Below, one piece after another: positions 1 to 64,000 of a stretch of DNA of 64,000 nt. Numbering within the stretch: the stretch's first letter is position 1; every line of letters starts with the position of its first letter. The notes beneath the pieces were generated by a model that was not told the origin of the DNA, did not search any database, and saw only the letters and a program-made list of their open reading frames with translations. Source of the DNA: an uncultured Chloroflexia bacterium (lineage in GTDB: Bacteria > Chloroflexota > Limnocylindria > Limnocylindrales > CSP1-4); assembly GCA_963788235.1 (NCBI GenBank), contig CAWBFV010000004.1, forward strand, positions 406,336 to 470,335, in the 5' to 3' direction. The position numbers and the translations under genes were made by a program.

Positions 1-175
1 GGCCTGCTCCTCCGTCGGTGCCTGTTTGATCCGCGGATCGCGCTACCTGGTCCAATGGTGCTCCCGTCAGTGTCGCGTCGAGCGGCGAGCGAGCTCTGCG
101 GCGAGCTCATGCTACCCGAGCGACGCCCACGCCCACGCTCATGTCGCCGGCCCTTCTGCTCCTCCTGAGGCGTCG

Positions 176-204
176 TTGACGCTTCCGCGGGTAATCCCGA
201 TAAT
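176..204 (+). promoter_or_regulatory. candidate sigma70-type promoter upstream of sufB
   Basis: TTGACG (176-181), a 17-nt spacer, then GATAAT (199-204), about 100 nt upstream of the sufB start. The AT-rich hexamers stand out in GC-rich DNA. Sequence pattern only. Confidence 0.35.
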
Positions 205-307
205 CTGACTCGGAATTGCCGACGCGGCCGCCGGCCCGACGCGACGCACCCGACGTCGCCACGACGCCCGCCCGTGCACCCACGCTCACCCGAGGACCGA
301 GGATCGA

Positions 308-1711
308 ATGACCGCAACCCGCGAGATCACCGCCGACAAGCGCGAGCAGTTCGCCTTCCACGACGACATCGCGTACCTGCGCGAGACGAAGCGTGGGCTG
401 ACGCGCGCCACGGTCGAGGAGATCAGCGGCTTCAAGGGCGAGCCGGACTGGATGCTCCAGTTCCGCCTGCGCGCCTTCGAGCACTTCCTCAAGCGCCCGA
501 TGCCGGCCTGGACCGACGGCCTCGATCGGATCGACTTCGACAAGATCGTCTACTACCGCAAGCCGTCCGAGCGCGAAGAGAAGTCGTGGGACGACGTCCC
601 GGAGCAGATCAAGGCGACGTTCGAGCGTCTCGGGATCCCCGAGGCGGAGCGCAAGTTCCTGGCCGGCGTCGGCGCCCAGTACGACTCCGAGGTCGTGTAC
701 CACAGCGTCCGCGAGGAGCTCTCGAAGATCGGCGTGGTCTTCATGGGCACCGACCAGGCGCTCAAGGAATACCCCGAGATCTTCAAGAAGCACTTCGGGA
801 CGATCGTCCCGCCCGAGGACAACAAGTTCGCGGCGCTCAACAGCGCGGTCTGGTCGGGCGGCTCGTTCGTCTACGTCCCCAAGGGCGTCGAGGTGCCGCT
901 GCCGCTGCAGGCCTACTTCCGCATCAACGGCGAGAACACCGGCCAGTTCGAGCGGACGCTGATCGTCGTCGAGGAAGGCGCCAAGGTCCACTACATCGAG
1001 GGCTGCACCGCGCCGATCTACGCGACCGACTCGCTGCATGCCGCGGTCGTCGAGGTCGTGGCGCTGCCCGGCTCGAAGGTCCGCTACACGACGATCCAGA
1101 ACTGGTCGAACGACGTGTACAACCTCGTGACCAAGCGCGCCCACGCGTACGAGAACAGCACCGTCGAGTGGATCGACGCCAACACTGGCTCGCGCAAGAC
1201 CGTCAAGTTCCCGGCGATCTACCTGCGCGGCGAGGGCGCCACGGCCGACATCATCAGCGTCGCGGTCGCCGGCAAGGGCCAGCACCAGGACACGGGCGCG
1301 AAGGCCATCCACCTCGCGCCGAACACGCGGTCGCGGATCGTCTCGAAGTCCGTCTCCAAGGACGGCGGGCGCGCCACGTACCGCGGCCAGCTCAAGGTCG
1401 CGCCCGGCGCCACGAACGTCGTGGCCAGCGTTCGGTGTGACGCGCTGATGCTCGACGACATCAGCCGCAGCGACACCTACCCGTACATCGACATCCAGGA
1501 AGACGACACGACGATGACCCACGAGGCCACCGTCGGGAAGATCAGCGCGGACCAGGTCTTCTACCTGATGAGCCGCGGCCTCACCGAGAACGAGGCCCAG
1601 AACCTGATCGTCCAGGGCTTCCTCGAGGTGTTCACCAAGGAACTCCCGATGGAATACGCCATCGAGTTCAACCGGCTCGTGAAGATGGAGATGGAAGGGT
1701 CGCTGGGTTGA
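308..1711 (+). CDS. sufB: Fe-S cluster assembly protein SufB
   Basis: 467-aa ORF with full-length resemblance to SufB (e.g. ...YFRINGENTGQFERTLIVVEEGAKVHYIEGCTAP..., C-terminal ...FTKELPMEYAIEFNRL...). Followed by sufD through a TTGA overlap. Confidence 0.97.
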   Translation: MTATREITADKREQFAFHDDIAYLRETKRGLTRATVEEISGFKGEPDWMLQFRLRAFEHFLKRPMPAWTDGLDRIDFDKIVYYRKPSEREEKSWDDVPEQIKATFERLGIPEAERKFLAGVGAQYDSEVVYHSVREELSKIGVVFMGTDQALKEYPEIFKKHFGTIVPPEDNKFAALNSAVWSGGSFVYVPKGVEVPLPLQAYFRINGENTGQFERTLIVVEEGAKVHYIEGCTAPIYATDSLHAAVVEVVALPGSKVRYTTIQNWSNDVYNLVTKRAHAYENSTVEWIDANTGSRKTVKFPAIYLRGEGATADIISVAVAGKGQHQDTGAKAIHLAPNTRSRIVSKSVSKDGGRATYRGQLKVAPGATNVVASVRCDALMLDDISRSDTYPYIDIQEDDTTMTHEATVGKISADQVFYLMSRGLTENEAQNLIVQGFLEVFTKELPMEYAIEFNRLVKMEMEGSLG

Positions 1712-3069
1712 CGGCCCCGGCCACGCGGCCACGGCCCGCGCGGCGGGCCATCGACGAGCTGTCCCTGCCGGTCGACGAGGCAATCCTCGAGCGGCTGATC
1801 GCCAGCTCTCCGGATTGGCTCGCCGCCGATCGTCGCGAGGCGTTCGAGCGCTGGACGACGTTGCCGGCCGAATCCAACCTCCTGTACACGTCCTACATCG
1901 ACCTGCGGGCGGCCGCGCTCGAAGACGCCACGTTCGATCTGGTCGCCGACGGTGCCACTGCGTCGGACGCCCTCCCATTGCCCCCGGACGCCGACGCGTT
2001 GATCGAGGTCGGTGAGGGCCGACTCATCGGGGTTGCGCTGTCCGACGCCGCACGAACCGCCGGCGTTCGGCTGCGGACGCTGTCCGATGATCTCGCGACC
2101 GTCCGCGACGATCTCCTTCGCGAGCACGCCCTGCCGGCCGATGACAAGTTCGCCCAGCTGACGCGCGCCATGTGGAGCCAGGGTGTCGTGCTCGACGTGC
2201 CGGCCGGCGTCACGCTCGCCCAGCCGGTCGTCATCCGGTGGGCATCGGGCGCCCCCGATCGTGCCCTGGTCACGCGGACGCTGGTCCGCCTCGGCGATGG
2301 CGCCAGCGCCTCCGTCGTCGAAGAGCTCGTGCCCTCGTCGGAGGACGACAGCACCGGGCAAGCGTTCTTTGCCGGCACGATGGAGGTCACGCTCGGAGCC
2401 GGGGCGGCGCTGCGGGTGGCGAGCCTGCAGGAGCTGCCCGGAAACGTCGTCACGATCCAGCATCGTTCCGCGCTGATCGGCGAGGCGGCCAAGCTCGAGT
2501 GGGCGCTCGCCCAGCTTGGCGGCAGGCTCCTTCGCAGCCGCGTGGACAATCGGCTCGTGGGCGATCGCAGCTCGGTCCGCCAGGTCGAGATCGTCTTCGG
2601 CGCCGACGAGCAGCTGTTCGACCTCACCTCGTACACGACCCACATCGGTCGGGACACGACCGGCGACCTGCTGTCGAAGGCCGCGCTGCTCGAGCGATCG
2701 AGGTCCTACATGAAGGGCCTCATCACGATCGAGAAGTCGGCCCACGGCACCGACAGCTTCCTCGGCGAGTTCGGGATGAACCTGTCGAAGGCGACCCGGT
2801 CCGTCGCGATCCCGTCGCTCGAGATCGACCAGCCCGACTGCCGGCGGGCGATGCACTCGAGCTCCGTCGGCCCGGTCGACGAGACGCAGCTGTTCTACCT
2901 CGAGTCGCGCGGCATCCCGCCGGACGAGGCCCGCAAGTTCGTCGTCCTCGGGTTCCTCGAGCCGGTCGTGGCGCGCGTCCCGCTGGCGTCGGCGCAGGAC
3001 CGCCTTCGCGAGCTCCTCGAGGCCCGCTGGGCCGCCGGCACCGACGGCGTCACGAGCGCCGCTGCCTGA
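1708..3069 (+). CDS. sufD: Fe-S cluster assembly protein SufD
   Basis: 453-aa ORF with a TTG start overlapping the sufB stop. The C-terminal SufBD-fold region (...HSSSVGPVDETQLFYLESRGIPPDEARKFVVLGFL...) is typical of SufD. Confidence 0.9.
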   Translation: MTAPATRPRPARRAIDELSLPVDEAILERLIASSPDWLAADRREAFERWTTLPAESNLLYTSYIDLRAAALEDATFDLVADGATASDALPLPPDADALIEVGEGRLIGVALSDAARTAGVRLRTLSDDLATVRDDLLREHALPADDKFAQLTRAMWSQGVVLDVPAGVTLAQPVVIRWASGAPDRALVTRTLVRLGDGASASVVEELVPSSEDDSTGQAFFAGTMEVTLGAGAALRVASLQELPGNVVTIQHRSALIGEAAKLEWALAQLGGRLLRSRVDNRLVGDRSSVRQVEIVFGADEQLFDLTSYTTHIGRDTTGDLLSKAALLERSRSYMKGLITIEKSAHGTDSFLGEFGMNLSKATRSVAIPSLEIDQPDCRRAMHSSSVGPVDETQLFYLESRGIPPDEARKFVVLGFLEPVVARVPLASAQDRLRELLEARWAAGTDGVTSAAA

Positions 3070-3118
3070 TGCCTCCACAACCTCCCTCGCGACGGCCCCG
3101 GCGCGGCGGGGCAGAGCG

Positions 3119-3457
3119 ATGAGACGGATCGATCTCCTCGGCACCGACGAGATCGAGGACGGCGAGATGAAGATGGCCTGGGTCGACGGCACCGACCAGG
3201 TGCTGGTCATCAACCAGGGTGGCGAGTACACCGCCGTCCAGGGCGTCTGCTCGCACGAGTACTTCGAGCTCGACAAGGGCTTCCTGACCAACGGCACGCT
3301 GACGTGCGCGCTCCACCTGTCCCGCTTCGACCTCTCGAACGGCGAGCCGCTCGACCCGCCCGCCGAGGAGCCGCTGGCCGTCTACCCGGTCGTGATCGAG
3401 GACGGTCGCGTGCTGATCGAGGTGCCGGACGGACCGCTCGAGATCAGCGAGTCGTGA
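3119..3457 (+). CDS. Rieske (2Fe-2S) ferredoxin-like protein
   Basis: 112 aa carrying CSHEY...17 aa...CALH, i.e. the Rieske CxH...CxxH ligand pattern. It sits after sufD, as in many actinobacterial suf operons. Confidence 0.85.
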   Translation: MRRIDLLGTDEIEDGEMKMAWVDGTDQVLVINQGGEYTAVQGVCSHEYFELDKGFLTNGTLTCALHLSRFDLSNGEPLDPPAEEPLAVYPVVIEDGRVLIEVPDGPLEISES

Positions 3458-3842
3458 CCTCCGCGGCCACGACCGCCGCAGCCAGCCGGTCGTCGCCGGT
3501 CACGCTCACCGCGAGGTGGTCGATGCCCGACGCGGCGGCCAGCTCCGCGGCCCGACCGTGCAACACGACCGCCAGGTGACCCGACTCGTCGCAGGTCAAT
3601 TCGATGGATCGGAAGTCGAGCCCTTCGTCCGCGGCCGGCAGCACCTTGAGCGTCGCCTCCTTGACTGCGAAGCGCTGGGCGAGTCGACGAGCGTCCGTCC
3701 GTCCACGGGTCTGGCTGGCCGCGATCTCGCCCGCGGTGTAGACCCGCTCGACGTACCGCGACCCCTGCTCGGCGATGCTCTGGGCGACCGACGCGACCGG
3801 GACGTGGTCAAGACCGAAGCGCAGATTGATCAGTTTTGACAT
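3444..3842 (-). CDS. acpS: holo-[acyl-carrier-protein] synthase (AcpS-type 4'-phosphopantetheinyl transferase)
   Basis: The internal ATG at 3842 of ORF 3444..4235 gives 132 aa: MSKLINLRFGLDHV...RFAVKEATLKVL...FRSIELTCDESGHLAVVLHGRAAELAAASGIDHLAVSVTGDD. This is collinear with AcpS. It is divergent from the carrier-protein gene. Confidence 0.85.
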   Translation of the reverse strand: MSKLINLRFGLDHVPVASVAQSIAEQGSRYVERVYTAGEIAASQTRGRTDARRLAQRFAVKEATLKVLPAADEGLDFRSIELTCDESGHLAVVLHGRAAELAAASGIDHLAVSVTGDDRLAAAVVAAEVTTR

Positions 3843-4043
3843 GGTGTTCACATCCGGATACTTGTAGGGTGGTCTGGACGTGTCAAGGTCGGTTGAGCGG
3901 GTGCAGCGGCGCACCAAAAGGGCGCCGGATAGTCCCCCTCGACCTGGTACGTATGGCACGGTAGTGGGGCACCTGCCGTAATCTTTCCGGGGACATGACC
4001 GAGCGCCTCGAGCGCCGAAAATCAAGGGGATAGGGGGAAGTCC

Positions 4044-4286
4044 GTGGTCGAGCGCGTTCGACAGATCATCCGTGAGCACGGCCGGTTGCCGTCCGACCTC
4101 AATTCGCTCGACGACGAGGCGGACCTGTACCAGGCCGGCATGACGTCCCACGCGAGCGTGAACCTGATGCTCGCGCTGGAGGCGGCATTCGATGTCGAGT
4201 TCCCCGACGCGATGCTCAAGCGCAGCGTCTTCCAAAGCGTTCGATCGATCTCCGACGCGCTCGAGTCCCTCGGAGCGGCCGCGTGA
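4044..4286 (+). CDS. acyl/aminoacyl carrier protein (phosphopantetheine-binding)
   Basis: 80 aa with a GTG start after a GGGGGAAG Shine-Dalgarno. Carrier-protein helix II region LYQAGMTSHASVNLMLALE, with the Ser in the position of the DSL serine. Confidence 0.85.
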   Translation: MVERVRQIIREHGRLPSDLNSLDDEADLYQAGMTSHASVNLMLALEAAFDVEFPDAMLKRSVFQSVRSISDALESLGAAA

Positions 4287-5458
4287 TGGCCGTCGCCATC
4301 GACCGCGATCAGGCCTTCCTCGACGCCGTCCGGCGGATCGCCGACGAGGTCGCGGCGCCGAACGCCGACGTGGTCGACCGTGAAGCCCAGTTCCCGACCG
4401 CCACCATCGATGCGCTCAAGACAGAGGGTGCGCTGTCCGCCTTCGTCCCCACCGAATTCGGTGGCGGCGGCCTGCGGTTCGAGACCATCGCCGCGGCGTC
4501 GTTCGAGCTCGGTCGCCGGTGCGGTGCCAGCGCCATGGTCTTCGCGATGCACCAGATCCAGGTCGCGACGATCGTTCGCCACACGGACGGCGCTCCGTGG
4601 TTCGAGGCGTATCTGCGGGATCTCTCGAGCGAGCAGCGACTGATCGCGTCGGTCACCTCCGAGATCGGGACCGGCGGCGACCTCGGTCGCTCGATCGCGG
4701 CGGTCACCCCGGCTGCCGACGGCCGCGCGACGTTCGAGAAGCAGGCCCCGACCGTGTCCTACGGCGCGTACGCGGATGACCTGCTCACGACGCTGCGGCG
4801 CGACCCCGACGCCGAGCCCGGCGACCAGGTGCTGGCGCTCACGCGTCGGGACCAGACCGTCCTCGAACAGGTCGGCACGTGGGATCCGCTCGGCATGCGC
4901 GGGACGTGCTCTCCGGGCTACACCGTCCGGGCCGAATTCCCGACCGACCAGATCCTCCCGACGCCGTTCTCCGCGATCGCGCCGGTGTCGATGGTGCCGG
5001 TCACCCACATCCTGTGGTCGCACCTCTGGCTGGGCATCGCGACCGACGCGTTCGATCGAGCCCGTGCGTTCGTTCGGGCGACCGCCAAGGGTCGGCCCGA
5101 GGCCGCGCAGCCGATGGCGCTCCGCCTGTCGCACCTCATGAGCGAGCTCGCGCTGCTCCGCGCCGAGGTCGGATCGGGGCTCCGCGACTTCACGGACCTC
5201 GCCGACACGGATCGGGAGCGGCTGACGACGCTGGCGATGATCCTGCGGTTCAACAACCTCAAGCTCGCCTCCTCGGAGCAGGCGCCGCGGATCTGCCACG
5301 GGGCGCTCGGCGTGAACGGCATCGTCGGGTTCAAGAACGACACGCCGTTCAGCGTGGGTCGCCACCTGCGCGACACGATGTCCGCGTCGCTGATGATCGC
5401 GAATGAGCGTATCCACCAGACGAACGCCAGCCTGCTACTGATCGCCAAGGACGTCTGA
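4283..5458 (+). CDS. acyl-CoA dehydrogenase-family flavoprotein (probably acting on a carrier-protein-bound substrate)
   Basis: 391 aa with ACAD-like N-, middle and C-terminal regions. The start (GTG 4283 or ATG 4286) overlaps the carrier-protein stop. The C-terminal ...RDTMSASLMIANERIHQ... aligns with the ACAD ...RDAKIYQIYEGTxxIQ... segment but has no Glu at the canonical catalytic position. Confidence 0.85.
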   Translation: MMAVAIDRDQAFLDAVRRIADEVAAPNADVVDREAQFPTATIDALKTEGALSAFVPTEFGGGGLRFETIAAASFELGRRCGASAMVFAMHQIQVATIVRHTDGAPWFEAYLRDLSSEQRLIASVTSEIGTGGDLGRSIAAVTPAADGRATFEKQAPTVSYGAYADDLLTTLRRDPDAEPGDQVLALTRRDQTVLEQVGTWDPLGMRGTCSPGYTVRAEFPTDQILPTPFSAIAPVSMVPVTHILWSHLWLGIATDAFDRARAFVRATAKGRPEAAQPMALRLSHLMSELALLRAEVGSGLRDFTDLADTDRERLTTLAMILRFNNLKLASSEQAPRICHGALGVNGIVGFKNDTPFSVGRHLRDTMSASLMIANERIHQTNASLLLIAKDV

Positions 5459-5460
5459 CC

Positions 5461-6393
5461 GTGGCGACCTTCCGGCCTGGGACGGCCGACCAGACGGCCT
5501 TCCTCGAGGCGCTCATCGAGCGCGGCCTGCTGATCCCGAGCGGGGTGCCGGGCGTCTACGGACGAGGTGCCGCGTTCGAGCAGGTGCGCGTCGGCGTCGA
5601 TCGGGCGATCGATCGCGCCGCGGCGCCCGATGCCGCCGAGGTGCTGCGGTTTCCGCCGCTGCTGCCGCGCTACCAGCTCGAGGCCCTGGGCTACCTCAAG
5701 AACTTCCCGCACCTCGCGGGCACGATCTTCGGGTTCGACGGGAGCGAGGCCGAGGCCAACGAGCAGTTCGACCTGGCGTCGCGCCACGAGGACTGGAGCG
5801 GGTACCAGCACATGAGCGACCTGGTGCTGCTGCCGGCCGCGTGCTACCCGGTCTACCCGGCGATCGCCGCGCGCGGGCCGCTGGCCGCTGGCGGCATCAC
5901 GATCGACGCCGGCGGCGCCTACGTGTTCCGGCAGGAGCCGTCCGGCGATCCCGCCCGGCTGCAGATGTTCCACCAGCGCGAGATCGTGCGGCTCGGTGAG
6001 CCGGACACCGTCGTCGCGTGGCGGGACTCCTGGCGCGACCGCGCGGTCGAGATCCTGAGCGGGCTTGGGCTCAGCCCGGTCGCCGACGTGGCCTCGGATC
6101 CGTTCTTCGGGCGGCAGGGCCGGATGCTCGCAGCCAGCCAGCGCGAGCAGGCGCTCAAGTTCGAGGTGCTCGTCCACATCGCCGGGCCGGAGCCCACGGC
6201 GGTCGCCTCGTTCAACTATCACCACGACCACTTCACGTCGACCTACGGCGTCACGCTGGCCGATGGGGGCGTCGCGCACACCGCCTGCCTCGGGTTCGGT
6301 CTCGAACGCATCACGCTCGCCCTGTTCTGCACGCATGGCCTCGACTCGAACGCGTGGCCCGATGACGTGCGCTCCGTGGTGGGGCTCGCGTGA
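5461..6393 (+). CDS. amino acid--[carrier protein] ligase (truncated class II / atypical SerRS-like aaRS homologue)
   Basis: 310 aa with no tRNA-binding arm. Class II motif 2-like GGAYVFRQE and motif 3-like CLGFGLERITLALF, plus the PAACYPVYP region. It matches the aa:CP ligase family described from Bradyrhizobium and Agrobacterium. It lies next to a carrier protein. Confidence 0.85.
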   Translation: MATFRPGTADQTAFLEALIERGLLIPSGVPGVYGRGAAFEQVRVGVDRAIDRAAAPDAAEVLRFPPLLPRYQLEALGYLKNFPHLAGTIFGFDGSEAEANEQFDLASRHEDWSGYQHMSDLVLLPAACYPVYPAIAARGPLAAGGITIDAGGAYVFRQEPSGDPARLQMFHQREIVRLGEPDTVVAWRDSWRDRAVEILSGLGLSPVADVASDPFFGRQGRMLAASQREQALKFEVLVHIAGPEPTAVASFNYHHDHFTSTYGVTLADGGVAHTACLGFGLERITLALFCTHGLDSNAWPDDVRSVVGLA

Positions 6394-7364
6394 GCCTCTC
6401 GACCGCGCCGATGGCCAGCCTGTTCGGCCTCGACCCGGCGACCTACCGGCCCCACGACCTGCATGTCGCCGAGGACCGCGTCTACCTCGAGACGAACTGC
6501 TACATGGACGTGATCATCGAGCTCCTCCATGCCCGCGGGGACGAACCCCTGGCGGCGATGGGCTCGACGGTGCGACTCGACTTCGAAGGCGACCAGTGGA
6601 CGTTCTTCAAGCCCGATCCAGCCGACCTCGAGCGCCTCTACGGGATCGACATCCACGAGATGCAGCCCTGGCGCTCGATCCCGACGCAGATCGCCGAGCT
6701 GCTCGAGGCCGGTCGCACGCTGACGGTCGAGCTGGACGCCTGGCTGCTGCCCGACACGGCGTCGACGAGCTACCGCACGGAGCACGTGAAGACCACGGTG
6801 ATCCCCGAGGCGATCGACCTCGAAGGGGAGCGGCTGCACTACTTCCACAACGGCTCGCTGTACGAGCTCAGCGGCGACGACTACCGCGGGATCTTCCGGC
6901 TGGAGGTCGCGGACCCGGCGCTGCTGCCGCCGTACACCGAGCTCGTGCGCTTCGACGCCGGTCCGCGCCTCGCCGGCGCCGAGCTGCGCGGTGCGTCGCT
7001 CGACGCCCTGCGCCACCACCTCGCCCATGCGCCGGCCACCGACCCGTTCGCCCGCTTCGGCGAGCGGCTGGGGGCCGATCTCCCCGGGCTCCTCGACGGC
7101 GACGCGGCGACGTACCACGCCTACGCGTTCGCCACCGTCCGAATGGCCGGGGCGGGTTTCGAGTTGCTGGGATCGCACGTCGACTGGCTGCTCGGTGCCG
7201 CGGGCGCACCGGCGCACGAGGCGCTCGGCCGCATCGTGGACGGCGCGAAGGTCCTCGGGTTCCGTCTGGCTCGGCAGCGACCGTTCGATCCCGAGCCGAT
7301 CGTCCGCGACATGTCGACCGCCTGGGCCGATGCCATGGCCGCGCTGCACCGCGCCGTCGACTGA
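6390..7364 (+). CDS. DUF1839-like protein of unknown function
   Basis: 324 aa with a GTGA overlap onto the ligase stop. From memory the sequence resembles the DUF1839 family that accompanies aa:CP ligases. N-terminal motif VYLETNCYMDVIIELLH. Confidence 0.7.
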   Translation: MSLSTAPMASLFGLDPATYRPHDLHVAEDRVYLETNCYMDVIIELLHARGDEPLAAMGSTVRLDFEGDQWTFFKPDPADLERLYGIDIHEMQPWRSIPTQIAELLEAGRTLTVELDAWLLPDTASTSYRTEHVKTTVIPEAIDLEGERLHYFHNGSLYELSGDDYRGIFRLEVADPALLPPYTELVRFDAGPRLAGAELRGASLDALRHHLAHAPATDPFARFGERLGADLPGLLDGDAATYHAYAFATVRMAGAGFELLGSHVDWLLGAAGAPAHEALGRIVDGAKVLGFRLARQRPFDPEPIVRDMSTAWADAMAALHRAVD

Positions 7365-7368
7365 GCGC

Positions 7369-9917
7369 ATGACTGCGTCGGCCGTTCCAATGCCACGGCG
7401 CCACATGGGCCTCGACGTGCGCTCGATCGACCGAGGGTGGGAGGTCGCGTCGGCGCTGGCGGCCCCCACGAGTGCGGGCGTTCCGGCGGATCTCGAGTGG
7501 ATCCCCGCGTCGGTCCCCGGCACGGTCGCGGGAGCGTTCCGGGATGCCGGTCGCACGGTGCCCGACGATCTCGACGACCGCGATTGGTGGTTCCGCACGC
7601 GCTTCGAGGCGCCGCCGGCCGAGACCGGCGAGGAGATCGTCCTGCGCTTCGGCGGCATCGCGACGCTCGCCGAGATCCTGCTCGACGGGGAGCGCATCGC
7701 GACCAGCGAATCGATGTTCGCGCCGCTCGACGTCGACGTCACCGATCGCCTGGGTGGTTCGCACGAGCTCGTCATCCGGTGCCTCGCCCTTGCCCCACGA
7801 CTCGCCGAACCGCGCAAGCCGCGTGCCCGCTGGCGCACCGCAGTCGTGGCCGACGGCAACCTGCGCTGGTTCCGCACGACGCTGCTCGGGCGGGCACCCG
7901 GGTTCGCGCCCGGCCCGCCGGTCGTCGGGCCCTTCCGACCGGTCACCCTCGAGCGACGGAGCGGCATCGTCGTCGAGGACCTGCGCGTCCGGGCCCGACT
8001 CGCCGGTGAGGACGGCCGGCTCACGGTCAGTGCGCGCCTCCGCGCGCTCGATGGACGGGCGCCCGAGACGGCCTCGGTCGAGCTCGACGGACCGAACGGA
8101 GCCCACACGACCACGCTCACGATCCAGTGAGGCCGACGGCGCGATCACCGTCCAGGGCGAGCTGATCGTCCCGCGGGTGGCCACGTGGTGGCCGCACACC
8201 CACGGCGAGCCGAACCTGCATTCCGTGCGGTTGTCGATCGGGAGTGGCGACGCCGCGACGTCCGTCGATGGCGGGCGCGTCGGCTTCCGGGCGCTGACCG
8301 CCGGACCGGGCCCGGATCACGACATCGAGCGCGACGGGCTCGCGATCCACGTCGGCGGCGTGCCGGTCTTCGTCCGCGGCGCGGTCTGGACCCCGATCGA
8401 TCCGGTCGGGCTCGCGACATCGAGCACGGACCTGCGGTCGTCGCTGGAGCTGGTGCGCGACGCCGGCATGAACATGCTCCGCATCCCCGGCACCGGCCTC
8501 TACGAGACGGCCGAGTTCCACGATCTGTGCGACGAGCTGGGGATCCTCGTCTGGCAGGACCTGCTGTTCGCGAACCTCGATTACCCGTTCGCCGACGACG
8601 CGTTCCGATCGCTCGTCGATCGTGAGGTCGCCGAGGTCCTCGGCGGCACTCGCCTCGCGGCCGAGCACCGCCGTCATCTGCGGCAACAGCGAAGTCGAGC
8701 AGCAGGTCGCGATGCTGGGCCTCGATCCCGCGCTCGGGCGCGAACCGTTCTACCGCGAGGGGTTGGCCGCCGCAGCGAACGACGCCGATCTCGACGCGGT
8801 GCTGGTCCCGTCCGCCCCGTTCGGCGGCGATCTCCCGTTCCGCCCCGATCGTGGCGTGGCGAACTACTACGGGGTCGGCGGCTATCGACGGCCGCTGTCG
8901 GACGCACGAACCGCGGGTGTCCGCTTCGCGGCCGAGTGCCTCGCGTTCTCGAACATCCCCGATGGGCCGACCGCGGCGCTTGACGATCCCGCGTGGAAGG
9001 CCGGTGTGCCCCGCGATCGTGGCGCGGACTGGGACTTCGAGGACGTCCGCGACCACTATCTCGAGCTCCTCTACGGCGTCGACCCCGCCGCCCTCCGAGG
9101 CGACGACGCCCCGCGCTACCTGGCGATCTCGCGGGCGGTCAGCGGCGAGGTCATGGCCGAGGTGTTCGGTGAGTGGCGCCGCGCCGGATCGCCGAGCGCC
9201 GGCGGGCTCGTGCTGTGGTGGCGCGACGTCGTGCCCGGTGCGGGTTGGGGCCTGGTCGATCGGGATGGCACGCCCAAGACCGCCTATCACCAGTTGCGAC
9301 GTGCCCTCGCGCCGGTCGCGATCTGGACGACCGACGAGGGGCTCGGCGGCATCGCGATGCACGTCGCGAATGACCGCCCGGAGCGCCTCGTGGCGCGGCT
9401 GCGCGTCGCCCTGTACCGCGGCCTCGAGACCCTGGTCGGGGCAGGGGAGCAGCTGCTCGAGGTCGCGCCGCACGGCGCGACCGACCTCGACGTGGAGGCC
9501 GTGATCGGCCATTTCGTCGATGCCTCGTGGGCGTATCGGTTCGGACCGCCCGCACAGGACCTGATCGTGGTGACGCTGGAGGGGCTCGCCGGAGATCCGG
9601 CACGACCGATCAGCCAGGCATTCCGCTTCCCCGTCGGCCGCCCGTCGGCGGCCGAGACGGCAGCGTCGCTGGGTCTGGACGCGGCCGTCCTCGAACAGCG
9701 CGCGGACGGGACGACACTCGAGATCCGGACGCGCCGGCTTGCCCATGGCGTCCGGTTGGTGGCGCCCGGGTTCACGCCCGAGGACGACGCCTTCTCGGTC
9801 GAGCCGGGCCACGCCCGGTTGATCGACCTCCGCCCGACCGCATCGGGAACGCCGTTCCGAGGCGCCACCCTGACCGCCGTCAACCTCGACGGCGCGATCG
9901 AGATCGACGCGCGATGA
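7369..9917 (+). pseudogene. glycoside hydrolase family 2 (beta-mannosidase-like) protein, readable only across two frameshifts
   Basis: Three collinear pieces lie in three frames. Piece 1 runs 7369/7405-8130 (WEVA...VPGTVAGAF...DWWFRTRF...LRFGGIATLAEILLDG). Piece 2 runs about 8125-8650 (ATWWPHTHGEPNLH...MLRIPGTGLYE...VWQDLLFANLDYPF). Piece 3 runs about 8640-9917 (VICGNSEVEQ...RFAAECLAFSNIPD). Together they give about 850 aa with both catalytic Glu contexts present. The shifts are near 8125 and 8645. Confidence 0.8.
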
Positions 9918-11746
9918 CCGACCGACGCAGCCTGCCGCAGGCCCGCCCGATCTATCTCGGCACGGGCGTCGACGCGGCGTTCGCGATGTATCACGCGGTC
10001 GCCGACGGCGTCGTTCCGGGCGTCGCCGTGCTGATCGCCCCACCGTGGGGCTGGGACGACGTCAGCTCCTATCGCACCCGACGGACATGGGCCGACGACC
10101 TGGCCGAGGCGGGTCACCCGACGCTCCGGATCGACCTTCCTGGCACCGGCGACAGCGGCGGGACCGCGTCCGATCCGGATCGCATCAAGGCAGCGACCGA
10201 CGCGATCGCGGCCGGCGTCACGTGGCTCCGCGCGACCTCCGGCTCCGAACGGGTCGCAGTGCTCGGTCTCGGCTTCGGCGGGATCGTCGCCGCATCGTCG
10301 CTCGCGTCTGGCGCATCGATCGACGACCTCGTCCTCTGGGCCGTGCCCGCCCGCGGCCGCGGGCTGGTCCGGCAGCTTCGGGCGTTCGCGGGCCTCCAGG
10401 GCTCGCGCTACAGCCTGAGCGGTGAGCCCGAGCCCAGCGTGCTGCCGGACGGCTGGCTCGAGGTCAACGGCTTCGTGCTCTCGGCCGAGACGATCACCGC
10501 GCTCGAGGCGATCGAGCTCACCGCGCTGCCGGCGCACGGCCTCGGGCGCGTGCTGCTGCTCGACCAGGACGGGATCGCCGTCGATCCGAAGATCGTCGAG
10601 CACTTCACCGAGGCAGGTGCCGAGGTCACGGTCCGGCCCGGTCCCGGCTGGGGCGCGATGACGTTCCACCCCGAGCGCCCGTCGGTGCCGACGGAGGTGC
10701 TGGCGACGGTCCGTGGCTGGCTCGCCGACGCACCAGCACAGGTCACGGCGCTGCGGCCGGTGGCTGCCCTGCCCGACGCCGGTCCCGACCTGGACCAGAC
10801 GGTCGACGGCGTCGTCGTCCGCGAGACACCGATCGTGATCGACGGGCCGTCCGGCCAGCTGTTCGGGGTGCTGACCCGACCGGCCAACGGCCCGAGCGCG
10901 GCGCTCAGCGGCGTCTATCTGAACGCCGGCGCCGTTCGGCGGATCGGGCCGAACCGGATCTGGGTCGACACCGCCCGCCAGTGGGCGGCACGCGGCGTCG
11001 CGACGTTGCGCATCGACCTCGAGGGGATCGGTGACTCGGACGGCGACGAGGAACGCTACCGCGACGTCGCCCAGTTCTACGTGAACGACGACGTGGCGGT
11101 GCAGATCCGCGGCGCGATCGATGCGCTGGTGAACCGCGGCCACGGCTCACAGATCGTGCTGGCCGGCCTGTGCGCCGGCGGGTTCTGGGCGTTCCGCGGG
11201 GCGGGTCTCGACGATCGGGTGCGCGCCGCCTACCTGCTGAACCCGGGCGCCCTCGACTGGTACGCGGACCTCGTCGAGGTCCGTCGCGCGGCCCGCCTGC
11301 AGCGGCTGCGGCACTGGGCGTGGTGGCGACGGATCCTCTCCGGTGGCGTGCCGATGCGGAGCATGCGCGAGGTCGCCGGGGCGGTCGCCCGCCGCGTCCG
11401 TCGCACGATCTTCGGCCTGCCGCGGCGCGTCGTTCACCGGCGTTCGGCGGTGGGCGATGCCGGCGCGTCCTCCTCGGCGATCCTCGATCGGCTGTCCGCG
11501 TCGGGGACGACCGTGGTGATGGCGTTCTCCACCGACGAGCCGCTCTACCTCGAACTGGATCGCAACGGGTTCCTGGCCAAGGCCCACCGCTGGCCGACGC
11601 TGCGCCTCGAGCGCCTGCCCGGTCGCGACCACACCCTCCGCCCCGTCAGCGCCCAGCGAGCAGCCCGCGCGCTGCTCGATCGTGAGATCGACCGTGAGCT
11701 CGGCCGCCAGGTCGCGCGCATCACCCAACCAGCGAGGTCTGCCTGA
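9914..11746 (+). CDS. tandem (two-domain) alpha/beta-hydrolase-fold protein
   Basis: The ATG at 9914 overlaps the GH2 stop (ATGA), giving 610 aa. Two homologous halves: HPTLRIDLPGTGDSGG...VAVLGLGFGG and VATLRIDLEGIGDSDG...IVLAGLCAGG. Confidence 0.7.
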   Translation: MTDRRSLPQARPIYLGTGVDAAFAMYHAVADGVVPGVAVLIAPPWGWDDVSSYRTRRTWADDLAEAGHPTLRIDLPGTGDSGGTASDPDRIKAATDAIAAGVTWLRATSGSERVAVLGLGFGGIVAASSLASGASIDDLVLWAVPARGRGLVRQLRAFAGLQGSRYSLSGEPEPSVLPDGWLEVNGFVLSAETITALEAIELTALPAHGLGRVLLLDQDGIAVDPKIVEHFTEAGAEVTVRPGPGWGAMTFHPERPSVPTEVLATVRGWLADAPAQVTALRPVAALPDAGPDLDQTVDGVVVRETPIVIDGPSGQLFGVLTRPANGPSAALSGVYLNAGAVRRIGPNRIWVDTARQWAARGVATLRIDLEGIGDSDGDEERYRDVAQFYVNDDVAVQIRGAIDALVNRGHGSQIVLAGLCAGGFWAFRGAGLDDRVRAAYLLNPGALDWYADLVEVRRAARLQRLRHWAWWRRILSGGVPMRSMREVAGAVARRVRRTIFGLPRRVVHRRSAVGDAGASSSAILDRLSASGTTVVMAFSTDEPLYLELDRNGFLAKAHRWPTLRLERLPGRDHTLRPVSAQRAARALLDREIDRELGRQVARITQPARSA

Positions 11747-12342
11747 TGGTCCTGCCCGAGCCGATCCGGCGAACCGGTGACGATCCGGACATCGATCGGG
11801 AGCTGTTCCGCCGCGCGTTCCGGCGCCATGCCGCGACCGTCACGGTCGTCACGTATCGGGACGCCACGGGGCAGCCGCGGGGCATGACGGCGACCTCGGT
11901 CACCGCGCTGTCGGCCGATCCGCCCTCCCTCCTCGTGTGCATCGACCGGGCGACCAGGACCCACGAGGAGGTCATGCACGAGCGGCGGTTCGGCGTCGAC
12001 CTGCTCTCGGTGCACCAGCGCAAGATCAGCGTCCACTGCGCTCGACCGGGTGCCGACAAGCGCCTCCACGACGCGTGGCTGGCGCCCGATGCGTCGCCCG
12101 GCGCCCCGCCGCGCCTGGCTCGCGCGGTCGCCCACCTCGAGTGCACGATCGAGTCGGCCCTGGACGCGTTCACGCACACCGTGGTCGTCGGACGGATCCG
12201 CTCGATCTGGCTCAATCCGCTCGATCCGACGCCGCTGCTGTACCACGAGGGCGACTACGGTCGGCTCGGTGACCGCACGCTCGTCGACGCCCGGTTCGTG
12301 ACGCCGCTCGACCTCTACGATCCGCGCGACGACGAGGGCTGA
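11746..12342 (+). CDS. flavin reductase-like (FMN-binding split-barrel) protein
   Basis: 198 aa whose start overlaps the preceding stop by 1 nt (TGATG). FRRAFRRHAATVTVVTY...GMTATSVTALSADPPSLLVCI is typical of NAD(P)H-flavin reductase domains. Confidence 0.85.
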   Translation: MVLPEPIRRTGDDPDIDRELFRRAFRRHAATVTVVTYRDATGQPRGMTATSVTALSADPPSLLVCIDRATRTHEEVMHERRFGVDLLSVHQRKISVHCARPGADKRLHDAWLAPDASPGAPPRLARAVAHLECTIESALDAFTHTVVVGRIRSIWLNPLDPTPLLYHEGDYGRLGDRTLVDARFVTPLDLYDPRDDEG

Positions 12343-12349
12343 GCGCGGC

Positions 12350-14940
12350 TCACGGCTGCAGGGTCAGCGTCGCGACGGTGGCCTTCGCGATCGCGTCCCT
12401 GGTGAACGGCAACGGCAGCGTTTCGCCGGTCCGCCACGGCTCGATCTGGTCACGGTAGTGCGCGTCGAACGGGTTGCCGGCCTGGCCCGTCGTGATGACG
12501 ATGCGGGCGCCGTCGAGGTCGGTCATGTCGATCGTCAAGCGGTATGACGGCAGGTTGGTGACGCTGAACAGCGTGTCGATGCCGGCGACCGGGGCCGTCG
12601 GGTCGTCCGGGTCCGGGTACGCCCGCCTGAACTGGTAGTAGGTGTTGTCGACGGCGCCGGCCGCGCCGCCGACCGCCACGGGACCGGCGTTGAAGTACGA
12701 CTCCAGCGGGGCGATGCCGCTGGCGGTGCCGATCGTCGCCTCCCGGAACGTCGCGCTGTGCAGGCGTCCCCACGTCCAGCCGTCCGGCTCGCCGAGCGCG
12801 GCACGCAGCTCGGCGCCGGCCTGGTCCATGGCTCGGGCGATGATCTCGGGCGCGGTCTCGCGAACGTCCGGTGTCGAGACGTCGTCCCAGAGATCCGCCC
12901 CGGGTTCCTGGAGCAGGTTCGTCAACGCGACCCAGCTCGAGGGGCTCCCGACGTAATCCCGGGCCAGTCCGAGCAGGTCGTCGTCGAAGATCCCGCGCAG
13001 GACGCGATACTCCCAGGCCATGTAGGCAGCGCAGCCGAGACTGTCGGTGCCACACGCTCCCTCCCAGTCTGCGATCCGCGCGGAGATCAGTTCGCCGTCC
13101 GCCGTCGCCGGCTTGGCGTCGCCGAGCATCAGCACGATGTCGCCGGCGCGCGGGATCACGGTGTCGTTCTGGATCGCGCCCATCTCGGCCTGCGTCAGCC
13201 CGTCCTGGGCGCGCACGTTGATCTGGTCGATGATCCGCTCCGCGCGATACCCGGGATCGAAGTCGTTGCCGATGAACCGCGGGTCGCCCGGATCGAGCGG
13301 GCTGTTGTTGGCGCTCACGATCCAGCCGTCGACCGGGTCGAAGGCGGTGGGCAGCTGGTCGAACGGGATGCGCCCGGTCCATTCGCCGGTGCCGTCGGAG
13401 CCGGACACCGGGCGCAGGCCCCGATCCGCGGGATCGGAGCGGATGGGGATGTACCCGGACAGCTGGTAGCCGATGTGACCGTCGACGTCGGCGTACACGA
13501 AGTTCTGGGCCGGCGCGACGTAGCCCTCGAGCGCGGCACGGAACGACGCGAAGTCGGTCGCGGTGTTCACTCGCAGGAACGCCTCGACGCGTCCGGTCGG
13601 GACCCACGGCAGGGTTCGTGGCCGTCCAGCGCAGGGCCATCAGGGGCGCGTTGGCCAGTCGACTGTCGACGTCGTTGAGGATCGGGCCGTGGACGGTCTC
13701 GCGGACGGTCAGGTCGACCGCGTCGCCGCCCGACACGAGGATCCCCTCCACGCGCGTCGTGAACGGTAGTGACGTCCCGTCCGGGCCGAGGTAGTGCGTC
13801 GGATCGGCCGGATCGACCGTCTCGATGACGAGGTCCTGGACGTCGGGTTCGACGTTCGTCACGCCCCACGCGATCCGGGCGTTGTGTCCGAGCACGACGC
13901 CCGGCACGCCGCCGAACGAGACGCCGACCTCGTCGTACGGGCAGCTCTCAGTGACCTCGCGGCAATGCAGGCCGTTGATGTACCAGACCGACGGCATCGA
14001 GATCCCGAGGTGTGGATCGTTGGCCAGCAGCGCCCCGCCACTCGTCGACAGGCTCGGGGCGACCACCCAGTCGTTCGAGCCGATGCCGTGGTCGGAGGCG
14101 AGCGCGCCGTCCCCGGTCGAATCGAAGCCGGCGAGGGCGAGGGCACGACCGCCGAGCCCGGCAACGCTCCGCCAGGCCGCCTCCTGGGTCGCGGCTGAGC
14201 GCGGGCCGGGCCGCCGTCCTCGCGCGAGGGTCGCCGCCGTCGACCACGTCAGCCGCCGGTGGCTCCTCGGCATCCGGTGCGGGCACGATCACCGGCCCGA
14301 ACTCGCGGGTCGGGAAGAGCGAGTCGGTCAGCGCCGGGTCGACCAGCCGCTGATCCGCGAAGAACCGGAAGAGCTCGGCGTCCATGTTCCCGCCGAGGTT
14401 CCAGGCCTGGAGCTTCTCGAAGGCCAGCGTGTCGAGCACCGACCACGGTTCGGGCTTGTCGCCGGTAACGATGAACGCCATGCCGAGGTTGTTGCGGTTG
14501 GCGTCGAGCCAGGCATTCACGCCGGCCGCGTACGCCTCGAGCACCGATCGCGTCTCGCTGCTCAGCGCGGCGAGGTCGCGTTCGGCGGCCTGCCGCCAGC
14601 CCAATGTCCGGATGAACCGGTCGGTGTCGAGGGAGCCCTTCCCGAACACCTCGGCGAGCCGGCCGGAGGTGATCCGTCGCCACACCTCCATCTGCCACAT
14701 GCGCTCCTGGGCGTGCACGTACCCCTGCGCCATGAACAGGTCGCGTGGCGTCGAGGCCGTGATCTGGGCGATTCCGCTGGCGTCGCGTTCGATGGTGACC
14801 TGATCCTGCAGCCCGGGTACCTGCAGGGACCCGGTCGTCTGGGGGTGGGCTCGAAGCGTGATCCAGGCGATCCCACCGGCCCCGACCACGACCGCCAGCA
14901 GCACCACGAGCAGCAAGCCGACGATGACCTTCCTGATCAC
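12350..14940 (-). pseudogene. penicillin acylase / N-acyl-homoserine-lactone acylase family (Ntn hydrolase), readable only across two frameshifts
   Basis: N-terminal piece 14940 to about 14200: signal/TM MIRKVIVGLLLVVLLAVV, then ...MAQGYVHAQERMWQME. Middle piece about 14200-13620, with the Ntn nucleophile context GIGSNDWVVAPS...LANDPHL. C-terminal piece about 13620-12350. Collinear, about 860 aa in total. Confidence 0.8.
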
Positions 14941-14953
14941 CGGTGGCTCGCCG

Positions 14954-15994
14954 TCACGGAAGCAGCGTGCCGAGCCCGGCGGCCTCGGCGCGGCGCACGA
15001 TCGCGTCGCCGAAGATCACGTCGGCGAGCCCGACCCCGAGGTGCGTGACGACCACCCGTCCCGATGGCGGCCGCGGCGTGCCATCGAGGATCGCCTCACC
15101 GAGGGTGGCTCCGGGATCGGGATAGTCGTCGAATTGGCCGGCGTCGCGATTGGCCAGGAACTGCCCGCGATCGTCGACGAGGAACAGGGCGGCCTCGCGT
15201 GCGACCGCGGCCGAGACCATCGTGGCGTAGTCGACCGCGACGACCAGCGCGTCGGCCGCCAGCCACGTTGGGTCCATGACCTGGCGCCGGGCCGGGTCCG
15301 CGAACGAGGCGACCGTGATCACCACGTCAGCTTCCCGGCTGGTTTCCTGCGCATCGGTCGAGGACGTCGCCGACGCGATGCCGGCCGTGCCGCGGGCCAC
15401 CTCGGCGAGTGCCGCGGCCCGTTCTGGGTGACGGTCCACGATGGTCACGCGAGCGCCCGGCAGCACGTTGCCGATGACCTCGAGATGGCTGCGGCCCTGT
15501 ACGCCGGCGCCGATGATCGCCACGCGCGCAGCGTGATCGGCCGCACCCGCGGTGGCCGCCGCGATCGGCCCGAACCGGGCGATCGCCACACCGGACACGG
15601 CGGCCGTCCGTTCCGCCGTGATCGGGCCACCGTCGAGGATCGCGCGCGGCGTGCCGGTGCCCGGGTCGCTGAGCACGACCACCGCGTGGATCGCGGGCAA
15701 CCCGGCGGCCCGGTTGGCAGCGAACCCGGTGACCCACTTGATCCCGAGCAGGTCGCGATCGGTGCGGTCTCCGGCGGATCCGGCGGACCCGGGGGTCCCG
15801 GCTGGTCGGAGGGCGGCCGGCATCGCGTGGGCGAACGAGCCCGCGGGACGCGGATGCACGCCGATCTTCGGCGGGAGCTCCGCATCGGCGACCAGCGCGA
15901 TCATCGTGCGCTCGGCCAGGTCGAGGCGTTCCGCGACCGGTGGCATGGCCGCCACGACGTCGGCGGCGGAGAGGTAGCGGATCGTCGAGCCCAT
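14954..15994 (-). CDS. ornithine cyclodeaminase / mu-crystallin family protein
   Basis: 346 aa. ...LLGIKWVTGFAANR...ITAERTAAVSGVA...VAIIGAGVQGRSHL... gives a Rossmann motif and OCD-family layout. Confidence 0.85.
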   Translation of the reverse strand: MGSTIRYLSAADVVAAMPPVAERLDLAERTMIALVADAELPPKIGVHPRPAGSFAHAMPAALRPAGTPGSAGSAGDRTDRDLLGIKWVTGFAANRAAGLPAIHAVVVLSDPGTGTPRAILDGGPITAERTAAVSGVAIARFGPIAAATAGAADHAARVAIIGAGVQGRSHLEVIGNVLPGARVTIVDRHPERAAALAEVARGTAGIASATSSTDAQETSREADVVITVASFADPARRQVMDPTWLAADALVVAVDYATMVSAAVAREAALFLVDDRGQFLANRDAGQFDDYPDPGATLGEAILDGTPRPPSGRVVVTHLGVGLADVIFGDAIVRRAEAAGLGTLLP

Positions 15995-16059
15995 CGCCGT
16001 CCGAGTCTAGGTCACGGTCGACGCCGCTTCCGGCCGACCGCGGGTACGATGCGTCGGCC

Positions 16060-16374
16060 ATGGCGGATCCGAGCGCCCTCCGGGCGCAGCTGATCGACGA
16101 AGGACTCGAACCCGGCGCGTGGTCGAACGGGCCGGGCGAGCGGTACGCGGCGCACGAACATGCCTACGACAAGGTCATCGTCGTCACCGCCGGCTCGATC
16201 CGGTTCGGGCTGCTGCACGGCTCCATGGACCTTGGCGAGGGCGATCGCCTGGAGCTGCTCGCGGGCACCTCCCACGATGCGGTCGTCGGTGGCTCGGGCG
16301 TGACGTGTCTCGAGGCGCACCTCCCAGCGGGGGCGTTGCCACGCACGTCCGTGCGTGGAGCCGGATCGTGGTGA
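16060..16374 (+). CDS. cupin domain protein
   Basis: The internal ATG at 16060 gives 104 aa: ...YAAHEHAYDKVIVVTAGSIRF...GDRLELLAGTSHDA, a cupin-like two-His/one-Glu pattern. Divergent from the OCD gene. Confidence 0.6.
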   Translation: MADPSALRAQLIDEGLEPGAWSNGPGERYAAHEHAYDKVIVVTAGSIRFGLLHGSMDLGEGDRLELLAGTSHDAVVGGSGVTCLEAHLPAGALPRTSVRGAGSW

Positions 16375-16417
16375 ACCGACCGTTCCGAAACCGCCGGACG
16401 CCAGTCCGGCGTATCCG

Positions 16418-17119
16418 ATGACGAGCGCCGACCGGGGGTCGAGTCCCGACGCGGCCCTTGTCCGGGCGGTCGCATCGGGTTCGCACGATGCCCTGGCGGC
16501 GCTCTACGACCGGCATGCCGACGCGGTCTTCGCATCGGCCAGCCGGTTGACGTCGGATCGAGGGATGGCTGAGGACGTCGTGCAGGAAACCTTCCTGGCG
16601 CTGTGGGATCGCGCCGAGACATTCGACCCGTCGATCGGCTCGCTCGCCGCCTGGTTGCACACGATCGCGCGCAACCGGACGGTGGATCGACTCCGGGCGG
16701 CCGGCCGCCGCCCGAACCTCGTCTCGCTGTCCTCTGCCGCGTCGAGCGGCAGTGCCTACGGCGGTTCCGAGGAGGTCGACGCCGACGCTCTCGAGCGGGT
16801 GCTGGCGGGTGGCGCGCTCGTCGCGGGCTCGGTGCCCCCACCGTCGCCGGAACGGGAGCTTGCGCTGCGCGAGCTTCGAGGCGCGCTCCAGGCCGCGCTC
16901 AACGGCATGCCCGAGCCCGAGCGCATCGTCATCGTGATGGCCTACTCGGAGGAGCTCTCGCAATCGGAGATCGCCGAACGGCTCGGCTGGCCGCTCGGCA
17001 CCGTCAAGACCCGCACGCGCCGTGCCCTGCGTCGCCTCCGCGAGGTGCTGGGCAGCGGCGTGGGCCCCGAATTCACCAGGTACCTGGCACCGGCCGAGCT
17101 GGCCGGGCCTGATCGCTGA
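16418..17119 (+). CDS. ECF (sigma-70 family) RNA polymerase sigma factor
   Basis: Region 2 (DVVQETFLALWDRAETFDP...WLHTIARNRTVDRLR) and region 4 (LSQSEIAERLGWPLGTVKTRTRRALRRLR). The start could be GTG 16355 or ATG 16418. Confidence 0.9.
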   Translation: MTSADRGSSPDAALVRAVASGSHDALAALYDRHADAVFASASRLTSDRGMAEDVVQETFLALWDRAETFDPSIGSLAAWLHTIARNRTVDRLRAAGRRPNLVSLSSAASSGSAYGGSEEVDADALERVLAGGALVAGSVPPPSPERELALRELRGALQAALNGMPEPERIVIVMAYSEELSQSEIAERLGWPLGTVKTRTRRALRRLREVLGSGVGPEFTRYLAPAELAGPDR

Positions 17120-17137
17120 CCCGTCACAGGAAGGTCG

Positions 17138-17962
17138 ATGGACCACGACGACGTTCTCGAACAACTGGAGCTTGCTGCGGTCGAACCCGGCGGGCTCGAC
17201 CGGCTCGTTGCCGGCGATACGCCGACCGCGGCTGCCGTGGTCGCCCACCTCGCGGGCTGCGAGCGGTGCGCCGAGGAGCTGCGCCGACTCGGCCGTGCCG
17301 CGCCATTGCTGCGCGACGTCGTCCGGACGACGCCGCCAGCCGATCTCCGTGACCGGACGCTCGCCTACGTCCGGGAGCACGGTCGGCCGCGGGGCACGGG
17401 GATCGGAGCGAGCCCCGTGCCCACGATGGGGTCGCGGACGACGGAGCCGGCCACGAGCTCGCGGACGCGCCGGATCCTGCCGTGGGTCGCGACGATCGCG
17501 GCGGTGATCGCCCTCGCGGTCAGCAGCGCGGGATTGCTCGCTTACCGCGACGTCGCCGACCGGATGACCGCCCAGGCGACGACGATCACGGCCCTGGAGC
17601 GGGTCCAGCGCGCCACCTTGGAGCTCAGCGGCGAAGCTGGGTCGAAGCGCGTCGAGCTCGCTGCTGCGAATGGCGGCGACACCAGCGGCACGCTGCTCTT
17701 CTCGCCGTCGACGACCAAGCTCGTCGTCGTCGCCTATGACCTCGCCCGGCCGCCGAGCGGCCAGGAATACCGCTGCTGGGTCGTCATCGACGGGCAGCGC
17801 CACGACGTCGGCAGGATGTTCTTCGCGGATGAGCTCGCCTTCTGGGTCGGCGAGACCCCCGAGGTCAGCCAGCTGCCCGCCGGCTCGCAGTTCGGGGTGT
17901 CAGCGACCCCGGTCGGGAGCCCGTCGCTCGAGGCCGATCCGGTCATCAGCGGCTCGCTCTGA
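17138..17962 (+). CDS. anti-sigma factor (zinc-finger N-terminus, single TM, RskA-like C-terminal domain)
   Basis: 274 aa immediately downstream of the ECF sigma gene. HLAGCERCAEEL motif, TM segment ILPWVATIAAVIALAVSSAGLLAY, and a C-terminal ...YRCWVVIDGQRHDVGRMFF... extracytoplasmic domain. Confidence 0.8.
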   Translation: MDHDDVLEQLELAAVEPGGLDRLVAGDTPTAAAVVAHLAGCERCAEELRRLGRAAPLLRDVVRTTPPADLRDRTLAYVREHGRPRGTGIGASPVPTMGSRTTEPATSSRTRRILPWVATIAAVIALAVSSAGLLAYRDVADRMTAQATTITALERVQRATLELSGEAGSKRVELAAANGGDTSGTLLFSPSTTKLVVVAYDLARPPSGQEYRCWVVIDGQRHDVGRMFFADELAFWVGETPEVSQLPAGSQFGVSATPVGSPSLEADPVISGSL

Positions 17963-18223
17963 CGAAACTTCGTCGGGCGGCTCATCCGGCGGGGGTGACT
18001 CGAGATAGGTCCGATGCAGGACCAGCAGCCGTTCCGCGGTATCGGGGCTGACGTCGCGGCCCTCGTCCGCGAGCATCTCCGACAGCCACAGCGCCTCGCG
18101 CGGGCGCTCGGTCTCATCGATGTCGACCTCGCGGCGCCTGGAGTCCATCACGACGACCCACACCAGGCCGGCCCCCACGACGAGCCCGACGATGAGCAGC
18201 CACCAGTTGAACTCGGCGTTCAC
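17900..18223 (-). CDS. small hypothetical membrane protein
   Basis: A GTG at 18223 gives VNAEFNWWLLIVGLVVGAGLVWVVVMDSRRRE..., one clear TM helix followed by an acidic tail. It overlaps the 3' end of the anti-sigma gene convergently by 63 nt. No family recognised. Confidence 0.4.
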   Translation of the reverse strand: MNAEFNWWLLIVGLVVGAGLVWVVVMDSRRREVDIDETERPREALWLSEMLADEGRDVSPDTAERLLVLHRTYLESPPPDEPPDEVSSERAADDRIGLERRAPDRGR

Positions 18224-18277
18224 CGCCGCGAAGTATAGGGACGGTCTCCGTCCCGGGCCGGCGGCTACACTCCGGCC

Positions 18278-19381
18278 ATGTTCGACGTTCCCCCCGACGC
18301 GATCGCGTTCCGGCTCGGGCCGATCGCGATCGGCTGGTACGGCCTGTGCTACGCGATCGGCCTCGCAGTCGCGTACCTCGTCCTGATCCGCCTCGCCCGC
18401 AAGGCGGGCGAGGACCCCGACGTCGTCGGCAACGGCATCATCATCGTCGCGATCGCGGCCCTGATCGGCGGGCGCCTGTACCACGTCATCGACCAGTGGC
18501 ATCTCTACGCCAACGACCCGATCAAGATCATCCTGCCGCCCTACTCGGGTCTGGGCGTGTACGGCGGGATCATCACCGGGACGATCGCCGGGTGGTGGTA
18601 CGCCCGCCGCCGCCAGGTGTCGTTCGCGCGCTGGGCCGACATCGTCGCCCCCGCGCTGTTCGTGATGCAGGCGATCGGGCGCTGGGGCAACTACTTCAAC
18701 CAGGAGCTGTACGGACCGCCGACGACCCTGCCGTGGGGCATCCCGATCGACTGCGCCCACCGGCTCCAGGATGTGTACTCGTGCGCGCTCTTCCCGGAGG
18801 CCACGACGCGCTTCCACCCGTTGTTCCTGTACGAGTCGATCTCGGGCATCCTCGGGGCGCTGTTCCTGTACTGGCTCGGGTCGCGCTACCGCAACCGGCT
18901 CCGACCCGGTGACCTGCTGCTGGTCTTCTTCATCTGGTACGGGACGACGCGGTTCGTCCTCGAGAACCTGCGCGCGGACAACTGGACGTTCTTCGGCATC
19001 CCGGTCGCGCAGATCGTGTCGCTCGCGATCGTCGCCGTCGGCGTGGCAGGGCTCATCCATCGACATCGCCCGCGCCATCCGGCCGATCGTCCACCGACCT
19101 TCCCGGACAAAGCGACGTGGGGCGCGCTCGGTGCGACCTGGATGACCAAGCCGATCGACGAATCGTGGGCGAACGTGCCGCCGAAACGCGACGAGCGTGC
19201 CGCCGGCGACGATGCGGACAAACTCGACGACGATGCCGACGAGGTCGACGATGACGTCGGAGACGGCGCCGCCGACGATCCCGCCGTCGATGCCGACGCC
19301 GTGACCGAGGTCCACACGCTGCCGACACCCGAGTCGGACGAGCCGACCGACGCACCGCCACGGGACGACCGGCCCGGATGA
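18278..19381 (+). CDS. lgt: prolipoprotein diacylglyceryl transferase
   Basis: 367 aa. GGRLYHV..., Lgt signature IGRWGNYFNQELYG, and FHPLFLYES. Carries a long acidic C-terminal extension. Confidence 0.95.
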   Translation: MFDVPPDAIAFRLGPIAIGWYGLCYAIGLAVAYLVLIRLARKAGEDPDVVGNGIIIVAIAALIGGRLYHVIDQWHLYANDPIKIILPPYSGLGVYGGIITGTIAGWWYARRRQVSFARWADIVAPALFVMQAIGRWGNYFNQELYGPPTTLPWGIPIDCAHRLQDVYSCALFPEATTRFHPLFLYESISGILGALFLYWLGSRYRNRLRPGDLLLVFFIWYGTTRFVLENLRADNWTFFGIPVAQIVSLAIVAVGVAGLIHRHRPRHPADRPPTFPDKATWGALGATWMTKPIDESWANVPPKRDERAAGDDADKLDDDADEVDDDVGDGAADDPAVDADAVTEVHTLPTPESDEPTDAPPRDDRPG

Positions 19382-20286
19382 CCGAGCCGGTCGAGCCGAC
19401 CGGCGCTCCCACCTCGGACCGGGCCGCGACACGGTCGTCCCGCCTCCCACCGGCGCGCGTCTCGCCCGAGGCCCTGGCCGCCGCGCGCGGCGGCGTCACC
19501 GAAGGCCTCGACTGGCTGGGGCGGGCACCTGAATCGAAGGCGTCGCTCCTGTACCGACTCGTCCGGTTGCTCGTCCGGTTCCTCGCCTTCGGCGTCTTCC
19601 GGTTCAAGATCGCGACATCGGGGCAGGAGCACATCCCGCCGGGCGGCTATCTCCTCGTCGCCGCGGCCCATCGCGGCTGGATGGACCCGTTCGTGGTCAT
19701 CCACGCGCTGCCGGTCGAACCGCGCAGCTGGATCCTCGGCAGCGGGCCGTCCACGTTCACGTCCCCGTGGCGGGAGTCGCTCACGAAGCGGCTCGGCGGG
19801 CTGCTCCCGGTGTGGCGCGGCGGTGTCGGGATCGAGCCCCACATCGCGTCGGCGAAGGCCGTACTCGCGAACGGCGGCGTCTTCGTGCAGATGCCCGAGG
19901 GGACCGTGAGCGGCCCCCCGGGCCGGCTGGGGGCGATGCGCCCGGGCTGGGCGATCATCGCGATGCGCACCGGCGCCCCGGTCCTCCCGCTCGCGATGGC
20001 CGGCACCGAGGAGCTGTACATCGGCCGACGGATGGCGTCGCGCGTCCTGCCGGTCACGTCGGCACGAGAGCTGGCCGGGTTGGAGCCTGGTGCGCCGTTC
20101 CCGGCGCCCGGATCGCGTGCGGAGCTGGACCTGGCCCGCCGGCTGACCGATCGCCTCGCCGAGCGGCTGGGGCCGGTCGTCGAGGAGCTGCACCCCTCGA
20201 CGATCGATCCGCCCGGCCGTCCGCGCCGCCTGCGGCGGCGCCTGACGTGGCTGTTCCTCAGGCCGGGGCGCCTGGATCGCGAGTGA
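19378..20286 (+). CDS. lysophospholipid (1-acyl-sn-glycerol-3-phosphate) acyltransferase family protein
   Basis: 302 aa with an ATGA overlap onto lgt. HX4D motif (AAHRGWMDP) and the MPEGTVSG block. Confidence 0.8.
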   Translation: MTEPVEPTGAPTSDRAATRSSRLPPARVSPEALAAARGGVTEGLDWLGRAPESKASLLYRLVRLLVRFLAFGVFRFKIATSGQEHIPPGGYLLVAAAHRGWMDPFVVIHALPVEPRSWILGSGPSTFTSPWRESLTKRLGGLLPVWRGGVGIEPHIASAKAVLANGGVFVQMPEGTVSGPPGRLGAMRPGWAIIAMRTGAPVLPLAMAGTEELYIGRRMASRVLPVTSARELAGLEPGAPFPAPGSRAELDLARRLTDRLAERLGPVVEELHPSTIDPPGRPRRLRRRLTWLFLRPGRLDRE

Positions 20287-20314
20287 GCGCGGCCCGGCTT
20301 CCGGCCGTCGCCGC

Positions 20315-21751
20315 GTGACATACTCCCCGCCGATGCGCTACGTCGAGTCGGTCCTCGATCTGGTCGGGAACACGCCGCTCGTCCGGATCCGGCGGATCGT
20401 CGCCGACCTCGGCCCGCTCGAGCGCCAGCCGTTGCTGCTGGCGAAGATGGAGATGCTCAACCCGGGCGGTTCCGTCAAGGACCGGATCGGGCTGCCGATG
20501 ATCGAGGCGGCCGAGGAGGCCGGCCTGCTGCGGCCCGGCGGGACGATCATCGAGCCGACCAGCGGCAACACCGGGCACGGCCTCGCGATCGCCGCCGCGC
20601 TCAAGGGCTACCGCTGCATCTTCGTGATGGCCGACAAGCAGTCGGTCGAGAAGCAGGCGCTGCTGCGGGCCTATGGCGCCGAAGTCGTGCTCTGCCCGAC
20701 CAACGTCGCGCCCGAATTGCCGGAGTCGTACTACAGCGTCGCCGCGCGTCTCGCCCGCGACATCCCCGGGGCGTTCAAGCCCGACCAGTACTGGAACATG
20801 GAGAACCCGGCCGCCCACGAGCGCACGACCGGCCCGGAACTGTGGGAGCAGACCGACGGCCGGATCACGCACTTCGTGGCGAGCGTCGGGACGGGCGGCA
20901 CGATCTCGGGTGCTGCCCACGTCCTGAAGCGACACAACCCGGCGATCCAGGTCATCGGCGCCGATCCGGAGGGCTCCGTGCTGTCCGGCGATACGGCGCG
21001 TCCATACCTCACCGAGGGTGTCGGCGAGGACTTCTTTCCGGGCACGTACGACCCGGCGATCATCGACCGCTGGGTGCGCGTCAGCGACCGCGACGCGTTC
21101 GCGATGGCACGCAGGATCACCCGCGAGGAGGGGATCCTGTCGGGTGGCTCGTGCGGGACCGCGATGGTCGCCGCCCGCGAGGTGGTCCGCGAGCTGGCCG
21201 CGACCGACGGTGGCACCGACGCGGTCGTGGTCGTGCTGCTCCCCGACAGCGGCCGGAGCTACCTCTCCAAGGTCTACAACGACGAGTGGATGCGCAACAA
21301 CGGCCTGCTGCCGACGACCGGCGCGTCCACGCGCATCGAGACGCTGCTCGCCGATCGCCACCGCGACCCGGATCGGCCCTCGGTCGTCGTGGCGCGGACC
21401 ACCGAGCGGGTCGGTGACGCGATCGAGACGCTGCAGGCGTACGGGATCAGCCAGCTGCCCGTGTCCGAAGCGCCCGAGGGCGACGACGTGGCGGGGCTCG
21501 TCGGTTCGATCAGCGAGAAAGGCCTGCTCGATCGGGCGTTCCGCGACCCCAGCGTCGTCGAGCGGACCGTCGGCGAGGTCATGGACCCGCCGCTGCCGAT
21601 CGTCGAGGCGTCGGCGAGCCTCGACGAGGCCTTCGCGCTGCTCAGCGGCGCCTCAGCCCTGGTCGTGATCCGCGGCGGTCGCCCGGTGGGGGTGACCACG
21701 AAGCTGGACCTGCTCGAGTACCTCGCGCACCACCGGGGTGACGGCGCCTAG
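20315..21751 (+). CDS. cystathionine beta-synthase (PLP domain plus C-terminal CBS pair)
   Basis: 478 aa. NPGGSVKDRIG (PLP Lys), EPTSGNTGHGLA, and a C-terminal tandem CBS-domain region. The start may be the downstream ATG (MRYVESV). Confidence 0.9.
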   Translation: MTYSPPMRYVESVLDLVGNTPLVRIRRIVADLGPLERQPLLLAKMEMLNPGGSVKDRIGLPMIEAAEEAGLLRPGGTIIEPTSGNTGHGLAIAAALKGYRCIFVMADKQSVEKQALLRAYGAEVVLCPTNVAPELPESYYSVAARLARDIPGAFKPDQYWNMENPAAHERTTGPELWEQTDGRITHFVASVGTGGTISGAAHVLKRHNPAIQVIGADPEGSVLSGDTARPYLTEGVGEDFFPGTYDPAIIDRWVRVSDRDAFAMARRITREEGILSGGSCGTAMVAAREVVRELAATDGGTDAVVVVLLPDSGRSYLSKVYNDEWMRNNGLLPTTGASTRIETLLADRHRDPDRPSVVVARTTERVGDAIETLQAYGISQLPVSEAPEGDDVAGLVGSISEKGLLDRAFRDPSVVERTVGEVMDPPLPIVEASASLDEAFALLSGASALVVIRGGRPVGVTTKLDLLEYLAHHRGDGA

Positions 21752-21781
21752 GATCCTGTTCGAGGCGACGCCCGTCCGCCG

Positions 21782-22017
21782 ACCTGCTGCTCATCGTTGA
21801 GGCGCATAACCCGCAGGCTGCCGCCGCAGATTCGCGCGATCCACCTGCTGCCCATCGCTGCCACGAATACCCAGCAGGCGGAATGCCCCCCAAGGCGGGT
21901 TTCGGCCCTCGTATCCCCGCAGTTCATGCGTGTCACGGATGGCCAGCAGGTTGGGCTGGGCCCGCCCCTTGGCCCGCGGCCCGCCCCTTGGCCCGCGGCC
22001 CCGCCCCTTGGGCCGTG
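21782..22017. repeat. composite intergenic tandem repeats (three ~36-nt palindromic units at ~60-bp spacing, then 3 x 19 bp)
   Basis: ACCTGCTGCtCATCGtTG...CCGCAGG (21782) and ACCTGCTGCcCATCGcTG...CCAGCAGG (21842) match at 28/36. A weaker third copy lies near 21915. Then CCCGCCCCTTGGCCCGCGG repeats three times (21961-22017). The region lies between the convergent CBS and OsmC genes. Confidence 0.75.
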
Positions 22018-22047
22018 CCCGGAATCGGCGCCGATGCGTCGTGCGGG

Positions 22048-22543
22048 CTATCTGACTGTCGAGGTCGTCAGGCTCACCTCGTTCGCCTTCAGCAGGGCAA
22101 GGTAGATCGGGCACCGATCGCCCCAGGCGGCGAGCATCGCATCGACCCGGTCGGTCGGGCGACTCGGTCGTGACCTGGATGTCGAGCGCGAGCTGGCCAA
22201 GGTCCGGTTTGGCATCGTCGATGGCGAGGAGGCCGCGGGCATCAGAGCTCGCTGAGGCCACGGCGCGGACATCCGCGATCTCGACGTCGAATTGCGGCGC
22301 CAGCGTGTCCCGCAGGAACGCCACTGCGCAGCCGGCGAGCGCGCCCAGGAGGTACGCCGTCGGGCTGGGAGCGAGGCCCGCGCCGCCGAGCGCCGCCGGC
22401 AGATCCGCATCCCAGTTGAACGACCCGGAGGTCAGCCGCGCGCGGCCGTTGACCAGGGTCGCCGTGACCGTCGGGGTGGATAGGGCGGCGGCCGGATCAG
22501 CGCGAAAGCGCGCTTCGGATTCGGTGATTGCAGTGGACAGCAT
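22048..22543 (-). pseudogene. OsmC/Ohr family peroxiredoxin-like protein, one frameshift
   Basis: The N-terminal 130 aa (…YLLGALAGCAVAF…DIQVTTESPD) are in the frame of ORF 21791..22543. The conserved C-terminus (RVDAMLAAWGDRCPIYLALLKANEVSL) is in the frame of ORF 22048..22410. The shift is near 22155-22165. Confidence 0.75.
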
Positions 22544-22684
22544 GGTCGGGCCTCTTCTATCCGGTGGGATCGATCATCGATCGCCTGGGGAGGACGCTAT
22601 CCACCGAGCGTCGCGAGGGGAACCGCGCTCGCACGCAATCCGGACTGCCGAACCCGCGGCCAGTGGCGGCCGACACGTAGTCCC

Positions 22685-23775
22685 CTAGTTCTCCCGCAGG
22701 TACCTGCCAACGGCTGCAGCTCGCGCGGCCGATCCGCTCACCCCGAGCTTGCCGTACAGGTTCGAAAGGTGCCGCTCGATGGTCCGGGGGCTCAGCGTGA
22801 GGGCCGCAGCGATCTCGTCGTTCGTCCGTCCATCGGCGCAGAGCGCGAGGACCTCACGCTCACGCGGTGAGAGTGAGGTCAGTGACAACCCGGTGCGGAC
22901 CGATCCCGACCGGTCCTCGGCAAGGAACGCCGACACCTCACCGATGAAGGTCGCCCAAGCAGGTTCGCCGGCGAGCAGGATGTGATTCTTGCTGGCGAGC
23001 GGGACCAATCGCGCGTTCGGGATCCGGGAAGAGACCTCCACGGCATTGCTGAAGTCGTGCGCCCGGTCACCAAGCGCCTGCAAGATCAAGGTCGGCGCCA
23101 CGATCCGCGACAGCTGATCTGCGATGTCGACCTGTTGACGGGCGATCCGGCTCGCGATCGCGTTCTCAGTCGACGTCGACATGCGCTGCAGATCGTCGAA
23201 CCAGCGCATCTGTTGCTCGGTCGCATCGGGGATGAAGATCGACGTGAACACACGCCGAAAGATGGGATCATCTTTCGCCCAGCCCGCCCGGATCATGCTC
23301 AGGTACGCCTCCTCCTCGGCGAGCGCCTCGCCTTCCCGTACAACCGGCACGCCGCAGGCGGTTCCGTAGAGGATCAGCCGGGAGACCGCGTCGGGGTGAG
23401 CGACCGCGTAGCCCATGGCGACCGTCGAGCCGCCCGACATACCGAGCACGGCGAACCGCTCCAGACCGACGGCCCCGATGACCGCCTCCAGATCTGCGAC
23501 TCGCGCAGCGAGCGAGAAGTCGGTGACGTCCCAGTCGGACATCCCGAAACCTCGCTCGTCGTAGCGGATGACCGTCGCGAGGCGGCCCAGGTCATCGAGG
23601 AAATGGCGCCAGACCGGGCTTTGCCAGTCGTGTTGCAGATGGCTGAGCCAACAGGACGCGACGACGAGCGGTGGCCCCGCGCCATGCACCGCGTATGCGA
23701 GCCGAGTCCCGTCTAGAGAACGACAAATCGGATCCCTCGGTCGGTGTCCGGCGGGGCGCCGGCGCTGGCGATCAT
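22685..23775 (-). pseudogene. alpha/beta hydrolase fused to a LuxR-type HTH domain; N-terminal frameshift
   Basis: Body in ORF 22685..24097: ...RYDERGFGMSD...VLGMSGGSTVA (GxSxG)..., with C-terminal LSPREREVLALCADGRTNDEIAAALTLSPRTIERHLSNLYGKLGV. There is no in-frame start downstream of the UbiA stop. An ATG at 23775 in another frame (MIASAGAPPDTDRGIRFV...) joins at about 23716-23730. Confidence 0.7.
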
Positions 23776-23808
23776 CTCGCGCCGATGGTACGCCCGATGC
23801 GAAACCGA

Positions 23809-24885
23809 CTAGAGCCAGGACAGCGGCAAGCGGATCGGCAGCAGCGCGTTCAGCAACAGGCCCAGCGTGAGCAGGCCACCGGCGCGACGCGTGTGGATGA
23901 ACGCGTAGCCGACGAACCACAACGGCCAGCCGCGTGCCGGGTAGCCGGGCGGCGGACCCGCCGGCTTTGGCTGGCGGAACACGGCGAGCACGCCCCGGAG
24001 CCTGGGCAGGGCGAGGACCACGAGCAATGCCCACGGTCCGATGTACCCGGCCAGGACGGCGAGCAGCGTCAGCGGGTAGAACAGGATCATCAGCCACTGC
24101 CCGACGACCCGGGCGCGAGCCTCACCGAGGATCACCGGCAGCGTCCGGACGCCGAGCTTCGAGTCGGCCTCGATCTTGTCGATGTGCTTGCCGAAGAGCA
24201 CGGACGTGACGAGCAGTGCGTAGGGGATCGAGACCAGGAGCACCCAGCTCGGGATCGTGCCGGTCGCCGCGAGGAACGTGCCGCCGACCATCAGCGGCCC
24301 CCAGACAAGGAACACGCCGGGCTCGCCGAGCCCGTGGTGCTTGAGGCGGATCGGCGGCGCGACGTAGAACACCGAGACGAACAGGCCGGCCAGCGCGAAG
24401 GCGATGATCAGCGGGCCACGGATCGCGGCGAGCGTGAGCATGATCACCGCGCCGATCGCGTTGACGATGAGGATCGCGGCCGCGAGCTGGCGCTTCGTGA
24501 CCCAGCCCGACAGGATCGGATGCGGTGCGTACAGCGCGCGGACGTAGTCGTCGGTGTCCACGCCGCCCGTCGTGTCGAAGTAGTCGTTGATCATGTTGTT
24601 GGCGGCATGCGCGAGGACGAGTCCGACGACCGCGAGCAGGAACAGCGCCCAATCGACCGGCGGGCCGCCGTGGACGCGGTTCGCTTCGACCGCCAGTAGT
24701 CCGCCGATCAGCCCCGACCAGATCGTCATCGGGAAGACCGCGGCCCGCGTGATCACGAGCCACTTGCCGACCGTGTCGAGCGGGCGCGTCGCCGGCGGGT
24801 TGGCGGTCTCGAGGATCTCCTTCCAGCCGAGCAGCCGTTCGCGCAGCGGGATGGCAGTGACGGGCGTGGGAGCGGTACGGTCCAT
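23809..24885 (-). CDS. UbiA-family (MenA-like) aromatic prenyltransferase
   Basis: 358 aa, polytopic membrane protein. First Asp-rich motif AANNMINDYFD and a second motif region GKHIDKIEAD. Confidence 0.85.
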   Translation of the reverse strand: MDRTAPTPVTAIPLRERLLGWKEILETANPPATRPLDTVGKWLVITRAAVFPMTIWSGLIGGLLAVEANRVHGGPPVDWALFLLAVVGLVLAHAANNMINDYFDTTGGVDTDDYVRALYAPHPILSGWVTKRQLAAAILIVNAIGAVIMLTLAAIRGPLIIAFALAGLFVSVFYVAPPIRLKHHGLGEPGVFLVWGPLMVGGTFLAATGTIPSWVLLVSIPYALLVTSVLFGKHIDKIEADSKLGVRTLPVILGEARARVVGQWLMILFYPLTLLAVLAGYIGPWALLVVLALPRLRGVLAVFRQPKPAGPPPGYPARGWPLWFVGYAFIHTRRAGGLLTLGLLLNALLPIRLPLSWL

Positions 24886-24976
24886 CGAGATCCTCGGCGT
24901 GAAGAAACGTGCGCGTGGAGCGTATCACGTTCCGCTCGCGCCACGGCCGACCCGAGCCCGATGCGAAGATGCAGCG

Positions 24977-25525
24977 ATGCCGGCCGTCCCCCCGATCCAA
25001 ACGGCGCGCTTCGAGCTCGTGTCGATGACGCTGCCGTTCATGGAGGCGCTCATCGCCCACGACATCGAGCGGGCGAGCGACGAGATCGGCGCCGTGGTCC
25101 CGGCGGACATGCCCGACGACCTCGAGCACTTCCTTGCGTACCGGACCGGGCAGATGCGCGACGACCCGGATGTCCAGCGATGGATCGGGCGGGCGATCGT
25201 GCTCGACGATGCCGATGGCCGCCGCGTGATCGGCTCGCTCGGGTTCCACGGCCCGCCCGACGAGGATGGCCGCGTCGAGGTCGGCTATCGCGTGGATCCG
25301 GCCCACCGACGCCAGGGCGTCGCCAGCGAGGTGGTCCGCGCCCTGTTCGATTGGGCGAATCGCGAGCACGGCATCACGCGCTTCCGCGCGGCCACCGCCC
25401 CGGGCAACGTCGCCTCGCAGGCCGTCCTCGCCCGGTTCGGATTCCGCCAGACGGGCATGCAGATGGACGAGATCGACGGGCCGGAGCTCGTGTTCGAGCT
25501 CGACGGATGGCACGCGACGGGCTGA
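24977..25525 (+). CDS. GNAT family N-acetyltransferase
   Basis: The internal ATG at 24977 gives 182 aa. VGYRVDPAHRRQGVASEVVRALFDWA is the acetyl-CoA-binding R/Q-x-x-G-x-A motif. Confidence 0.8.
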   Translation: MPAVPPIQTARFELVSMTLPFMEALIAHDIERASDEIGAVVPADMPDDLEHFLAYRTGQMRDDPDVQRWIGRAIVLDDADGRRVIGSLGFHGPPDEDGRVEVGYRVDPAHRRQGVASEVVRALFDWANREHGITRFRAATAPGNVASQAVLARFGFRQTGMQMDEIDGPELVFELDGWHATG

Positions 25526-25538
25526 TCCCGACGATGCC

Positions 25539-26703
25539 ATGATGGCCGGCATGCCGAGCCCTGACGACCAGGAGCCGTCGTTCGACACGCTCGCCGTCCA
25601 CGCGGGAGCCGAGCCCGACGAGCTGACGGGTGCGGTCGCGCCACCGATCTACCAGACCTCGACGTACCAGCAGGACTCGGTCGGCAATCCGCGGCGTGGC
25701 TACGAGTACGCGCGGTCGCAGAACCCGACCCGTGAGCGCCTCGAGCGGGCGATCGCGGCGCTCGAGGGTGGGCGGCACGGCATCGCGTTCGCGTCGGGCT
25801 CCGCGGCGACCGCGGCGATCGCCGAGCTGGCCGACCCGGGCGAGGAGGTGGTCGTCGGCGACGACGTCTACGGCGGCACGTATCGCTATCTCGAGCGGGT
25901 CCGCCGGCCTGGTGGCGGGGTCACCTCGACGTTCGTCGACCTCACGTCCGGCATGGACCAGCTGTGGGAGACGCTGTCCGAGCGCACGCGACTGGTCTGG
26001 TTCGAGACCCCGACGAACCCGCTGCTCAAGACCGTCGACATCGCCGCGGTGGCGGCGACCGTCGGGCGACGGGCCGACGAGGGTGGGCGGCGCCCGCTGA
26101 TCGTGGTCGACAACACGTTCGCCTCGCCCGCCATCCAGCGCCCGCTCACGCTCGGTGCCGACATCGTGTTCCACTCGGCCACGAAGTACCTGGCCGGGCA
26201 CTCCGACACGATCCTCGGGCTCGCCGTGACGTCGAGCGACGAGATCGGGGAGCGGCTGCGCTTCCTGCAGAACGCGATGGGCGCGGTGCCCGGGCCGCTG
26301 GATTGCTTCCTCGTGCTGCGCGGCCTGCGGACGCTCCATCTGCGCGTCGAACGGCACCAGGCCAACGCGACGGCGATCGCCGCGTTCCTCGAGGGCCGCG
26401 ACGACGTCGCGAGCGTCAGCTACCCGGGGTTCGGCGGCATGGTCTCGTTCCTGCCCGCGGCCCGCGAACGGAGCCACCGGCGCCGATCGGGCGAGGTCGA
26501 TCGCCGAGGGGATGCGACTCTTCACCCTCGCCGAATCGCTGGGCGGGGTCGAGTCCCTCGTCGAGGTGCCCGCGGCGATGACCCACCAGTCGGTGTCGGA
26601 GACGGCCCTGGAGGTCGACCCCGCGCTCGTCCGCCTGTCGGTGGGCATCGAGGGCATCGATGACCTCGTCGCCGACCTGCGCGGGGCGCTCGACCGCGCC
26701 TAG
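25539..26703 (+). pseudogene. cystathionine gamma-lyase/gamma-synthase family PLP enzyme, one frameshift
   Basis: MMAGMPSPDD...TLAVHAG...YEYARSQNPTRERLE...HSATKYLAGHSD (PLP Lys)...GFGGMVSF is in one frame. The conserved C-terminus RLFTLAESLGGVESLVEVPAAMTH...RLSVGIE is in the frame of ORF 26512..26703. The shift is near 26445-26465. Confidence 0.85.
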
Positions 26704-27512
26704 CGCACCGCCGCGACGGGGCCGACGAGGAGGCTGACGACTTCGGTCGGCGTCGACTTGCCCTTCAGGTCGAGGCTGCGCCGCTCGAGCCCGGGATCGA
26801 CGCCCGCGGCGAGCGCGGTCTCGACGGTCATGAGCACCTCGCCGGCATGCGCCGCCGCTCCAAGACGTGCGGCGATGTTGACGTTGTCGCCGAGGGCGGT
26901 CAGATCGGTATGCCGTTCATCGCCGACCGCACCGACCCACGCCGGCCCTGTCGCGACGCCCACGCCGACCGGCACCCATGGACCCCCGCGATCGTCGTGA
27001 CCGGTGGCGTGCAGGAGCGCGGTGGCCGTGTCGATCGCGGCGGCGGCGTAGCGCGGCCCGGACATCAGCGGGAAGTAGAACGCGACGATCTCGTCACCGA
27101 CGAACTTGTCGACGCCGCCGTCGTGGTCGAACACGACCTGGCTCGCGACCTTGTAGAAGCGATCGATCAGCGCTCGGAAGTCGGCCGCCGCCATGCCTTC
27201 CGCGATCGACGTCGAGCCGCGGATGTCCGCGAACAGGTAGCTGCCGTCGATCACCGCGCCGCCATGGTGCTGCTCCATGAAGTCGAAGCAGGAACTGCAG
27301 ACGTTCGGGTTCTTGTAGGCCGGCCGCTTGCCGATCGCTCGCATCACCGGCGCCGACGGACCCGCGAAGGGCGCCGCGCACAGCTTGCAGCGCGGGCCAT
27401 GGGGCAGCAGCCGGAGGAGGCGTCGAGCGCGCTTCTCCATCGCGTCGCCGCGAGTCAGGTACTCGCGCCAGAACGCTTCGTCGCTGGTCGTCGGTGGATC
27501 GCCGGCCGCCAT
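26700..27512 (-). CDS. class III adenylate/guanylate cyclase with an N-terminal Cys4 zinc-ribbon-like segment
   Basis: The ATG at 27512 gives 270 aa. CKLCAAPF...CSSCFDF is followed by the cyclase core FADIRGSTSI...KFVGDEIVAFY...GDNVNIAARL. Confidence 0.85.
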   Translation of the reverse strand: MAAGDPPTTSDEAFWREYLTRGDAMEKRARRLLRLLPHGPRCKLCAAPFAGPSAPVMRAIGKRPAYKNPNVCSSCFDFMEQHHGGAVIDGSYLFADIRGSTSIAEGMAAADFRALIDRFYKVASQVVFDHDGGVDKFVGDEIVAFYFPLMSGPRYAAAAIDTATALLHATGHDDRGGPWVPVGVGVATGPAWVGAVGDERHTDLTALGDNVNIAARLGAAAHAGEVLMTVETALAAGVDPGLERRSLDLKGKSTPTEVVSLLVGPVAAVR

Positions 27513-27549
27513 GGCGGGGTCAGCGTACTCCCGCCTCCGAGCGGCGCCG

Positions 27550-27822
27550 TCAGCCTCCGGCCATCGCCGGGAGCAGTACGAGCGTGTCGCCCTCACCGAC
27601 GGGTGTATCGAGCGCCTGGAGGTGCCGGACGTCGGTGTCGTTGAGGAACGCGTTCACGAAGCGGTTGAGATCGCCGTCATGGCCGATGAGCTGGGCTTCG
27701 AGCGCCGGGTGCGCCGTCACGAGTCCCGCGATGACCTCGCGGACCGTGCCACCCGGGACGGAGACCAGCTTCTCCCCGCCGGTCGACGTGCGCAGCGTCG
27801 GTGGGATCCGGACCGTGCTCAT
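27550..27822 (-). CDS. MoaD/ThiS-family sulfur-carrier protein (C-terminal Gly-Gly)
   Basis: 90 aa from the ATG at 27822, which forms an ATGA overlap with the upstream ThrC-like stop. The protein ends ...GDTLVLLPAMAGG-stop and has a beta-grasp-like length. Confidence 0.8.
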   Translation of the reverse strand: MSTVRIPPTLRTSTGGEKLVSVPGGTVREVIAGLVTAHPALEAQLIGHDGDLNRFVNAFLNDTDVRHLQALDTPVGEGDTLVLLPAMAGG

Positions 27823-29160
27823 GCCCCGCCCTCCAGCCACGACTCGAAGGCGCTGAGGCTCGGGCGGATCACCGGTGCCAGCCCCGGCTGACCGGGCCGT
27901 GCCCCGCCGGCATCCGCTGCCGGCACGCCGAGCGTGCGTGCGTCGGGCGTCTTGAGGCCGTTGCCGGTCAACAGCGCGACCACCTCGTCGCCTTCGCGGA
28001 TGATGCCCCGTCGCCGGGCGGCGGCCACGGCCCCCAGCGTCACGCCGCCGGCGGTCTCGGGATAGAGGCCCTCCAGGCGGGCGACGTCGCGGATCATCGC
28101 CGCGGTGACCTCATCGGGGATCGACTCGACCGAGCCGTCGCTCGCTCGGGCGAGCTCGACGACGTAGCGGCCATCAGCCGGGTTGCCGATCGCGAGCGAT
28201 CGGACGATCGTGTCGGGCTCGCGGACCGGCTCGATGACGTCGGTGCCGGCTGCCCAGGCGTCGGCGACCGGGGCGCAGCCCGTGGCCTGTGCCCCGACGA
28301 AGCGGATCGGCGCGGCGCTCGATGAGGCCGAGCTCGGCCAGCTCCTCGAACCCGCGGCCGACGCGGGTGAACATCGCGCCCGACGCCACCGGCCCGACGA
28401 TCACGTCGGGCGACCGCCAGCCGAGCGACTCGGCGATCTCGTAGGCGAGCGTCTTCGAGCCTTCGGCATAGAACGGGCGGAGGTTGATGTTGACGAAGCC
28501 CCAGCCGGTCTCGTCCGCGACCTCGAGGCACAGGCGGTTCACGTCGTCGTACGTGCCCGCGATCGGGACGACGGTCGCGCCGTAGGCGAGCGCGTGATCG
28601 ACCTTCTCGGGCTCGAGATCGGCCGGGATGAACACGTAGGCCGGCAGGCCGACTGCCGCTGCGGCAGCTGCGGTGGCCCCGGCGAGATTCCCGGTCGACG
28701 CGCACGCCAATGCTGGTACGCCGAACTCGACGGCACGGGCGGCGGCGATCGCGACGGCGCGATCCTTGAACGACAGCGACGGGTTGCGCGTGTCGTCCTT
28801 GAGCAGGAGGCGCTCGACCCCGAGCGTCGGCCCGAGGCGATCGGCGGACAGCAGCGGCGTCGAGCCGACCGGCAGTGACCGCGCCGGCCTGGCGTCGACC
28901 GGCAGCAGCTCCAGATAGCGCCAGATCCCGGGAGCGCGGGCGGCGATCGCCGCCGTGGTCAGCGTCTGGGCGACGACGCCGAGGTCGTAGGTGACCTCGA
29001 GTGGCCCGAAGCACGCCGGACAGACGTAGGCCATCGCGAGCGGCTGGGCATGCCCGCAGTTGCGACACGCCATCCCCGTGATCCGCGCACCGGCGGTTGG
29101 CGCGGTCGCGGTGGCCGCGCGGTCGGTCGTGGTCGGCGGGTTCAGGGTGTCGATGGTCAC
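27819..29160 (-). pseudogene. threonine synthase-like PLP enzyme with an N-terminal zinc ribbon (candidate homocysteine-forming enzyme), one frameshift
   Basis: GTG start at 29160. CRNCGH...CPACFGPLEV ribbon, PLP Lys in NPSLSFKDRAVA, then ASTGNLAG. After ...FEELAELGLIE the conserved continuation (APIRFVGAQATGCAPV...SLAIGNPADG...LEGLYPETAGG...LLTGNGLK) is in another frame. The shift is near 28305-28320. Confidence 0.85.
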
Positions 29161-29247
29161 GATGGGTCTCCAGGTCGCGTGGCGGCGGCGCGGACCGGTC
29201 GTGACGGGATCAGGACCCTGGTCGATGAGAGGGGCTCCGGAGAGTCC

Positions 29248-29351
29248 CGTATCTCGCAGGCTTGCCTGCCCGGACTTGGCACCTTGCCGACCTCGCGTCG
29301 GTAGGTTGTCGTGGCTTCAACGGGCCGGTCCCTCAGCCATCTCTTGATACG
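29248..29351 (-). promoter_or_regulatory. SAM-I (S-box) riboswitch aptamer
   Basis: The minus strand reads CGUAUCAAGAGAUGGCUGAGGGACCGGCCCGUUGAAGCCACGACAACC...GGUCGGCAAGGUGCCAAGUCCGGGCAGGCAAGCCUGCGAGAUACG. All hallmark S-box blocks are present (AUCAAGAG, GAGGGAC-GGCCC-UGAA-CC, GCAACC-like, GGUGCCAA-UCC, GCAG...GAGAUA), and the P1 helix is closed by GUAUC/GAUAC. It lies 88 nt upstream of the ThrC-like start. Confidence 0.9.
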
Positions 29352-29371
29352 TGCTCTTCGGTTGTGCGCAG

Positions 29372-29401
29372 ATGCTACGGGCGGCGGCTGCGAGTGGTCA
29401 A
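29372..29401 (-). promoter_or_regulatory. candidate promoter for the riboswitch-controlled operon
   Basis: Minus strand: TTGACC (29401-29396), an 18-nt spacer, then TAGCAT (29377-29372), about 20 nt upstream of the aptamer. Pattern only. Confidence 0.4.
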
Positions 29402-29586
29402 GGTCCGGTTCGGTGCCGGGCGGCGGGGGACCCGTGCCAGGTGACACGGCGCCGCCACTGCAGGAGCGGCATCCGGAGGACGAACCCTTCGTGGACCGGC
29501 GACGAGCGTGCAGCCTGGGTAGTGGATCCCTTCACGCCCGTGCGGAAGGTGCCACTGGCAGCGGCGCTGACCGATGGCCGCCGGCT

Positions 29587-31104
29587 TCAGCCCGCCGGCT
29601 TGAGCACGATCCAGGTCGTCTTCAGCTCGGTGTACTGGTCGTGGGCATGGACGGACTTGTCGTGGCCACCGAACCCCGATTGCTTGTAGCCGCCGAACGG
29701 CGTGGTCATGTCGCCCTCGGCGTAGGCGTTGACGGCCACGGTCCCGGCGCGCAGGTCGCGGGCGACGCGGTGGGCGACGTTCAGGTCGTCGGTGTAGATC
29801 GAGGCGGCCAGGCCGTAGGCCGTGTCGTTGGCGATCGCCACGGCCTCGGCCTCGGTGTCGAACTCGATGACCGACAGCACGGGTCCGAAGATCTCCTCCC
29901 GGGCGATCCGCATGTCGTTGCGGACGCCGTCGAAGATCGTCGGGCCGAGGAAATAGCCGCCGGTCTCCTCGAGGATCCGCTCGCCGCCGGTCACGAGGCG
30001 AGCGCCCTCCTGCCGGCCGATCTGCACGTACCCGAGGACTCGATCGAGGTGGGGCCGCGAGATCAGCGCGCCGATCTTCGTCGCCGGATCGAGCGGGTCG
30101 CCGACCGGCCACGACGCGAGCTCAGCCTTGAGCGCCTCGATCAGCGCGTCCTTGCGCGAGCGATGGACGATGAGCCGAGAGCCGGCGCTGCAGTTCTCGC
30201 CCATGTTCCAGAAGATCGCGACCGCCGCCTGGGAGGCGACGTGCGCCATGTCGGTGACGTCGCCGAAGACGATCTGCGGGCTCTTGCCACCGAGCTCCAG
30301 CAACACGCGCTTGAGGTTGGTTTCGGCCGACCACGCGAGGAAGCGCCGACCGACCTCGGTCGATCCCGTGAAGGCCACGCAATCGATGTCCGGGTGCCGC
30401 CCGATCGCCGCGCCGACCGTGTCGCCAGGCCCGGTCACCACGTTGAGGACGCCGTCCGGGATTCCCGCCTCAGCGCCAAGCTCCGCGATGCGGAGCAGGC
30501 TCAGCGACGTGGTCGAGGCGGGCTTGATGACGACGCTGTTCCCGGTCGCCAGCGCTGGACCGAGCTTCCACGCAGCCATCTGGGCCGGGTAGTTCCACGG
30601 CACGACCGCACCGACGACCCCGACGGGTTCCCGGGTGATCGTGGCCACGGTGCCCTCGGGGGAGGGCGCCACCTGGCCGTACAGCTTGTCGATCGCCTCG
30701 GCGTGCCAGCGGATGCATGCCGCGGTCTCGGGCATGTCGAGGCCGACGGTGTCGGAGATCGGCTTGCCGGCATCGATCGTCTCGATCAGCCCGAGCTCGC
30801 GCGCATTCGCCTCGATCAAGTCGGCCCAGGTGAGCAGGACCCGCTTGCGGGCACCGGGATCCATTCGCGCCCACACGCCGCGGTCCGCGGCCGAACGGGC
30901 AGCCGCCACGGCCGCGTCCACGTCGGCTGCGCCGCCCTCGGCGACGTCGGTGATCGACTGCCCGGTCGCCGGGTTCTCGGTCACGAATCGGCGTCCGTCG
31001 TTCGCTGGCCGGAAGTCGCCATCGATGAACAGATCCGTGCGCAAGCGCAGGCCGGCGAGCTCGCTCGCGGCGTCTTCCCGATCGGGGATCAGCGTGTCGG
31101 TCAT
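29587..31104 (-). CDS. NAD(P)-dependent aldehyde dehydrogenase
   Basis: The ATG at 31104 gives 505 aa. VVPWNYP, ELGGKSP and the catalytic Cys in GENCSAGSR; the protein ends ...FGGYKQSGFGGHDKS.... Confidence 0.9.
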   Translation of the reverse strand: MTDTLIPDREDAASELAGLRLRTDLFIDGDFRPANDGRRFVTENPATGQSITDVAEGGAADVDAAVAAARSAADRGVWARMDPGARKRVLLTWADLIEANARELGLIETIDAGKPISDTVGLDMPETAACIRWHAEAIDKLYGQVAPSPEGTVATITREPVGVVGAVVPWNYPAQMAAWKLGPALATGNSVVIKPASTTSLSLLRIAELGAEAGIPDGVLNVVTGPGDTVGAAIGRHPDIDCVAFTGSTEVGRRFLAWSAETNLKRVLLELGGKSPQIVFGDVTDMAHVASQAAVAIFWNMGENCSAGSRLIVHRSRKDALIEALKAELASWPVGDPLDPATKIGALISRPHLDRVLGYVQIGRQEGARLVTGGERILEETGGYFLGPTIFDGVRNDMRIAREEIFGPVLSVIEFDTEAEAVAIANDTAYGLAASIYTDDLNVAHRVARDLRAGTVAVNAYAEGDMTTPFGGYKQSGFGGHDKSVHAHDQYTELKTTWIVLKPAG

Positions 31105-31328
31105 CGGTGTCCCTCGCGCGGGTAGTGACGGATGGAGGGACCATGGTACGGCCTGACCTGTCCATCCGGGCCCCGGCCGCAACCGTTCCGCAACGTGGTA
31201 GCATCGGGCCAAGCGCGACTGTGGAAGCCGACTTCCGCCACGATTCGCCGGGGCATCCCCCGCGACATCGGGCGGTACGCGCGGCCGGTCGATCCGTGAG
31301 GCGATCGCCCGCGCCAAGGAGTCCACAG

Positions 31329-32990
31329 ATGGCCGCAACCCGACCCACCCGTCCCGATCACCCGCCGACGTCCGCCGCCGGTCGCACGCGTCCCGAGCTG
31401 GGCCGTCGCCTCCGGTCGAACCTGCCGACGGCCGAACTGGTCGAGGACGCGATCCGCGCGGGCGAAGGGCTGATCGCGGCTGAGGGTCCACTGGTCGTGC
31501 GGACCGGCAAGCACACGGGTCGGTCGCCACAGGACAAGTTCATCGTCGATGAGCCGTCCAGCACGGCCAAGATCTGGTGGGGCACGGTCAACCGGCCGAT
31601 CAGCGAGGCGAACTACGATCGGCTCCGGGCGCGGCTTGTCGCCTATTGCGCCGAGAAGGACCTGTACAGCCAGGACCTGCAGATCGGCGCGGACCCTGCC
31701 CACCAGCGGCGCCTGCGCGTCTACACGGAGACGGCCTGGGCCAGCATCTTCGCGCGCAACCTGTTCCGTCGGCCGAAGGCGACCGAGCTCATCGGCTTCG
31801 AACCGAACTTCACGATCATCTGCGTGCCATCGTTCCAGGCGGACCCGGGGACCGAGGGCACGCGCACGAGCACGGCGATCCTGCTCCACCTCGAGCGGAT
31901 GGAAGTGATCATCGTCGGCACCGAGTACGCCGGCGAGATCAAGAAGTCGGCATTCACGGTCATGAACTACCTGATGCCCGACGAGGGCGTGCTGCCGATG
32001 CACTCCTCCGTGAACGTCGGCCCGGCCGGTGACAGCGCGGTCTTCTTCGGCCTATCGGGGACCGGCAAGACCACGCTCTCGGCGGACCCGGAGCGCAGCC
32101 TCATCGGCGACGACGAGCACGGCTGGGGCGACAGCGGTCTGTTCAACTTCGAGGGCGGCTGTTACGCCAAGACGATCCGGCTCTCACCGATGTACGAGCC
32201 GGACATCTTCCAGACGACGAGGCGGTTCGGCACCGTGCTCGAGAACGTGGACGTCAACCCGGCGACGCGCGAGCTTGACCTCGATTCGGAGCGCTTCACC
32301 GAGAACACGCGCGGCGCATACCCGCTGCATTTCATCGGCAACGCGGATCCGACCGGGATGACCGTCCAGCCGCGGACCGTGATCCTGCTGACCGCCGACG
32401 CGTTCGGCGTGCTCCCGCCGATCGCGCGCCTGACCCATGCTCAGGCCGCCTATCACTTCATCAGTGGCTACACCGCGAAGCTCGCGGGCACCGAGATCGG
32501 GGTGAAGGAGCCGACCGCCACGTTCTCGGCCTGCTTCGGCGCGCCGTTCATGCCCCGCCACCCCGGGATGTACGCCCGGATGCTGACCGACCGATTGGCG
32601 GCCCAGGACGCCGCGGTCTGGCTGGTCAACACGGGCTGGACTGGTGGCCCGTACGGGACCGGCGAACGGATGAACATCGCCCACACCCGCTCGATGGTGC
32701 GTGCGGCGCTCGACGGCCGGCTCGCGAGCGTGCCGACGCGCACCGATCCGATCTTCAGGTTCGAGGTCCCGCTGACCTGCCCGGACGTGCCGGCCGAGTT
32801 CCTCGACCCGCGTGCGACGTGGGCGGACAAGGACGCCTACGACCGGCAGGCAGCCAGGCTCGCCGCGATGTTCGTCGCCAACTTCGACGGGTTCGCCGAA
32901 GGCACCGAGCCGGCGATCCGATCCGCGGGTCCGAGCGTCGAGCCCGGGATGCCACTACCGGACGTCGCCGAGGCGCCGGACGCGGGCTGA
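31329..32990 (+). CDS. pckA: phosphoenolpyruvate carboxykinase (ATP)
   Basis: The ATG at 31329 is preceded by AAGGAG. TGKHTGRSPQDKFIV, kinase-1a loop FFGLSGTGKTTLSADP, and IGDDEHGW. Confidence 0.95.
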   Translation: MAATRPTRPDHPPTSAAGRTRPELGRRLRSNLPTAELVEDAIRAGEGLIAAEGPLVVRTGKHTGRSPQDKFIVDEPSSTAKIWWGTVNRPISEANYDRLRARLVAYCAEKDLYSQDLQIGADPAHQRRLRVYTETAWASIFARNLFRRPKATELIGFEPNFTIICVPSFQADPGTEGTRTSTAILLHLERMEVIIVGTEYAGEIKKSAFTVMNYLMPDEGVLPMHSSVNVGPAGDSAVFFGLSGTGKTTLSADPERSLIGDDEHGWGDSGLFNFEGGCYAKTIRLSPMYEPDIFQTTRRFGTVLENVDVNPATRELDLDSERFTENTRGAYPLHFIGNADPTGMTVQPRTVILLTADAFGVLPPIARLTHAQAAYHFISGYTAKLAGTEIGVKEPTATFSACFGAPFMPRHPGMYARMLTDRLAAQDAAVWLVNTGWTGGPYGTGERMNIAHTRSMVRAALDGRLASVPTRTDPIFRFEVPLTCPDVPAEFLDPRATWADKDAYDRQAARLAAMFVANFDGFAEGTEPAIRSAGPSVEPGMPLPDVAEAPDAG

Positions 32991-33181
32991 GCTGCACCCG
33001 GCGGATCGTCCGGCGCGGCACAGGCGGTCCGGTGGGCGCTAAGGGCGCCGCCGTGGGTCGACGCAGAAACTAAGGGTCGGACCGAGTCGAAATCGGTCGG
33101 TCTAACGATGGCGCGCGGGCAAGTGCCGCCTACGGTGGGTTCACGTCCAACGAGACATGAACATCACCGGAGGCACGACCG

Positions 33182-33637
33182 ATGTCCCGAACCTGCACCA
33201 TCCAGTACGGCCGGACGATCGTCCTGGCGGTCATCGTTGCCGGGGCCGGCCTTGCGTGCGGGACCACCACCGCGGCGCCCGTAGCCGGCGACCAACCAGA
33301 TGTAGCGACGACGTCGCTGCAGACCGACTCGCGCGCCGTCCGGGTCAGCGATGTCGACGGGTCGATCGCCAATGCGCGAGCCGCGCAGCGTCAGCACGAC
33401 TGGCAGGCGATCCGCCGGTTCCAGGCCCAGATCATCGAGCGTCTCGGTCTGCCGGCCATCAGTGATGCCCGCGCGAGCTACCAGCGAGCCGTCGCTGACC
33501 TCGCGGCGGCCACAGCACGCGGCGACTCGAAGAGTCGTGCGGGGTTTCGAGCCGAACTCCACGCCATGTGCGAACCAGGCGGACTCGTCGGGGCGTTCGA
33601 GTCCTGCGACGGCGACGTCATCGTGTGGGGCGGCTGA
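33182..33637 (+). CDS. hypothetical secreted/lipoprotein-like protein
   Basis: 151 aa, with GGAGG 9 nt upstream. N-terminal hydrophobic segment ending ...AGAGLAC (lipobox-like). No family recognised. Confidence 0.5.
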   Translation: MSRTCTIQYGRTIVLAVIVAGAGLACGTTTAAPVAGDQPDVATTSLQTDSRAVRVSDVDGSIANARAAQRQHDWQAIRRFQAQIIERLGLPAISDARASYQRAVADLAAATARGDSKSRAGFRAELHAMCEPGGLVGAFESCDGDVIVWGG

Positions 33638-33687
33638 CTCCCTCCGCCGCAAGGACAGGATCGACGGCGTCCGTGCCCCTGGCCCGT

Positions 33688-36600
33688 ATGATCGGCGCCA
33701 ATATGCCCGCTCGGCTGTCGAGTCCGATCCTGATCGGTCGCGGTCCCCAGATGGACTCGCTGATGGACGCCCTCGGTCGCGCCGAAGGCGGCTCGCCGAC
33801 GATGGTGCTCGTCGGCGGTGAGGCCGGGATCGGAAAGAGCCGACTGGTCGCGGAGCTCGCTACCTACGCCAGAGCACGCGGCGATCTGGTGCTCGAAGGG
33901 GGGTGCGCGAGCCTGGGTTCGGGTGAGGGGCTGCCATTCGCTCCGATCGCTGAGGCGCTTCGCGATCTGCTGCGGTCCGGCGACCGCGCGCTCATCGACG
34001 ATGTCATCGATCCGACGACCCGCGAACTCGGGCGCCTCATCCCCGAGTTCCTCCGGGGCGACGGCGATGGCTTCGTGCACGATGCACCTGCCGACTGGGC
34101 CCAGACTCGACTGTTCGAAGCGTTCCTGACCCTGCTCGAGCGCCTCGGTGAGCGACGCCCGGTGGTGCTGGTGATCGAGGACATCCATTGGGCCGATCGC
34201 TCGACCCGCGATCTGATGGACTTCGTCGCCCGGCGGCTTCGGGACGAACGCTTGCTCGTCATCGCGACCTATCGGACCGATGAGCTCCATCGACGCCACC
34301 CACTCCGGCCGTGGCTCGCGGAACTGAGCCGCCTTGCCCGTGTCGAACAGATGGAGCTCCCCCGCTTCGAGCGGGAAGAGGTCGGCGAGCTCCTGGCTGC
34401 CATCGAGGGCGGCAGCCCATCGGCATCCATCGTGGACGCGATCGCCTCGAGAGCGGGCGGCAATCCGTTCTTCAGCGAAGAGTTGCTGGCCGCTGGGTCC
34501 GCCGCCTCGACCGTCCTGCCCGCCCGACTCCGAGATGTCCTCCTGGGGCGTATCGGATCGCTGTCAGCGTCGGCCACCCGCCTCGTCGAGGCGGCGTCAG
34601 CGGCAGGCGGCACGGTCGATCACGACCTGCTCGGCACCGTGCTCGACATGGACGACGCCGCGTTAGCGGATGCGATCGAGGAGGCGATCGCTTCGACTGT
34701 CCTCGTCCCGGTCGACGGCGATGCGGCCGGTGGCAGCTATGCGTTCCGGCACGCCCTGCTCGGCGAGGCGGTCTATGACGAGATGCTGGCGTCGGAACGG
34801 CGCCGGCTCCACGCGGCGTTCTCGGCTGCGCTGGCCTCGCAGTCGACGCCGGAGGGAGCAGCCGGCGCGAGCCACCTTGCGGCGCTGGCCCACCACGCGT
34901 CGGCGGCCAACGACCTGCCGCTGGCGTTGCGCGCGTCGATCGCGGCCGCGCGAGCGAGCACGGCGACCTCCGGGTTCTTCGAGGCGGCCCGCGCATACGA
35001 GCGAGCGATCGCGCTCTGGGACTCCGTCCCCGAGGCGGGCCGGCCGTCGGGCGAGGATCACGTCGAGCTCTTGTTCGAGACATCGGGCGCGTTCCACACC
35101 GCAGGCGAAGCGGAACGGGCACGCGATGCCGCCGCCCTTGCCGCGACCGGCGTCGATGCGGCCCTCCAGCCGCTGCGATCTGCGCGGGTGCAGGAACGAC
35201 TGGCGTGGTCCATCTACCACACTGGCGACGTCGCCGGAGCCATCCGCGTCCTGGACAAGGTGATCGAGCGGCTCGCCGAGCTGCCGCCGTCCGCCGAGTG
35301 CGCCGGGTGTCTGGCGGCGCTAGCCACGCTGACCCTGTATGTCGGACGCTACCGAGAGGCGGCGGAGATCGCAGAACGCGCGATCGGGATGAGTCAAGCG
35401 GTCGAATCAGCGGATCGCGAGATCGAAGCGATGGGCGTGCTGGGCGCGGCCCTCGCCATCGTCGGCGAGTGTGATCGCGGCCTCGATGTGCTCCGCCAAG
35501 CGCTTGCCAAGGCGCACGAGCTTGGCGACCCGGTCCTCATCAGCACGAGCTACCTCTCGTTGGCAAGCACATTGTTCGATTGCGACGCGCTCGACGACGC
35601 GGTCGCGATTGGCCTGGAGGGCTCCGCCTGGGCGCGTGGCCTGCGGGTCCCCGGCTTCGATACGATGGCGGTCGAGAGCCTCCTGCCGCTCGGCCGATTG
35701 CGCGAAGCCACGGCGATCATCGCGAGCATGCCGAACGAGTTCGATGGCGGAGTCGGCTGGAGCTGGAACGGGGTCTTCGCCGGGATCATCGCAGTCCGGA
35801 CTGGGCGCCTCGACGAGGCGCAGGCGCTGCACGAGATCCGGAGCGTCTCGACCGCGACGCTGGCGGATGCCGCGTTCGGCGGCAACCTCGCTGGCGGCCT
35901 GATCGAGCTCGCGCTTGCAGAGGGACGACTCGATGACGCTCGGGGGATCGTTGACGAGAGCCTCGTCTGGCTGGCGGATGCCGATGACGTTCGCTTCCGC
36001 TCACGCGTCCTGCGGCTCGGTGTCTCGGTCGAGGCGGAAGCCGCGACCAACGCCAGGGCGCGACGAGACGCCGATGCCGAGCAAGCGGCGCGGGCGGTCG
36101 GTGAAGGGAGGCTGGAACGCCTCAGGGAATTGGTGGCTGCCTACGATGATGGGGTGAGCCCGGTGTTCGGCGAAGCGCGCGTGAATCGGGCGATCGCCGA
36201 GGCAGAGGGCACGCGACTCGTTGACCGCCCGGACCCGGACGCCTGGATGAGCGCGGCGAACCGCCTCCGCGTCCCTCGTCGTCCATATGAGTTGGCATGG
36301 TGTCGGTACCGGCAGGCCGAGGCGATGCTCGCGTCGCGCGCGCCACGACCCGATGTCGGCGACGTCCTCGGCGAGGCGTTGCGGCTCGCAGACGAGATCG
36401 GGGCAGGGCTGCTCGTCGACGCCATCCGGAACCTGGCGCGCATCGCTCGATTGGAATTGCCGTCACCAGTGGAGCCGGTGTCGCCCGATGACGTTGGTGC
36501 GGGGGGGATCCCGGGCCCGGCCGGGGACGTCGCCGATCCGTACGGGCTTACGGCTCGCGAGCGGGAGGTACTCGCCCTGCTCGTCGAGGGCCAGACCAAC

Positions 36601-36735
36601 CGGCGCATCGCCCAGGCCCTTTTCATCAGCGAGAGCACCGCGAGCGTCCACGTGTCCAACATCATCGGAAAGCTCGGCGTGTCGAATCGGGTCGAAGCCG
36701 CCGCGGCCGCGCTGCGGTCTGGCCTGGCGCATTGA
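33688..36735 (+). CDS. large ATP-binding LuxR-family regulator (LAL/STAND type)
   Basis: About 1015 aa. N-terminal P-loop VGGEAGIGKSRL, Walker B-like VVLVIEDIHWAD, a long helical-repeat middle region, and a C-terminal HTH LTAREREVLALLVEGQTNRRIAQALFISESTASVHVSNIIGKLGV. The start is ATG 33688 or 33703. Confidence 0.9.
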   Translation: MIGANMPARLSSPILIGRGPQMDSLMDALGRAEGGSPTMVLVGGEAGIGKSRLVAELATYARARGDLVLEGGCASLGSGEGLPFAPIAEALRDLLRSGDRALIDDVIDPTTRELGRLIPEFLRGDGDGFVHDAPADWAQTRLFEAFLTLLERLGERRPVVLVIEDIHWADRSTRDLMDFVARRLRDERLLVIATYRTDELHRRHPLRPWLAELSRLARVEQMELPRFEREEVGELLAAIEGGSPSASIVDAIASRAGGNPFFSEELLAAGSAASTVLPARLRDVLLGRIGSLSASATRLVEAASAAGGTVDHDLLGTVLDMDDAALADAIEEAIASTVLVPVDGDAAGGSYAFRHALLGEAVYDEMLASERRRLHAAFSAALASQSTPEGAAGASHLAALAHHASAANDLPLALRASIAAARASTATSGFFEAARAYERAIALWDSVPEAGRPSGEDHVELLFETSGAFHTAGEAERARDAAALAATGVDAALQPLRSARVQERLAWSIYHTGDVAGAIRVLDKVIERLAELPPSAECAGCLAALATLTLYVGRYREAAEIAERAIGMSQAVESADREIEAMGVLGAALAIVGECDRGLDVLRQALAKAHELGDPVLISTSYLSLASTLFDCDALDDAVAIGLEGSAWARGLRVPGFDTMAVESLLPLGRLREATAIIASMPNEFDGGVGWSWNGVFAGIIAVRTGRLDEAQALHEIRSVSTATLADAAFGGNLAGGLIELALAEGRLDDARGIVDESLVWLADADDVRFRSRVLRLGVSVEAEAATNARARRDADAEQAARAVGEGRLERLRELVAAYDDGVSPVFGEARVNRAIAEAEGTRLVDRPDPDAWMSAANRLRVPRRPYELAWCRYRQAEAMLASRAPRPDVGDVLGEALRLADEIGAGLLVDAIRNLARIARLELPSPVEPVSPDDVGAGGIPGPAGDVADPYGLTAREREVLALLVEGQTNRRIAQALFISESTASVHVSNIIGKLGVSNRVEAAAAALRSGLAH

Positions 36736-36755
36736 CGACGGTTCGCGCGGCCTGA

Positions 36756-37745
<990 letters not shown>

Positions 37746-37806
37746 CGCTGCTCCGTGGCGGGCGTCCGAGTCGCGGCCGGCCGATCGGTTGCCGCGACCT
37801 CCCCGA

Positions 37807-38607
37807 TCAGCCGACGACGGCGAGGTTCCGCGATGGCGGCTCGAGCTCCGCGGCGCGCTGCCGCGATCGAGCGATCGTCTGCGCCAAAGCGACCCGGTAG
37901 GTCGCGTCAGTTTCGGGCAACGGGGTCTCGGCCAGCTCGCGGGCGAGCACGTCGCACAGCCGTCGGTACTGGCGCACGACCTGCGACCGGCTCCCGATGC
38001 GGCCGTGGACGGCGATGAGAACCTCGTGGGCCTCCTCGCGGAGCGGGTCGCGGGCGATCAATCGCTCGGCCGCGAGACGCGCGCCTTCGACGTCGCCGCC
38101 GTCGAGTCGCTGCTTGGCGACGTCGGCCAGCGCGTCCTCGAAGTGATCGGCGAGTCGCTCGCGTTCAGCCGCGAAGCAGTCGTGCCCGAGGCCTTCGGCG
38201 AGGTCGCCGCCGAAGAGCCCGACGGCGGTCTCTGCGTCACAGGTGCCGTCGTCGAGGCACGCCTCGAACGTCGCGACATCCAGGAAGTTGATCGACTCGG
38301 GTCGGAGACCCAGCGTCTCGGCGTCCAATTCGAGCACCGCGTCGAGATCGAGCCCGGCCGCGGCGAGGGCCGCCCGGAGCTGGTAGAGCGCCTGGCGGAG
38401 CGGCCCGGTGGCGGCCACCAGCGACTCGGGCCACAGGTCGGTGGCGATCGCCTCGCGGGTACGCGGGCGACGGGTGAGTGCAAGCAGCGTGAACAGCGCC
38501 TGCGCGTGACGGCCGACCAGCCGGATCTCGCACCCGTCCGCGGTACGCACGCTGAAGCGTCCGAGCAGCGTTACCTGCAAGCCGGACGCGCTCACGGCTG
38601 AGGTCAT
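37807..38607 (-). CDS. SARP/AfsR-like transcriptional regulator (winged helix plus BTAD)
   Basis: The ATG at 38607 gives 266 aa. LQVTLLGRFSV...REAIATDLWPE is an OmpR-like DNA-binding domain. ...REEAHEVLIAVHGRIGSRSQVVRQYRRLCDVLARELAETPLPET is the BTAD. Confidence 0.8.
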   Translation of the reverse strand: MTSAVSASGLQVTLLGRFSVRTADGCEIRLVGRHAQALFTLLALTRRPRTREAIATDLWPESLVAATGPLRQALYQLRAALAAAGLDLDAVLELDAETLGLRPESINFLDVATFEACLDDGTCDAETAVGLFGGDLAEGLGHDCFAAERERLADHFEDALADVAKQRLDGGDVEGARLAAERLIARDPLREEAHEVLIAVHGRIGSRSQVVRQYRRLCDVLARELAETPLPETDATYRVALAQTIARSRQRAAELEPPSRNLAVVG

Positions 38608-38777
38608 GTGATGTCCCCTCAGACTGCGTCGCGACGCCCGGCCCATCCCCCCACGGGCCGGACGCCTTGACTGCATCGGCGGGCCCCCAGACCCTGCCCA
38701 ATTCCCCCGGTCGCGACCGGTGCGCCCCCGCGCCGTCGGCCGGATGACTTGCATGGTGTCGCGCACGGCACTCGCCG

Positions 38778-39710
38778 GTGAACGGGGATGCGACACCGAA
38801 AGTGTCGGCAAGCCGACACCCGGAGCGCGGGTACACTTCGTCGACCGTGCCGATCGCCGTCATCGCGTTCGACTTCGACCCCCTGCTGCACGTCGCCGAG
38901 GGCCTGACGGTCCGCTGGCAGACGATCGCCCTGGCCGCGGTCGTCGCCCTCTGTCTCGCGACGGCAGGCATCCTGGCGCGGCGCTCGTCGCTTCGGGCGG
39001 ACGACCTCCTGTACATCGCGATCGGGGCCGTCCCGGGCGCGGTGGTCGGCGGACGGATCGGGTATGCGCTGCTCGTGCCGGACGCGTTTCGCGCCGGGCC
39101 GATGTCGCTGCTCGACCCGACGGTCGGCGGTCTCGAGCTCGGCCTGGCGGTCGTCGGTGGTCTGCTGTCCGGATCCGTGGTGGCGGCCCTGCTCGGAGCG
39201 CCGACGGGTCGATGGGCGCACCTCCTCGCAACCCCGCTGCTCGTGGCGATCGCGGCCGGCAAGCTGACGATGGCCCTCGGCGGGAGCGGTCAGGGCCGGG
39301 CCTTCGACGGCACGTGGGCGACCGCCTACCTCGGCGCCGGGCCGTGGGTCGGGCTCGCACCCGATCTGTCCTCGCATCCGGCCCAGGTCTACGAGGCGGT
39401 CGGAACGCTGGTCGTCGCGGTGATCGTGGTGCTGGCGACGGCGGCCGGTGCGTTCCGGGCACTCGACGGCAGGCGACTGCTCATCGCGATCGCGGGTTGG
39501 GCGCTCGTTCGGGCGGTCGTCTCGACGACGTGGCGTGACCCGGTCGTCGCGGGGCCGCTGCCGGTCGGTGGACTCGTCGCGCTCGGCGTGGCGATCGGCG
39601 GCATCGTGGCGACGGTCCTCGTGACCACCTGGCGGCCTCGTCGCGTTCGCGATGGCGCCAGCACCGCTGCTCCGGTATGGCCCGATCCGGAGACGCGACC
39701 GCCGTTCTGA
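38778..39710 (+). CDS. divergent Lgt-family (prolipoprotein diacylglyceryl transferase-like) membrane protein
   Basis: Polytopic protein with VGGRIGYALL and SSHPAQVYEAV, which parallel Lgt GGRLYH and HPxxLYE. The Lgt signature GRWGNxxNxE is replaced by AAGKLTMALGGSGQG. Start uncertain. Confidence 0.6.
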   Translation: MNGDATPKVSASRHPERGYTSSTVPIAVIAFDFDPLLHVAEGLTVRWQTIALAAVVALCLATAGILARRSSLRADDLLYIAIGAVPGAVVGGRIGYALLVPDAFRAGPMSLLDPTVGGLELGLAVVGGLLSGSVVAALLGAPTGRWAHLLATPLLVAIAAGKLTMALGGSGQGRAFDGTWATAYLGAGPWVGLAPDLSSHPAQVYEAVGTLVVAVIVVLATAAGAFRALDGRRLLIAIAGWALVRAVVSTTWRDPVVAGPLPVGGLVALGVAIGGIVATVLVTTWRPRRVRDGASTAAPVWPDPETRPPF

Positions 39711-39788
39711 GGAGCCAGCCCGAGTGGCAAGCCGCCCGAGACGGGGTATCGTGGCAGCGATGACGATGCCGTTCCGAGGACCGATCCG

Positions 39789-41324
39789 ATGACCCAGCTC
39801 GCCGAACCCGAGATCGCCCAGACCGCCGCGCCCGGGCGGATCAGTCACTGGATCGGTGGCCGCACCGTCGAAGGCACGTCAGGACGCCAGGGCGATGTCT
39901 ACGACCCGGCGACCGGACGCCTCGCCAAGCACGTCGATTTCGCCTCCGTCGAGGAAGTGGCTGCTGCGGTCGCCGCCGCCCGCGCGGCCTTCCCGGGCTG
40001 GCGCGCGACCTCACTCAGCAAGCGCACGGACATCCTGTTCAAGATCCGGAACCTCGTCGAACAGAATCGCCACGAGCTCGCGGCGCACCTGACTGCTGAA
40101 CACGGCAAGGTGCCATCGGACGCGCTGGGCGAGATCGCCCGAGGCCTCGAGAACCTCGAGTTCGCCTGCGGGATCCCGAACCTCCTCAAGGGCGGGTTCA
40201 CGGAGCAGGCGAGCACGGGCATCGACGTCTACCAGATCCGCCAGCCCCTGGGCGTCGTGGCCGGCATCACGCCGTTCAACTTCCCCGCGATGGTGCCGAT
40301 GTGGATGTTCGCGACGGCCATCGCGACGGGGAACACGTTCATCCTCAAGCCGTCCGAGAAGGACCCGTCGGCCTCGATCTTCATGGCCGAGCTGCTCCAC
40401 GAAGCCGGCGTGCCCGACGGGGTCTTCAACGTCGTCCATGGCGACAAGGTCGCGGTCGACGCGATCCTCGAGCACCCGGACATCGCCGCGATCAGCTTCG
40501 TCGGCTCCACCCCGATCGCGCGCTACATCTACCAGACCGGGACCGCCAACGGGAAGCGCGTTCAGGCCCTCGGCGGCGCGAAGAACCACATGATCGTGCT
40601 GCCCGACGCGGACATCGACATGGCCGCGGATGCCGCGGTCTCCGCGGGGTACGGTTCGGCCGGTGAGCGGTGCATGGCAATCGCGACGGTCGTCGCAGTC
40701 GGAGACGTCGCCGATCCGCTGGTCGACGCGATCACGGCTCGCCTCCCCAAGGTCAAGGTCGGGCCCGGCAGCGATCCCGAGGCCGAGATGGGGCCGCTCG
40801 TCACTCGCCAGCATCGCGACAAGGTGGCGTCCTACCTCGACAGCTCCGCGGAGCAGGGCGCGACCGTCGTCGCCGACGGCCGCGAGCACCCGCTCTACGG
40901 CGGCAGCGACGGGTTCTTCCTCGGCGTGTCGCTGATCGACCACGTGACCACGACGATGGACGCGTACCGCGACGAGATCTTCGGCCCGGTCCTGACCGTG
41001 GTCCGGGTAAAGACCTACGACGAGGCGGTCAAGCTGATCAACGAGAACCCGTACGGCAACGGGACCGCGATCTTCACGCGCGACGGCGGGGCGGCTCGCC
41101 AGTTCCAGTTCGAGGTCAATGCCGGGATGGTCGGCATCAACGTGCCGATCCCCGTGCCGGTCGCGTATTACAGCTTCGGTGGCTGGAAGGCGAGCCTGTT
41201 CGGCGACCTGCACATGTACGGACCGGAGGGGATCCAGTTCTACACGCGCGGCAAGATCGTCACGTCGCGCTGGCCGGATCCGGGCACGAGCAAGATCGAC
41301 CTCGGGTTCCCGCGCACGCGCTAG
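39789..41324 (+). CDS. mmsA: CoA-acylating methylmalonate-/malonate-semialdehyde dehydrogenase
   Basis: 511 aa. ITPFNFPAMVPMWMF, FILKPSEKDP, catalytic Cys in GERCMA, and the C-terminal ...INVPIPVPVAYYSFGGWKASLFGD that is characteristic of MmsA. Confidence 0.9.
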   Translation: MTQLAEPEIAQTAAPGRISHWIGGRTVEGTSGRQGDVYDPATGRLAKHVDFASVEEVAAAVAAARAAFPGWRATSLSKRTDILFKIRNLVEQNRHELAAHLTAEHGKVPSDALGEIARGLENLEFACGIPNLLKGGFTEQASTGIDVYQIRQPLGVVAGITPFNFPAMVPMWMFATAIATGNTFILKPSEKDPSASIFMAELLHEAGVPDGVFNVVHGDKVAVDAILEHPDIAAISFVGSTPIARYIYQTGTANGKRVQALGGAKNHMIVLPDADIDMAADAAVSAGYGSAGERCMAIATVVAVGDVADPLVDAITARLPKVKVGPGSDPEAEMGPLVTRQHRDKVASYLDSSAEQGATVVADGREHPLYGGSDGFFLGVSLIDHVTTTMDAYRDEIFGPVLTVVRVKTYDEAVKLINENPYGNGTAIFTRDGGAARQFQFEVNAGMVGINVPIPVPVAYYSFGGWKASLFGDLHMYGPEGIQFYTRGKIVTSRWPDPGTSKIDLGFPRTR

Positions 41325-41396
41325 GGTCGTGCGGGTCGGGGAGTAGAGGCCAGGGTCGGGGGTCGGGCCGGCTCCCGCGCCACTGCCGTTTCGCAG

Positions 41397-41595
41397 GATT
41401 CCTGCCATTTGTTCGCCACGCGACCATTAGTCCCACAGCGAGGGCCCAGCCGCGACCCCGCGTTGTATCGCTATGCATCCATGCACCGATCGCCGCACGC
41501 GCCGTGTCGCGCGGCGCATACCGATGCACCGATCGTGGGTCCAAACACGCGCTGAGCCTGACGAACGCCCACCTGGCGGACATTTGGCAGGAATC
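41397..41595. repeat. 21-nt imperfect inverted repeat flanking 157 nt of non-coding sequence
   Basis: GATTCCTGCCATTTGTTCGCC (41397-41417) against the reverse complement of GGCGGACATTTGGCAGGAATC (41575-41595): 18/21 as DNA, or 19/21 counting one G-U pair as RNA. It lies inside the 425-nt mmsA-yggT spacer. Confidence 0.7.
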
Positions 41596-41749
41596 GGGCC
41601 ACGTGGGCCGGGGCGAGCATCGCGCCGGCGCGTTGGCGCACCGCGGAAACCACCTGATAGGCGTCTGCAAGCCGCGGCGACCCGAAACGTGTCTGCGATG
41701 GACGCATGGGGGCCCATCCTGCGGCGGTCTAGCCCAGGAGGCGACCCAG

Positions 41750-42169
41750 ATGACTGATTACGAACGCACCACCACACGCCAGACGATGAGCGTCGATCCG
41801 GCGAACGACCCTCGGAGTGCGACCACGACGACCGAACGAGCCCATGTGCCGGCGGGTCCGGGTGCGGCGGCCGTCGTCGCCCGCTTCGTCATGTTCCTGT
41901 TCGGCGTCCTGCAGGTTGCCCTGATCCTGCGCGTCATCCTGCTGCTGCTGGTCGCCAATCAGGCCAACGACGTTGTGCAGCTGATCCTCAACATCACCGA
42001 TCCGTTCGTCGAGCCGTTCCGCGGCATGTTCCAGCTCGACCGCGTTACCGCGGGGCGCCAGGTCCTAGACATCGCGGCGATCGTCGCGCTGATCGGCTGG
42101 ACCCTCGTCGAGATGCTGGTCCTGGCGCTGATCCGGGTCTTCGACCGCCGGAGGATCACCGAGATCTGA
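41750..42169 (+). CDS. YggT family membrane protein
   Basis: The ATG at 41750 is preceded by AGGAGG, giving 139 aa. The C-terminal 90 aa have the two-TM YggT layout (…VMFLFGVLQVALILRVILLLL…DPFVEPFRG…IAAIVALIGWTLV…). Confidence 0.75.
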   Translation: MTDYERTTTRQTMSVDPANDPRSATTTTERAHVPAGPGAAAVVARFVMFLFGVLQVALILRVILLLLVANQANDVVQLILNITDPFVEPFRGMFQLDRVTAGRQVLDIAAIVALIGWTLVEMLVLALIRVFDRRRITEI

Positions 42170-43100
42170 CCGACACCGCTCCTTCACGGACCGCGCCCGC
42201 CAGGGCCGCGATGTCGGCCGGGCCGGTCCCGCAACAACCGCCAAGCCACGACGCCCCGAGGGCGGTCCACGACAGGACCGCCCTCGCGTCGTATCCGCCG
42301 CCTCCGTGCGCGGCCTCCCACACCCGGTTCGCGGGATCCCAGGCTTCGCCGAGGTTCGGGTAGGCGACGAGCGGCATGTCCGTCGCGTCCGCCGCGGCGG
42401 CGAGCAGGTCGGGGACGAACCTTGGTGCGGTGCAGTTGACGCCGACCGCCGCGATCCCCGCGACACCCGTCGCCACGCCGATGGCCTCCGCGATGGGCTC
42501 GCCGGCCGCGGTGGTCGCCTCGTCGCGACACTGGTAGGAGAGCCATGCCCTGGCCCCGAGCTCGTCGACCAGCGTCGCGAGGACCCGGCCCTCGCGCATC
42601 GTCGGGATCGTCTCGATCGCCAGCATGTCGGCGCCGGCGTCGAGGAGCGCCTCCATGCGCGGAGCGTGGAGATCGCGCAGCGCCTCGTCGCCCGGGTCGT
42701 AGTCGCCGCGGTACTCCGACCCGTCGGCGAACATCGCCCCATACGGTCCGACCGACCCGGCGACGAGCAGCTCGCCCTCGGCTCGACCCATCCGCTCGGC
42801 GAAGCGGTCGCGCGCCCGTCGCGCGATCTCGACGGATCGTCTGATGGCACCGAGCGCCGCTGCCCGATCCAGGCCGGCCGCGGCAAAGCCCGGGATCGTC
42901 GCCTGGTAGCTCGCGGTGGTCGCGATCTCGGCGCCCGCCGCGAAGTAGGCGACGTGGACGGCCTCGATCGCGTCGGGATCCGTAAGCAGCAGGCGTGCCG
43001 ACCAGAGCCGATCGGACAGGTCGTGGCCGCGCGCCTCGAGCTCGGTGGCGAGCCCGCCATCGAGAACCACCGGCCGCGACGACCCTCGCGTCTCGATCAC
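42156..43100 (-). CDS. mmuM: homocysteine S-methyltransferase
   Basis: 314 aa. VLDGGLATELE..., ...AIETIP..., and the zinc site GVNCT...GGCCGTGP. Confidence 0.9.
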   Translation of the reverse strand: MIETRGSSRPVVLDGGLATELEARGHDLSDRLWSARLLLTDPDAIEAVHVAYFAAGAEIATTASYQATIPGFAAAGLDRAAALGAIRRSVEIARRARDRFAERMGRAEGELLVAGSVGPYGAMFADGSEYRGDYDPGDEALRDLHAPRMEALLDAGADMLAIETIPTMREGRVLATLVDELGARAWLSYQCRDEATTAAGEPIAEAIGVATGVAGIAAVGVNCTAPRFVPDLLAAAADATDMPLVAYPNLGEAWDPANRVWEAAHGGGGYDARAVLSWTALGASWLGGCCGTGPADIAALAGAVREGAVSVRSR

Positions 43101-44188
43101 GATGCGTGCCGACCGACCGCGACGATCGTCACGTCGTCGACCGGGTCCGCCGCTCCCCGGAATGCCGCGACGGCATCGCGGATGCCGGCGACCATCTCGT
43201 GGGCCGTCCCGTCGCGGAATCGCTCGAGTCCCTCGAGCAACCTCGCCTTGCCGAACCGCTCGCCGGCCTCCGATCGCGCGTCGGTGACGCCGTCGGTGTA
43301 GAGCAGCAGCGTGTCGCCGAGGCGCAGCTCGATCTCGACTTCCGGGATCCCCAGGCGCGAGAACGCGCCGAGGAGCGGGCCACCGCCGTTCACCGGCGCG
43401 ATCGGCGCGCCGTCGCGCGGGATCAGCAGCGGGGACTCGTGGCCGGCATTCGCCATCCGGAACGACCCGGTCCGGAGGTCCAGCCGACCGGCGAGGACCG
43501 TGATGAACAGCGTCGTATGCAGCTCGTCCACGAGGATCCGGTTGGTCCGTTCGAGTGCCTCGGATGGGCCGCTCGCGGCGGTGAGGGCGGTGTGGATCAC
43601 TGGGCGGGCGAAGGCCATCAGCAGCGCTGCCGCGATGCCCTTGCCGGCCACGTCGGCGATCACGACGCCCAGCGGGTGCGCCCGGCGCCGCATCCGGAAC
43701 AGCTCGAAGAAGTCGCCGCCGATCTCGCGCGCCGGCTCGTAGTGGCTGGCGAGGTCATAGCCCTCGACGTGCGGCGCCTGCAGCGAGACGATCGTCCGCT
43801 GCTGCAGCCGGCTCATCGCCAGGTCGGCCGCGAACGACGACCGGTCGGCGGGGGCGTCCCCCGACGGATCGTTCGACGCCCCCGACCGACGCCGCGCGTC
43901 GGCCAGCGCCTCGAGCCCGAGCGCCAGGGCCTCGACCGTCGCAACGACCGCCGGATCGGCGATCGCGCCACCCTCGGCGACGAGGCGCCCGATCAGCGCA
44001 TCGTCGATGCGCAGCTCGCGGCTGAATCGGGCATCGGACGCTCCAGCGACCTGACCCGCGATCGCGACGAGCGCGCCGGATGCGTCCTCGACGCGGATCG
44101 CCAGGTCACTCGGGATATCGGCGAGCGGTGCCAGGATCCGCCGGACCTGTGCGGCGTCCAGCCAGGCGTCTGGATCGCGTCCGGCCAT
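43097..44188 (-). CDS. PP2C-family (SpoIIE/RsbU-like) serine phosphatase
   Basis: 363 aa. EIGGDFFE...VVIADVAGKGIAAAL...NAGHESPLL...LLLYTDGVTD. It has an ATGA-type overlap with the downstream gene. Confidence 0.85.
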   Translation of the reverse strand: MAGRDPDAWLDAAQVRRILAPLADIPSDLAIRVEDASGALVAIAGQVAGASDARFSRELRIDDALIGRLVAEGGAIADPAVVATVEALALGLEALADARRRSGASNDPSGDAPADRSSFAADLAMSRLQQRTIVSLQAPHVEGYDLASHYEPAREIGGDFFELFRMRRRAHPLGVVIADVAGKGIAAALLMAFARPVIHTALTAASGPSEALERTNRILVDELHTTLFITVLAGRLDLRTGSFRMANAGHESPLLIPRDGAPIAPVNGGGPLLGAFSRLGIPEVEIELRLGDTLLLYTDGVTDARSEAGERFGKARLLEGLERFRDGTAHEMVAGIRDAVAAFRGAADPVDDVTIVAVGRHAS

Positions 44189-44206
44189 ATCGCGGGACCC
44201 GCCGGC

Positions 44207-44626
44207 TCAGAACGCGGCGAGCGCGGTCTCGCGGTCGGGATGGCTGCGGAAGAGGCGATCCAGGCCGGTCCGCTCGAGCACCTCGGTGACGCTCGGCTGG
44301 GCGCCGCACAGCTGGACGGCGGTCTGGACCTCGCCCTCCTCGACGCCGCGACTGACCTCGTGGAAGGCGCCCCAGCCGTACTCCGGATCGGGCGGCTCCT
44401 CGCCGTTCATCACGCGGACGACCGAGAACAGCGCGACGAGCCCGGAGCTCGCGATGAACGACAGGTCGGTCAGGTCGAGCAGCAGGTGGCGAGTGCCGGA
44501 GTCGTACAACTCGCGGACGTCATCGACGAGGCGCAGGTAATTGGACGCGTCGAGCTCTCCATCGAGCGCCATCACCGTGACCGGCACGCCCGCATCGACG
44601 CGCTCCACCCTGGTCAGCATCGCCAT
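44207..44626 (-). CDS. STAS-domain anti-sigma-factor antagonist
   Basis: 139 aa. ...LLLDLTDLSFIASSGLVAL... carries the phosphorylatable Ser context of the SpoIIAA/RsbV family. Confidence 0.8.
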   Translation of the reverse strand: MAMLTRVERVDAGVPVTVMALDGELDASNYLRLVDDVRELYDSGTRHLLLDLTDLSFIASSGLVALFSVVRVMNGEEPPDPEYGWGAFHEVSRGVEEGEVQTAVQLCGAQPSVTEVLERTGLDRLFRSHPDRETALAAF

Positions 44627-44629
44627 CTG

Positions 44630-45076
44630 CTAGCCCTCCTTCGCCTTGGCCACCCGCGACCGCGTGAGCGTGAGTATGTTCCCACCCCCGGGTCGCGGTT
44701 CGTGGCGGATCGAGTCCATCGCGAGACGCATCAGGTGCACGCCCATGCCGCCCGGCCGCCGATCCCTGGGGTGGATCGCGAGGTCCGGCGTCGGGACGTC
44801 GGTCGGATCGAAGGCCGGTGCCCGGTCCTCGAGCGTGACGACGATGTCGTCGCCGAGCAACTCGGCGGTCAGATCGATCGTGCCGGGCTGGCCCTGGTAC
44901 CCGTGGATGATGATGTTCGTGACCGCCTCATCGACCGCCTGGACGAGGTCGTCGACGCACGTTGCCGGCGCCTCGCACGCGCGAGCCACCTCGCGGACGG
45001 CGGCGCGGACGTCCGCGAGTCGCTCGACATCGGCGTCGATGTGCAGCTCGCGGCGGACGGCGACCAACTCGTTCAA
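44630..45076 (-). CDS. anti-sigma regulatory factor / serine kinase (RsbW/SpoIIAB-like HATPase)
   Basis: The TTG at 45076 overlaps the upstream stop (TTGA). AVDEAVTNIIIHGY (N-box) and ...GGMGVHLMRLAMD (G-box). Confidence 0.75.
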   Translation of the reverse strand: MNELVAVRRELHIDADVERLADVRAAVREVARACEAPATCVDDLVQAVDEAVTNIIIHGYQGQPGTIDLTAELLGDDIVVTLEDRAPAFDPTDVPTPDLAIHPRDRRPGGMGVHLMRLAMDSIRHEPRPGGGNILTLTRSRVAKAKEG

Positions 45077-45546
45077 TCGGCCGCGGCCGACCAGGCCTGG
45101 AGCTCGATGATGTTGCCGTCCGGGTCGGTGCCGTAGCACCAGGTGACCTGCCGCCCGTCGGATGTGCGGGTCGTGATGATGTGGCCGTATCGGGCGCCGC
45201 CCGCGGCCACGACCGCTTCCATCGCGGCGGACACATCCGGAACCTGGAACGCGATGTGGCCCCAGCCGGGGCGCGCGACGTGTGGCCCGGGGTGTCCCTC
45301 GAGCACGTCGTAGGAGAAGATCTCGATCGTCGGCCCCTCCGCCCCGTGTCCCGGAAGACGGAGGTGGGCACCGGTCAGGTGGGCATCCGTCAGGCCAGTC
45401 GCCGCATCGAGATGCTCGCCGCGGATGTCCCGCTCCGGCGGCACGATCGTGCACCCGAACACGTCGGCGTAAAACGCGGCAAGGCGCCGCCAATCAGGCG
45501 ACGTCACGTTGACATGGCCGAAGCGAGCGCCCTCGATCTGCGTCAT
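45073..45546 (-). CDS. VOC (glyoxalase/bleomycin-resistance/dioxygenase) family protein
   Basis: 157 aa. FGHVNVTS...GWGHIAFQV...DPDGNIIEL is a typical paired beta-alpha-beta-beta-beta pattern. Confidence 0.8.
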   Translation of the reverse strand: MTQIEGARFGHVNVTSPDWRRLAAFYADVFGCTIVPPERDIRGEHLDAATGLTDAHLTGAHLRLPGHGAEGPTIEIFSYDVLEGHPGPHVARPGWGHIAFQVPDVSAAMEAVVAAGGARYGHIITTRTSDGRQVTWCYGTDPDGNIIELQAWSAAAD

Positions 45547-45583
45547 CGGTCGATCTCCGCGAGCGTGGGGAGGCGGTCGCCGG

Positions 45584-46981
45584 TCAGGCGATCCTGGCGT
45601 AGTCGGCGGGGGAGCGCTTCACGAACTTCCCGGCACCTTTGCGGCCGGTGAACTCCCCGTCGCGCACGATGACCGATCCGCGGGACAGCACCACCTCGCT
45701 GAACCCTTGCACCTGGCGCCCCTCGTAGCACGAATAGTCGACGTCCATGTGGTGGGTCGTCGCCGAGATCGTCCGCCGTCGGTTCGGGTCGTAGATCACG
45801 AGATCGGCGTCGGAGCCGACGGCAACCGCGCCCTTCTTCGGGTACATGCCGAAGAGCTTCGCTGGTGCCGTCGAGATCACCTCGACCCAGCGTTCCCTGG
45901 AGATCCGTCCGTCGACCACGCCGCCGTCGTGGAGCAGATCGACGCGGTCCTCGACGCCAGGCAGGCCGTTGGGGATCTTGCGGAAGTCGCCCTTCCCGAG
46001 CTCCTTCTGGCCGTGGAAGTCGAACGGACAGTGATCGGTCGACACGACCTGCAGGTCGTCCTTGATGAGGCCTGTCCACAGGTCGTCCCAGTGGCTCTTG
46101 GGCCGGAGGGGCGGGGAGCACACGAACTTCGCGCCCTCGAACCCGTTGCCGAGGTCGTCGAGCGAGAGGAACAGGTACTGCGGACACGTCTCCGCGAAGG
46201 CCTTCGAGCCGCGATCGCGCGCCGCGCGCACCTCGGCGAGCGCCTCCATCGCGGAGAGATGGACGATGTACACCGGCACGCCGGCGGCCTCGGCCAACCG
46301 GATGACGCGGTTGGTCGCCTCGCCCTCGAAGACCGCCTTGCGGGCGAGACCGTGCCCGATCGGGTCGGTGGTGCCCGCGTCCACGGTCTGCTCGGCCACG
46401 ACGTCGATGGCCATGCCGTTCTCGGCGTGCATCATGATCAGCCCGCCGTTCGTCGCGGTCTGCTGCATCGCCCTGAAGATCGCGCCGTCGTCGCTGTAGA
46501 AGACCCCCGGATAGGCCGTGAACAACTTGAAGTCCGGCACGCCTTCCTCGACGAGCGCGTCCATCTCCGCGAGCGTCTCGTCGTTGACGTCGCTCATGAT
46601 CATGTGGAAGCCGTAGTCGGCGACGGCGTTGCCCTCGGCCTTGGCGTGCCAGGCGTCGAGCCCGTCACGCAGCGACTTCCCGCGCGACTGGACCGCGAAG
46701 TCGACGATCGTCGTCGTGCCACCGAACGCCGCGGCGCGCGTACCGGTCTCGAACGTGTCCTTGGCAAACGTGCCGCCGAACGGCAGCTCCATGTGCGTGT
46801 GCACGTCGATGGCGCCCGGGATCACGTACTTGCCCGACGCGTCGATCGACTCGTCGGCCGTCATTCCCGCGCCGGCCAGATCGGCACCGATCGCGGCGAT
46901 CGTCTCGCCGTCGATCAGCACGTCCGCGAGCTGCGAGCCGTCCGCGCTGACGATGGTGCCGTTGGTGATGAGCGTGCGCAT
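45584..46981 (-). CDS. dihydropyrimidinase / D-hydantoinase
   Basis: 465 aa, with AGGAGGG upstream. GAIDVHTHMELP (HxH), FKLFTAY (carbamylated Lys region), MMHAENG, and STDHCPF. Confidence 0.93.
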   Translation of the reverse strand: MRTLITNGTIVSADGSQLADVLIDGETIAAIGADLAGAGMTADESIDASGKYVIPGAIDVHTHMELPFGGTFAKDTFETGTRAAAFGGTTTIVDFAVQSRGKSLRDGLDAWHAKAEGNAVADYGFHMIMSDVNDETLAEMDALVEEGVPDFKLFTAYPGVFYSDDGAIFRAMQQTATNGGLIMMHAENGMAIDVVAEQTVDAGTTDPIGHGLARKAVFEGEATNRVIRLAEAAGVPVYIVHLSAMEALAEVRAARDRGSKAFAETCPQYLFLSLDDLGNGFEGAKFVCSPPLRPKSHWDDLWTGLIKDDLQVVSTDHCPFDFHGQKELGKGDFRKIPNGLPGVEDRVDLLHDGGVVDGRISRERWVEVISTAPAKLFGMYPKKGAVAVGSDADLVIYDPNRRRTISATTHHMDVDYSCYEGRQVQGFSEVVLSRGSVIVRDGEFTGRKGAGKFVKRSPADYARIA

Positions 46982-47074
46982 CGGTCCCTCCTGGGGCGAC
47001 CTCGTCGACGGTCGATCAGGAGGGAGATGGTAGGCGATGGGCGCCCCGTCGGCGCCCCTCGCGCGATGGGACGG

Positions 47075-47260
47075 TCAGCCGATCCCGAGCTGGTGGAGGA
47101 CCGGCCGGAGCACCTGGATCCACGCGTAGGTCGTCAGACCGCAGGCCACGATGGCGATCGAGAAGGCGACCTCGCCCTGGATCCTGCGGACGAGATGACG
47201 ACGTCGCGCACCGCGACCGTCATCCCAGTACGGATCCCGCTTGCCGATTCCGGCGACCAT
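47075..47260 (-). CDS. small hypothetical membrane protein
   Basis: The ATG at 47260 is preceded by GGGAGGG, giving 61 aa with one TM (VAFSIAIVACGLTTYAWIQVL). It lies between the LLM oxidoreductase and the dihydropyrimidinase. No family recognised. Confidence 0.4.
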   Translation of the reverse strand: MVAGIGKRDPYWDDGRGARRRHLVRRIQGEVAFSIAIVACGLTTYAWIQVLRPVLHQLGIG

Positions 47261-47401
47261 GGCGTCCCTCCCTGCAGGCGCGCCGCGGCGATGTGGACCG
47301 ATCCGGCGCTGGGCGACCATGGTCCCGCAATCCGGGTACCGATGCCTACCCTGACCTACCGGCCAGTACCCCTGCGCGCCGGCCCGGTCGGCCGCCCGCG
47401 G

Positions 47402-48394
47402 CTACTGGAACGCGGGGATGACGTCCGTCCCGTAGGCCTCGAGCTGGGCCTCTTCGTCGCCATTCATGAGGTATAGGTTGAACTGGTCCACGCCGGCATC
47501 GGCGAGCTCGCGCAGCTTGGCGATCTGTTCGTCCGGACCGCCGAGGATGCAGAAGCGATCGGTCACGTCGTCGCCCACGAACGCCGCGTTGGATGAGCCG
47601 ACCTCGGCGTGGTGGTGGTAGTCGTAACCGGTCCGATCGGTGACGTAGCCGGTCAGCGACTCGGGCAGCTGCTCGCGGGGGTACTTGTTCACGAGATCGA
47701 CGACGTGGTTCGAGACGAGCGCCGGGAACCATTTGGTCCGTTCGCGACCGACGTCGCGCGGACTGACGTGAGCAGGCGCCGCCGCCTGCACCTTCACGGC
47801 GTCGGCGGGTCGACCGGCGGCGACCGACGCCTCGCGGAGTTGGCCCACGAACCAGCGGATGAGATCCGGGTCGGCGAGCTGCAGGATGATCCCGTCCGCA
47901 ACGCGACCGGTCATCGCGATGGCCATCGGGCCGTAGCCGGCGACCCACACCGGTAGCGTCCAGCCCGTGGTCCACGGGAAGCGCAGCTCGGTGCCCTCGT
48001 ACTCGATCGTCTCGCCGGCGACCAACGCCCGGATGACGCGGATCGCCTCCTCGGTATGCGCCAAGGTGATCGGCGGCTTGCCAAGCACGCGACGGGCGGA
48101 ATCGCCGCGCCCGATGCCGAGGTCCATCCGCCCGCCGCTGATCTCGTCGAGCGTCGCAAGCAATGAGGCCGTGACCGTAGGCTCGCGCGTTCCCGGGTTG
48201 GTCACGCAGGTCCCCAGGCGGAGATGCTCGGTGGCGCCGGCTATCAGCGTCAGCAGCGGATAGGGGTCACGCCACAGCACGTGGCTGTCGAACAGCCACC
48301 CGTGTTCGAAGCCCGCCGCTTCTGCCTGGCGCGCGAGGGCCAGCGTCCGTTCGATCGTGTGGTCGGCCTTGAGCGTGAAACCGAACTGCATCAC
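47402..48394 (-). CDS. luciferase-like (LLM class, probably F420-dependent) oxidoreductase
   Basis: 330 aa. MQFGFTLK...AEAAGFEHGWLFDSH...LRLGTCVTNPGTREP...GRMDLGIGRGDS is typical of the LLM TIM-barrel family. Confidence 0.85.
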   Translation of the reverse strand: MMQFGFTLKADHTIERTLALARQAEAAGFEHGWLFDSHVLWRDPYPLLTLIAGATEHLRLGTCVTNPGTREPTVTASLLATLDEISGGRMDLGIGRGDSARRVLGKPPITLAHTEEAIRVIRALVAGETIEYEGTELRFPWTTGWTLPVWVAGYGPMAIAMTGRVADGIILQLADPDLIRWFVGQLREASVAAGRPADAVKVQAAAPAHVSPRDVGRERTKWFPALVSNHVVDLVNKYPREQLPESLTGYVTDRTGYDYHHHAEVGSSNAAFVGDDVTDRFCILGGPDEQIAKLRELADAGVDQFNLYLMNGDEEAQLEAYGTDVIPAFQ

Positions 48395-48404
48395 TGCTCC
48401 TACC

Positions 48405-48445
48405 GGGAAAGAAAGGACTCGGCTGTCCTCCTCCGAACAGCCGAG
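48405..48445 (-). terminator. candidate intrinsic terminator after the amidase gene
   Basis: Minus strand: CTCGGCTGT-tcggaggagg-ACAGCCGAG, a perfect 9-bp stem, followed by TCCTTTCTTTCCC. It lies between the amidase stop (48465) and the LLM start (48394). Confidence 0.5.
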
Positions 48446-48464
48446 CCGGCGCGGATGATAGCGC

Positions 48465-49316
48465 CTACGGGCGTGTCAAGTCAGCGTATGCGTCAGGTCG
48501 CCGATCGCGGAAGAACTGCCACGTGTTACGGACCTCGGCGATCTTGTCGAGATCGAGGTCGCGGACGATCAGCTCTTCCTCGTGAGCATCGCCGACGTCG
48601 CCGACATACTGGCCGCGCGGATCGACGAAGTAGCTCTGCCCGTAGAAGTCGTCGTCGCCGTAGTCCTTCTCGATCCCCACGCGATTGATGGTGCCGACGA
48701 AGTAGCCGTTGGCGACGGCGTGGCTCGGCTGCTCGATCTTCCAGAGGTACTCGGACAGGCCGCGCGACGTCGCGCTCGGGATGAACACGATCTCGGCGCC
48801 ATTGAGCCCGAGCGCCCGCGCGCCTTCGGGGAAGTGCCGGTCGTAGCAGATGTACACGCCGACCTTGCCGACCGCGGTCTCGAAGACCGGGTAGCCGAGG
48901 TTCCCGGGCCGGAAGTAGAACTTCTCCCAGAAGCCCTTCACGTGCGGGATGTGCGTCTTGCGGTACTTGCCCAGGTACGTGCCGTCGGCGTCGATGACGG
49001 CTGCGGTGTTGTAGTAGATGCCCGAGGCCTGGGCATCCTCCTCGTACATCGGGGCGACGACGACCATGCCGGTCTGCTTCGCGAGGTCCTGCATCCGCTT
49101 GGTGGTCGGGCCGTCCGGGATCAGCTCGGTGTAGCTGTAGTACTGCGGGTCCTGGACCTGGCAGAAGTAGGGCCCGTAGAAGAGCTCCTGGAACAGGATG
49201 ACCTGGGCGCCCTGCTTGGCCGCTTCGTGCGCCCGCTCCTCGTGCTTCTGGATCATCGATTCCTTGTCGCCGGTCCAACTGGCCTGGACGAGCGCCCCTC
49301 GGACGATACGCGGCAT
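48465..49316 (-). CDS. nitrilase-superfamily N-carbamoyl-amino-acid / beta-ureidopropionase-like amidohydrolase
   Basis: The ATG at 49316 gives 283 aa. The Glu-Lys-Cys triad contexts are ILFQELF, YRKTHIP and VYICYDRHFPE. Confidence 0.9.
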   Translation of the reverse strand: MPRIVRGALVQASWTGDKESMIQKHEERAHEAAKQGAQVILFQELFYGPYFCQVQDPQYYSYTELIPDGPTTKRMQDLAKQTGMVVVAPMYEEDAQASGIYYNTAAVIDADGTYLGKYRKTHIPHVKGFWEKFYFRPGNLGYPVFETAVGKVGVYICYDRHFPEGARALGLNGAEIVFIPSATSRGLSEYLWKIEQPSHAVANGYFVGTINRVGIEKDYGDDDFYGQSYFVDPRGQYVGDVGDAHEEELIVRDLDLDKIAEVRNTWQFFRDRRPDAYADLTRP

Positions 49317-49461
49317 GATCGGCTGTCCCTCTCGCTGGCGACATGGCGTGATGGAGACGGAGGGTACACCTCCGACCGGCCGCGGAGCTTGTAAGGGAGC
49401 TGGCAGACGAACGTGGCCGCGGAGGAGGCCGAGTCGTGCGGCGTGACGCCATGCTCGGACC

Positions 49462-50169
49462 GTGACCCTGTCGCTCGAGAACCCGGATCCGCGTGTCGTC
49501 GCGCCCGCGCGCGTCGCCGTCCGGCGCGGCCGGACCGCCGCCCTCGTGGAGCGGTTCGGGCTGCTCGGTTTTCTCGGGATCTTTGCTGCGGTGCGCGCCC
49601 GGCGCAGCGACGCCATCGATCTCGCGATCACGATGAAACTGCAGCGGGCCGCGAACCCGCTCCTCGATCGCCCGATGGAAGCCGTCTCATGGCCCGGTTT
49701 CCCGCCGCAGAGCCGGATCATCCCGGCGCTCCTCGTGGTCGGTCTTGCGGCCATGCGGCTGCCGCTCGAGGCGATGTTCATGATCGTCGCGTGGGGCACC
49801 GCGCTCCTCGCTTCGGTCGTCAAGGCGTTGATGCGCCGGCCGCGACCCGTCGCCGGGGTCGATGTCCGCGTGATCACGGCGCCGCTCGGCGGATCGAGCT
49901 TCCCGAGCGGTCACACGATCACGTACGTCGGGATCTATGGGTTCCTCGCATACCTCGTCCACACCCTGCTGCGACCGGTCGCGCTCCGCCGGGTGCTCGT
50001 CGGCGGTCTCGTCGGGCTCGTGGCCATGGTGGGTCCGAGCCGCGTGCATCAAGGCCACCATTGGTTCACCGACGTGACGGCGTCGTACCTGCTCGGAATC
50101 AGCTATCTGATCCCGCTGACGCGGCTCTACCGCGAACGGAAGGCCCGTGGCAGCGGGGAGCGCGCGTGA
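49462..50169 (+). CDS. PAP2-family phosphatase (membrane)
   Basis: 235 aa. KALMRRPRP, FPSGHT and SRVHQGHHWFTDV give the three PAP2 motifs. Confidence 0.85.
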   Translation: MTLSLENPDPRVVAPARVAVRRGRTAALVERFGLLGFLGIFAAVRARRSDAIDLAITMKLQRAANPLLDRPMEAVSWPGFPPQSRIIPALLVVGLAAMRLPLEAMFMIVAWGTALLASVVKALMRRPRPVAGVDVRVITAPLGGSSFPSGHTITYVGIYGFLAYLVHTLLRPVALRRVLVGGLVGLVAMVGPSRVHQGHHWFTDVTASYLLGISYLIPLTRLYRERKARGSGERA

Positions 50170-51202
50170 CCAGCGCGCACCCGCGTCGGATCCTCGTCAT
50201 CCGCAACCCGTCCGCCGGCGTCGCAGCTGCGCTGACCCCCGGGGCGGCTCCATCGACGCGCTTCGTGCGCTCCTCGAGCGACACGCCATCGCCGCGGAGG
50301 TGATCGAGCCCGAGGACGAGGATTCGGCGCGCGCCGCGGTGCGGAAGGCCGTCGCGGACCGCGTCGACGTCGTCGTGGCCGCCGGCGGCGACGGGACGGT
50401 CCACATGGTCGCCGACGAGCTTTTGGGGTCGGATTCGGCGCTCGGCATCCTGCCGATGGGCCGCGTCATGAACATCGCGCGGGCGCTGGGGATCGGACGG
50501 GACCCGGAGCTCGCGGCGAGGATCCTTGCCGCCGGCCACGTCCGTGCCGTCGACGTCGGCGAGGCCGTCGCGTCGGATGGACGGACCGTGCCGTTCCTCG
50601 AAACGGGGTCCGTCGGCCTGAACGCCGCGATCTTCCGCGAGGTGTCGCGCGCGGACGAGGGCGAGCTGCACTCGATCCTGCGCACGATCTGGGCAGCCGT
50701 GCGCTATCGACCGGCGCGGATGTCCGTCGAGCTCGACGACGGTGTCGTCGAGACGCGAGCGCTGATGGTCACGGCCTCGATCGGACCGTACGTGGGGCTG
50801 GCCATGACGGTCGCGCCATCGGCCCGCCTGGACGACGGGCGGTTCGATGTCAGCATCTTCCGGCGCTTCTCGAAGTGGGAGCTGCTGCGCCATCTCGCGT
50901 CGATCGCCTTTGGGCGCCGGCAATACGCGCCGCAGGTTTCACGCCATCGCTCGGCGAATGTCCGGATCACGAGCAGGCGCCCACTGCCCGCCCGCGCCGA
51001 TCACTACGACCTCGGCTCGACGCCCGTCCGGTTCCAGACGAAGGCGCGCGCGTTGCTGGTCGTGGCGCCGGCGAGGAGCGTCGGGTCGGCAGACGCCGCG
51101 GCGGCCGGCGACAGCGCGGGCGCGCCTGAAGCCCGCGCGCGCCTCCCTCAGTCGGTCGGCGCCGGCTCGTCCGGTTCGGCTTCGGGCCGGCGGCGCATGT
51201 AG
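50166..51202 (+). pseudogene. diacylglycerol/lipid kinase family (YegS/LCB5-like), one frameshift
   Basis: The GTG at 50166 (GTGA overlap with PAP2) gives ...RRILVIRNPSAGV. The rest (GSIDALRALLERH...VVAAGGDGTVHMV...LGILPMGRVMN...) is in the frame of ORF 50147..51202. The shift lies at the C5G4 run at 50236-50244. The low-complexity tail overlaps the convergent gene by 55 nt. Confidence 0.8.
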
Positions 51203-51555
51203 TACTCGGTGAACTCGCGGCAACGGCCCTCGCCGTCGAAGCGGCAGACGAAGACGTTCGCGAACTCGCGATCGACTTCGCTTCGATCGTCGGTCAGATA
51301 GCGCGTCCGACCGTGGGCGACGAACACGTCGCCGTCGACGGCGAGCACGTCGTAATCCGCTTGCCATGAACCCGGCTCGTCCGGATCGTCCAGCCACGCC
51401 TCGATGACCGCGTTCCGGCCCGCGACCGCCTCGCTGAACGGGTCGAATGCGTAGCGCACGTCCGGGCTGAACAGGTCGCCGATGGCGACCGCGTCGTTGA
51501 GCCGCCACGCATCGACGTAGCGCTGCAGCCAGGCGCGGAAACCGGCGCGATCCAT
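51148..51555 (-). CDS. SnoaL-like / NTF2-fold protein
   Basis: The ATG at 51555 gives 135 aa. FRAWLQRYVDAWRLNDAVAIGDLFSPDVRYAFDPF... is a typical NTF2-like cone pattern. Confidence 0.65.
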   Translation of the reverse strand: MDRAGFRAWLQRYVDAWRLNDAVAIGDLFSPDVRYAFDPFSEAVAGRNAVIEAWLDDPDEPGSWQADYDVLAVDGDVFVAHGRTRYLTDDRSEVDREFANVFVCRFDGEGRCREFTEYYMRRRPEAEPDEPAPTD

Positions 51556-51600
51556 CCCGGAACGGTAGCACCGAGGCACGCCGAGGCGAATCGCCGCGCC

Positions 51601-51875
51601 GTTGACTCCCACGCAACAAAAACTGGTCGAGGGCCGATCAACACGGCCTCTGGCCCCCCTTGTGTCGACTCCCACGCGACAAACTGGGGTCGAGGACCGG
51701 TCAGTGGGGCTTTCGAGCCCTTTGTGTCGACTCCCACGCAACAAACTGGGGTAGAGCCGCGACCAACGCGGCCTTCGGGCCCTTTGTGTCGACTCCCACG
51801 CAACAAACCGGGTCGAGGATCGATCAGCGGGGCCTTCGACCCCTTTCTGTTGACTCCCACGCAACAACCGCTCGA
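51601..51875. repeat. tandem array of about 4.4 copies of a 61-63-bp unit with an invariant 21-nt core
   Basis: Units start at 51601, 51664, 51726, 51788 and 51849 (the last is partial). The core is GT(C/T)GACTCCCACGC(A/G)ACAA(A)C. The rest of each unit is about 75% conserved and GC-rich, with hairpin potential (e.g. GGGTCGA...TCGACCC in unit 4, GCCGCG...CGCGGC in unit 3). It fills the divergent intergenic region. Confidence 0.9.
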
Positions 51876-51883
51876 AGCGCGCG

Positions 51884-53017
51884 ATGCGGCATCATGCCGC
51901 CGTGCGACTGCCCACCCGTGCCCGCCGACAGCTGGGTCGGATCGCCCGGCGGGTTGCTCCCGATGCCGCGTATGTCGGCTGGCCGCCGGAGGTGCTTCCC
52001 CGCTCGATCAGCCGCGACGGTGGTGCGAGGCCTAGCGTCGGCCTCGTCGGGTTCTACGGTCCGGGCAACTACGGCGACGAGCTGTTCCTCGAGGTGTTCC
52101 GCCAGCACCTCGGCTCCGTCGTCGACCTCGACGTCGTCTTCGATTCGCCGACGCGGCCATATTTCGATCGACCGGTCCGCGACGTCGTGCGCGAGCACGA
52201 CGCGATCCTCATCGGTGGCGGCGACCTCCTGGTCCCGTGGGGGCTCGGCGATCGCTACTGGCTGCCCGATTACCTGCGTCGACCCGTCCATGTCATCGGT
52301 GTCGGGGTACCAACCTGGCGACCGTCCAAGCCAGGGGTCGTCGATCAGCTCGGGCGGTTCCTGCGTCACCGCAACGTTCGCAGCATCACGACCCGCGACC
52401 GCGAGAGCACCGCGTGGATCCGCGAGCACCTGCGTCCCCGGGTGGAGGTCGAGACCGCGGCCGACCTCGTGTTCGCCCTGGACCTGCCCCGGGTCGAGCG
52501 ACCAGCCGGTCAAAAGATCCTCGGCATCACGGTCCGCTGGCGCGACCGCGACGATGATTACACCGCCGTGCGCGCCCTGGCCGACAAGGGTCGGGCGCTC
52601 GGGTATCGGCTGCGGACGATCGTCCTCTCGACGGACGACGTCCGCGCGCGCGACGAGCGCGCGCTCGATGCGCTGAACCTCCAAGGCCCGGACGTCGAAC
52701 GGATCGCGTCCGACGACCTCATGGCGCTCACGCGCGCGATCGGCGAATGCACGATGCTCGCGAGCCACAAGTTCCACGGCACGGTCGTGGCGACGGCCTA
52801 CGGCATCCCGGCGATCTCGATGAGCACGAGCGACAAGAACCGAAACCTGCTTGGGCGACTCGGCCGGCCCGAGCTCGTGTGCGCCTTCGACGACCCGCGA
52901 CTGCCCGACCTCGTCGTGCGCGATCCCGCGCCGCCCGACCCGACGATCCGGGCGGCGATGACCCGCGAGGCGACCGATGCGCTCGCGCGTCTCCGCGCGC
53001 GGTTGGTCGAGGGCTGA
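51884..53017 (+). CDS. polysaccharide pyruvyl transferase family protein
   Basis: 377 aa. GFYGPGNYGDELF...ILIGGGDLL...ASHKFHGTVVATAYGIPAI is typical of CsaB/WcaK-type enzymes. The start may be further downstream. Confidence 0.75.
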   Translation: MRHHAAVRLPTRARRQLGRIARRVAPDAAYVGWPPEVLPRSISRDGGARPSVGLVGFYGPGNYGDELFLEVFRQHLGSVVDLDVVFDSPTRPYFDRPVRDVVREHDAILIGGGDLLVPWGLGDRYWLPDYLRRPVHVIGVGVPTWRPSKPGVVDQLGRFLRHRNVRSITTRDRESTAWIREHLRPRVEVETAADLVFALDLPRVERPAGQKILGITVRWRDRDDDYTAVRALADKGRALGYRLRTIVLSTDDVRARDERALDALNLQGPDVERIASDDLMALTRAIGECTMLASHKFHGTVVATAYGIPAISMSTSDKNRNLLGRLGRPELVCAFDDPRLPDLVVRDPAPPDPTIRAAMTREATDALARLRARLVEG

Positions 53018-53123
53018 TCGCGGTCGTCGCCACGCTTGCGGCCCGATGGTCGTGAACGCGTCCGATGTGCTGTAATCCGGTCTCGCGCCGACGGCCCCCG
53101 CGGGCGGGCGCAGAGGAGGACCC

Positions 53124-54461
53124 ATGGGCATCGGGACCGCATCCACGGCGATGACGATCGACGAGATCGTCGCCCTCAATCGCGAGCACACGTTCTTCTC
53201 GTGGTCGGTCCAGGGCGCGATCGACCCGATCGTCATCGAGCGCGCCGAAGGCGTGTGGCTGTACACGCCGGACGGCCGCCGGATCCTCGACTTCAACAGC
53301 CAGCTGATGTCGGTCAACATCGGCCATGGCGATCGGCGCGTGATCGATGCGATCACCGAGCAGGCGACGAAGCTGCAGTACGTGCAGCCGGCCTTCGCGA
53401 CGGAGATCCGCGGCCGGCTGGGCCAGAAGCTCGCCGAGATCCTGCCGGGCGACCTTGACAAGGTGTTCTTCACGCTGGGGGGCGCCGAGGCGATCGAGAA
53501 CGCGATCAAGCTCGCCCGCCACTACACCGGCCGCTACAAGGTGCTGGCGCGCTATCGCGCCTACCACGGCGCGACCCTGGGGGCGATGACGCTGACCGGC
53601 GACCCGCGGCGCTGGGCAAACGAGCCCGGCCTCGTGGGCGTCGTCCGCTACCCGGACACGCATCGCTGGGGCGAGGCAGAACCCCGTCCCGTGGCGGAGT
53701 CGCTGCAGGGTCTCGAGGACGTCATCCGCTACGAGGGGCCGCACACGATCGCGGCGGTGTTCCTCGAGACGATCGTGGGTACCAACGGCATCCTGATCCC
53801 GCCCGACGGGTACATCCAGGGCGTCCGCGAGATCTGCGATCGTCACGGGATCCTCATGGTCTGCGACGAGGTCATGGCGGGGTTCGGGCGGACCGGCCGC
53901 TGGTTCGCCGTCGACCACTGGGACACCGTGCCCGACCTCATGACGATGGCCAAGGGCCTGACATCCTCGTACCTCCCGCTTGGCGCGGTCGCGATGCGCC
54001 ACCACATCGCGCAGGCCTTCGAGGACAAGATGTTCTACGGCGGCCTGACGTATTCCTCGCACCCCGTGTCGCTCGCTGCGGCGCTCGCGACGATCGGCGT
54101 GTACGAGGAGGACGGGCTGATCGACAACGCGGCACGGCTGGGTGCCCGGATGCGCGAGCACCACGAGCGCCTCGCGGCCAAGCATCCGTCGGTCGGGGCC
54201 CACCGGAACCTCGGTCTGTTCGGCATCCTCGACCTCGTCCGTTCGCGCGACCCGTGGACGCCGATGACGCCGTTCAACGGCTCGTCAGACGAGATGAAGG
54301 CGATCGGCAAATACTTCCGCGACCACGGCCTGTACACCTTGATCGCCAACAACTCGATCCATACGAACCCACCGCTGTCGATCGACGAGGACGAGCTGGC
54401 GGGAGGCTTCGAGATCATCGACGCCGCCCTCGACATCGCCGACCAGGCAGTCAGCGGCTAG
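53124..54461 (+). CDS. class III (omega) aminotransferase, beta-alanine/taurine:pyruvate type
   Basis: 445 aa, with GAGGAGGA upstream. LGGAEAIENAIK, CDEVMAGFGRTG, and TMAKGLTSSY (PLP Lys). Confidence 0.88.
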   Translation: MGIGTASTAMTIDEIVALNREHTFFSWSVQGAIDPIVIERAEGVWLYTPDGRRILDFNSQLMSVNIGHGDRRVIDAITEQATKLQYVQPAFATEIRGRLGQKLAEILPGDLDKVFFTLGGAEAIENAIKLARHYTGRYKVLARYRAYHGATLGAMTLTGDPRRWANEPGLVGVVRYPDTHRWGEAEPRPVAESLQGLEDVIRYEGPHTIAAVFLETIVGTNGILIPPDGYIQGVREICDRHGILMVCDEVMAGFGRTGRWFAVDHWDTVPDLMTMAKGLTSSYLPLGAVAMRHHIAQAFEDKMFYGGLTYSSHPVSLAAALATIGVYEEDGLIDNAARLGARMREHHERLAAKHPSVGAHRNLGLFGILDLVRSRDPWTPMTPFNGSSDEMKAIGKYFRDHGLYTLIANNSIHTNPPLSIDEDELAGGFEIIDAALDIADQAVSG

Positions 54462-54512
54462 GGTGGCCAAGGGCTCGCGCGAGCGAGAGGCCCGACCGCC
54501 GGCCGGCCCGCC

Positions 54513-55448
54513 GTGACGACACAGGCCGCGGCCCCGATCGCCCTCCGCTCGACCGATCGGTCGACGCCGACCCCGCTGCGTCGGCGCACGCGACTCGTGG
54601 CGATCCTCGGCCTGCTGGTCCTGTTGGTGCTCATATGGGAGGGCGCCAAGTGGATCGGCGGCGATCCCTGGCGGCTCCACGGCACGGTCGCCGGCATTCG
54701 GATCGACTACGAGCACTTCCCGCCACTCAAATGGCGCATCGCCACCGATCTGGCGCTTCCCCACGTATGGGAGATCGCCGCCGCGTTCGTCCAGCCGGCG
54801 CAACGCAACGGGCCCCCACTCGGCCAGGTGCTGCTCGGAAATGCCGTCTTCACGTTCGGCGAGGCGCTCGTTGGCTTTGCCATCGGCGCGACGCTCGGCC
54901 TCGTGCTGGGCATCGCCTTCACGCAATCGAGGACGGCGGAGCGAGCGTTCGTCCCTTACGTGGTCGCGTCGCAGACCGTGCCGATCGTCGCGATCGCGCC
55001 GTTGGTCGTGATCTTCCTGCCGGTCGGCTGGCTGGCCGTGGCGATCATCGCCGCTTACCTGACGTTCTTTCCGGTGACGATGGGCGCGCTCCGGGGCCTG
55101 CGGTCCGCGGACCCGCGCGCCGCCGAGCTGATGCGCTCCTATGCCGGCTCCCCCCGTCAGATCCTTTGGAAGCTTCGCCTCCCGGCGGCGCTGCCCTACC
55201 TCTTTGCGTCGCTGCGGATCGCGGCGAGCGCAAGCGTGGTCGGGGCGATCATCGGCGAGCTGCCGTCGGGCATCCCGTATGGACTCGGCAGCTCGATCCT
55301 CAACTTCAAGCAGTACTACGTCTCGGGCCCGTCCAAGCTGTGGGCAACGATCATCGTCGCCGCCATGCTCGGGCTGGTCTTTGTGGGTCTCGTCCGCGCA
55401 GCCGAGGCGCTGCTCAGTCGCGGGCGGTATCGGAGGATCGAAACATGA
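54513..55448 (+). CDS. ABC transporter permease (NitT/TauT family)
   Basis: 311 aa and about 6 TM segments, with an EAA-like loop (...MGALRGLRSADPRAAELMRSYAGS...). Confidence 0.85.
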   Translation: MTTQAAAPIALRSTDRSTPTPLRRRTRLVAILGLLVLLVLIWEGAKWIGGDPWRLHGTVAGIRIDYEHFPPLKWRIATDLALPHVWEIAAAFVQPAQRNGPPLGQVLLGNAVFTFGEALVGFAIGATLGLVLGIAFTQSRTAERAFVPYVVASQTVPIVAIAPLVVIFLPVGWLAVAIIAAYLTFFPVTMGALRGLRSADPRAAELMRSYAGSPRQILWKLRLPAALPYLFASLRIAASASVVGAIIGELPSGIPYGLGSSILNFKQYYVSGPSKLWATIIVAAMLGLVFVGLVRAAEALLSRGRYRRIET

Positions 55449-56281
55449 CCGCTCAGCCGACGTCGGTCGTCGAGATTCGCGGCGTCGGCAAGGAGTTCGG
55501 CGAGACGGATCGGCTCGTGGCGTTGCAGGACATCGACCTCACGATCCGTGCTGGCGAATTCATCTCGCTGATCGGCCCGTCGGGCTGCGGCAAGTCGACA
55601 CTCCTGCGCCTCATCGGCGACCTAACGACGCCGACAACGGGCTCGATCACGGTGAACGGCCGGAGTGCCCGTCAGGCTCGGCTCGGTCGCGAGTACGGGA
55701 TGGTCTTCCAGGCACCGGTCCTGATGGACTGGCGCACGGTCCAGAAGAACGTGGAGCTCCCCCTCGAGGTCATGGGCTTCGACAAGGCGCAGCGGGAGCA
55801 GCGGTCGAAGGCGATGCTGGAGCTGGTCGAGCTCGGCGACTTCGGTCGTACGCACCCGTGGCAGCTGTCCGGTGGCATGCAGCAGCGCGTGGCGATCGCC
55901 CGCGCTCTCGCATTCGATCCCAAGCTCCTGCTCATGGATGAGCCGTTCGGGGCACTCGACGAGATGACCCGCGAGCGGATGAACCTGGAGCTCATGCGGA
56001 TCTGGCGCCAGACGGGGACGACGATCGTCTTCGTGACCCACTCCATCCCCGAGGCGGTCTTCCTGTCGACGCGCGTCGTCGTCATGTCGGCGCGGCCGGG
56101 CCGCATCAGTCGCATCGTGGAGATCGACCTTCCGCAGCCGCGCACCGTCGAGACGCGCGAGCACGAACGCTATTTTGGGCACGTGACGACCGTTCGCGAG
56201 GCCCTTCGCCGGCACGAGGGCACCGATGGCGGGCCGGATGAGGCCGAGATCATGCAGATCCGGGCCGAAGGGCTCGCGTGA
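55445..56281 (+). CDS. ABC transporter ATP-binding protein
   Basis: ATGA overlap with the upstream gene. Walker A GPSGCGKST, signature LSGGMQQR, Walker B LLLMDEP. Confidence 0.93.
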   Translation: MTAQPTSVVEIRGVGKEFGETDRLVALQDIDLTIRAGEFISLIGPSGCGKSTLLRLIGDLTTPTTGSITVNGRSARQARLGREYGMVFQAPVLMDWRTVQKNVELPLEVMGFDKAQREQRSKAMLELVELGDFGRTHPWQLSGGMQQRVAIARALAFDPKLLLMDEPFGALDEMTRERMNLELMRIWRQTGTTIVFVTHSIPEAVFLSTRVVVMSARPGRISRIVEIDLPQPRTVETREHERYFGHVTTVREALRRHEGTDGGPDEAEIMQIRAEGLA

Positions 56282-57099
56282 GTTCGACGGTCGCCCGGCG
56301 ACGCCCGTCCTCCTTCGGGATTCGGGCGCGCATTCGGGATCTGGTCCCGGTTGTCGCCGTGTTCGTCGTCGGGATCGTCCTCTGGGAGGTCGTCCTGGGC
56401 GTGCTGGGCGTCAAGCAGTTCCTGCTGCCGCGGCCGTCGGTGATCTTCGCGTCGCTCCTCAGCGAGTGGGGCACGCTCGTCGAAGGCCTCCGCTACACGG
56501 CCATCGAGGCCATCGGCGGGCTGGCGATCGGGAGCGTCGTCGCGCTGCTGACGGCCTTTGCGACCGCCCGCTGGGTGCTGGCTCGGGAGACGCTCGTGCC
56601 GGTGGCGATCGCGGCCAACTCCATGCCGATCATCGCGTTCGCCCCGATCACCAACAACTGGTTCGGATCGGAGAACGCGGCTTCCCGCATGACGATCGTC
56701 GCGGTGATGGTCTTCTTCCCGATCATGGTCAACGCGGTCCGTGGCCTGACGAACGTCGATGCCGCGGCGATCGAGCTCATGCGGTCGTATGCCGCATCCG
56801 ACCTCGCGGTGCTTCGACGCGTTCGGATCCCCAACGCCCTGCCCTACATCCTCACCGCGTTCAAGGTCGCAACGACCCTTGCCGTCATCGGTGCCGTGAT
56901 CGGCGAGTACTTTGGCGGGCCGCGCCAGGCGCTCGGCATCTACATCACAGGCGAGGCCACGCTCTTCCGCTTTGCGAACGCGTGGGCGGCGATCCTCATG
57001 GCCTGCGCCTTGGGGATCGGGCTCTATCTGATCGTGGTCCTGGCAGAGCGCGTGCTCCTGCCGTGGCATGCTTCGGGTGCCCGGGGGGAGGCGCGCTGA
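56278..57099 (+). CDS. ABC transporter permease (second, NitT/TauT family)
   Basis: 273 aa with a GTGA overlap onto the ATPase gene. EAA-like loop ...VRGLTNVDAAAIELMRSYAAS.... Confidence 0.85.
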   Translation: MSSTVARRRPSSFGIRARIRDLVPVVAVFVVGIVLWEVVLGVLGVKQFLLPRPSVIFASLLSEWGTLVEGLRYTAIEAIGGLAIGSVVALLTAFATARWVLARETLVPVAIAANSMPIIAFAPITNNWFGSENAASRMTIVAVMVFFPIMVNAVRGLTNVDAAAIELMRSYAASDLAVLRRVRIPNALPYILTAFKVATTLAVIGAVIGEYFGGPRQALGIYITGEATLFRFANAWAAILMACALGIGLYLIVVLAERVLLPWHASGARGEAR

Positions 57100-57186
57100 G
57101 GCGTCGGATGGGCTGGAGGCCAAAGGCGTCGCCGAGGGCGTAGGATGCGCCGACGACGATCGTCGCGTGGAGGAGGTACGGATCGG

Positions 57187-58359
57187 ATGACAACGTGGAA
57201 GCGCGCCCTCGCGCTGGGTGCCACCGCCGTCCTGGCGGCGGCATGTAGCTCGACGGGCGGCACGGCAAGCTCCGCGCCCAGCACGGCGCCGAGTGCCGCG
57301 GCCCCGAGTGCGGCCGGCAGCGAGGCGCCGAGCCAGCCCGCGGAGCTCACCAAGGTCCGGGTCCAGCTCAAGTGGGTCGCCCAGGCGCAGTTTGCCGGCT
57401 ACTACGCCGCGGTTGACCAGGGCTACTACGCCGCGCAGGGCCTGGACGTGCAGATCCTGCTTGGCGGTCCGGACATCGATCCCGTCCGGGTGGTGGCGTC
57501 AGACGGCGCCGAATTCGGGACCACCTGGGTACCGGCGATGCTCGCGGCCCGCGAGGGTGGCGCCGATGTCGTCGACATCTCCCAGGTGTTCCAGCGCTCG
57601 GGCACGCTCGAGGTGTCGTTCAAGGACAAGAACATCACCAAGCCAGAGGACCTTAAGAACAAGAAGGTCGGAAGCTGGCTGGGCGGCAACGAGCCGGAGC
57701 TGTTCGCCGCACTCAACAAGGTGAGCCTCAATCCCGACGACAAATCGCAAGTCGAGATCATCAAGCAGGACTTCGACATGTCGGGCCTGCTTGGCGGCAG
57801 CCTCGATGCGGCGCAGGCGATGACCTACAACGAGTTTGCACAGGTCCTCGAGGCGAAGAACCCCGCAACCGGCAACCTCTACCAGGCCGGCGACCTGAAC
57901 GTCATCTCGTTCAACGATGTCGGCACTGGCATGCTCCAGGACGCGATCTTTGCGCGCGAGTCGTACCTGGCGAAGCCCGGTAACGAGGACATCGCGGCGA
58001 AGTTCCTCGCTGCGTCCCTCAAGGGTTGGATCTACTGCCGAGACAACTCGCAGTCCTGCGTGGACATCGTTCTCAAGAACGGCTCCACACTCGGCGCAAG
58101 CCATCAGGCATGGCAGATGAACGAGATCAACGCGCTCATCTGGCCATCGCCGAACGGTGTGGGAGCGCTCGACTCCACGGCCTGGGATCAGACCGTGCAG
58201 ATCGCGACCACCTACAAGGTCCTGAAGGCCCAGCCGTCCGAAGGTGCCTTCCGCACCGACTTGAACCAAAAGGCGCTCGAGATGCTCGGGTCCGACTCGG
58301 ATGCGAAGGGCGCGTCGTGGACGAAGGGGACGGTCGAGCTCAAGGAGGGCGGCAACTGA
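57187..58359 (+). CDS. ABC substrate-binding lipoprotein (NMT1/THI5-ThiY-like)
   Basis: The ATG at 57187 follows GGAGGAGG. Signal/lipobox ...AVLAAACS. KVRVQLKWVAQAQFAGYYAAVDQGYY is typical of NMT1/SsuA-like binding proteins. Confidence 0.85.
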   Translation: MTTWKRALALGATAVLAAACSSTGGTASSAPSTAPSAAAPSAAGSEAPSQPAELTKVRVQLKWVAQAQFAGYYAAVDQGYYAAQGLDVQILLGGPDIDPVRVVASDGAEFGTTWVPAMLAAREGGADVVDISQVFQRSGTLEVSFKDKNITKPEDLKNKKVGSWLGGNEPELFAALNKVSLNPDDKSQVEIIKQDFDMSGLLGGSLDAAQAMTYNEFAQVLEAKNPATGNLYQAGDLNVISFNDVGTGMLQDAIFARESYLAKPGNEDIAAKFLAASLKGWIYCRDNSQSCVDIVLKNGSTLGASHQAWQMNEINALIWPSPNGVGALDSTAWDQTVQIATTYKVLKAQPSEGAFRTDLNQKALEMLGSDSDAKGASWTKGTVELKEGGN

Positions 58360-58397
58360 TCCACTCTCGCGGAGTGGCAACCACGGAGGCCGGCCCC

Positions 58398-59753
58398 ATG
58401 GGCCGGCCTTCGACATGCCGACGGGCGACCAAGACCCACCCGGTGCGGGCGTCGATGGTCGGTCGCCTGATCGTCGTCGTTCTCGCCGTTGTTCTCGCCG
58501 CGTGTGGCGGTGGCACGCCCTCGCGGTCGCCGACGTCGACGCCGCGGTCCTCGCCGGCCGGTAGCGGCCTGCCGTCGTCCGGTCCGCCGAGCGGGCCACC
58601 ATCGCCGAGCGCGTCGACCGCCACGCCCGTCCGCGTCCAACTGCGGGGCACGATCCGGACCGAGTTCGCGGGGTTCATCGCCGCGATCGAGGAGGGCTAC
58701 TACGAGGCCGCCGATCTCGACGTGACGCTGGTGGAGGCGCCGCCGGAGACGGACCCAATCGCTGCCGGTTCGGCGACCGACGGTCCGGAATTCACGGTCG
58801 CGTGGGTACCGGCCGTGCTCCAGGCGCGAGGCAAGGCCACGTCCGATCTCGTCGACATCGGCCAGGTCTTCCAGCGCAGCGGCACCTTGTCGCTGTCATG
58901 GCGCGAGGACGAGATCACCAGCGCCGCCGACTTCCGCGACAAGACGGTGGGCACCTTCGGGCTCGGCGACGGGCTCGAGGTCCTGGCGGGTGCGATCAGG
59001 GCCGGTCTGGACCCCACGAAGGACTTCAAGACCGAAACGCAGACCGCCGACCTCGACGGGCCGATCGATCGTGACCTCGACGTCGCCCAGACGACGATCT
59101 ACGACGGCTACGCCCGGTTGCTCGAGTCGACGAACCCGCGCACCCACGCCCTCTACGAATCGTCCGACCTCAACGTGATCAACTGGTACGACGAGGGCAC
59201 CGCGATGCTCCAGGACGGCATCTTCAGCCGCGCCTCCTGGCTCGCGACCGAAGGCAACGAGTCGATCGCGCAGCGCTTCCTCAAGGCGTCGTTCCAGGGC
59301 TGGATCTACTGTCGGGATCACGCGGCCGATTGCGTCGCCACGACCATCGATGCGGGCACCAGACCGGTCGTGTCGAGCGGTGCCCCGGGCGGTGCCGGCG
59401 CCTCGCCGAGCGCGGCCGCCTCGCCGAGCGCGGCCGCCTCGCCCGCAACGAGCGGCGCGGTGGAATCGCCGGCACCCCGACCCACCTTTGGTCCCGGGCA
59501 TCACGCCTGGTCGATGAACGAGGTCAACGCCCTGATCTGGCCGTCACCGGACGGGATCGGGGTCGTCGATGACGCCACGTGGCAGCACACGGTCGACGTC
59601 TTGCTGCTGGCCGGCGCGATCCCCTCGCGACCGACGGACGACGCTGCGAGGGCCGACCTCGCCAAGGCCGCGCTGTCCGAGCTCGCGGACATCGATGTCG
59701 CGGGGATGTCGTTCGCCAAGAGCCCGATCGAGATCACGCCGGACGGCAAGTAG
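58398..59753 (+). CDS. second, paralogous ABC substrate-binding lipoprotein with a low-complexity insertion
   Basis: Paralogue of the preceding gene (VRVQLRGTIRTEFAGFIAAIEEGYY...). Lipobox VVLAACG. It has a Pro/Ser linker and a roughly 45-aa Ala/Ser/Pro insertion containing an 18-bp tandem repeat (ASPSAA x2, about 59399-59440). The start is 58398 or 58455. Confidence 0.8.
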   Translation: MGRPSTCRRATKTHPVRASMVGRLIVVVLAVVLAACGGGTPSRSPTSTPRSSPAGSGLPSSGPPSGPPSPSASTATPVRVQLRGTIRTEFAGFIAAIEEGYYEAADLDVTLVEAPPETDPIAAGSATDGPEFTVAWVPAVLQARGKATSDLVDIGQVFQRSGTLSLSWREDEITSAADFRDKTVGTFGLGDGLEVLAGAIRAGLDPTKDFKTETQTADLDGPIDRDLDVAQTTIYDGYARLLESTNPRTHALYESSDLNVINWYDEGTAMLQDGIFSRASWLATEGNESIAQRFLKASFQGWIYCRDHAADCVATTIDAGTRPVVSSGAPGGAGASPSAAASPSAAASPATSGAVESPAPRPTFGPGHHAWSMNEVNALIWPSPDGIGVVDDATWQHTVDVLLLAGAIPSRPTDDAARADLAKAALSELADIDVAGMSFAKSPIEITPDGK

Positions 59754-59783
59754 GACCACCGGGCGCCGCGCTACCATCGGCGG

Positions 59784-60437
59784 GTGACGACGGCCGACAC
59801 CCTGCACGTCTCGACCCACCCCGCGGTCCTGCACAAGCTCGGCGTCCTGCGCGACGAGCAGACGGAACCGAAGAAGTTCCGCGAGGTCGTCCGCGAGCTG
59901 AGTTGGCTGATCGGGTACGAGGCGCTGCAGGACGCCAAGACCCGCCCGCTCCGCATCAGGACGCCGATGGAGGAGATCGAGGCGAGCGAGCTCGGCGAGC
60001 GCATCGGCCTCGTCCCGATCCTGCGCGCCGGCCTGGGCATGGTCGATGCGATGCTCGAGCTGATGCCGACCGCCCAGGTCTGGCATCTCGGCCTGTTCCG
60101 CGACGAGCGCACGCTCCGCCCGGTCGAGTACTACAACAAGCTGCCCGACTCGGCCGCCGTCGACCTGTGCCTCATCCTCGACCCGATGCTCGCGACCGGC
60201 GGGAGCGCCACCGCCGCGATCGACGTCCTCAAGCGCTGGGGGGCGGTGACCCCGGTGCGCATCAAGCTCGTCAACCTGATCGCGGCGCCCGAGGGCGTGG
60301 CGGCGGTCCAGGCCGCCCATCCGGACGTCGAGATCCACTGCGCGGCGCTCGACCGCGGCCTCAACGAGAAGGGCTACATCATCCCGGGTCTCGGTGACGC
60401 CGGCGACCGGCAATTCGGGACCGGGGGCAGCAGCTAG
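59784..60437 (+). CDS. upp: uracil phosphoribosyltransferase
   Basis: 217 aa with a GTG start. [14 protein letters not shown] motif [12 protein letters not shown], and [16 protein letters not shown]. Confidence 0.95.
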
Positions 60438-60546
60438 CGACCGGTCCGGGACGGCTGCGCAACGCCCGTCCGACCCGCGAAATCTACGGTGCCGCTGTGC
60501 ACCGTTGTCGCTCGTTTCGCAAGGTCAGCGAGCATCATTGACGACC

Positions 60547-60891
60547 ATGGAGGCGGCCCGGTATCTCGCGTCCATCGACTGGATCGGAGCGGTCCTCGTG
60601 GCGGCCGTGCTGGTCGTCATCGGGCTCGTCCTGCTCCGGTTTCTGATGGCGACGACCTCGGAGGTCGGCCACATGATCCCCGGCGCCGGCGAGGCGGCCG
60701 GCCGCGCGATCCTCGATGCCCGCGGCGAGCTGCCGGTCGACAGCTGGGTCTGCGCGAACTGCCGATCCGTCAACACCCCGCACGCGGCGCATTGCTATCG
60801 CGGCTGCGGGTTGCGCGAAGACCTCGCCGAGCCGCTGCCGACGGATCGCACGCTCGTCGCCGAGGGGATGAACGGTCGGCGGACCCGCTAG
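60547..60891 (+). CDS. hypothetical membrane-anchored zinc-ribbon protein
   Basis: The ATG at 60547 gives 114 aa. It has one TM (WIGAVLVAAVLVVIGLVLLRFL) and WVCANCRSVNTPHAAHCYRGCG, a RanBP2-type CxxC...CxxxC. Confidence 0.45.
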   Translation: MEAARYLASIDWIGAVLVAAVLVVIGLVLLRFLMATTSEVGHMIPGAGEAAGRAILDARGELPVDSWVCANCRSVNTPHAAHCYRGCGLREDLAEPLPTDRTLVAEGMNGRRTR

Positions 60892-61685
60892 GGGCGCTTC
60901 ACCGAGATCCGCGAGCCGACCTTCGAGAAGGTCAGCGCCAGGTCGTAGACGACGTTCTGCAGCTGCCCGTCGCCGGCCCCGATCCGGGCCTGGCCGCGCA
61001 GCGTCCACGTCCCCGATCTGGGAAGCCCGGCATCGTCGATCACGACCTCGAGGTGCGTGTCCTTCACCACTTCCTTCTGGATCTGGTAGGGGACGGTGTT
61101 GGGGTGGATGAGCAGTGCATCGAGCACCGCGATCTTGTGATAGGTCTTGTCACCGACCTTCACCGGCCCGAGGTACTTCACGTCGGTCGCGGCCTTGACG
61201 GTCTTGAACGGCACGTAGGACTGCTCGAAACCGAACGTCTTGAGCGCCTTCCAGCTCGTCGAGCCGCGCTTGATCCAGCCCTTCCCGCCGACGCCCCGCA
61301 CCTGCACGCGGACCTTGCCGGCGCCCGGGTAGTCGGGCTCGAAGTCGTACGTGAAGTTGGTCGCGAAGTCCGTGCCGGCGACGTCCATCTGGCCGGCGAT
61401 CGGCAGTCGATCGACCGATGCGCGGAGGTCGCCCGTGAACGCGATGTGGTACGTCAGCTTGCCGCTGGCGACCCGCTTCGCGAACGCGGCGATCGCGGCA
61501 TCGTGCGCCTCGGGCGCGGCCGAGGGCGGGGGTGCGACGACCGACGGCGACGCGACCGCCGCGCTGGCGACGGGCGCGACCGTCTCGCTCGCGACCCGTG
61601 GCGGCGGCAGGCACCCGGCCACGAGGGCGACCGCGATGATGGCGGCGCCCGTCACGGGCCCCGGGCGCGCTCGGACGACGGACAT
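60888..61685 (-). CDS. hypothetical lipoprotein
   Basis: The ATG at 61685 gives 265 aa. Signal peptide with lipobox ALVAGC, an Ala/Pro/Ser linker, then a beta-rich domain. No family confidently recognised. Confidence 0.6.
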   Translation of the reverse strand: MSVVRARPGPVTGAAIIAVALVAGCLPPPRVASETVAPVASAAVASPSVVAPPPSAAPEAHDAAIAAFAKRVASGKLTYHIAFTGDLRASVDRLPIAGQMDVAGTDFATNFTYDFEPDYPGAGKVRVQVRGVGGKGWIKRGSTSWKALKTFGFEQSYVPFKTVKAATDVKYLGPVKVGDKTYHKIAVLDALLIHPNTVPYQIQKEVVKDTHLEVVIDDAGLPRSGTWTLRGQARIGAGDGQLQNVVYDLALTFSKVGSRISVKRP

Positions 61686-61816
61686 GCCCGGACCGTACCA
61701 GCCAGTAGCGAAGCCGGTCCGCAGCCCGGACCGACCATCGGTCGCCGGGACCATCGACCCCCGTATTCGCATCGAGTCGTGCCCCCGTAGCCGGTCGCGC
61801 GCAGTATCCTCGGGAG

Positions 61817-62962
61817 GTGACCGTCACCGCAGAGCGCGCGATCCCTCGCAACGGTCGGGCACGAGGCCGCAGCCGTCCACGGACGGATACGCCGATCCTC
61901 GTCCGGCAGATGCGCAACGGCATCGAGGAGAGCGTCCATCGCGGCGACATCGTCGAGAGCGACGCGAGCGGTCGACTGATCCGCGTCGTCGGCGATCCCG
62001 AGCGAGTCGTCACGCTCCGCTCGACGGTCAAGCCCTTCGGTGTGGTCGCGCTGATCGAGGCCGACGGTATCGGCGCGTTCGATCTCGAACCGCCCGAGAT
62101 CGCGATCATGGCGAGCTCGCATTCGGGCGAGGACTTCCATGTCCGGACGATCCAGGGCATGTTCCGGCGTGCCGGCGTCAGCCAGAACTACCTCGCTTGC
62201 GGCAGCGAGGGGATGCCGCTCGATCCGTTGACCGCCGCCCGTCTGGCCCGCGACGGCGAAAAGCCGAGCGCGATCCGCCACATGTGCTCCGGACAGCACG
62301 CGGTCTCGCTGCTGTTGTCGCGACTCAAGGGCTGGGACCTCGAGACCTATTGGCAGCCGGAACATCCTTCGCAGGTCGCCTACCGGTCGGCGGTCGCCCG
62401 GGCGTACGGCACGACCCCGGACCGGCTCGTGACCGCGATCGACGGGTGCGGCGTAGAGACATACGCGTTCCGCCTCCGCGAAGTCGCCCAGGCCTACGCG
62501 TTCCTCGCCGATCCCGAGAACCTTCCCAAGCGCGATCCGCGCAGCTCGATCGCATCGGCCGTGGCGATCGTCCGGGATGCGATGCTCGACAACCCGGAGA
62601 TGGTGGCGGGACGCCACGATCGTCTCGATACGTCGCTGATGAAGGCGGTCGAGGGCCGGCTGATCGCCAAGGCCGGCATGGAGGCCTTGCGCGCTGTCGC
62701 GATCACCCCGGGCCCGCGCAGCGGCTCGCTGCTCGAGGCGCCGTCCGGCGTTGCGGTCAAGATCGAGGACGGCGACGGCTACGACCGCGGGACGTGGGCA
62801 GCCTCGGTCGAGGCGCTCCGGCAGGTCGGCGTGCTGGACGCCCAGGCGCTACGGGTGCTCGCGCGCTACCACCGCCCGACGATCCTCGACCCGCATGGCC
62901 GGGTCGGAGCAGAATCGATCCCCGAGTTCGAGCTCGCGCCGGTCGGTGAGCTGATCGGCTGA
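61817..62962 (+). CDS. asparaginase family II-like protein
   Basis: 381 aa. ...ESVHRGDIV...LRSTVKPF...ASSHSGE...MCSGQHA...IDGCGVETY are blocks I associate with the Rhizobium-type Asparaginase_II family. The GTG start at 61817 is tentative. Confidence 0.7.
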   Translation: MTVTAERAIPRNGRARGRSRPRTDTPILVRQMRNGIEESVHRGDIVESDASGRLIRVVGDPERVVTLRSTVKPFGVVALIEADGIGAFDLEPPEIAIMASSHSGEDFHVRTIQGMFRRAGVSQNYLACGSEGMPLDPLTAARLARDGEKPSAIRHMCSGQHAVSLLLSRLKGWDLETYWQPEHPSQVAYRSAVARAYGTTPDRLVTAIDGCGVETYAFRLREVAQAYAFLADPENLPKRDPRSSIASAVAIVRDAMLDNPEMVAGRHDRLDTSLMKAVEGRLIAKAGMEALRAVAITPGPRSGSLLEAPSGVAVKIEDGDGYDRGTWAASVEALRQVGVLDAQALRVLARYHRPTILDPHGRVGAESIPEFELAPVGELIG

Positions 62963-62969
62963 CCGCTCC

Positions 62970-64000
62970 ATGGCCCCCGACGCCGATCCATATCGCACGC
63001 TCGGGCTCGAGCACGACGCGTCGCTCGACGACGTGAAGCGTGCCTACCGACGACTCGCGAAGGCCAACCACCCCGACGCCGCCGGCAAATCGGCGCTGCC
63101 CCGGTTCCTGGCGATCCAGGCCGCGTACGACCAGATCGCCGGTCCGGATGCCCGTATCCGGCGGCCCGGCGGAGGTGGATCCGCCGGGACTCGCCGGGCG
63201 TGGGAGGCGGATCCGACCCGCGCCGGCGCCACGCATCGCGCCTACGGCGGGCGATCGCGGACACGACCCGGTCCGCGACCTCGTCCGGCGGCCGGATCGC
63301 CCGGGTCCACGGCATCCTCGCCGGGTGGCAGGAGCGGGCGACCGCCACGACCCGATCGACCGCCGAACAAGGCGACGCTGGGCTCGACGTCGTATGACGG
63401 GGCCGATGCCGAACCGCTGGATCCCGACTGGGGCGGCGCGTCGTGGTACGGGACCAGCTCGGGCACGTATTGGACGCTCAACCCCAAGGAATACGCCGAC
63501 CCGCGCAAGCACGGTCCGGAATACCAGGCCCGGGCGCGACGGGCCGATCAGCGCCGAGCGGGGATGCGCGCACCGGCATCGGAGACCCTCGCCAGCCCTG
63601 CGAGCCCCGAAGATGCCGAGGCCGCGGAGCCGGGCGACGCTGCACCCGGATCGCCCGAGGCGGCGCACGAAACCGCCGAACCGGCGTCGCACACCGCAAG
63701 CTCGTGGTGGCAGTCGACGCCGACGGAGCCGGCCGAGCCCGCCGCGAGGACGGCCCCGGCCGCGGAACCGGTGCGCCGCTCCGACCGGCCGCCCCGCACC
63801 CCGCCGCGCACCCCGCCCCCCGCGGCGCCACGTCGTTCGAGGGCCGCTGCCGCTGCCGAGGCTGCCGCTGACGGCGAGGACATCTCGACCGAAGCGGTCC
63901 TCGACGCGATCCGGCGCTGGATCGATGACCGCCGGCCCGGTGTTGGCGCGCGGATCGGTCGGGCGGTCATCGGCTGGGCCCCGATCGCCCTCGGTATCGG
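62970..64000 (+). CDS. DnaJ (J-domain) protein, partial (runs off the window)
   Basis: My own translation from the ATG at 62970 gives MAPDADPYRTLGLEHDASLDDVKRAYRRLAKANHPDAAG..., with the HPD motif. A long Pro/Ala/Arg-rich linker follows. The frame stays open to position 64000, and the last residues (VIGWAPIALGI) look like the start of a TM segment. It is not in the ORF track because no stop is reached. Confidence 0.8.
   Translation, partial: MAPDADPYRTLGLEHDASLDDVKRAYRRLAKANHPDAAGKSALPRFLAIQAAYDQIAGPDARIRRPGGGGSAGTRRAWEADPTRAGATHRAYGGRSRTRPGPRPRPAAGSPGSTASSPGGRSGRPPRPDRPPNKATLGSTSYDGADAEPLDPDWGGASWYGTSSGTYWTLNPKEYADPRKHGPEYQARARRADQRRAGMRAPASETLASPASPEDAEAAEPGDAAPGSPEAAHETAEPASHTASSWWQSTPTEPAEPAARTAPAAEPVRRSDRPPRTPPRTPPPAAPRRSRAAAAAEAAADGEDISTEAVLDAIRRWIDDRRPGVGARIGRAVIGWAPIALGI

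Follow-up and report, generated by a model that had tools for sequence, protein, structure and literature searches.

Organisation of the locus

In the 64-kb stretch of DNA that was analysed (the window), genes were called from ORFs and GC3 phase, and their identities were assigned by Pfam and NCBIfam profile searches. An AcpS-type 4'-phosphopantetheinyl transferase of 132 aa is encoded on the minus strand at 3444-3842, divergent from an operon on the plus strand, and its 3' end shares 14 nt with a convergent Rieske gene (3119-3457). The 201-bp divergent intergenic region (3843-4043) is presumed, from its position only, to hold the promoters of both AcpS and the operon; a sigma-70 consensus scan of this region gave no match, and Rfam returned no family at the gathering score.

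The operon starts with a dedicated carrier protein (CP; 4044-4286, 80 aa), which was assigned to NF005480 (PRK07081) and Pfam PP-binding. It meets, at a GTGA junction (4283), the gene for an ACAD-fold flavoprotein (4283-5458, 391 aa, Pfam Acyl-CoA_dh_N), for which an alternative start at ATG 4286 is possible. After a 2-nt gap comes the amino acid:[carrier protein] ligase (aa:CP ligase; 5461-6393, 310 aa, NF005479), joined by a second GTGA (6390) to the gene for a DUF1839 protein (6390-7364, 324 aa, PF08893) and then, across 4 nt, an interrupted GH2 beta-mannosidase-type gene (7369-9917), which falls into the pieces 7369-8130, about 8129-8647 and 8649-9917. An ATGA (9914) leads into a tandem alpha/beta-hydrolase-fold protein (9914-11746, 610 aa, Pfam hydrolase families), and a TGATG (11744-11748), in which the start codon and the stop codon of the hydrolase share 1 nt, into a flavin reductase (11746-12342, 198 aa, PF01613). 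As read from the sequence, these coupled junctions make a single transcript plausible. No transmembrane segment or obvious signal peptide was predicted in any of the eight proteins. The profile searches agreed with all of the protein identities proposed in the initial annotation; its coordinates and coupled junctions for seven joined ORFs (4044-12342) also stood, but there are six intact ORFs and one interrupted gene, the GH2.

Carrier protein loading

The AcpS protein matched Pfam ACPS (E 1.1e-11) and scored 56.4 bits against TIGR00556 (cutoff 45.35), and none of the NCBIfam AcpS equivalog models reached its cutoff. The CP scored 105.6 bits against NF005480 (cutoff 72) and the ligase 396 bits against NF005479 (cutoff 357); judged from its sequence, the latter is a true member of the aa:CP ligase family. 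Residues 6-309 of the ligase match the Bll0957 structures 3mey and 4h2w with E values of about 1e-78 (5e-79 for Bll0957). This full-length alignment of the 310-aa protein covers the class II catalytic core alone, that of a truncated homologue of methanogen-type SerRS, and bears out the earlier description of a SerRS-like ligase without a tRNA-binding arm. Among 57 diverse members, C128, R157, C276 and R283 are invariant, E159 is kept in at least 90%, and the motif 2 and motif 3 arginines are conserved.

With Bll0957 and Bll6282 of Bradyrhizobium and Atu2573 of Agrobacterium, the ligase shares about 45-50% identity over the full length, a score above the equivalog cutoff, the truncated class II core, the Cys/Glu/Cys positions and an adjoining PRK07081 CP. 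These characterised homologues charge the CP with Gly or Ala (Mocibob et al. 2010, 2013), and the SerRS-derived, zinc-site-containing ligase of the window would charge the phosphopantetheine thiol of its CP with a small amino acid. One natural CP-ligase fusion (P0246) and apparent ligase-DUF1839 fusions occur among the homologues. A 2022 review described the biological role of the family as unknown (PMC9437257), which concurs with the earlier statement that the pathway fed by these ligases had never been assigned.

Conservation of the cassette

The neighbourhood was surveyed in 80 species genomes, which are the best 80 of at least 589 matches, and the survey is therefore biased to relatives with at least 50% identity; all locus counts given here are to be read within this set. 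The order CP-ACAD-like-ligase-DUF1839-GH2 was colinear in about 90% of the 80 genomes. Taken singly, the CP was colinear in 71/74 loci, the ACAD-like gene in 69/75 and DUF1839 in 70/77, while GH2 directly followed DUF1839 in 62 of the 70 informative loci, across phyla. The double hydrolase was colinear in 40/68 loci and present anywhere in the locus in 53/68. The flavin reductase was found in 4 of 64 informative loci and absent from the other 60; it is confined, among these best matches, to the clade of the window (loci L001, L002, L022, L025, L026 and L050). The initial annotation had counted the GH2, hydrolase and reductase genes in one extended pathway; the survey upholds this for the GH2 and partly for the hydrolase, and speaks against the reductase as a conserved member. 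An AcpS homologue adjoins the cassette in 43/72 loci, in 37 of which it shares the strand of the operon and lies immediately before the CP. A dedicated AcpS is thus present in the window as had been described, but its divergent orientation is peculiar to the clade of the window, and elsewhere it is a same-strand first gene or is absent.

On Rhizobium, Azospirillum and Mycetohabitans replicons the cassette appears as a compact unit of five or six genes between unrelated flanks. In a Priestia variant, DUF1839 and GH2 are replaced by an ATP-grasp amide ligase, a transporter, an alanine permease and an alanine racemase, which fits a logic of activating a small amino acid and then forming an amide bond. 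No glycosyltransferase, MBOAT, LPLAT, other membrane transferase or exporter was conserved near the surveyed cassettes.

The CP-ACAD-ligase-DUF1839-GH2 neighbourhood also occurs in alphaproteobacteria. This five-gene neighbourhood was reported in 2023 (PMC10318531 supplement) and is therefore not a new discovery, and NCBI routinely annotates the genes; the locus is one copy of a widespread, already described cassette, and the copy is not special. It differs from the Bradyrhizobium and Agrobacterium systems in its host, a high-GC soil lineage whose closest genomes bear Chloroflexia and Solirubrobacterales MAG labels, and in the addition of the divergent AcpS, the fused double hydrolase and the flavin reductase.

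The interrupted GH2 gene

According to GC3 phase, the GH2 coding signal is spread over three frames, and the gene is frameshifted rather than the single ORF first described. A metagenome contig (L001) that is 97% identical over window positions 1726-13246 carries an intact orthologue (L001:8568-11078, 836 aa). Against this contig, single additional bases are present in the window at 8126 and at 8648, and dropping both restores a full-length, stop-free protein of 836 aa. Two unrelated genes are broken in the same way, a penicillin amidase (12350-14940, minus strand; three frames, two breaks) and a Cys/Met PLP enzyme (25266-26703; two frames, one break), and at least five frame breaks occur in the 64 kb. 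As this type of break recurs in unrelated genes, assembly indels are the likelier cause, and the two GH2 frameshifts are most likely assembly errors, not decay.

It is unlikely, in our estimation, that the operon is instead decaying in this host, with the GH2 a genuine pseudogene and the pathway running without it or not at all. Decay would account for the position of both coding indels of the 9.6 kb compared with L001 inside the 2.5-kb GH2, for neither being in a homopolymer (at the first, a complex change has produced a TGA) and for the highest nonsynonymous fraction being in this gene. Its codon differences, 37 nonsynonymous and 64 synonymous compared with 14 and 120 summed over the remaining genes of the operon, also count against the pathway model preferred below. 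Against decay stand not only the restored frame and the similarly broken genes elsewhere, but also the symmetric number of lineage-derived amino-acid changes (14 in the window, 12 in L001) and the fact that the gene is intact in every other relative whose short-read contigs were examined.

The top PDB matches of the GH2 protein were beta-mannosidases (E 2e-45). In the alignment with BtMan2A, its GNSE and AAEC motifs fall on GNNE and MSEF, and at least 95% of the 64 sequences compared keep both catalytic glutamates, which suggests that the GH2 is catalytically competent.

Predicted structure of DUF1839

The DUF1839 protein matched PF08893 with an E value of 1.8e-93. Its AF2 model (pLDDT 82, pTM 0.83) has an N-terminal alpha/beta domain and a C-terminal helical domain, and Foldseek searches with it retrieved CtaG, AziU2/U3 and CcbD as matches over the full length (E 4e-6 to 5e-5, TM 0.53-0.61), including complexes of CcbD with its PCP and with an amino sugar. 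CtaG was the best match (E 4e-6). CtaG and CcbD are carrier-protein-dependent Cys transacylases: the Cys of CcbD takes the CP-tethered proline, which the thiooctose amine then receives (PMC12945683), and the CtaG class accepts PCP-bound donors and combines a papain-like N-terminal with a helical C-terminal domain (PMC12865890), as does the DUF1839 model. The predicted architecture resembles that of CtaG (closthioamide), BtrH (butirosin), AsbE (petrobactin) and MllDE, and the invariant Cys37 of DUF1839 lies at a helix start in the model. We predict that DUF1839 is a CP-dependent Cys transacylase or amide synthase.

Several observations count against this prediction. The TM scores are modest; the sequence of DUF1839 matched neither BtrH_N nor any PDB chain, leaving it without a detectable sequence relationship to the CtaG class; the placement of its His and acid residues is reported as non-canonical, with a C(T/S)H triad rather than the Cys-His-Glu of CcbD (PMC10318531); and AziU2/U3, an equally good structural match, has been called functionally unrelated (PMC12865890).

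The flavoprotein and the flavin reductase

By profile alignment, the ACAD-like protein has Ile372 at the YEG Glu position, the site of the ACAD catalytic Glu. Its PDB matches are divided between ACADs and ACAD-fold oxygenases; of the latter, KijD3, DnmZ and DszC were matched at E 1e-21 to 1e-16 when the family profile was used, and no NCBIfam equivalog model reached its cutoff with this protein. The flavin reductase matched PF01613 (E 1.1e-34), and its top NCBIfam matches, all below cutoff, were HsaB, HpaC and StyB, the reductase subunits of two-component monooxygenases. The ACAD-fold flavoprotein may oxidise or oxygenate the tethered aminoacyl group, without classical alpha,beta-dehydrogenation, and would be accompanied by a coupled flavin reductase in the lineage of the window. 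In its fold minus the catalytic Glu it is like DszC, the KijD3/DnmZ nitrososynthases and SfnB, which work as two-component systems with separate flavin reductases, and an HpaC/HsaB-type reductase shares the operon here; unlike those oxygenases, the protein is equally similar to genuine ACADs, and most cassettes have no reductase. With the reductase missing from 60 of the 64 loci, the idea of a two-component oxygenase rests on one clade and on the absent Glu.

An ordinary FAD-bound aminoacyl-CP dehydrogenase or oxidase, forming for example an imino- or 2-oxoacyl-CP, with the reductase as an unrelated passenger gene, is a rather doubtful alternative that we nevertheless take seriously. True ACADs are the best single PDB matches of the flavoprotein, its C-terminal helix pattern is similar to theirs, and the rarity of the reductase points the same way. 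Asn374 and Arg376, both invariant, lie on either side of an acidic residue (375) that might serve as the base instead, which also counts against our preferred model. The Ile at the catalytic Glu position argues against an ordinary dehydrogenase, as does the overlap of the reductase start with the hydrolase stop, in a position held in six related loci. ACAD-fold oxygenases such as DszC and KijD3 are, moreover, commonly served by a reductase encoded elsewhere.

The tandem hydrolase

The AF2 model of the hydrolase (pLDDT 86.5) contains two ABH domains, in line with the earlier reading of two hydrolase domains, but the nucleophile position is taken by Gly120 in the N half and by an invariant Cys420 in the C half, where it lies in a G-L-C-A-G motif and is accompanied by Asp572-His573. 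With Gly in one half and Cys in the other, neither is an ordinary serine hydrolase. Foldseek with this model returned generic esterases and lipases only. The best NCBIfam matches were TIGR03101 (exosortase-A-associated hydrolase 2) for the N half and TIGR03100 (hydrolase 1) for the C half, at 82.7 and 76.7 bits, far below the cutoffs of 168 and 203. These two families are paired in PEP-CTERM EPS loci; unlike that pair, the two hydrolases are fused here, and the surveyed loci showed no exosortase context. With one potential nucleophile, Cys420, the tandem hydrolase could handle a thioester, editing or releasing the acyl group or making a second acyl transfer.

Discussion

The reading that we favour, with somewhat less than even confidence, is that the cassette encodes a small cytoplasmic thiotemplated pathway in which an oxidised Gly/Ala-type unit on the CP is transferred to the amine of a glycoside. 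The PPTase, dedicated CP and ligase steps are supported by comparison of sequences, profiles and predicted structures or by the biochemistry of close homologues, and the downstream steps are proposed. Cys37 of DUF1839 would accept the acyl group and pass it to a primary amine of the acceptor in a ping-pong reaction, as in CcbD/LmbD, BtrH and CtaG, and the acceptor or product could be a beta-glycoside that is processed, for example trimmed or unmasked, by the beta-mannosidase-type GH2. The earlier suggestion that a modified amino acid is attached to a glycan or another acceptor gains real support from the predicted fold that DUF1839 shares with the CP-dependent amide synthases CcbD and CtaG. 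Against this model, nothing explains why a biosynthetic operon that has neither glycosyltransferase nor exporter should include a hydrolytic GH2.

The absence of a conserved glycosyltransferase nearby is one of the points that would suit a pathway with no glycoside acceptor, which we consider fairly unlikely. DUF1839 would then join CP-bound units to one another or to a simple amine, forming an oligopeptide or polyamine conjugate, as CtaG and AsbE do, or only release the acyl group, and the GH2 would have a separate role, such as freeing a nutrient or signal to induce or feed the pathway. The acceptors of the CtaG class are indeed very diverse, including CP-bound beta-alanine, spermidine and an aminoglycoside (PMC12865890), the GH2 diverges faster than the other cassette genes, and the Priestia CP-ACAD-ligase trio has neither DUF1839 nor GH2. 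However, the GH2 keeps its catalytic residues and its place directly after DUF1839 across phyla, also on mobile replicons with unrelated flanks, and CcbD, among the top three structural matches, acylates an amino sugar.

An envelope role, in which the cassette would decorate a glycopolymer (LPS, EPS or teichoic-acid-like) with an amino acid, as an analogue of DltABCD or AlmEFG, while the GH2 and hydrolases remodel the polymer, appears quite improbable. In the Dlt and Alm systems a stand-alone ligase charges a small CP with D-Ala or Gly as the donor for glycoconjugate modification, and an aminoacyl-CP donor is their hallmark; the dedicated small CP and stand-alone ligase are shared here. The resemblance of the hydrolase halves to the exosortase-A-associated hydrolases of EPS loci and the envelope genes near the cassette in Azospirillum and Mycetohabitans would fit as well, and the guess made in the 2023 survey was the processing of cell-wall glycans (PMC10318531). 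On the other side, the Dlt and Alm ligases belong to the ANL superfamily and work with membrane transferases, whereas the ligase here is aaRS-derived and all of the proteins are predicted to be soluble, with none of the eight carrying a membrane segment or signal peptide. Neither a membrane transferase nor an exporter is conserved nearby, the flanks differ wholly between taxa, and the scores against TIGR03100 and TIGR03101 fall well short of their cutoffs.

For the favoured transfer to a glycoside amine, known antibiotic pathways offer models. The DUF1839 model resembles CcbD/LmbD, which act with the CP of CcbZ/LmbN (E 5e-6, TM 0.61, about 350 aligned columns for the predicted fold), an N-terminal catalytic Cys is found in CcbD as well, and the same logic, from a CP-tethered amino acid to an amino-sugar amine, is proposed here. 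Unlike CcbD/LmbD, to which its identity is 13-18%, DUF1839 belongs to a different Pfam family, and the donor in the lincosamide system is loaded by an NRPS adenylation domain, whereas the loader of the cassette is an aaRS-derived ligase. In the butirosin side-chain pathway, a small ACP, an ATP-dependent loader and a flavin monooxygenase with its flavin reductase build the acyl group that BtrH transfers to an aminoglycoside amine. By analogy, the enzyme set of the cassette may be comparable, with the differences that a class II aaRS homologue serves as loader where the CtaG-class systems have an ATP-grasp or adenylation enzyme, and that the flavoprotein has an ACAD fold, not a luciferase-like one.

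To summarise, the present analysis adds to the described cassette the structural match of DUF1839, the Ile at the ACAD Glu site, the Gly and Cys positions of the hydrolase and the retention of both GH2 glutamates. As DUF1839 has the predicted fold of enzymes that move carrier-bound groups to amino sugars, the pathway fed by these aa:CP ligases becomes testable.

Organisation of the operon in the window

The genes of the cassette were called from the ORF listing together with third-position GC phase, in a window with a G+C content of ~70%. On the plus strand, the gene for the carrier protein (CP, 4044-4286) is followed by those for an acyl-CoA dehydrogenase (ACAD)-like protein (4283-5458), a truncated class II aminoacyl-tRNA synthetase (aaRS) homologue, referred to here as the ligase (5461-6393), a DUF1839 protein (6390-7364), a beta-mannosidase-type GH2 glycosidase (starting at 7369, with an interrupted frame), a double alpha/beta-hydrolase of 610 aa (9914-11746) and a flavin reductase (11746-12342). 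AcpS is encoded on the minus strand (3444-3842), divergently from the operon. The junctions within the operon are, in order, GTGA, a 2-nt gap, GTGA, a 4-nt gap, ATGA and TGATG, which is the coupled arrangement described in the initial annotation, and each of the protein identities given there was upheld by Pfam and NCBIfam profile searches. Scans for riboswitches, promoters and terminators gave nothing inside the operon, the terminator-like matches being at shuffle expectation. AcpS was matched by Pfam ACPS and by TIGR00556 (56.4 bits, cutoff 45.35), and reached none of the equivalog cutoffs, such as that of TIGR00516 (54.9 vs 59.8 bits).

The 3' end of AcpS overlaps by 14 nt (3444-3457) with a convergent Rieske ferredoxin gene (3119-3457) located downstream of sufBD. 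This sufBD-Rieske-AcpS order is kept in L001, a JGI metagenome contig 97% identical to the window over 1726-13246, and in the related loci L002, L022, L025 and L026. In L001 (2080-2880) and in the contigs of proteins P0005 and P0008, a gene of ~266 aa (246 aa in one) lies between sufB and sufD, which is not sufC and had no match in a Pfam search; in the window, sufB and sufD overlap directly at 1711-1726, without this intervening gene. Elsewhere in the window, a SAM riboswitch (RF00162) on the minus strand at 29246-29353 (66.7 bits, gathering score 44.4) was the sole Rfam family, and no tRNA genes were found.

The ligase and its carrier protein

The ligase scored 396.3 bits with NF005479 (PRK07080; equivalog cutoff 357) across profile positions 17-316 of 318, and the carrier protein, encoded two genes upstream, scored 105.6 bits with NF005480 (PRK07081; cutoff 72). 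With its 310 aa, the ligase could be aligned over its entire length with the crystal structures of Bll0957 (residues 30-332, E about 1e-78), while with methanogen-type SerRS the match was confined to the catalytic C-terminal portion (about residues 310-505). Because the match is limited to this portion, the ligase can be described as the bare catalytic core of a class II aaRS, lacking the N-terminal domain that binds tRNA, in agreement with the earlier reading that the tRNA-binding arm is missing. C128, R157, C276 and R283 show no variation among 57 diverse family members, at least 90% of which also have E159, and these residues align with PAACYP, FRREPS and HTGC of Bll0957. The Cys/Glu/Cys set presumably corresponds to the zinc ligands described for the Bll0957 structure. 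The homologues from Bradyrhizobium and Agrobacterium charge the neighbouring CP with Gly or Ala, and the alignment with Bll0957 yields no amino-acid specificity for the ligase of the window. [quoted passage not shown]

In P0246, a CP (PP-binding, 18-71) is fused with the ligase (95-392), and several metagenomic proteins (among P0281, P0322, P0265, P0363 and P0361) have the appearance of ligase-DUF1839 fusions. Some of these fusions could stem from miscalled genes at the GTGA overlap.

Conservation of the cassette

The ligase family formed 250 clusters at 50% identity (E <= 1e-30), and a genome search with a 14-sequence alignment gave a ligase match in at least 589 species genomes. The best 80 of these loci, from Solirubrobacterales, Chloroflexia, Acidobacteriota and Alphaproteobacteria, were surveyed by tblastn with the proteins of the window, counting same-strand colinear genes only in loci with enough flanking sequence; the survey is skewed to ligases of 50% identity or more. 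Within these best 80 of at least 589 loci, the CP was colinear in 71/74, the ACAD-like protein in 69/75 and DUF1839 in 70/77, and AcpS was found upstream on the same strand in 37/72 and anywhere in the locus in 43/72. The initial annotation had linked the ligase with GH2, hydrolase and reductase genes, and in the same best 80 loci this was true of GH2 (colinear in 62/70) and mostly of the double hydrolase (colinear in 40/68, anywhere in 53/68), but not of the flavin reductase (4/64). The reductase and the divergent AcpS are traits of the clade of the window (L001, L002, L022, L025, L026 and L050).

The survey of the best 80 of at least 589 loci shows that the ligase is almost never alone: it belongs to a unit of five or six genes, which occurs in at least five phyla or classes and also on plasmids. 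For example, the six-gene cassette is carried by p2 of Azospirillum brasilense Sp7 and by Mycetohabitans, and the five-gene cassette by a conjugative plasmid of Rhizobium leguminosarum, in each case with unrelated flanks. When the remaining ORFs of the surveyed loci were clustered, no transporter or glycosyltransferase was obtained, and the only clusters were a SAM methyltransferase (~18 loci) and genes, such as those for menaquinone, that reflect lineage-specific synteny.

The methyltransferase is a class I SAM-dependent enzyme encoded directly 5' of AcpS or 3' of the double hydrolase in about 18/80 of the best 80 of at least 589 loci (including L007, L018, L023, L024, L027, L033, L036, L042, L045, L047, L054, L065 and L078). 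It is absent from the window and is possibly an accessory tailoring gene.

A more distant variant of the cassette, L085, is present on the Priestia megaterium plasmid NZ_CP085444.1 (103531-112078), in the order acpS, ACP, ACAD, aa:CP ligase, DMT transporter, ATP-grasp, single alpha/beta-hydrolase, alanine permease and alanine racemase. It does not contain DUF1839 or GH2, and its gene context hints at alanine, perhaps D-Ala, as the substrate in L085.

The broken GH2 frame

The initial annotation had treated GH2 as a single ORF, which was not borne out, as its coding signal is spread over three reading frames in the window. The gene is intact in L001 (836 aa), and compared with it the window has single extra bases at 8126 and 8648; these +1 insertions break the frame, which is stop-free again once the two bases are removed.

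Two explanations were considered for this interruption, indels in the assembly and genuine pseudogenisation. The broken frame could by itself be a sign of real decay, and GH2 has 37 nonsynonymous and 64 synonymous codon differences between the window and L001, compared with 14 and 120 in the rest of the operon combined. When the 37 amino-acid differences were polarised with four outgroups, 14 were derived in the window, 12 in L001 and 11 were ambiguous. Decay specific to the lineage of the window was rejected, there being no excess on its side; with derived changes nearly equal in number, GH2 is simply less constrained in both lineages. Other breaks were sought with a frame-segmentation scan followed by Pfam. 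In a penicillin amidase gene on the minus strand (12350-14940), PF01804 positions 1-166, 168-313 and 317-674 are in three frames, implying frameshifts near 14187 and 13613, and in the gene for a Cys/Met-metabolism PLP enzyme on the plus strand (25266-26703), PF01053 positions 1-283 and 309-380 are in two frames, implying a frameshift near 26450-26500. With GH2, the 64-kb window contains at least five frameshift-like interruptions. Because these include breaks in unrelated genes, assembly indels are probably the cause of the GH2 interruption, and a genuine pseudogene is a rather improbable one.

Split or mis-sized gene calls were also observed in long-contig MAG loci (L002, L022, L025, L026 and other MFD/ENA contigs). 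L002 is an example, with a fragmented sufB and a 1090-aa protein call for the GH2/hydrolase region. Their recurrence suggests that indel errors are common in MFD/ENA long-contig assemblies.

DUF1839 as a predicted transacylase-like protein

The AF2 model of the DUF1839 protein (pLDDT 82, pTM 0.83) is bipartite, with alpha/beta elements at 1-190 forming an N-terminal domain and helices at 196-323 a C-terminal one, as in proteins of the CtaG/CcbD/BtrH type, in which a papain-like N-terminal domain is joined to a helical C-terminal one. When the model was compared with the PDB by Foldseek, a single significant group was matched over the full length, consisting of CtaG, AziU2/U3 and CcbD (E 4e-6 to 5e-5, TM 0.53-0.61, probability 1.00) and including CcbD in complex with its PCP and with methylthiolincosamide. 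By its model, DUF1839 has the fold in common with CtaG and CcbD but no sequence relationship: profile searches returned PF08893 only and not Pfam BtrH_N, and a sequence search of the PDB gave no match even at E 10.

A candidate catalytic residue is Cys37, in the motif E-T-N-C-Y at the beginning of helix 37-49 of the model, which is invariant in a 38-sequence alignment and present in at least 95% of a 68-sequence alignment. H153 is also invariant, and H132 and D164 are nearly so; the triad of DUF1839 has been described as permuted, C(T/S)H (PMC10318531). CcbD and LmbD use a ping-pong mechanism, in which CP-tethered proline moves first to the catalytic Cys and from there to the amino-sugar amine of the lincosamide (PMC12945683). 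CtaG is the founder of a class of thiotemplated ligases to which BtrH and AsbE belong as well, and AziU2/U3 share the fold with a different chemistry (PMC12865890). From the modelled fold, DUF1839 is predicted to work like the CcbD/CtaG transacylases. As the kinship is by fold only, the chemistry of AziU2/U3 differs and the triad is permuted, we do not file DUF1839 as a member of this class.

The flavoprotein, the reductase, the hydrolase and GH2

For the ACAD-like protein, Pfam matched the N-terminal domain only (57 bits), leaving the middle and C-terminal models unmatched. After the R-D motif, the family profile aligns without gaps with the short-chain ACAD 7p98 (itself Y-T-G at the motif), as does the protein in a pairwise alignment with human SCAD; extended to the Y-E-G motif of SCAD, these alignments would put Ile372 where the catalytic Glu is expected. 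The family consensus at this position is M-I-A-N-D/E-R, and the Glu of the classical Y-E-G was not found in the protein. Among its PDB neighbours, true ACADs and the ACAD-fold oxygenases KijD3, DnmZ and DszC are equally represented, and the equivalog cutoffs of SfnB, DszC and HsaA were missed (61, 47 and 16 bits vs 431, 850 and 450). The flavin reductase is present and translationally coupled in the window and in the 4/64 loci among the best 80 of at least 589, as well as in L001 and L002, and the other loci lack it. Ile372, the mixed PDB neighbours and this coupled HpaC/HsaB-like reductase in the clade of the window favour an oxidase or oxygenase of the tethered aminoacyl group as the putative role of the ACAD-like protein. 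The competing explanation, a plain dehydrogenase accompanied by a passenger reductase, can draw on the true ACADs among the neighbours and on the rarity of the reductase in the survey, and has Ile372, in place of the catalytic Glu, against it.

In the N half of the double hydrolase, Gly120 is at the nucleophile position and is invariant in a 41-sequence alignment. In the C half, Cys420 is invariant within G-L-C-A-G and is followed further on by Asp572-His573, so that, judged by alignment, there is a potential nucleophile in just one half, and one suited to thioester chemistry. The halves (N and C) resemble exosortase-A-associated hydrolases 2 and 1, and the TIGR03100 and TIGR03101 cutoffs were missed (82.7 bits vs 168.45 and 76.7 vs 202.75). 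The model consists of two ordinary ABH domains, for which the fold search returned generic esterases and lipases only, with no PHA-synthase or thioesterase-specific signal. A PhaC-like polymerase, an idea prompted by the G-x-C-x-G motif, has no further support.

GH2 is closest to beta-mannosidases. Its GNSE and AAEC align with GNNE and MSEF of BtMan2A, and both catalytic glutamates are kept in at least 95% of 64 sequences; we take those of BtMan2A to be the acid/base and the nucleophile.

A possible pathway and its meaning

To our knowledge, the aa:CP ligases have since 2010 been a textbook aaRS-derived enzyme of which the reaction is known and the purpose is not. Their biological role was still given as unknown in a 2022 review (PMC9437257), and in the literature on Bll0957, Atu2573, CP ligase and DUF1839 we found no paper assigning a product to the cassette, which agrees with the initial view that the pathway is unassigned. 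The neighbourhood itself is not a new discovery, because the consistent placement of DUF1839 beside GH2, aa-ACP ligase, ACAD and ACP in proteobacteria was already noted in 2023, in the supplement to a survey of papain-like proteins, with lipid or glycan processing as the guess (PMC10318531). The cassette is known and widely annotated; hundreds of copies exist, of which that in the window probably carries sequencing indels. All that the window adds of its own is a flavin reductase specific to its lineage, a hint of oxygenase chemistry.

In the scheme that we propose, AcpS would prime the CP and the ligase would load a small amino acid onto it, a step established for the homologues and presumed for this locus and its amino acid. 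The flavoprotein, supplied by the reductase in the lineage of the window, would then oxidise or oxygenate the aminoacyl thioester, and DUF1839, going by its fold, would pass the product via Cys37 to a primary amine. The acceptor or product might be a beta-glycoside or amino sugar, as suggested by the constant GH2 neighbour and the CcbD/BtrH precedents, and the Cys-hydrolase could, more speculatively, edit, release or transfer the acyl group onward. Taken whole, the six steps are a tentative scheme, somewhat more likely to be wrong in some part than right throughout. More doubtful still is the specific reading of the cassette as a compact and horizontally mobile N-acylation pathway, in which a glycyl or alanyl unit, after oxidation or N-oxygenation, is delivered from an aaRS-loaded CP to an amino sugar or another beta-glycoside with an amine.

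Among the alternatives, an acceptor other than a glycoside would fit a transacylase acting on a primary amine and would leave the constant GH2 neighbour to be explained. Another is envelope decoration of the Dlt/Alm kind, to which CP loading with a small amino acid could also belong; none of the cassette proteins of the window had transmembrane segments or obvious signal peptides.

The value of the analysis lies in the cassette-wide prediction of DUF1839 as a CcbD/CtaG-like transacylase. Because DUF1839 has, by its model, the fold of these recently solved CP-dependent amide synthases, the aa:CP ligase question is now open to reconstitution, for which culturable hosts of the cassette, such as Azospirillum brasilense Sp7, Rhizobium leguminosarum and Agrobacterium, are better suited than the window. 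If the N-acylation reading is true, soil and plant-associated bacteria would make an undescribed class of aminoacyl-glycoside metabolites, and the aa:CP ligases, for which a biological role has been wanting since 2010, would have one.

What the first reader, a model, noticed from the sequence alone, without database searches (positions are those of the whole stretch)
4283..5458. ACAD-like enzyme lacks the canonical catalytic Glu and shares its operon with a flavin reductase, suggesting a two-component oxygenase on an aminoacyl-S-carrier
In acyl-CoA dehydrogenases the catalytic base usually sits in the C-terminal ...IYEGTxxIQ... segment. The aligned segment here reads ...LMIANERIHQ..., with Ile at the Glu position. 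ACAD-fold proteins without this Glu include flavin-dependent oxygenases and N-hydroxylases, which need a separate NAD(P)H:flavin reductase. Such a reductase closes this operon at 11746-12342. ACAD homologues acting on carrier-bound amino acids are established, for example prolyl-S-PCP dehydrogenases and ZmaI in aminomalonyl-ACP formation. Oxidation or N-oxygenation of an aminoacyl-S-carrier is therefore plausible. I cannot exclude the alternative base position used by isovaleryl-CoA dehydrogenase.
Basis: partly seen in the sequence, partly recalled or inferred. Interest (0 to 1): 0.6.

Follow-up and report, generated by a model that had tools for sequence, protein, structure and literature searches.

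The report
Glutamate-less ACAD-fold enzyme on aminoacyl carrier
This flavoenzyme has the acyl-CoA dehydrogenase fold but lacks the catalytic glutamate in its whole family, and it sits in a widespread, functionally unsolved operon that loads glycine or alanine onto a carrier protein. It probably oxidises the amino group of that loaded amino acid, but the neighbouring flavin reductase is a lineage-specific add-on, not a conserved partner.

Summary
The ORF (4283/4286-5458) gives a confident ACAD-fold model (pLDDT 97). Aligned with two genuine ACADs of the same genome, the MCAD-type Glu falls on Ile372 and the IVD-type Glu on Thr241. Across 69 diverse family representatives these positions are always I/V/L and almost always S/A/T. 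The nearest acid (Glu375) is missing in 12 of 69.

The gene belongs to the known orphan cassette ACP, ACAD-like, amino acid:carrier-protein ligase, DUF1839, GH2-like, double alpha/beta hydrolase. This scan has met the cassette before on other DNA.

The reductase argument is weak. A reductase lies nearby in 16 of 80 related loci, all Chloroflexota or Dormibacterota types, and in none of 59 actinobacterial loci or 4 informative distant contexts. Nine of those 16 reductases sit beside an HpaB-type oxygenase. Two single-chromosome assemblies with the cassette have no such reductase. In the window's own clade, however, it is the genome's only PF01613 gene, is stop/start-coupled, is under purifying selection, and has no HpaB partner.

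Fold and profile searches tie dehydrogenases with N-oxygenases (KijD3, DnmZ, TdsC). ChmG is a published precedent: a Glu-less ACAD that N-oxygenates prolyl-S-ACP.

Estimated odds:
- N-oxygenase, about 0.4.
- C-N dehydrogenase or oxidase, about 0.33.

This is a new variant of a known kind. Interest is moderate.

The parts
3444..3860 (-). AcpS-type 4'-phosphopantetheinyl transferase, divergent from the operon (start codon uncertain; the ORF as listed runs to 4235)
   Evidence: PF01648 at 42.8 bits; NCBIfam holo-ACP synthase models; the domain covers residues 140-259 of the 263-aa ORF. Present in 58 of 80 related loci.
4044..4286 (+). Dedicated carrier protein (80 aa, ...GMTSHAS... serine motif)
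   Evidence: NF005480 at 105.6 bits (cut-off 72); PF00550. Its stop overlaps the ACAD start (GTGATG). Present in 78 of 80 loci.
4283..5458 (+). The finding: an ACAD-fold flavoprotein without a catalytic carboxylate. Residues are Ile372 at the MCAD-Glu site, Thr241 at the IVD-Glu site, His242, His90, Tyr160, Asn374 and Arg376.
5461..6393 (+). Amino acid:[carrier protein] ligase (a truncated SerRS-like class II enzyme)
   Evidence: NF005479 at 396 bits (cut-off 357). 269 bits to Bll0957 structures 4H2W/3MEY, with the PAACYP, FRQEPS and HTAC motifs aligned.
6390..7364 (+). DUF1839 protein (papain-like fold with a C-(T/S)-H triad according to PMC10318531); candidate off-loading transacylase
   Evidence: PF08893 at 313.7 bits; paper read. 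Present in 73 of 80 loci.
7369..9917 (+). GH2-like (beta-mannosidase-like) gene, read in three frames in this window: about 7369-8130, about 8135-8650 and 8622-9917
   Evidence: GC3 frame plot; tblastn of the intact L002 orthologue changes frame at about 8118-8135. It is a single ORF of 833-880 aa in L002 and L028 and a called gene of 848 aa in L093. PF22666.
9914..11746 (+). Duplicated alpha/beta hydrolase (about 610 aa)
   Evidence: TIGR03100/TIGR03101-like halves, PF12146 and PF00561. Present in 67 of 80 loci.
11746..12342 (+). HpaC/HsaB-type NAD(P)H:flavin reductase, the last gene of the operon in this lineage only
   Evidence: PF01613 at 120 bits. ATG overlaps the hydrolase stop. It is the only PF01613 match in each of G000-G004. 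omega is 0.26-0.44 among the diverged pairs of the five orthologues.

Best explanation
The protein is a flavoenzyme of the ACAD fold. It acts on the glycyl- or alanyl-thioester that the neighbouring SerRS-like ligase places on the dedicated carrier protein. It has lost the carboxylate base that every classical ACAD uses.

Most likely it works as an amine N-oxygenase of the KijD3/DnmZ/ChmG type. Reduced flavin reacts with O2 to give a C4a-hydroperoxide, which hydroxylates the free alpha-amino group of the aminoacyl-S-ACP. A second round could give the oxime. In this lineage the reduced flavin would come from the operon's own reductase; elsewhere it would come from any cellular source. The modified acyl group would then be passed on by the DUF1839 papain-like protein.

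Shown:
- the fold;
- the absence of Glu/Asp at both base positions, family-wide;
- the coupling to the ACP and the ligase;
- the lineage-restricted reductase.

Inferred:
- the substrate amino acid;
- O2 and reduced-flavin chemistry;
- the fate of the product.
For: 1. No carboxylate at either ACAD base site, in the protein or in 69 diverse relatives. Glu375 is not conserved enough for an essential base, being absent in 12 of 69.
2. Characterised aminoacyl-S-carrier dehydrogenases keep their Glu: CaeB1 E372 (PMC8149447) and AnaB/Bmp3/ChmH (PMC10849742). The Glu-less ChmG is an N-oxygenase of prolyl-S-ACP.
3. The family profile hits nitrososynthases almost as well as true ACADs. KijD3 scores 105 bits, DnmZ 99 and ORF36 94, against BCD at 117 and SCAD at 101.
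4. Foldseek's first hit is FMN-bound TdsC, and KijD3 has the highest query-normalised TM-score listed, 0.84.
5. The active-site helix PVTHILWSHLWLGIA resembles TdsC PITQLIFTHLYLGIA far more than the ACAD sequence GGRIGIAAQATGIA.
6. The ACAD R-x-QFG motif is absent and its Arg is not conserved. The segment aligns with KijD3 with a 4-residue gap just before it and a 1-residue insertion after it.
7. The ligase is 269 bits to the Gly-specific Bll0957. Reviews report Gly or Ala as substrates. Glycine has no beta-carbon, so classical alpha,beta-dehydrogenation is excluded for it.
8. In the window's clade (G000-G004) the operon reductase is the only PF01613 match in the genome and no HpaB partner exists. 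It is stop/start-coupled in the window and under purifying selection.
Against: - The reductase is absent within 10 kb in 64 of 80 close relatives, including all 59 actinobacterial loci whose ACAD is 69-77 % identical.
- It is absent in 4 distant contexts that otherwise keep the six-gene core or an NRPS.
- Two single-chromosome assemblies with the cassette have no PF01613 gene.
- Where the reductase occurs in sister genomes it sits beside an HpaB-family oxygenase, its textbook partner.
- The upstream suf genes are also syntenic in 9-10 of the same loci. Shared neighbourhood in this clade may therefore be descent rather than function.
- Full-length NCBIfam matches are to dehydrogenase models. 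SfnB and DszC match only the N-terminal two thirds.
- VIA-align puts isobutyryl-CoA dehydrogenase, isovaleryl-CoA dehydrogenase and ColB1 at Z 42, marginally above the oxygenases at Z 39-41.
- No chemistry was tested.
Confidence: 0.4

Rival explanations
1. FAD-bound aminoacyl-S-ACP amine dehydrogenase or oxidase. A histidine (His242, next to the IVD base site, or His90) removes the alpha-proton of the thioester-activated Gly/Ala. Two electrons pass to bound FAD. The 2-iminoacyl-S-ACP hydrolyses to glyoxylyl- or pyruvoyl-S-ACP. O2 or ETF reoxidises the flavin. No reductase is needed.
For: - The cassette works without any nearby reductase in 64 of 80 loci, and without any PF01613 gene in two single-chromosome assemblies.
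- The genome has two ETF alpha genes.
- His242 (64/69) and His90 (67/69) are nearly invariant and lie on active-site helices.
- The flavin-N5 Ser/Thr (Ser159) and most ACAD scaffold residues are invariant.
- Full-length matches go to dehydrogenase models, and the top VIA Z scores go to dehydrogenases, including the carrier-acting ColB1.
- Nitroalkane oxidase shows that the fold can run carbanion-type oxidations (own knowledge; 3MKH at Z 37).
Against: - No ACAD-fold enzyme with a histidine base or with C-N dehydrogenase activity on an aminoacyl thioester is known to me.
- The R-x-QFG element is lost. In ACADs it holds the FAD pyrophosphate (own knowledge).
- This reading does not explain why the window's clade keeps a selected, operon-coupled reductase with no other obvious client.
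Confidence: 0.33
2. Classical alpha,beta-dehydrogenase that uses a relocated base (Asp/Glu375 at the first turn of the last helix, or His242). It converts alanyl- or seryl-S-ACP to dehydroalanyl-S-ACP, as VioJ and CaeB1-type enzymes do on NRPS lines.
For: - An acid is present at 375 in 57 of 69 relatives.
- The ligase has Gly where Bll0957 has Ala just after the zinc cysteine (CLGFG versus CVAFG). From memory of mutagenesis work, this enlarges the pocket toward Ala/Ser.
- Distant family members flank NRPS modules.
- ColB1 scores Z 42.1.
Against: - Position 375 is Q/H/S/G/R/A/T in 12 of 69 relatives, which is not the behaviour of an essential base.
- By alignment and model secondary structure, residue 375 is three residues past the base position, on the helix.
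- Known members of this functional class keep the canonical Glu.
- The reaction is impossible if the substrate is glycine.
Confidence: 0.12
3. Non-redox use of the ACAD scaffold, as in the KtzA cyclopropanase or the 3-sulfinopropionyl-CoA desulfinase, or a purely structural/chaperone role for the aminoacyl-ACP.
For: - The Glu-less desulfinase 5AF7 is among the best structural matches (Z 41.1; Foldseek).
- The base is lost family-wide.
Against: - Flavin-site residues are strictly conserved (E127, S137, K153, S159, R206, T208, R363, D364).
- omega is 0.15-0.23 among the diverged pairs.
- No leaving group is available on Gly or Ala.
Confidence: 0.08

Closest known systems
ChmG / HrmN (chalkophomycin and hormaomycin pathways; PMC10849742)
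   Same: Both are annotated as ACADs and act next to a stand-alone ACP and a loading enzyme. Both lack the catalytic glutamate. ChmG's AlphaFold model resembles KijD3. An alpha/beta hydrolase lies in the same gene set. ChmG is shown to N-oxygenate an aminoacyl-S-ACP.
   Different: ChmG acts on prolyl-S-ACP loaded by an adenylation enzyme in a secondary-metabolite cluster. Here the loader is a SerRS-like ligase specific for small amino acids, and the context is a six-gene cassette often found in glycan loci. Sequence relatedness to ChmG could not be measured, because no ChmG sequence was available by reference.
Amino-sugar nitrososynthases KijD3, DnmZ and ORF36 (PDB 3M9V/4KCF, 4ZXV, 3MXL)
   Same: They share the ACAD fold and lack an ACAD base. 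The family profile scores 94-105 bits against them, and KijD3 has TM 0.84. They oxidise a primary amine with reduced flavin and O2.
   Different: Their substrate is a dTDP-amino sugar, not a thioester on a carrier. Identity is only 22-24 %.
CaeB1/ColB1, AnaB, PigA/RedW/PltE (aminoacyl-S-carrier dehydrogenases of the ACAD family)
   Same: They are trans-acting ACAD-fold flavoproteins working on carrier-tethered amino acids. ColB1 (7XP7) scores Z 42.1.
   Different: They retain a catalytic Glu: CaeB1 E372, and AnaB/Bmp3 at the position where ChmG has Met. The NCBIfam RedW and PigA models score 20.7 and 17.8 bits against cut-offs of 650 and 500.
aa:CP ligase cassette of Bradyrhizobium (Bll0957 with its carrier protein) and Agrobacterium (Atu2573)
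   Same: The ligase (NF005479, 396 bits; 269 bits to Bll0957 structures) and the ACP (NF005480) are members. The same cassette was noted repeatedly in this scan on other genomes.
   Different: Only the ligase and carrier protein have been studied biochemically. Their biological role was still described as unknown in 2022 (PMC9437257). I found no study of the ACAD-like partner in the held papers.

Membership tests
Classical acyl-CoA dehydrogenase (EC 1.3.8.x) | Three-domain ACAD fold | tested here: met
   AF2 model at pLDDT 97. Foldseek E 1e-17 to 1e-18 and TM 0.8 to SCAD and BCD. VIA Z 42 to IBD and IVD.
Classical acyl-CoA dehydrogenase (EC 1.3.8.x) | Catalytic Glu/Asp at the MCAD-E376 or the IVD-E254 position | tested here: not met
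   Ile372 and Thr241 by alignment with two ACADs of the same genome. Among 69 relatives, position 372 is I/V/L only, and position 241 is S/A/T apart from one G, one R and one N, never acidic.
Classical acyl-CoA dehydrogenase (EC 1.3.8.x) | R-x-QFG segment of the C-terminal domain, which holds the FAD pyrophosphate in ACADs (own knowledge) | tested here: not met
   The own-genome ACADs read DRQQFG and TREQFG; the query reads RATAKG. The Arg varies (R/K/Q/N/T/L) in the family.
Classical acyl-CoA dehydrogenase (EC 1.3.8.x) | Electron transfer to ETF | not testable with these tools
   Two ETF alpha genes exist in the genome. This says nothing about partnership.
ACAD-fold two-component flavin monooxygenases (DszC/SfnB, nitrososynthases, isobutylamine N-hydroxylase) | ACAD fold without the dehydrogenase base | tested here: met
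ACAD-fold two-component flavin monooxygenases (DszC/SfnB, nitrososynthases, isobutylamine N-hydroxylase) | Sequence membership in a curated model | tested here: not met
   SfnB scores 60.9 bits against a cut-off of 430.9; DszC scores 46.9 against 850; both cover only the N-terminal two thirds. PF08028 matches 44 of 69 members and PF00441 matches 67 of 69, both weakly.
ACAD-fold two-component flavin monooxygenases (DszC/SfnB, nitrososynthases, isobutylamine N-hydroxylase) | Dependence on a separate NAD(P)H:flavin reductase | tested here: inconclusive
   A reductase is coupled in this window and clade. It is absent near 64 of 80 relatives and in two whole genomes. Sister genomes pair it with HpaB. 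Such enzymes often use unlinked reductases.
ACAD-fold two-component flavin monooxygenases (DszC/SfnB, nitrososynthases, isobutylamine N-hydroxylase) | O2-dependent oxygen insertion via the flavin C4a-hydroperoxide | not testable with these tools
   Needs an enzyme assay.
Aminoacyl-S-carrier dehydrogenases (RedW/PigA/AnaB/CaeB1) | Gene next to a stand-alone carrier protein and its loading enzyme | tested here: met
   ACP and ligase flank the gene with overlapping or 2-nt junctions. They are kept in 78 and 76 of 80 loci.
Aminoacyl-S-carrier dehydrogenases (RedW/PigA/AnaB/CaeB1) | Catalytic Glu, and a score above the family cut-off | tested here: not met
   No Glu is present. RedW scores 20.7 against 650 and PigA scores 17.8 against 500.
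aa:CP ligase cassette (Bll0957/Atu2573 type) | SerRS-like ligase, dedicated ACP and DUF1839 in one operon | tested here: met
   NF005479 scores 396 bits (cut-off 357); NF005480 scores 105.6 (cut-off 72); PF08893 scores 313.7 bits. The ligase scores 269 bits to Bll0957.

The most novel reading that the evidence does not exclude
The whole family, the ACAD-like partner in every aa:CP ligase cassette seen here, could be a glutamate-less, histidine-bearing flavoenzyme that N-oxygenates or oxidatively deaminates Gly/Ala-S-ACP. This would create an N-hydroxy, oxime or 2-oxoacyl unit. DUF1839 would then transfer that unit to a sugar acceptor, giving a new kind of glycan decoration. It would also answer what aa:CP ligases are for, a question the held reviews still describe as open.
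Probability: 0.35. Interest if true: 0.7.

Novelty: new variant of a known kind. Interest (0 to 1): 0.45.

Why it matters
The amino acid:carrier-protein ligase cassette is widespread. The protein atlas lists look-alike ACAD clusters in Pseudomonadota, Actinomycetota, Chloroflexota and other phyla. A 2022 review still describes its biological role as unknown.

The ACAD-like gene was present in all 80 related loci, which were retrieved through it, so its chemistry defines the product. The base-less active site is shown here to be a family trait, not a quirk of one gene. This rules out ordinary alpha,beta-dehydrogenation. It narrows the options to two testable reactions, which intact-protein mass spectrometry can separate by mass shifts of opposite sign.

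The work also warns against reading the local reductase as a system component.

Tried and rejected
- Single-sequence AlphaFold gave pLDDT 35 and was discarded.
- A search for longer, fused forms found no reductase fusion. The 706-aa 'ACAD-ligase fusion' P0272 loses similarity to the ACAD C-terminus before running into the ligase. I read it as a frameshift read-through, not a true fusion. P0123 carries a PAS domain, not a reductase.
- Foldseek, VIA-align and the PDB profile search could not separate dehydrogenases from oxygenases. Scores differ by less than their noise.
- Pfam C-terminal models PF00441 and PF08028 both hit weakly.
- The protein atlas returned only 'acyl-CoA dehydrogenase family' clusters.
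- The 2010 PNAS paper on aa:CP ligases is not held. Searches for Atu2572, Bll0957 and PDB codes 5Z8T/5GJ7 gave nothing useful.
- Model coordinates are not exposed. Distances from Glu375, His90 and His242 to the flavin site could not be measured, so placement rests on alignment and secondary structure.
- No ChmG, VlmH or PDB sequences were available by reference, so no tree with characterised enzymes was built.
- Complex prediction was not used. An enzyme with its carrier is a poor use of it, and a reductase-oxygenase pair need not bind.
Full report
**What is there.** The window is about 70 % G+C. Its closest relatives are MAGs labelled Chloroflexia or Candidatus Limnocylindrales.

On the + strand from 4044 to 12342, third-position GC marks a run of tightly packed genes. 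In order they are:
- a carrier protein (NF005480, 105.6 bits);
- the ACAD-like ORF 4283-5458;
- an amino acid:[carrier protein] ligase (NF005479, 396 bits, cut-off 357);
- a DUF1839 protein (313.7 bits);
- a GH2-like gene;
- a duplicated alpha/beta hydrolase that resembles the exosortase-associated hydrolases 1 and 2;
- a PF01613 flavin reductase.

An AcpS-type PPTase is divergent upstream. Junctions are overlaps or gaps of 2-5 nt: GTGATG at ACP/ACAD, TGAccGTG at ACAD/ligase, and TGATG at hydrolase/reductase. No terminator-like site lies inside the run on the + strand.

**The observation.** The ACAD-like protein matches only the N-terminal ACAD Pfam domain above threshold. With 69 relatives as an alignment it nonetheless folds as a complete ACAD-type model, pLDDT 97 and pTM 0.95.

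I aligned it with two genuine ACADs found in the same genome.
- Their ...LYEGTQQIQ and ...IGEGTSQVQ segments lie without a gap over ...LMIANERIHQ. The catalytic Glu therefore corresponds to Ile372.
- The conserved Arg of helix G corresponds to His242. The residue before it, the isovaleryl-CoA dehydrogenase base position, corresponds to Thr241.
- The model's last helix begins at Asn374, which puts residue 372 in the loop before it.

The exhaustive representative search gave 481 cluster representatives at E <= 1e-30. In 69 full-length ones, 33-68 % identical to the query:
- position 372 is only I/V/L;
- position 241 is S/A/T with three exceptions, none acidic;
- the nearest acid, position 375, is D or E in 57 but Q, H, S, G, R, A or T in 12.

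That pattern is not what an essential base shows. By contrast, Met89-His90, Tyr160, His242, Trp245/249, Asn374 and Arg376 are invariant or nearly so. So are the scaffold and flavin-site residues Glu127, Ser137, Lys153, Ser159, Arg206, Thr208, Lys327, Arg363 and Asp364.

**The system.**
- In 80 loci from GTDB species genomes the ACAD gene is accompanied by the ACP (78), the ligase (76), DUF1839 (73), the GH2-like gene (70), the double hydrolase (67) and the PPTase (58).
- The same six-gene core persists at 43 % and 35 % ACAD identity (L093 and L095). L095 lies among glycosyltransferase and Bac_transf genes.
- Other family members, at 34-39 % identity, lie directly beside NRPS C-A-PCP modules. 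The family as a whole therefore works with carrier-tethered amino acids.
- The ligase scores 269 bits against the solved Bll0957 enzyme, with the zinc-site motifs aligned.
- Reviews state that these ligases load Gly or Ala and that the biological role is unknown (PMC5370406 and PMC9437257).
- DUF1839 is classed as a papain-like fold with a C-(T/S)-H triad (PMC10318531).
- This scan has already met the cassette on at least eight other genomes. I used those notes only as orientation.

**The reductase.** A homologue of the reductase lies within 10 kb downstream in 16 of the 80 loci. All 16 are among the 21 loci labelled Chloroflexota or Dormibacterota; none is among the 59 actinobacterial loci, whose ACAD is still 69-77 % identical. 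The arrangement varies:
- directly after the hydrolase in the window and L001-L004;
- after an HpaB-family oxygenase in L006, L008, L010, L012 and L069. In L006 the HpaB start overlaps the hydrolase stop;
- divergent from such an HpaB gene in L015, L018, L019 and L020;
- behind a convergent carboxylesterase gene in L007 and L017; L009 looks similar but was not checked.

The upstream sufB-sufD-Rieske genes are syntenic in 9-10 of the same loci. Conserved neighbourhood in this clade can therefore be plain descent.

Two single-chromosome assemblies that carry the cassette have no PF01613 gene at all. No reductase occurs in the four informative distant contexts, and no reductase fusion exists among longer homologues.

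On the other side, each of five genomes of the window's own clade has exactly one PF01613 match, the one behind this operon where I traced it. None has an HpaB homologue. The gene is intact in all five. Among the diverged pairs its omega is 0.26-0.44, against 0.15-0.23 for the ACAD gene.

In this lineage the reductase is thus a maintained operon member whose only evident flavoprotein neighbour is the ACAD-like enzyme. I count this as mild support for an oxygenase reading here, not as a defining feature.

**Which chemistry?** Homology does not decide.
- The family profile scores butyryl-CoA dehydrogenase at 117 bits, KijD3 at 105, SCAD at 101, DnmZ at 99, ORF36 at 94 and TdsC at 92.5.
- Foldseek ranks FMN-bound TdsC first and SCAD next. 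KijD3 has the highest query-normalised TM, 0.84.
- VIA-align gives Z 42 for isobutyryl- and isovaleryl-CoA dehydrogenases and for ColB1. It gives 41.4 for a flavin monooxygenase (5Z8T) and 39-40 for TdsC and DnmZ.
- All NCBIfam models score far below their cut-offs.

Two local features lean toward the oxygenases.
- Helix G (PVTHILWSHLWLGIA) is close to TdsC's PITQLIFTHLYLGIA and unlike the ACAD sequence.
- The ACAD R-x-QFG segment is replaced by a stretch that aligns with KijD3 with only a 4-residue gap before it and a 1-residue insertion after it.

Published biochemistry gives the sharpest guide.
- CaeB1 and ColB1 dehydrogenate cysteinyl-S-PCP and need Glu372 (PMC8149447).
- AnaB, Bmp3 and ChmH keep their Glu.
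- ChmG has Met at that position and a KijD3-like model. It N-oxygenates prolyl-S-ACP (PMC10849742).

If the substrate is glycine, alpha,beta-dehydrogenation is chemically impossible.

I therefore rank the readings as follows:
- N-oxygenation first, about 0.40;
- FAD-bound C-N dehydrogenation or oxidation with a histidine base second, about 0.33;
- dehydroalanine formation with a relocated base third, about 0.12;
- a non-redox role last, about 0.08.

**Verdict.**
The 'no Glu, acts on an aminoacyl-S-carrier, may be an N-oxygenase' half stands and has a published precedent. The 'shares its operon with a reductase, hence two-component' half rests on a lineage-specific arrangement.
- The enzyme is a new variant of a known kind: a Glu-less ACAD-fold enzyme on a carrier-bound amino acid, in an orphan cassette rather than a natural-product cluster.
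- The decisive experiment is a mass-spectrometric reconstitution, in which the two leading readings give mass shifts of opposite sign.

Noticed in passing
window 7369-9917: The GH2-like gene is read in three frames here: frame 1 to the stop at 8128-8130, frame 2 from about 8135 to about 8650, and frame 0 from 8622 to 9917. Orthologues are single ORFs of 833-880 aa in L002 and L028, and a called gene of 848 aa in L093. This means either two indel errors of a long-read MAG or a pseudogene.
   Followed up: partly
window 12350-14273 (- strand): A penicillin-amidase gene is also split over two frames. ORFs 12350-13570 and 12450-14273 both hit PF01804 on consecutive parts of the profile. A second frameshift within 7 kb favours assembly indel errors.
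   Followed up: no
L006 17515-18954; also L008, L010, L012, L069, L014, L015, L018, L019, L020: Sister genomes carry an HpaB-family oxygenase (TIGR02309-like at 297 bits, below the cut-off of 480). It lies between the hydrolase and the reductase, or divergent from the reductase. In L006 its start overlaps the hydrolase stop. The window's clade has lost it or never had it.
   Followed up: partly
L082-L086: Family members 34-39 % identical to the query sit directly after NRPS C-A-PCP modules. One cluster has sulfotransferases and a PqqD-like gene. Another has an A domain interrupted by a luciferase-like domain, plus a reductase release domain. The family is thus not confined to the aa:CP ligase cassette.
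   Followed up: no
window 5461-6393, near the C-terminus of the ligase: After the third zinc-ligand cysteine the ligase reads CLGFG where glycine-specific Bll0957 reads CVAFG. From memory, an Ala-to-Gly change at that spot widened Bll0957 specificity. This ligase may therefore take alanine or serine rather than glycine.
   Followed up: no
L026/L040, L042/L052 and L030/L060 (pairs on the same contigs): Several Solirubrobacterales genomes carry two copies of the ACAD-like gene 30-40 kb apart. One copy has the ligase; the other has an ACP and DUF1839 but no ligase.
   Followed up: no
window 308-3457: sufB, sufD and a Rieske gene lie directly upstream. They are syntenic with the cassette in 9-10 related Chloroflexota loci. 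This is a useful control showing that neighbourhood conservation in this clade extends beyond functional linkage.
   Followed up: partly

Follow-up and report, generated by a model that had tools for sequence, protein, structure and literature searches.

The window, the whole 64,000-nucleotide stretch of DNA that we analyzed, comes from a soil bacterium of the class Limnocylindria (Chloroflexota), whose genome spans 3.5 Mb in 8 contigs and is 88.9% complete. The core of the cluster is on the minus strand and runs from a CN-hydrolase through a luciferase-like oxidoreductase (hereafter LLM) and an open reading frame of 61 amino acids to a dihydropyrimidinase (Table 1). Profile matches confirmed the coordinates and the family assignments of all of the genes named in the earlier note on this DNA.

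Table 1. Features of the cluster and its surroundings, with positions in the window
Feature	Position	Strand	Evidence
CoA-acylating (methyl)malonate-semialdehyde dehydrogenase, MMSDH (step 5)	39789-41324	+	TIGR01722, 729 bits vs. cut-off 448
VOC/glyoxalase-fold protein, directly downstream of dihydropyrimidinase	45073-45546	-	PF00903, 9.8e-11
Dihydropyrimidinase / D-hydantoinase (step 2)	45584-46981	-	TIGR02033, 585 bits vs. cut-off 393
Small ORF, 61 amino acids, one hydrophobic stretch	47075-47260	-	GGGAGGGA ribosome-binding site; GC3 0.82
TIGR03842-family luciferase-like (F420-type) oxidoreductase, LLM	47402-48394	-	Bac_luciferase, 1.9e-62; TIGR03842, 419 bits
CN-hydrolase, beta-ureidopropionase-like	48465-49316	-	PF00795, 4.9e-66
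Class-III aminotransferase (proposed beta-alanine / beta-aminoisobutyrate transaminase, step 4)	53124-54461	+	PF00202, 4.8e-88; NF004718, 534 bits vs. cut-off 472
ABC importer: permease, ATPase, permease, two NMT1/THI5-type binding proteins	54513-59753	+	BPD_transp_1 (two), ABC_tran, NMT1 (two)
Uracil phosphoribosyltransferase, upp	59754-60437	+	PF14681, 1.4e-72

Genes of the cluster

The dihydropyrimidinase belongs to PydB by the equivalog model TIGR02033, and its nearest solved structures are D-hydantoinases/dihydropyrimidinases from Bacillus and Brevibacillus (4kqn and 3sfw; E ~ 1e-151). The VOC/glyoxalase-fold gene also lies 3' of the dihydropyrimidinase in a related locus (L007). The CN-hydrolase would perform step 3, the conversion of N-carbamoyl-beta-alanine to beta-alanine. 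Its 283-amino-acid form is preceded by a Shine-Dalgarno sequence, and its relatives are also of 283 amino acids. Among solved structures, the nearest to the CN-hydrolase is N-carbamoylputrescine amidase (4e-64); the Drosophila and human beta-ureidopropionases match at 4e-53 to 2.5e-50, and the D-carbamoylases at only about 1e-25. No NCBIfam model matched the CN-hydrolase above its cut-off: the best was aguB, with 272 bits versus 410. The 61-amino-acid frame, a predicted membrane protein, did not match any family in profile searches against Pfam and NCBIfam. Gene calling gave frames of 60-63 amino acids at this position in both L006 and L007, and L014, L015, and L024 each have a separate tblastn match there (55-58% identity).

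Some 4-4.5 kb separates the core from the aminotransferase and MMSDH, which are on the opposite strand with unrelated genes in between. Elsewhere, homologs of the aminotransferase occur in clusters with LLM and also in a conventional cluster (see below), and MMSDH is within 10 kb of LLM in many loci from Limnocylindria. The same type of ABC/NMT1 transporter is present in the operon of a distant member of TIGR03842 (P0125). Across the loci that we compared, upp was not conserved with the cluster outside of close relatives. We saw no Rut-type neighbors in the gene map of the window.

The missing dehydrogenase and the distribution of LLM

The earlier note had described a reductive pathway without its first enzyme, dihydropyrimidine dehydrogenase (PydA or PreT-PreA). 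Across the whole genome, a single gene matches PF01180 (DHO_dh), and it is a class-1 PyrD (NF005574, 388 bits). We rejected it as PreA or PydA: it scores 126 bits against the PreA model, whose cut-off is 335. A search of five other genomes from the genus did not reveal PreA, either. Because the source genome is only 88.9% complete, the gene could have been missed, and its absence from this genome is not proven.

We then have a broader view from 121 genomes of Limnocylindria that are at least 85% complete. Dihydropyrimidinase is present in 104 of these and LLM in 103; both are present in 100 and neither in 14. PreA scores above its cut-off in only 11 of the 121 genomes and is missing, by the same standard, from 89 of the 100 genomes that have both dihydropyrimidinase and LLM. 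Thus, the description of a pathway that lacks its first enzyme is borne out in the source genome and in these 89. The pattern of PreA and LLM is not strictly complementary, as all 11 genomes with PreA also carry LLM.

The earlier note had also suggested a survey of whether LLM co-occurs with dihydropyrimidinase, and it does so by location as well as by presence: in 72 of 80 loci from Chloroflexota, Acidobacteriota, and Binatota, LLM is linked to dihydropyrimidinase, to the hydrolase, or to both. (A partner was counted if it lay within the available flank of the locus.) When each side of the locus had to extend for 5 kb or more, 37 of 40 loci were linked. Related genomes are not independent samples, either in these counts or in the survey of the class. 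Loci without the linkage fall within clades of linked ones. The genes occur in at least four orders. In this window, the order is hydrolase, LLM, dihydropyrimidinase; in L120, from a sister family, it is cofE, hydrolase, dihydropyrimidinase, with LLM convergent; in L074 (Terriglobales), dihydropyrimidinase is divergent from LLM, and next come an NCS1 nucleobase permease and the hydrolase; and P0125 has hydrolase, dihydropyrimidinase, aldehyde dehydrogenase, LLM, and then ABC/NMT1 genes.

Another genome from the same class (L124) has a conventional cluster, with an aminotransferase beside a run of hydrolase, dihydropyrimidinase, PreTA (a fused PreT-PreA), and MMSDH, and no LLM in the cluster. 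Its hydrolase and dihydropyrimidinase are 83% and 72% identical, respectively, to those in the window. In yet another genome of the class, the hydrolase-dihydropyrimidinase pair is beside a stand-alone PreA-like gene.

LLM and the F420 cofactor

LLM is a full-length member of TIGR03842 (model positions 1-329; cut-off 295.45 bits), a family of unknown function that is described as LLM class F420-dependent oxidoreductases. It represents a divergent branch: the best-scoring member that we found, P0125 (574 bits), is just 46% identical to it. L039, which belongs to the TIGR03842 clade, adjoins a YgfK-like reductase and an amidohydrolase. The nearest solved sequence to LLM is Mer (E = 5e-36, about 29% identity), and F420 enzymes come ahead of FMN enzymes. 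The AlphaFold model of LLM (pLDDT 95.5) gives the same ranking: Mer matches with TM scores of 0.81-0.83, F420 enzymes (Mer, FGD1, Adf, and FGD2) take up all of the first 20 places in the Foldseek results, and the FMN enzymes rank below them. The TIM-barrel fold and the F420-dependent nearest relatives suggest that LLM belongs among the F420-dependent luciferase-like hydride transferases.

LLM does not seem to be Mer itself (EC 1.5.98.2). It scores far below the cut-offs of both models for Mer (TIGR03555, 138 bits versus 349; NF002619, 153 versus 276), and Glu6 of Mer (jMer numbering), which has a catalytic role (PMC11094777), aligns with Thr7. We also considered RutA, but TIGR03612 was not among the best 25 of the 31 NCBIfam families that matched LLM.

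The source genome contains cofC (141 bits versus a cut-off of 105) and cofE (257 versus 181), as well as several F420-family enzymes besides LLM. A frameshift in this assembly divides its cofD between two reading frames, but five other genomes of the genus have the gene intact. Searches of the source genome did not turn up Fo synthase (cofG/cofH). The earlier note, which viewed LLM as probably F420 dependent, had named the lack of an F420 pathway as grounds against this, and half of that lack is what we see: Fo synthase is missing from the pathway, and cofD is frameshifted in this assembly. Because cofH scores above its cut-off in only 2 of the 121 genomes of Limnocylindria, the supply of F420 in this class would rely on an unshown source of Fo. 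Nor did we find a clear F420-reducing enzyme in the source genome: an Fno-like protein scored 79 bits versus a cut-off of 150, and the best score of an Fgd-like gene was against an FMN-type model. In the Acidobacteriota and Binatota genomes with the cluster, cofE is present in five of five and cofH is above its cut-off in four of five.

There is also a link between cofE and LLM: cofE lies within 4.6 kb of LLM in 27 of the 35 LLM-bearing genomes of one family of Limnocylindria (f3), and in L120 it is directly upstream of the hydrolase-dihydropyrimidinase pair. Together with the family assignment, the nearest sequences and folds, the cof genes, and the other F420-family enzymes of the genome, the position of cofE in the sister family supports the view that LLM is of the F420 type.

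Proposed role and relation to known systems

We think it reasonably probable that the cluster encodes the reductive catabolism of uracil and thymine, with LLM, an unrelated TIM-barrel enzyme, in place of PydA or PreT-PreA. LLM would then probably be an undescribed kind of uracil/thymine reductase. Because LLM has no match to PF01180 and the only PF01180 gene in the genome is PyrD, our claim is that LLM works like PydA or PreA, not that it is a member of either family. The earlier note had suggested that LLM might fill the missing reduction, and this is supported by linkage in three phyla and in several gene orders, and by the sister genomes that have orthologous hydrolase and dihydropyrimidinase genes beside PreT-PreA. 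The data show which families the genes belong to, that no PreA or PydA can be recognized, that LLM has the fold and family of the F420 type, and that its linkage is conserved; the substrate of LLM, the direction of its reaction, and its use of F420 are what we infer. F420H2 bound in the barrel of LLM would donate a hydride to C6 of uracil or thymine, and an acidic group of the protein would protonate C5, which would yield 5,6-dihydrouracil or dihydrothymine. Dihydropyrimidinase would open the ring, and the CN-hydrolase would release beta-alanine or beta-aminoisobutyrate along with NH3 and CO2. The class-III aminotransferase and the CoA-acylating semialdehyde dehydrogenase would then convert the carbon to acetyl-CoA or propionyl-CoA. 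Import would likely be carried out by the NMT1-type ABC system. The earlier note knew of no demonstration of this activity of LLM; similarly, our literature search did not find any paper that describes F420-dependent reduction of uracil or thymine by an LLM protein. As for chemical precedent, the Mer-type clade of F420-dependent LLM proteins includes LxmJ, an enzyme that acts on dehydroalanine by reducing its C=C bond (PMC8518648; PMC8498797), and in uric-acid clusters from Chloroflexota, an F420-dependent LLM protein was proposed, from bioinformatics only, to replace a PydA-like ring reductase (PMC12507026).

Alternatively, LLM might belong to the same catabolic cluster and prepare another ring, such as a hydantoin, a substituted or oxidized pyrimidine, or a cyclic ureide, for a D-hydantoinase-type amidohydrolase and a carbamoyl-amidase. 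We consider this unlikely, but it has some appeal, as TIGR02033 enzymes act on hydantoins as well as dihydropyrimidines (judging by the names of the family and the solved structures), the Terriglobales version includes a gene of the adenosine deaminase family as well as a cytosine/uracil/allantoin/hydantoin-type NCS1 permease, and the neighbors of L039 recall the reductive uric-acid cluster (PMC12507026). However, the hydrolase resembles beta-ureidopropionase and N-carbamoylputrescine amidase far more than it does D-carbamoylases, and the cluster is repeatedly accompanied by MMSDH and a beta-alanine-type aminotransferase. In addition, orthologs of the hydrolase and the dihydropyrimidinase are in the conventional PreTA cluster, and upp is nearby. 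A role for LLM in salvage, in which imported dihydropyrimidines are oxidized with F420 as the acceptor to form uracil or thymine for upp, and catabolism begins from dihydropyrimidines without any reductase, seems quite improbable. The reactions of dihydropyrimidine dehydrogenases are reversible, many F420-dependent LLM proteins are dehydrogenases, and upp and the importer are adjacent. Yet the linkage to upp is not conserved beyond close relatives, sister genomes have the catabolic PreTA in the same position, and the activity would be the one that we propose, merely in the opposite direction.

There is a similarly small chance that LLM acts downstream, for instance as an F420H2-dependent reductase of malonate semialdehyde or methylmalonate semialdehyde (an analog of PydE), with step 1 left to an unrecognized enzyme or to none. 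In about 89 genomes, step 1 would then have no enzyme, whereas the semialdehyde would have two. Also, a semialdehyde dehydrogenase is already encoded beside LLM in the clusters, and the conventional cluster, with its PreTA and MMSDH, has no LLM. Still, the characterized F420-dependent LLM proteins include alcohol and carbonyl oxidoreductases (Adf, Fgd, fHMAD, and fPKR), and PMC12507026 cites extended Pyd pathways that include a semialdehyde reductase. Finally, we consider it very unlikely that LLM is an FMN-dependent monooxygenase (RutA-like or otherwise) or a Mer-type enzyme of C1 metabolism whose position reflects coincidental synteny. Although the LLM superfamily is mostly FMN dependent, most of the class seems to lack Fo synthase, and Mer is the closest characterized relative, the match to TIGR03842, the poor scores for Mer, the replacement of Glu6 by threonine, and the absence of RutA from the best 25 families all argue against it. 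So does linkage that outlasts several rearrangements across three phyla, as does cofE directly upstream of the partner genes in L120.

As compared to RutA, LLM would be another luciferase-like protein that attacks the uracil ring, but RutA depends on FMN and O2 and its partners are RutB-G rather than a dihydropyrimidinase. Mer is the closest characterized relative of LLM by both sequence and fold, and LLM retains the loop VTNP (which contains a non-prolyl cis-peptide in Mer) and an aspartate that corresponds to Asp96 of Mer; however, LLM is found in the context of pyrimidine catabolism, not C1 metabolism. The "yanthine reductase" of Chloroflexota (PMC12507026) is also a putative F420-dependent LLM protein that is encoded where a PydA-like or YgfK reductase would be expected, but its pathway includes SsnA, HyuA, YgeW, and others. 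Variant dihydropyrimidine dehydrogenases, such as the ferredoxin-dependent PydA of Clostridium chromiireducens (PMC7332683), show that the electron donor for uracil reduction differs among lineages; those variants are still FMN enzymes with the DHO_dh fold, whereas the proposed catalytic protein here, LLM, is from another superfamily. The standard Pyd pathway comprises PydA or PreT-PreA, PydB, PydC, a beta-alanine transaminase, and a semialdehyde dehydrogenase. Steps 2 to 5 are present here with strong family matches, the CN-hydrolase being a putative PydC; the difference is that, in place of a recognizable PydA or PreA, a TIM-barrel enzyme of the F420 type is encoded between the two hydrolases.

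The cluster and its missing first enzyme

Reductive degradation of pyrimidines is a textbook pathway, and to our knowledge the enzyme for its first step has always been assumed to be a flavoprotein with the DHO_dh fold whose electrons come from NAD(P)H or ferredoxin. An earlier note on this window listed genes for the later steps of the pathway, and each of these genes was confirmed. The four core genes (see the table) encode a CN-hydrolase, a luciferase-like oxidoreductase (LLM), a 61-amino-acid protein, and a dihydropyrimidinase. All four are co-directional, and each is preceded by its own ribosome-binding site; the G+C content of the window is about 70%, which might suggest an actinomycete, but near-identical loci in public genomes carry the label Candidatus Limnocylindrales or Limnocylindria (Chloroflexota). 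By sequence, the dihydropyrimidinase is unambiguous, and the CN-hydrolase matches D-carbamoylases at only about 1e-25. A class-III aminotransferase, a CoA-acylating methylmalonate-semialdehyde dehydrogenase (MMSDH), an ABC importer with two NMT1-type binding proteins, and upp are all no more than about 11 kb away from the core.

Features in the window, in its genome (G000), and at two homologous loci
Feature	Location	Strand	Assignment
CN-hydrolase	window 48465-49316	-	beta-ureidopropionase / N-carbamoylputrescine amidase branch, 4e-64 to 2.5e-50
Luciferase-like oxidoreductase (LLM)	window 47402-48394	-	TIGR03842
61-aa ORF	window 47075-47260	-	
Dihydropyrimidinase	window 45584-46981	-	TIGR02033, 585 bits vs cut-off of 393; nearest solved structures ~1e-151
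VOC-fold gene, RsbW-like kinase, STAS protein, PP2C (SpoIIE) phosphatase	window 43097-45546	-	
PAP2 phosphatase, YegS-type lipid kinase, polysaccharide pyruvyl transferase	window 49462-53017		
F420 island (outside the window)	G000, C4:560580-566486		cofE, cofC, cofD, two TIGR03560 LLMs, PPOX-class F420 enzyme
cofD (outside the window)	G000, C4:564077-564986		2-phospho-L-lactate transferase, frameshifted
Stand-alone PreA-like gene	L123:5957-7084 (genome G094)		375 aa, DHO_dh domain only
LLM, amidohydrolase, and YgfK-like protein	L039:5241-11008		LLM of the same clade, 64% identical

Two further groups of genes adjoin the core. On the 3' side of the dihydropyrimidinase, on the same strand and with little or no spacing, a VOC-fold gene is followed by kinase, STAS, and phosphatase genes that form a partner-switching module; at the homologous locus L007, a VOC gene and a kinase likewise lie 3' of the dihydropyrimidinase. 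Between the core genes and the aminotransferase are the PAP2 phosphatase, the lipid kinase, and the pyruvyl transferase, an insertion that is kept in L006.

The earlier note saw no conventional dihydropyrimidine dehydrogenase in the window, and none was found in the rest of the assembly. The assembly (3.5 Mb in 8 contigs, 88.9% complete) contains a single DHO_dh-domain gene, which is a class-1 dihydroorotate dehydrogenase (PyrD type; NF005574, 388 bits; the PreA model scores 126 versus a cut-off of 335), and no gene in this 88.9% complete assembly is over the PreA cut-off. We then surveyed 121 genomes of Limnocylindria with completeness of at least 85%. (The tallies include one unpublished genome, G118, and no claim hangs on it alone.) The LLM, as a member of TIGR03842, is present in 103 of the 121 and dihydropyrimidinase in 104: both are present in 100, just one in 7, and neither in 14. 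In one genus with small genomes, both genes occur in two genomes and are absent from three. PreA is over the cut-off in 11 of the 121 genomes, and all 11 also contain the LLM, which rules out strict complementarity between the two. It also follows that 89 genomes have both dihydropyrimidinase and the LLM without a PreA over the cut-off. Because related genomes are not independent samples, we report these counts as a pattern and not as a statistical test.

Linkage and displacement

The association is not limited to Limnocylindria. A scan of species-representative genomes identified 80 LLM loci (55-89% identity) from Chloroflexota (Limnocylindria, Ktedonobacterales, and Chloroflexales), Acidobacteriota, and Binatota. 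Dihydropyrimidinase and/or the hydrolase is near the LLM, in the available flank, in 72 of the 80 loci, and lies within 6 kb of it in 37 of the 40 loci with at least 5 kb of flank on each side. The gene order varies. In the window it is hydrolase, LLM, small ORF, dihydropyrimidinase; in the Limnocylindria family f3, cofE, hydrolase, and dihydropyrimidinase are in a row and the LLM is convergent. In the Terriglobales, dihydropyrimidinase is divergent from the LLM, followed by an NCS1 nucleobase permease, the hydrolase, and a deaminase-family gene. Around P0125, a distant member of TIGR03842, the order is hydrolase, dihydropyrimidinase, aldehyde dehydrogenase, LLM, and ABC/NMT1 transporter, with an aminotransferase nearby. 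We considered whether the few unlinked LLMs might be a separate paralogous family, and rejected this: a quick maximum-likelihood tree places them inside linked clades. Together with the differing gene orders, this nesting makes the linkage look ancestral; it has outlived rearrangement. In the same tree, the LLM of a genome labelled Candidatus Binatus (L082) nests in an Acidobacteriaceae clade, beside L089, possibly because of horizontal transfer or mis-binning, so the count of three phyla may stand on a weak third.

In some Limnocylindria, the conventional reductase occupies the corresponding position. At locus L124, an aminotransferase is followed by hydrolase, dihydropyrimidinase, a fused PreT-PreA, and MMSDH; its hydrolase and dihydropyrimidinase are 83% and 72% identical to those of the window, and the same genome has a second dihydropyrimidinase that adjoins the LLM. 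Two parallel dihydropyrimidinase clusters are found in some of the 11 genomes with PreA over the cut-off. At L123, the hydrolase-dihydropyrimidinase pair adjoins a stand-alone PreA-like gene that shares 38% identity with the PreA portion of a fused dihydropyrimidine dehydrogenase and may be a PydA with a different electron donor; several Limnocylindria genomes have comparable PreA-like genes below the cut-off. The hydrolase-dihydropyrimidinase pair is thus accompanied by the LLM in most genomes and in some by a conventional reductase, as would be expected of non-orthologous replacement.

In four soil RNA libraries, contigs match the dihydropyrimidinase, the LLM, the hydrolase, and the small ORF at 88-99% identity, and one of them, from a relative, crosses the hydrolase-LLM junction. 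Because most of these contigs derive from relatives and DNA may have been carried over, they demonstrate neither expression nor an operon. In Mycolicibacterium smegmatis, two dihydropyrimidinase genes are under nitrogen control by GlnR (PMC3662644, PMC13718301); neither paper mentions an LLM or F420.

The oxidoreductase and its probable cofactor

The LLM scores 419 bits against TIGR03842, a "hypothetical equivalog" of unknown function with a cut-off of 295. Within that family it is a divergent branch: P0125, the top scorer against the model, shares only 46% identity with the LLM. Homologs are very numerous: all 8,000 of the candidates scored were significant, so there are at least 8,000, and many metagenomic copies are 84-93% identical. 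The predicted structure (pLDDT of 95.5) has only F420 enzymes among its best 20 fold matches, and the ranking of the LLM's relatives by predicted structure agrees with the ranking by sequence search. TM-scores to Mer, the F420-dependent methylene-tetrahydromethanopterin reductase, are 0.81-0.83. Mer's cis-peptide loop and its Asp96 (Asp98 of the LLM) are both kept. Nevertheless, the LLM is not Mer: the Mer models score far below their cut-offs, and Mer's catalytic residue Glu6 (PMC11094777) aligns with Thr7. We set aside Mer's position C (residue 178), which is Asn in the aligned sequence of the solved structure versus the Gln named in the paper.

This genome encodes F420 biosynthesis in part: cofC, cofE, and a frameshifted cofD are present, and no hit was found in the genome for cofG or cofH, which together encode Fo synthase. 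The 3.5-Mb genome has about 18 LLM paralogs, three of which flank cofC/D/E. The cofD gene is split across two frames near codon 175, due to either an assembly error or a pseudogene. Five other genomes of the genus have an intact cofD; a copy from the same genus shares only 72% DNA identity with the split gene, and the position of the frameshift is approximate. No convincing F420-reducing enzyme was identified in the genome.

Across the class, cofE is present in 116 of the 121 genomes, whereas cofH is over the cut-off in only 2, with no hit in 31 relatives. According to a 2021 review of F420, every producer that has been studied relies on CofG/CofH or FbiC. Retention of cofC/D/E with Fo synthase nearly absent suggests that Limnocylindria scavenge Fo or have an unrecognized route to the deazaflavin. 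In five Acidobacteriota and Binatota genomes with the cluster, cofE is present in all and cofH is over the cut-off in four. cofE is also often near the LLM: in family f3, it is within 4.6 kb in 27 of the 35 LLM-bearing genomes, and at L120 it immediately precedes the hydrolase and dihydropyrimidinase genes and has their orientation. The distance is 9-21 kb in family f4 and 108 kb in the genome under study. The frameshift in cofD, the lack of Fo synthase, and the lack of a convincing F420-reducing enzyme speak against the use of F420 by the LLM, but overall it is well supported by context.

Proposed reaction, alternatives, and known systems

In the proposed reaction, uracil or thymine would receive a hydride from F420H2 at C6 and a proton at C5. 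The reduced ring would then be opened and the carbamoyl group removed; the amine would be transaminated and the resulting semialdehyde oxidized. The earlier note's interpretation, that the LLM supplies the missing reduction, gains support from the linkage across lineages, the displacement of PreT-PreA within the class, and the F420 context, and we think that the LLM is probably a uracil/thymine reductase. A broader statement could prove right or wrong with about equal chance: that TIGR03842 comprises F420H2:uracil/thymine oxidoreductases, a non-homologous replacement for dihydropyrimidine dehydrogenase that is widespread in Chloroflexota and Acidobacteriota, and that Limnocylindria build F420 from Fo that they do not make, so that their scavenging of pyrimidine nitrogen relies on the community's deazaflavin.

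We judged four other explanations to be less parsimonious. The LLM might act on a different ureide; the partnering of the hydrolases with a conventional reductase elsewhere argues that those in the window act on dihydropyrimidines rather than hydantoins. It might instead run in the reverse or salvage direction, or be a downstream semialdehyde reductase, a role that would leave the first step of the pathway without an enzyme in the 89 genomes. Finally, it might be an unrelated FMN enzyme, a reading that the position of cofE beside the partner genes speaks against.

If the assignment is correct, a long-known reaction would have a new enzyme, a TIM-barrel protein that uses a deazaflavin and replaces the usual reductase, and a large conserved family so far named only by its TIGR number would have a function. 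It would also close a pathway gap in metabolic reconstructions for Chloroflexota and Acidobacteriota that are abundant in soil and fresh water, and would give F420 a defined role in core metabolism beyond methanogens and actinomycetes. The presence of cofC/D/E without Fo synthase in almost the whole class points to a cofactor-precursor dependency in uncultured soil bacteria.

The pathway and the enzyme superfamily were already known; the assignment of the LLM to the reductase step is new, as are the class-wide survey, the conventional cluster within the class that shows displacement, the cofE-hydrolase-dihydropyrimidinase arrangement, and the absence of Fo synthase from nearly all of the class. 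Among open-access papers and bioRxiv preprints, we found none on an F420-dependent dihydropyrimidine dehydrogenase, on a link between F420 and pyrimidine catabolism, or on TIGR03842, and a review of F420 describes the remaining LLM hydride transferases as being of unknown function (PMC8498797). There is a chemical precedent for the proposed reduction: LxmJ, an F420 LLM of the Mer-type clade, acts on dehydroalanine by reducing its C=C bond (PMC8518648; PMC8498797). A parallel is a 2025 paper that proposed, on the basis of gene context alone, that an F420 LLM stands in for the PydA-like ring reductase in the reductive uric acid pathway of Chloroflexota (PMC12507026). At the homologous locus L039, an LLM gene of the same clade as ours is transcribed divergently from genes for an amidohydrolase and for a YgfK-like protein of 1189 aa with Fer4_20 and Pyr_redox_2 domains, an arrangement that resembles that uric acid cluster.
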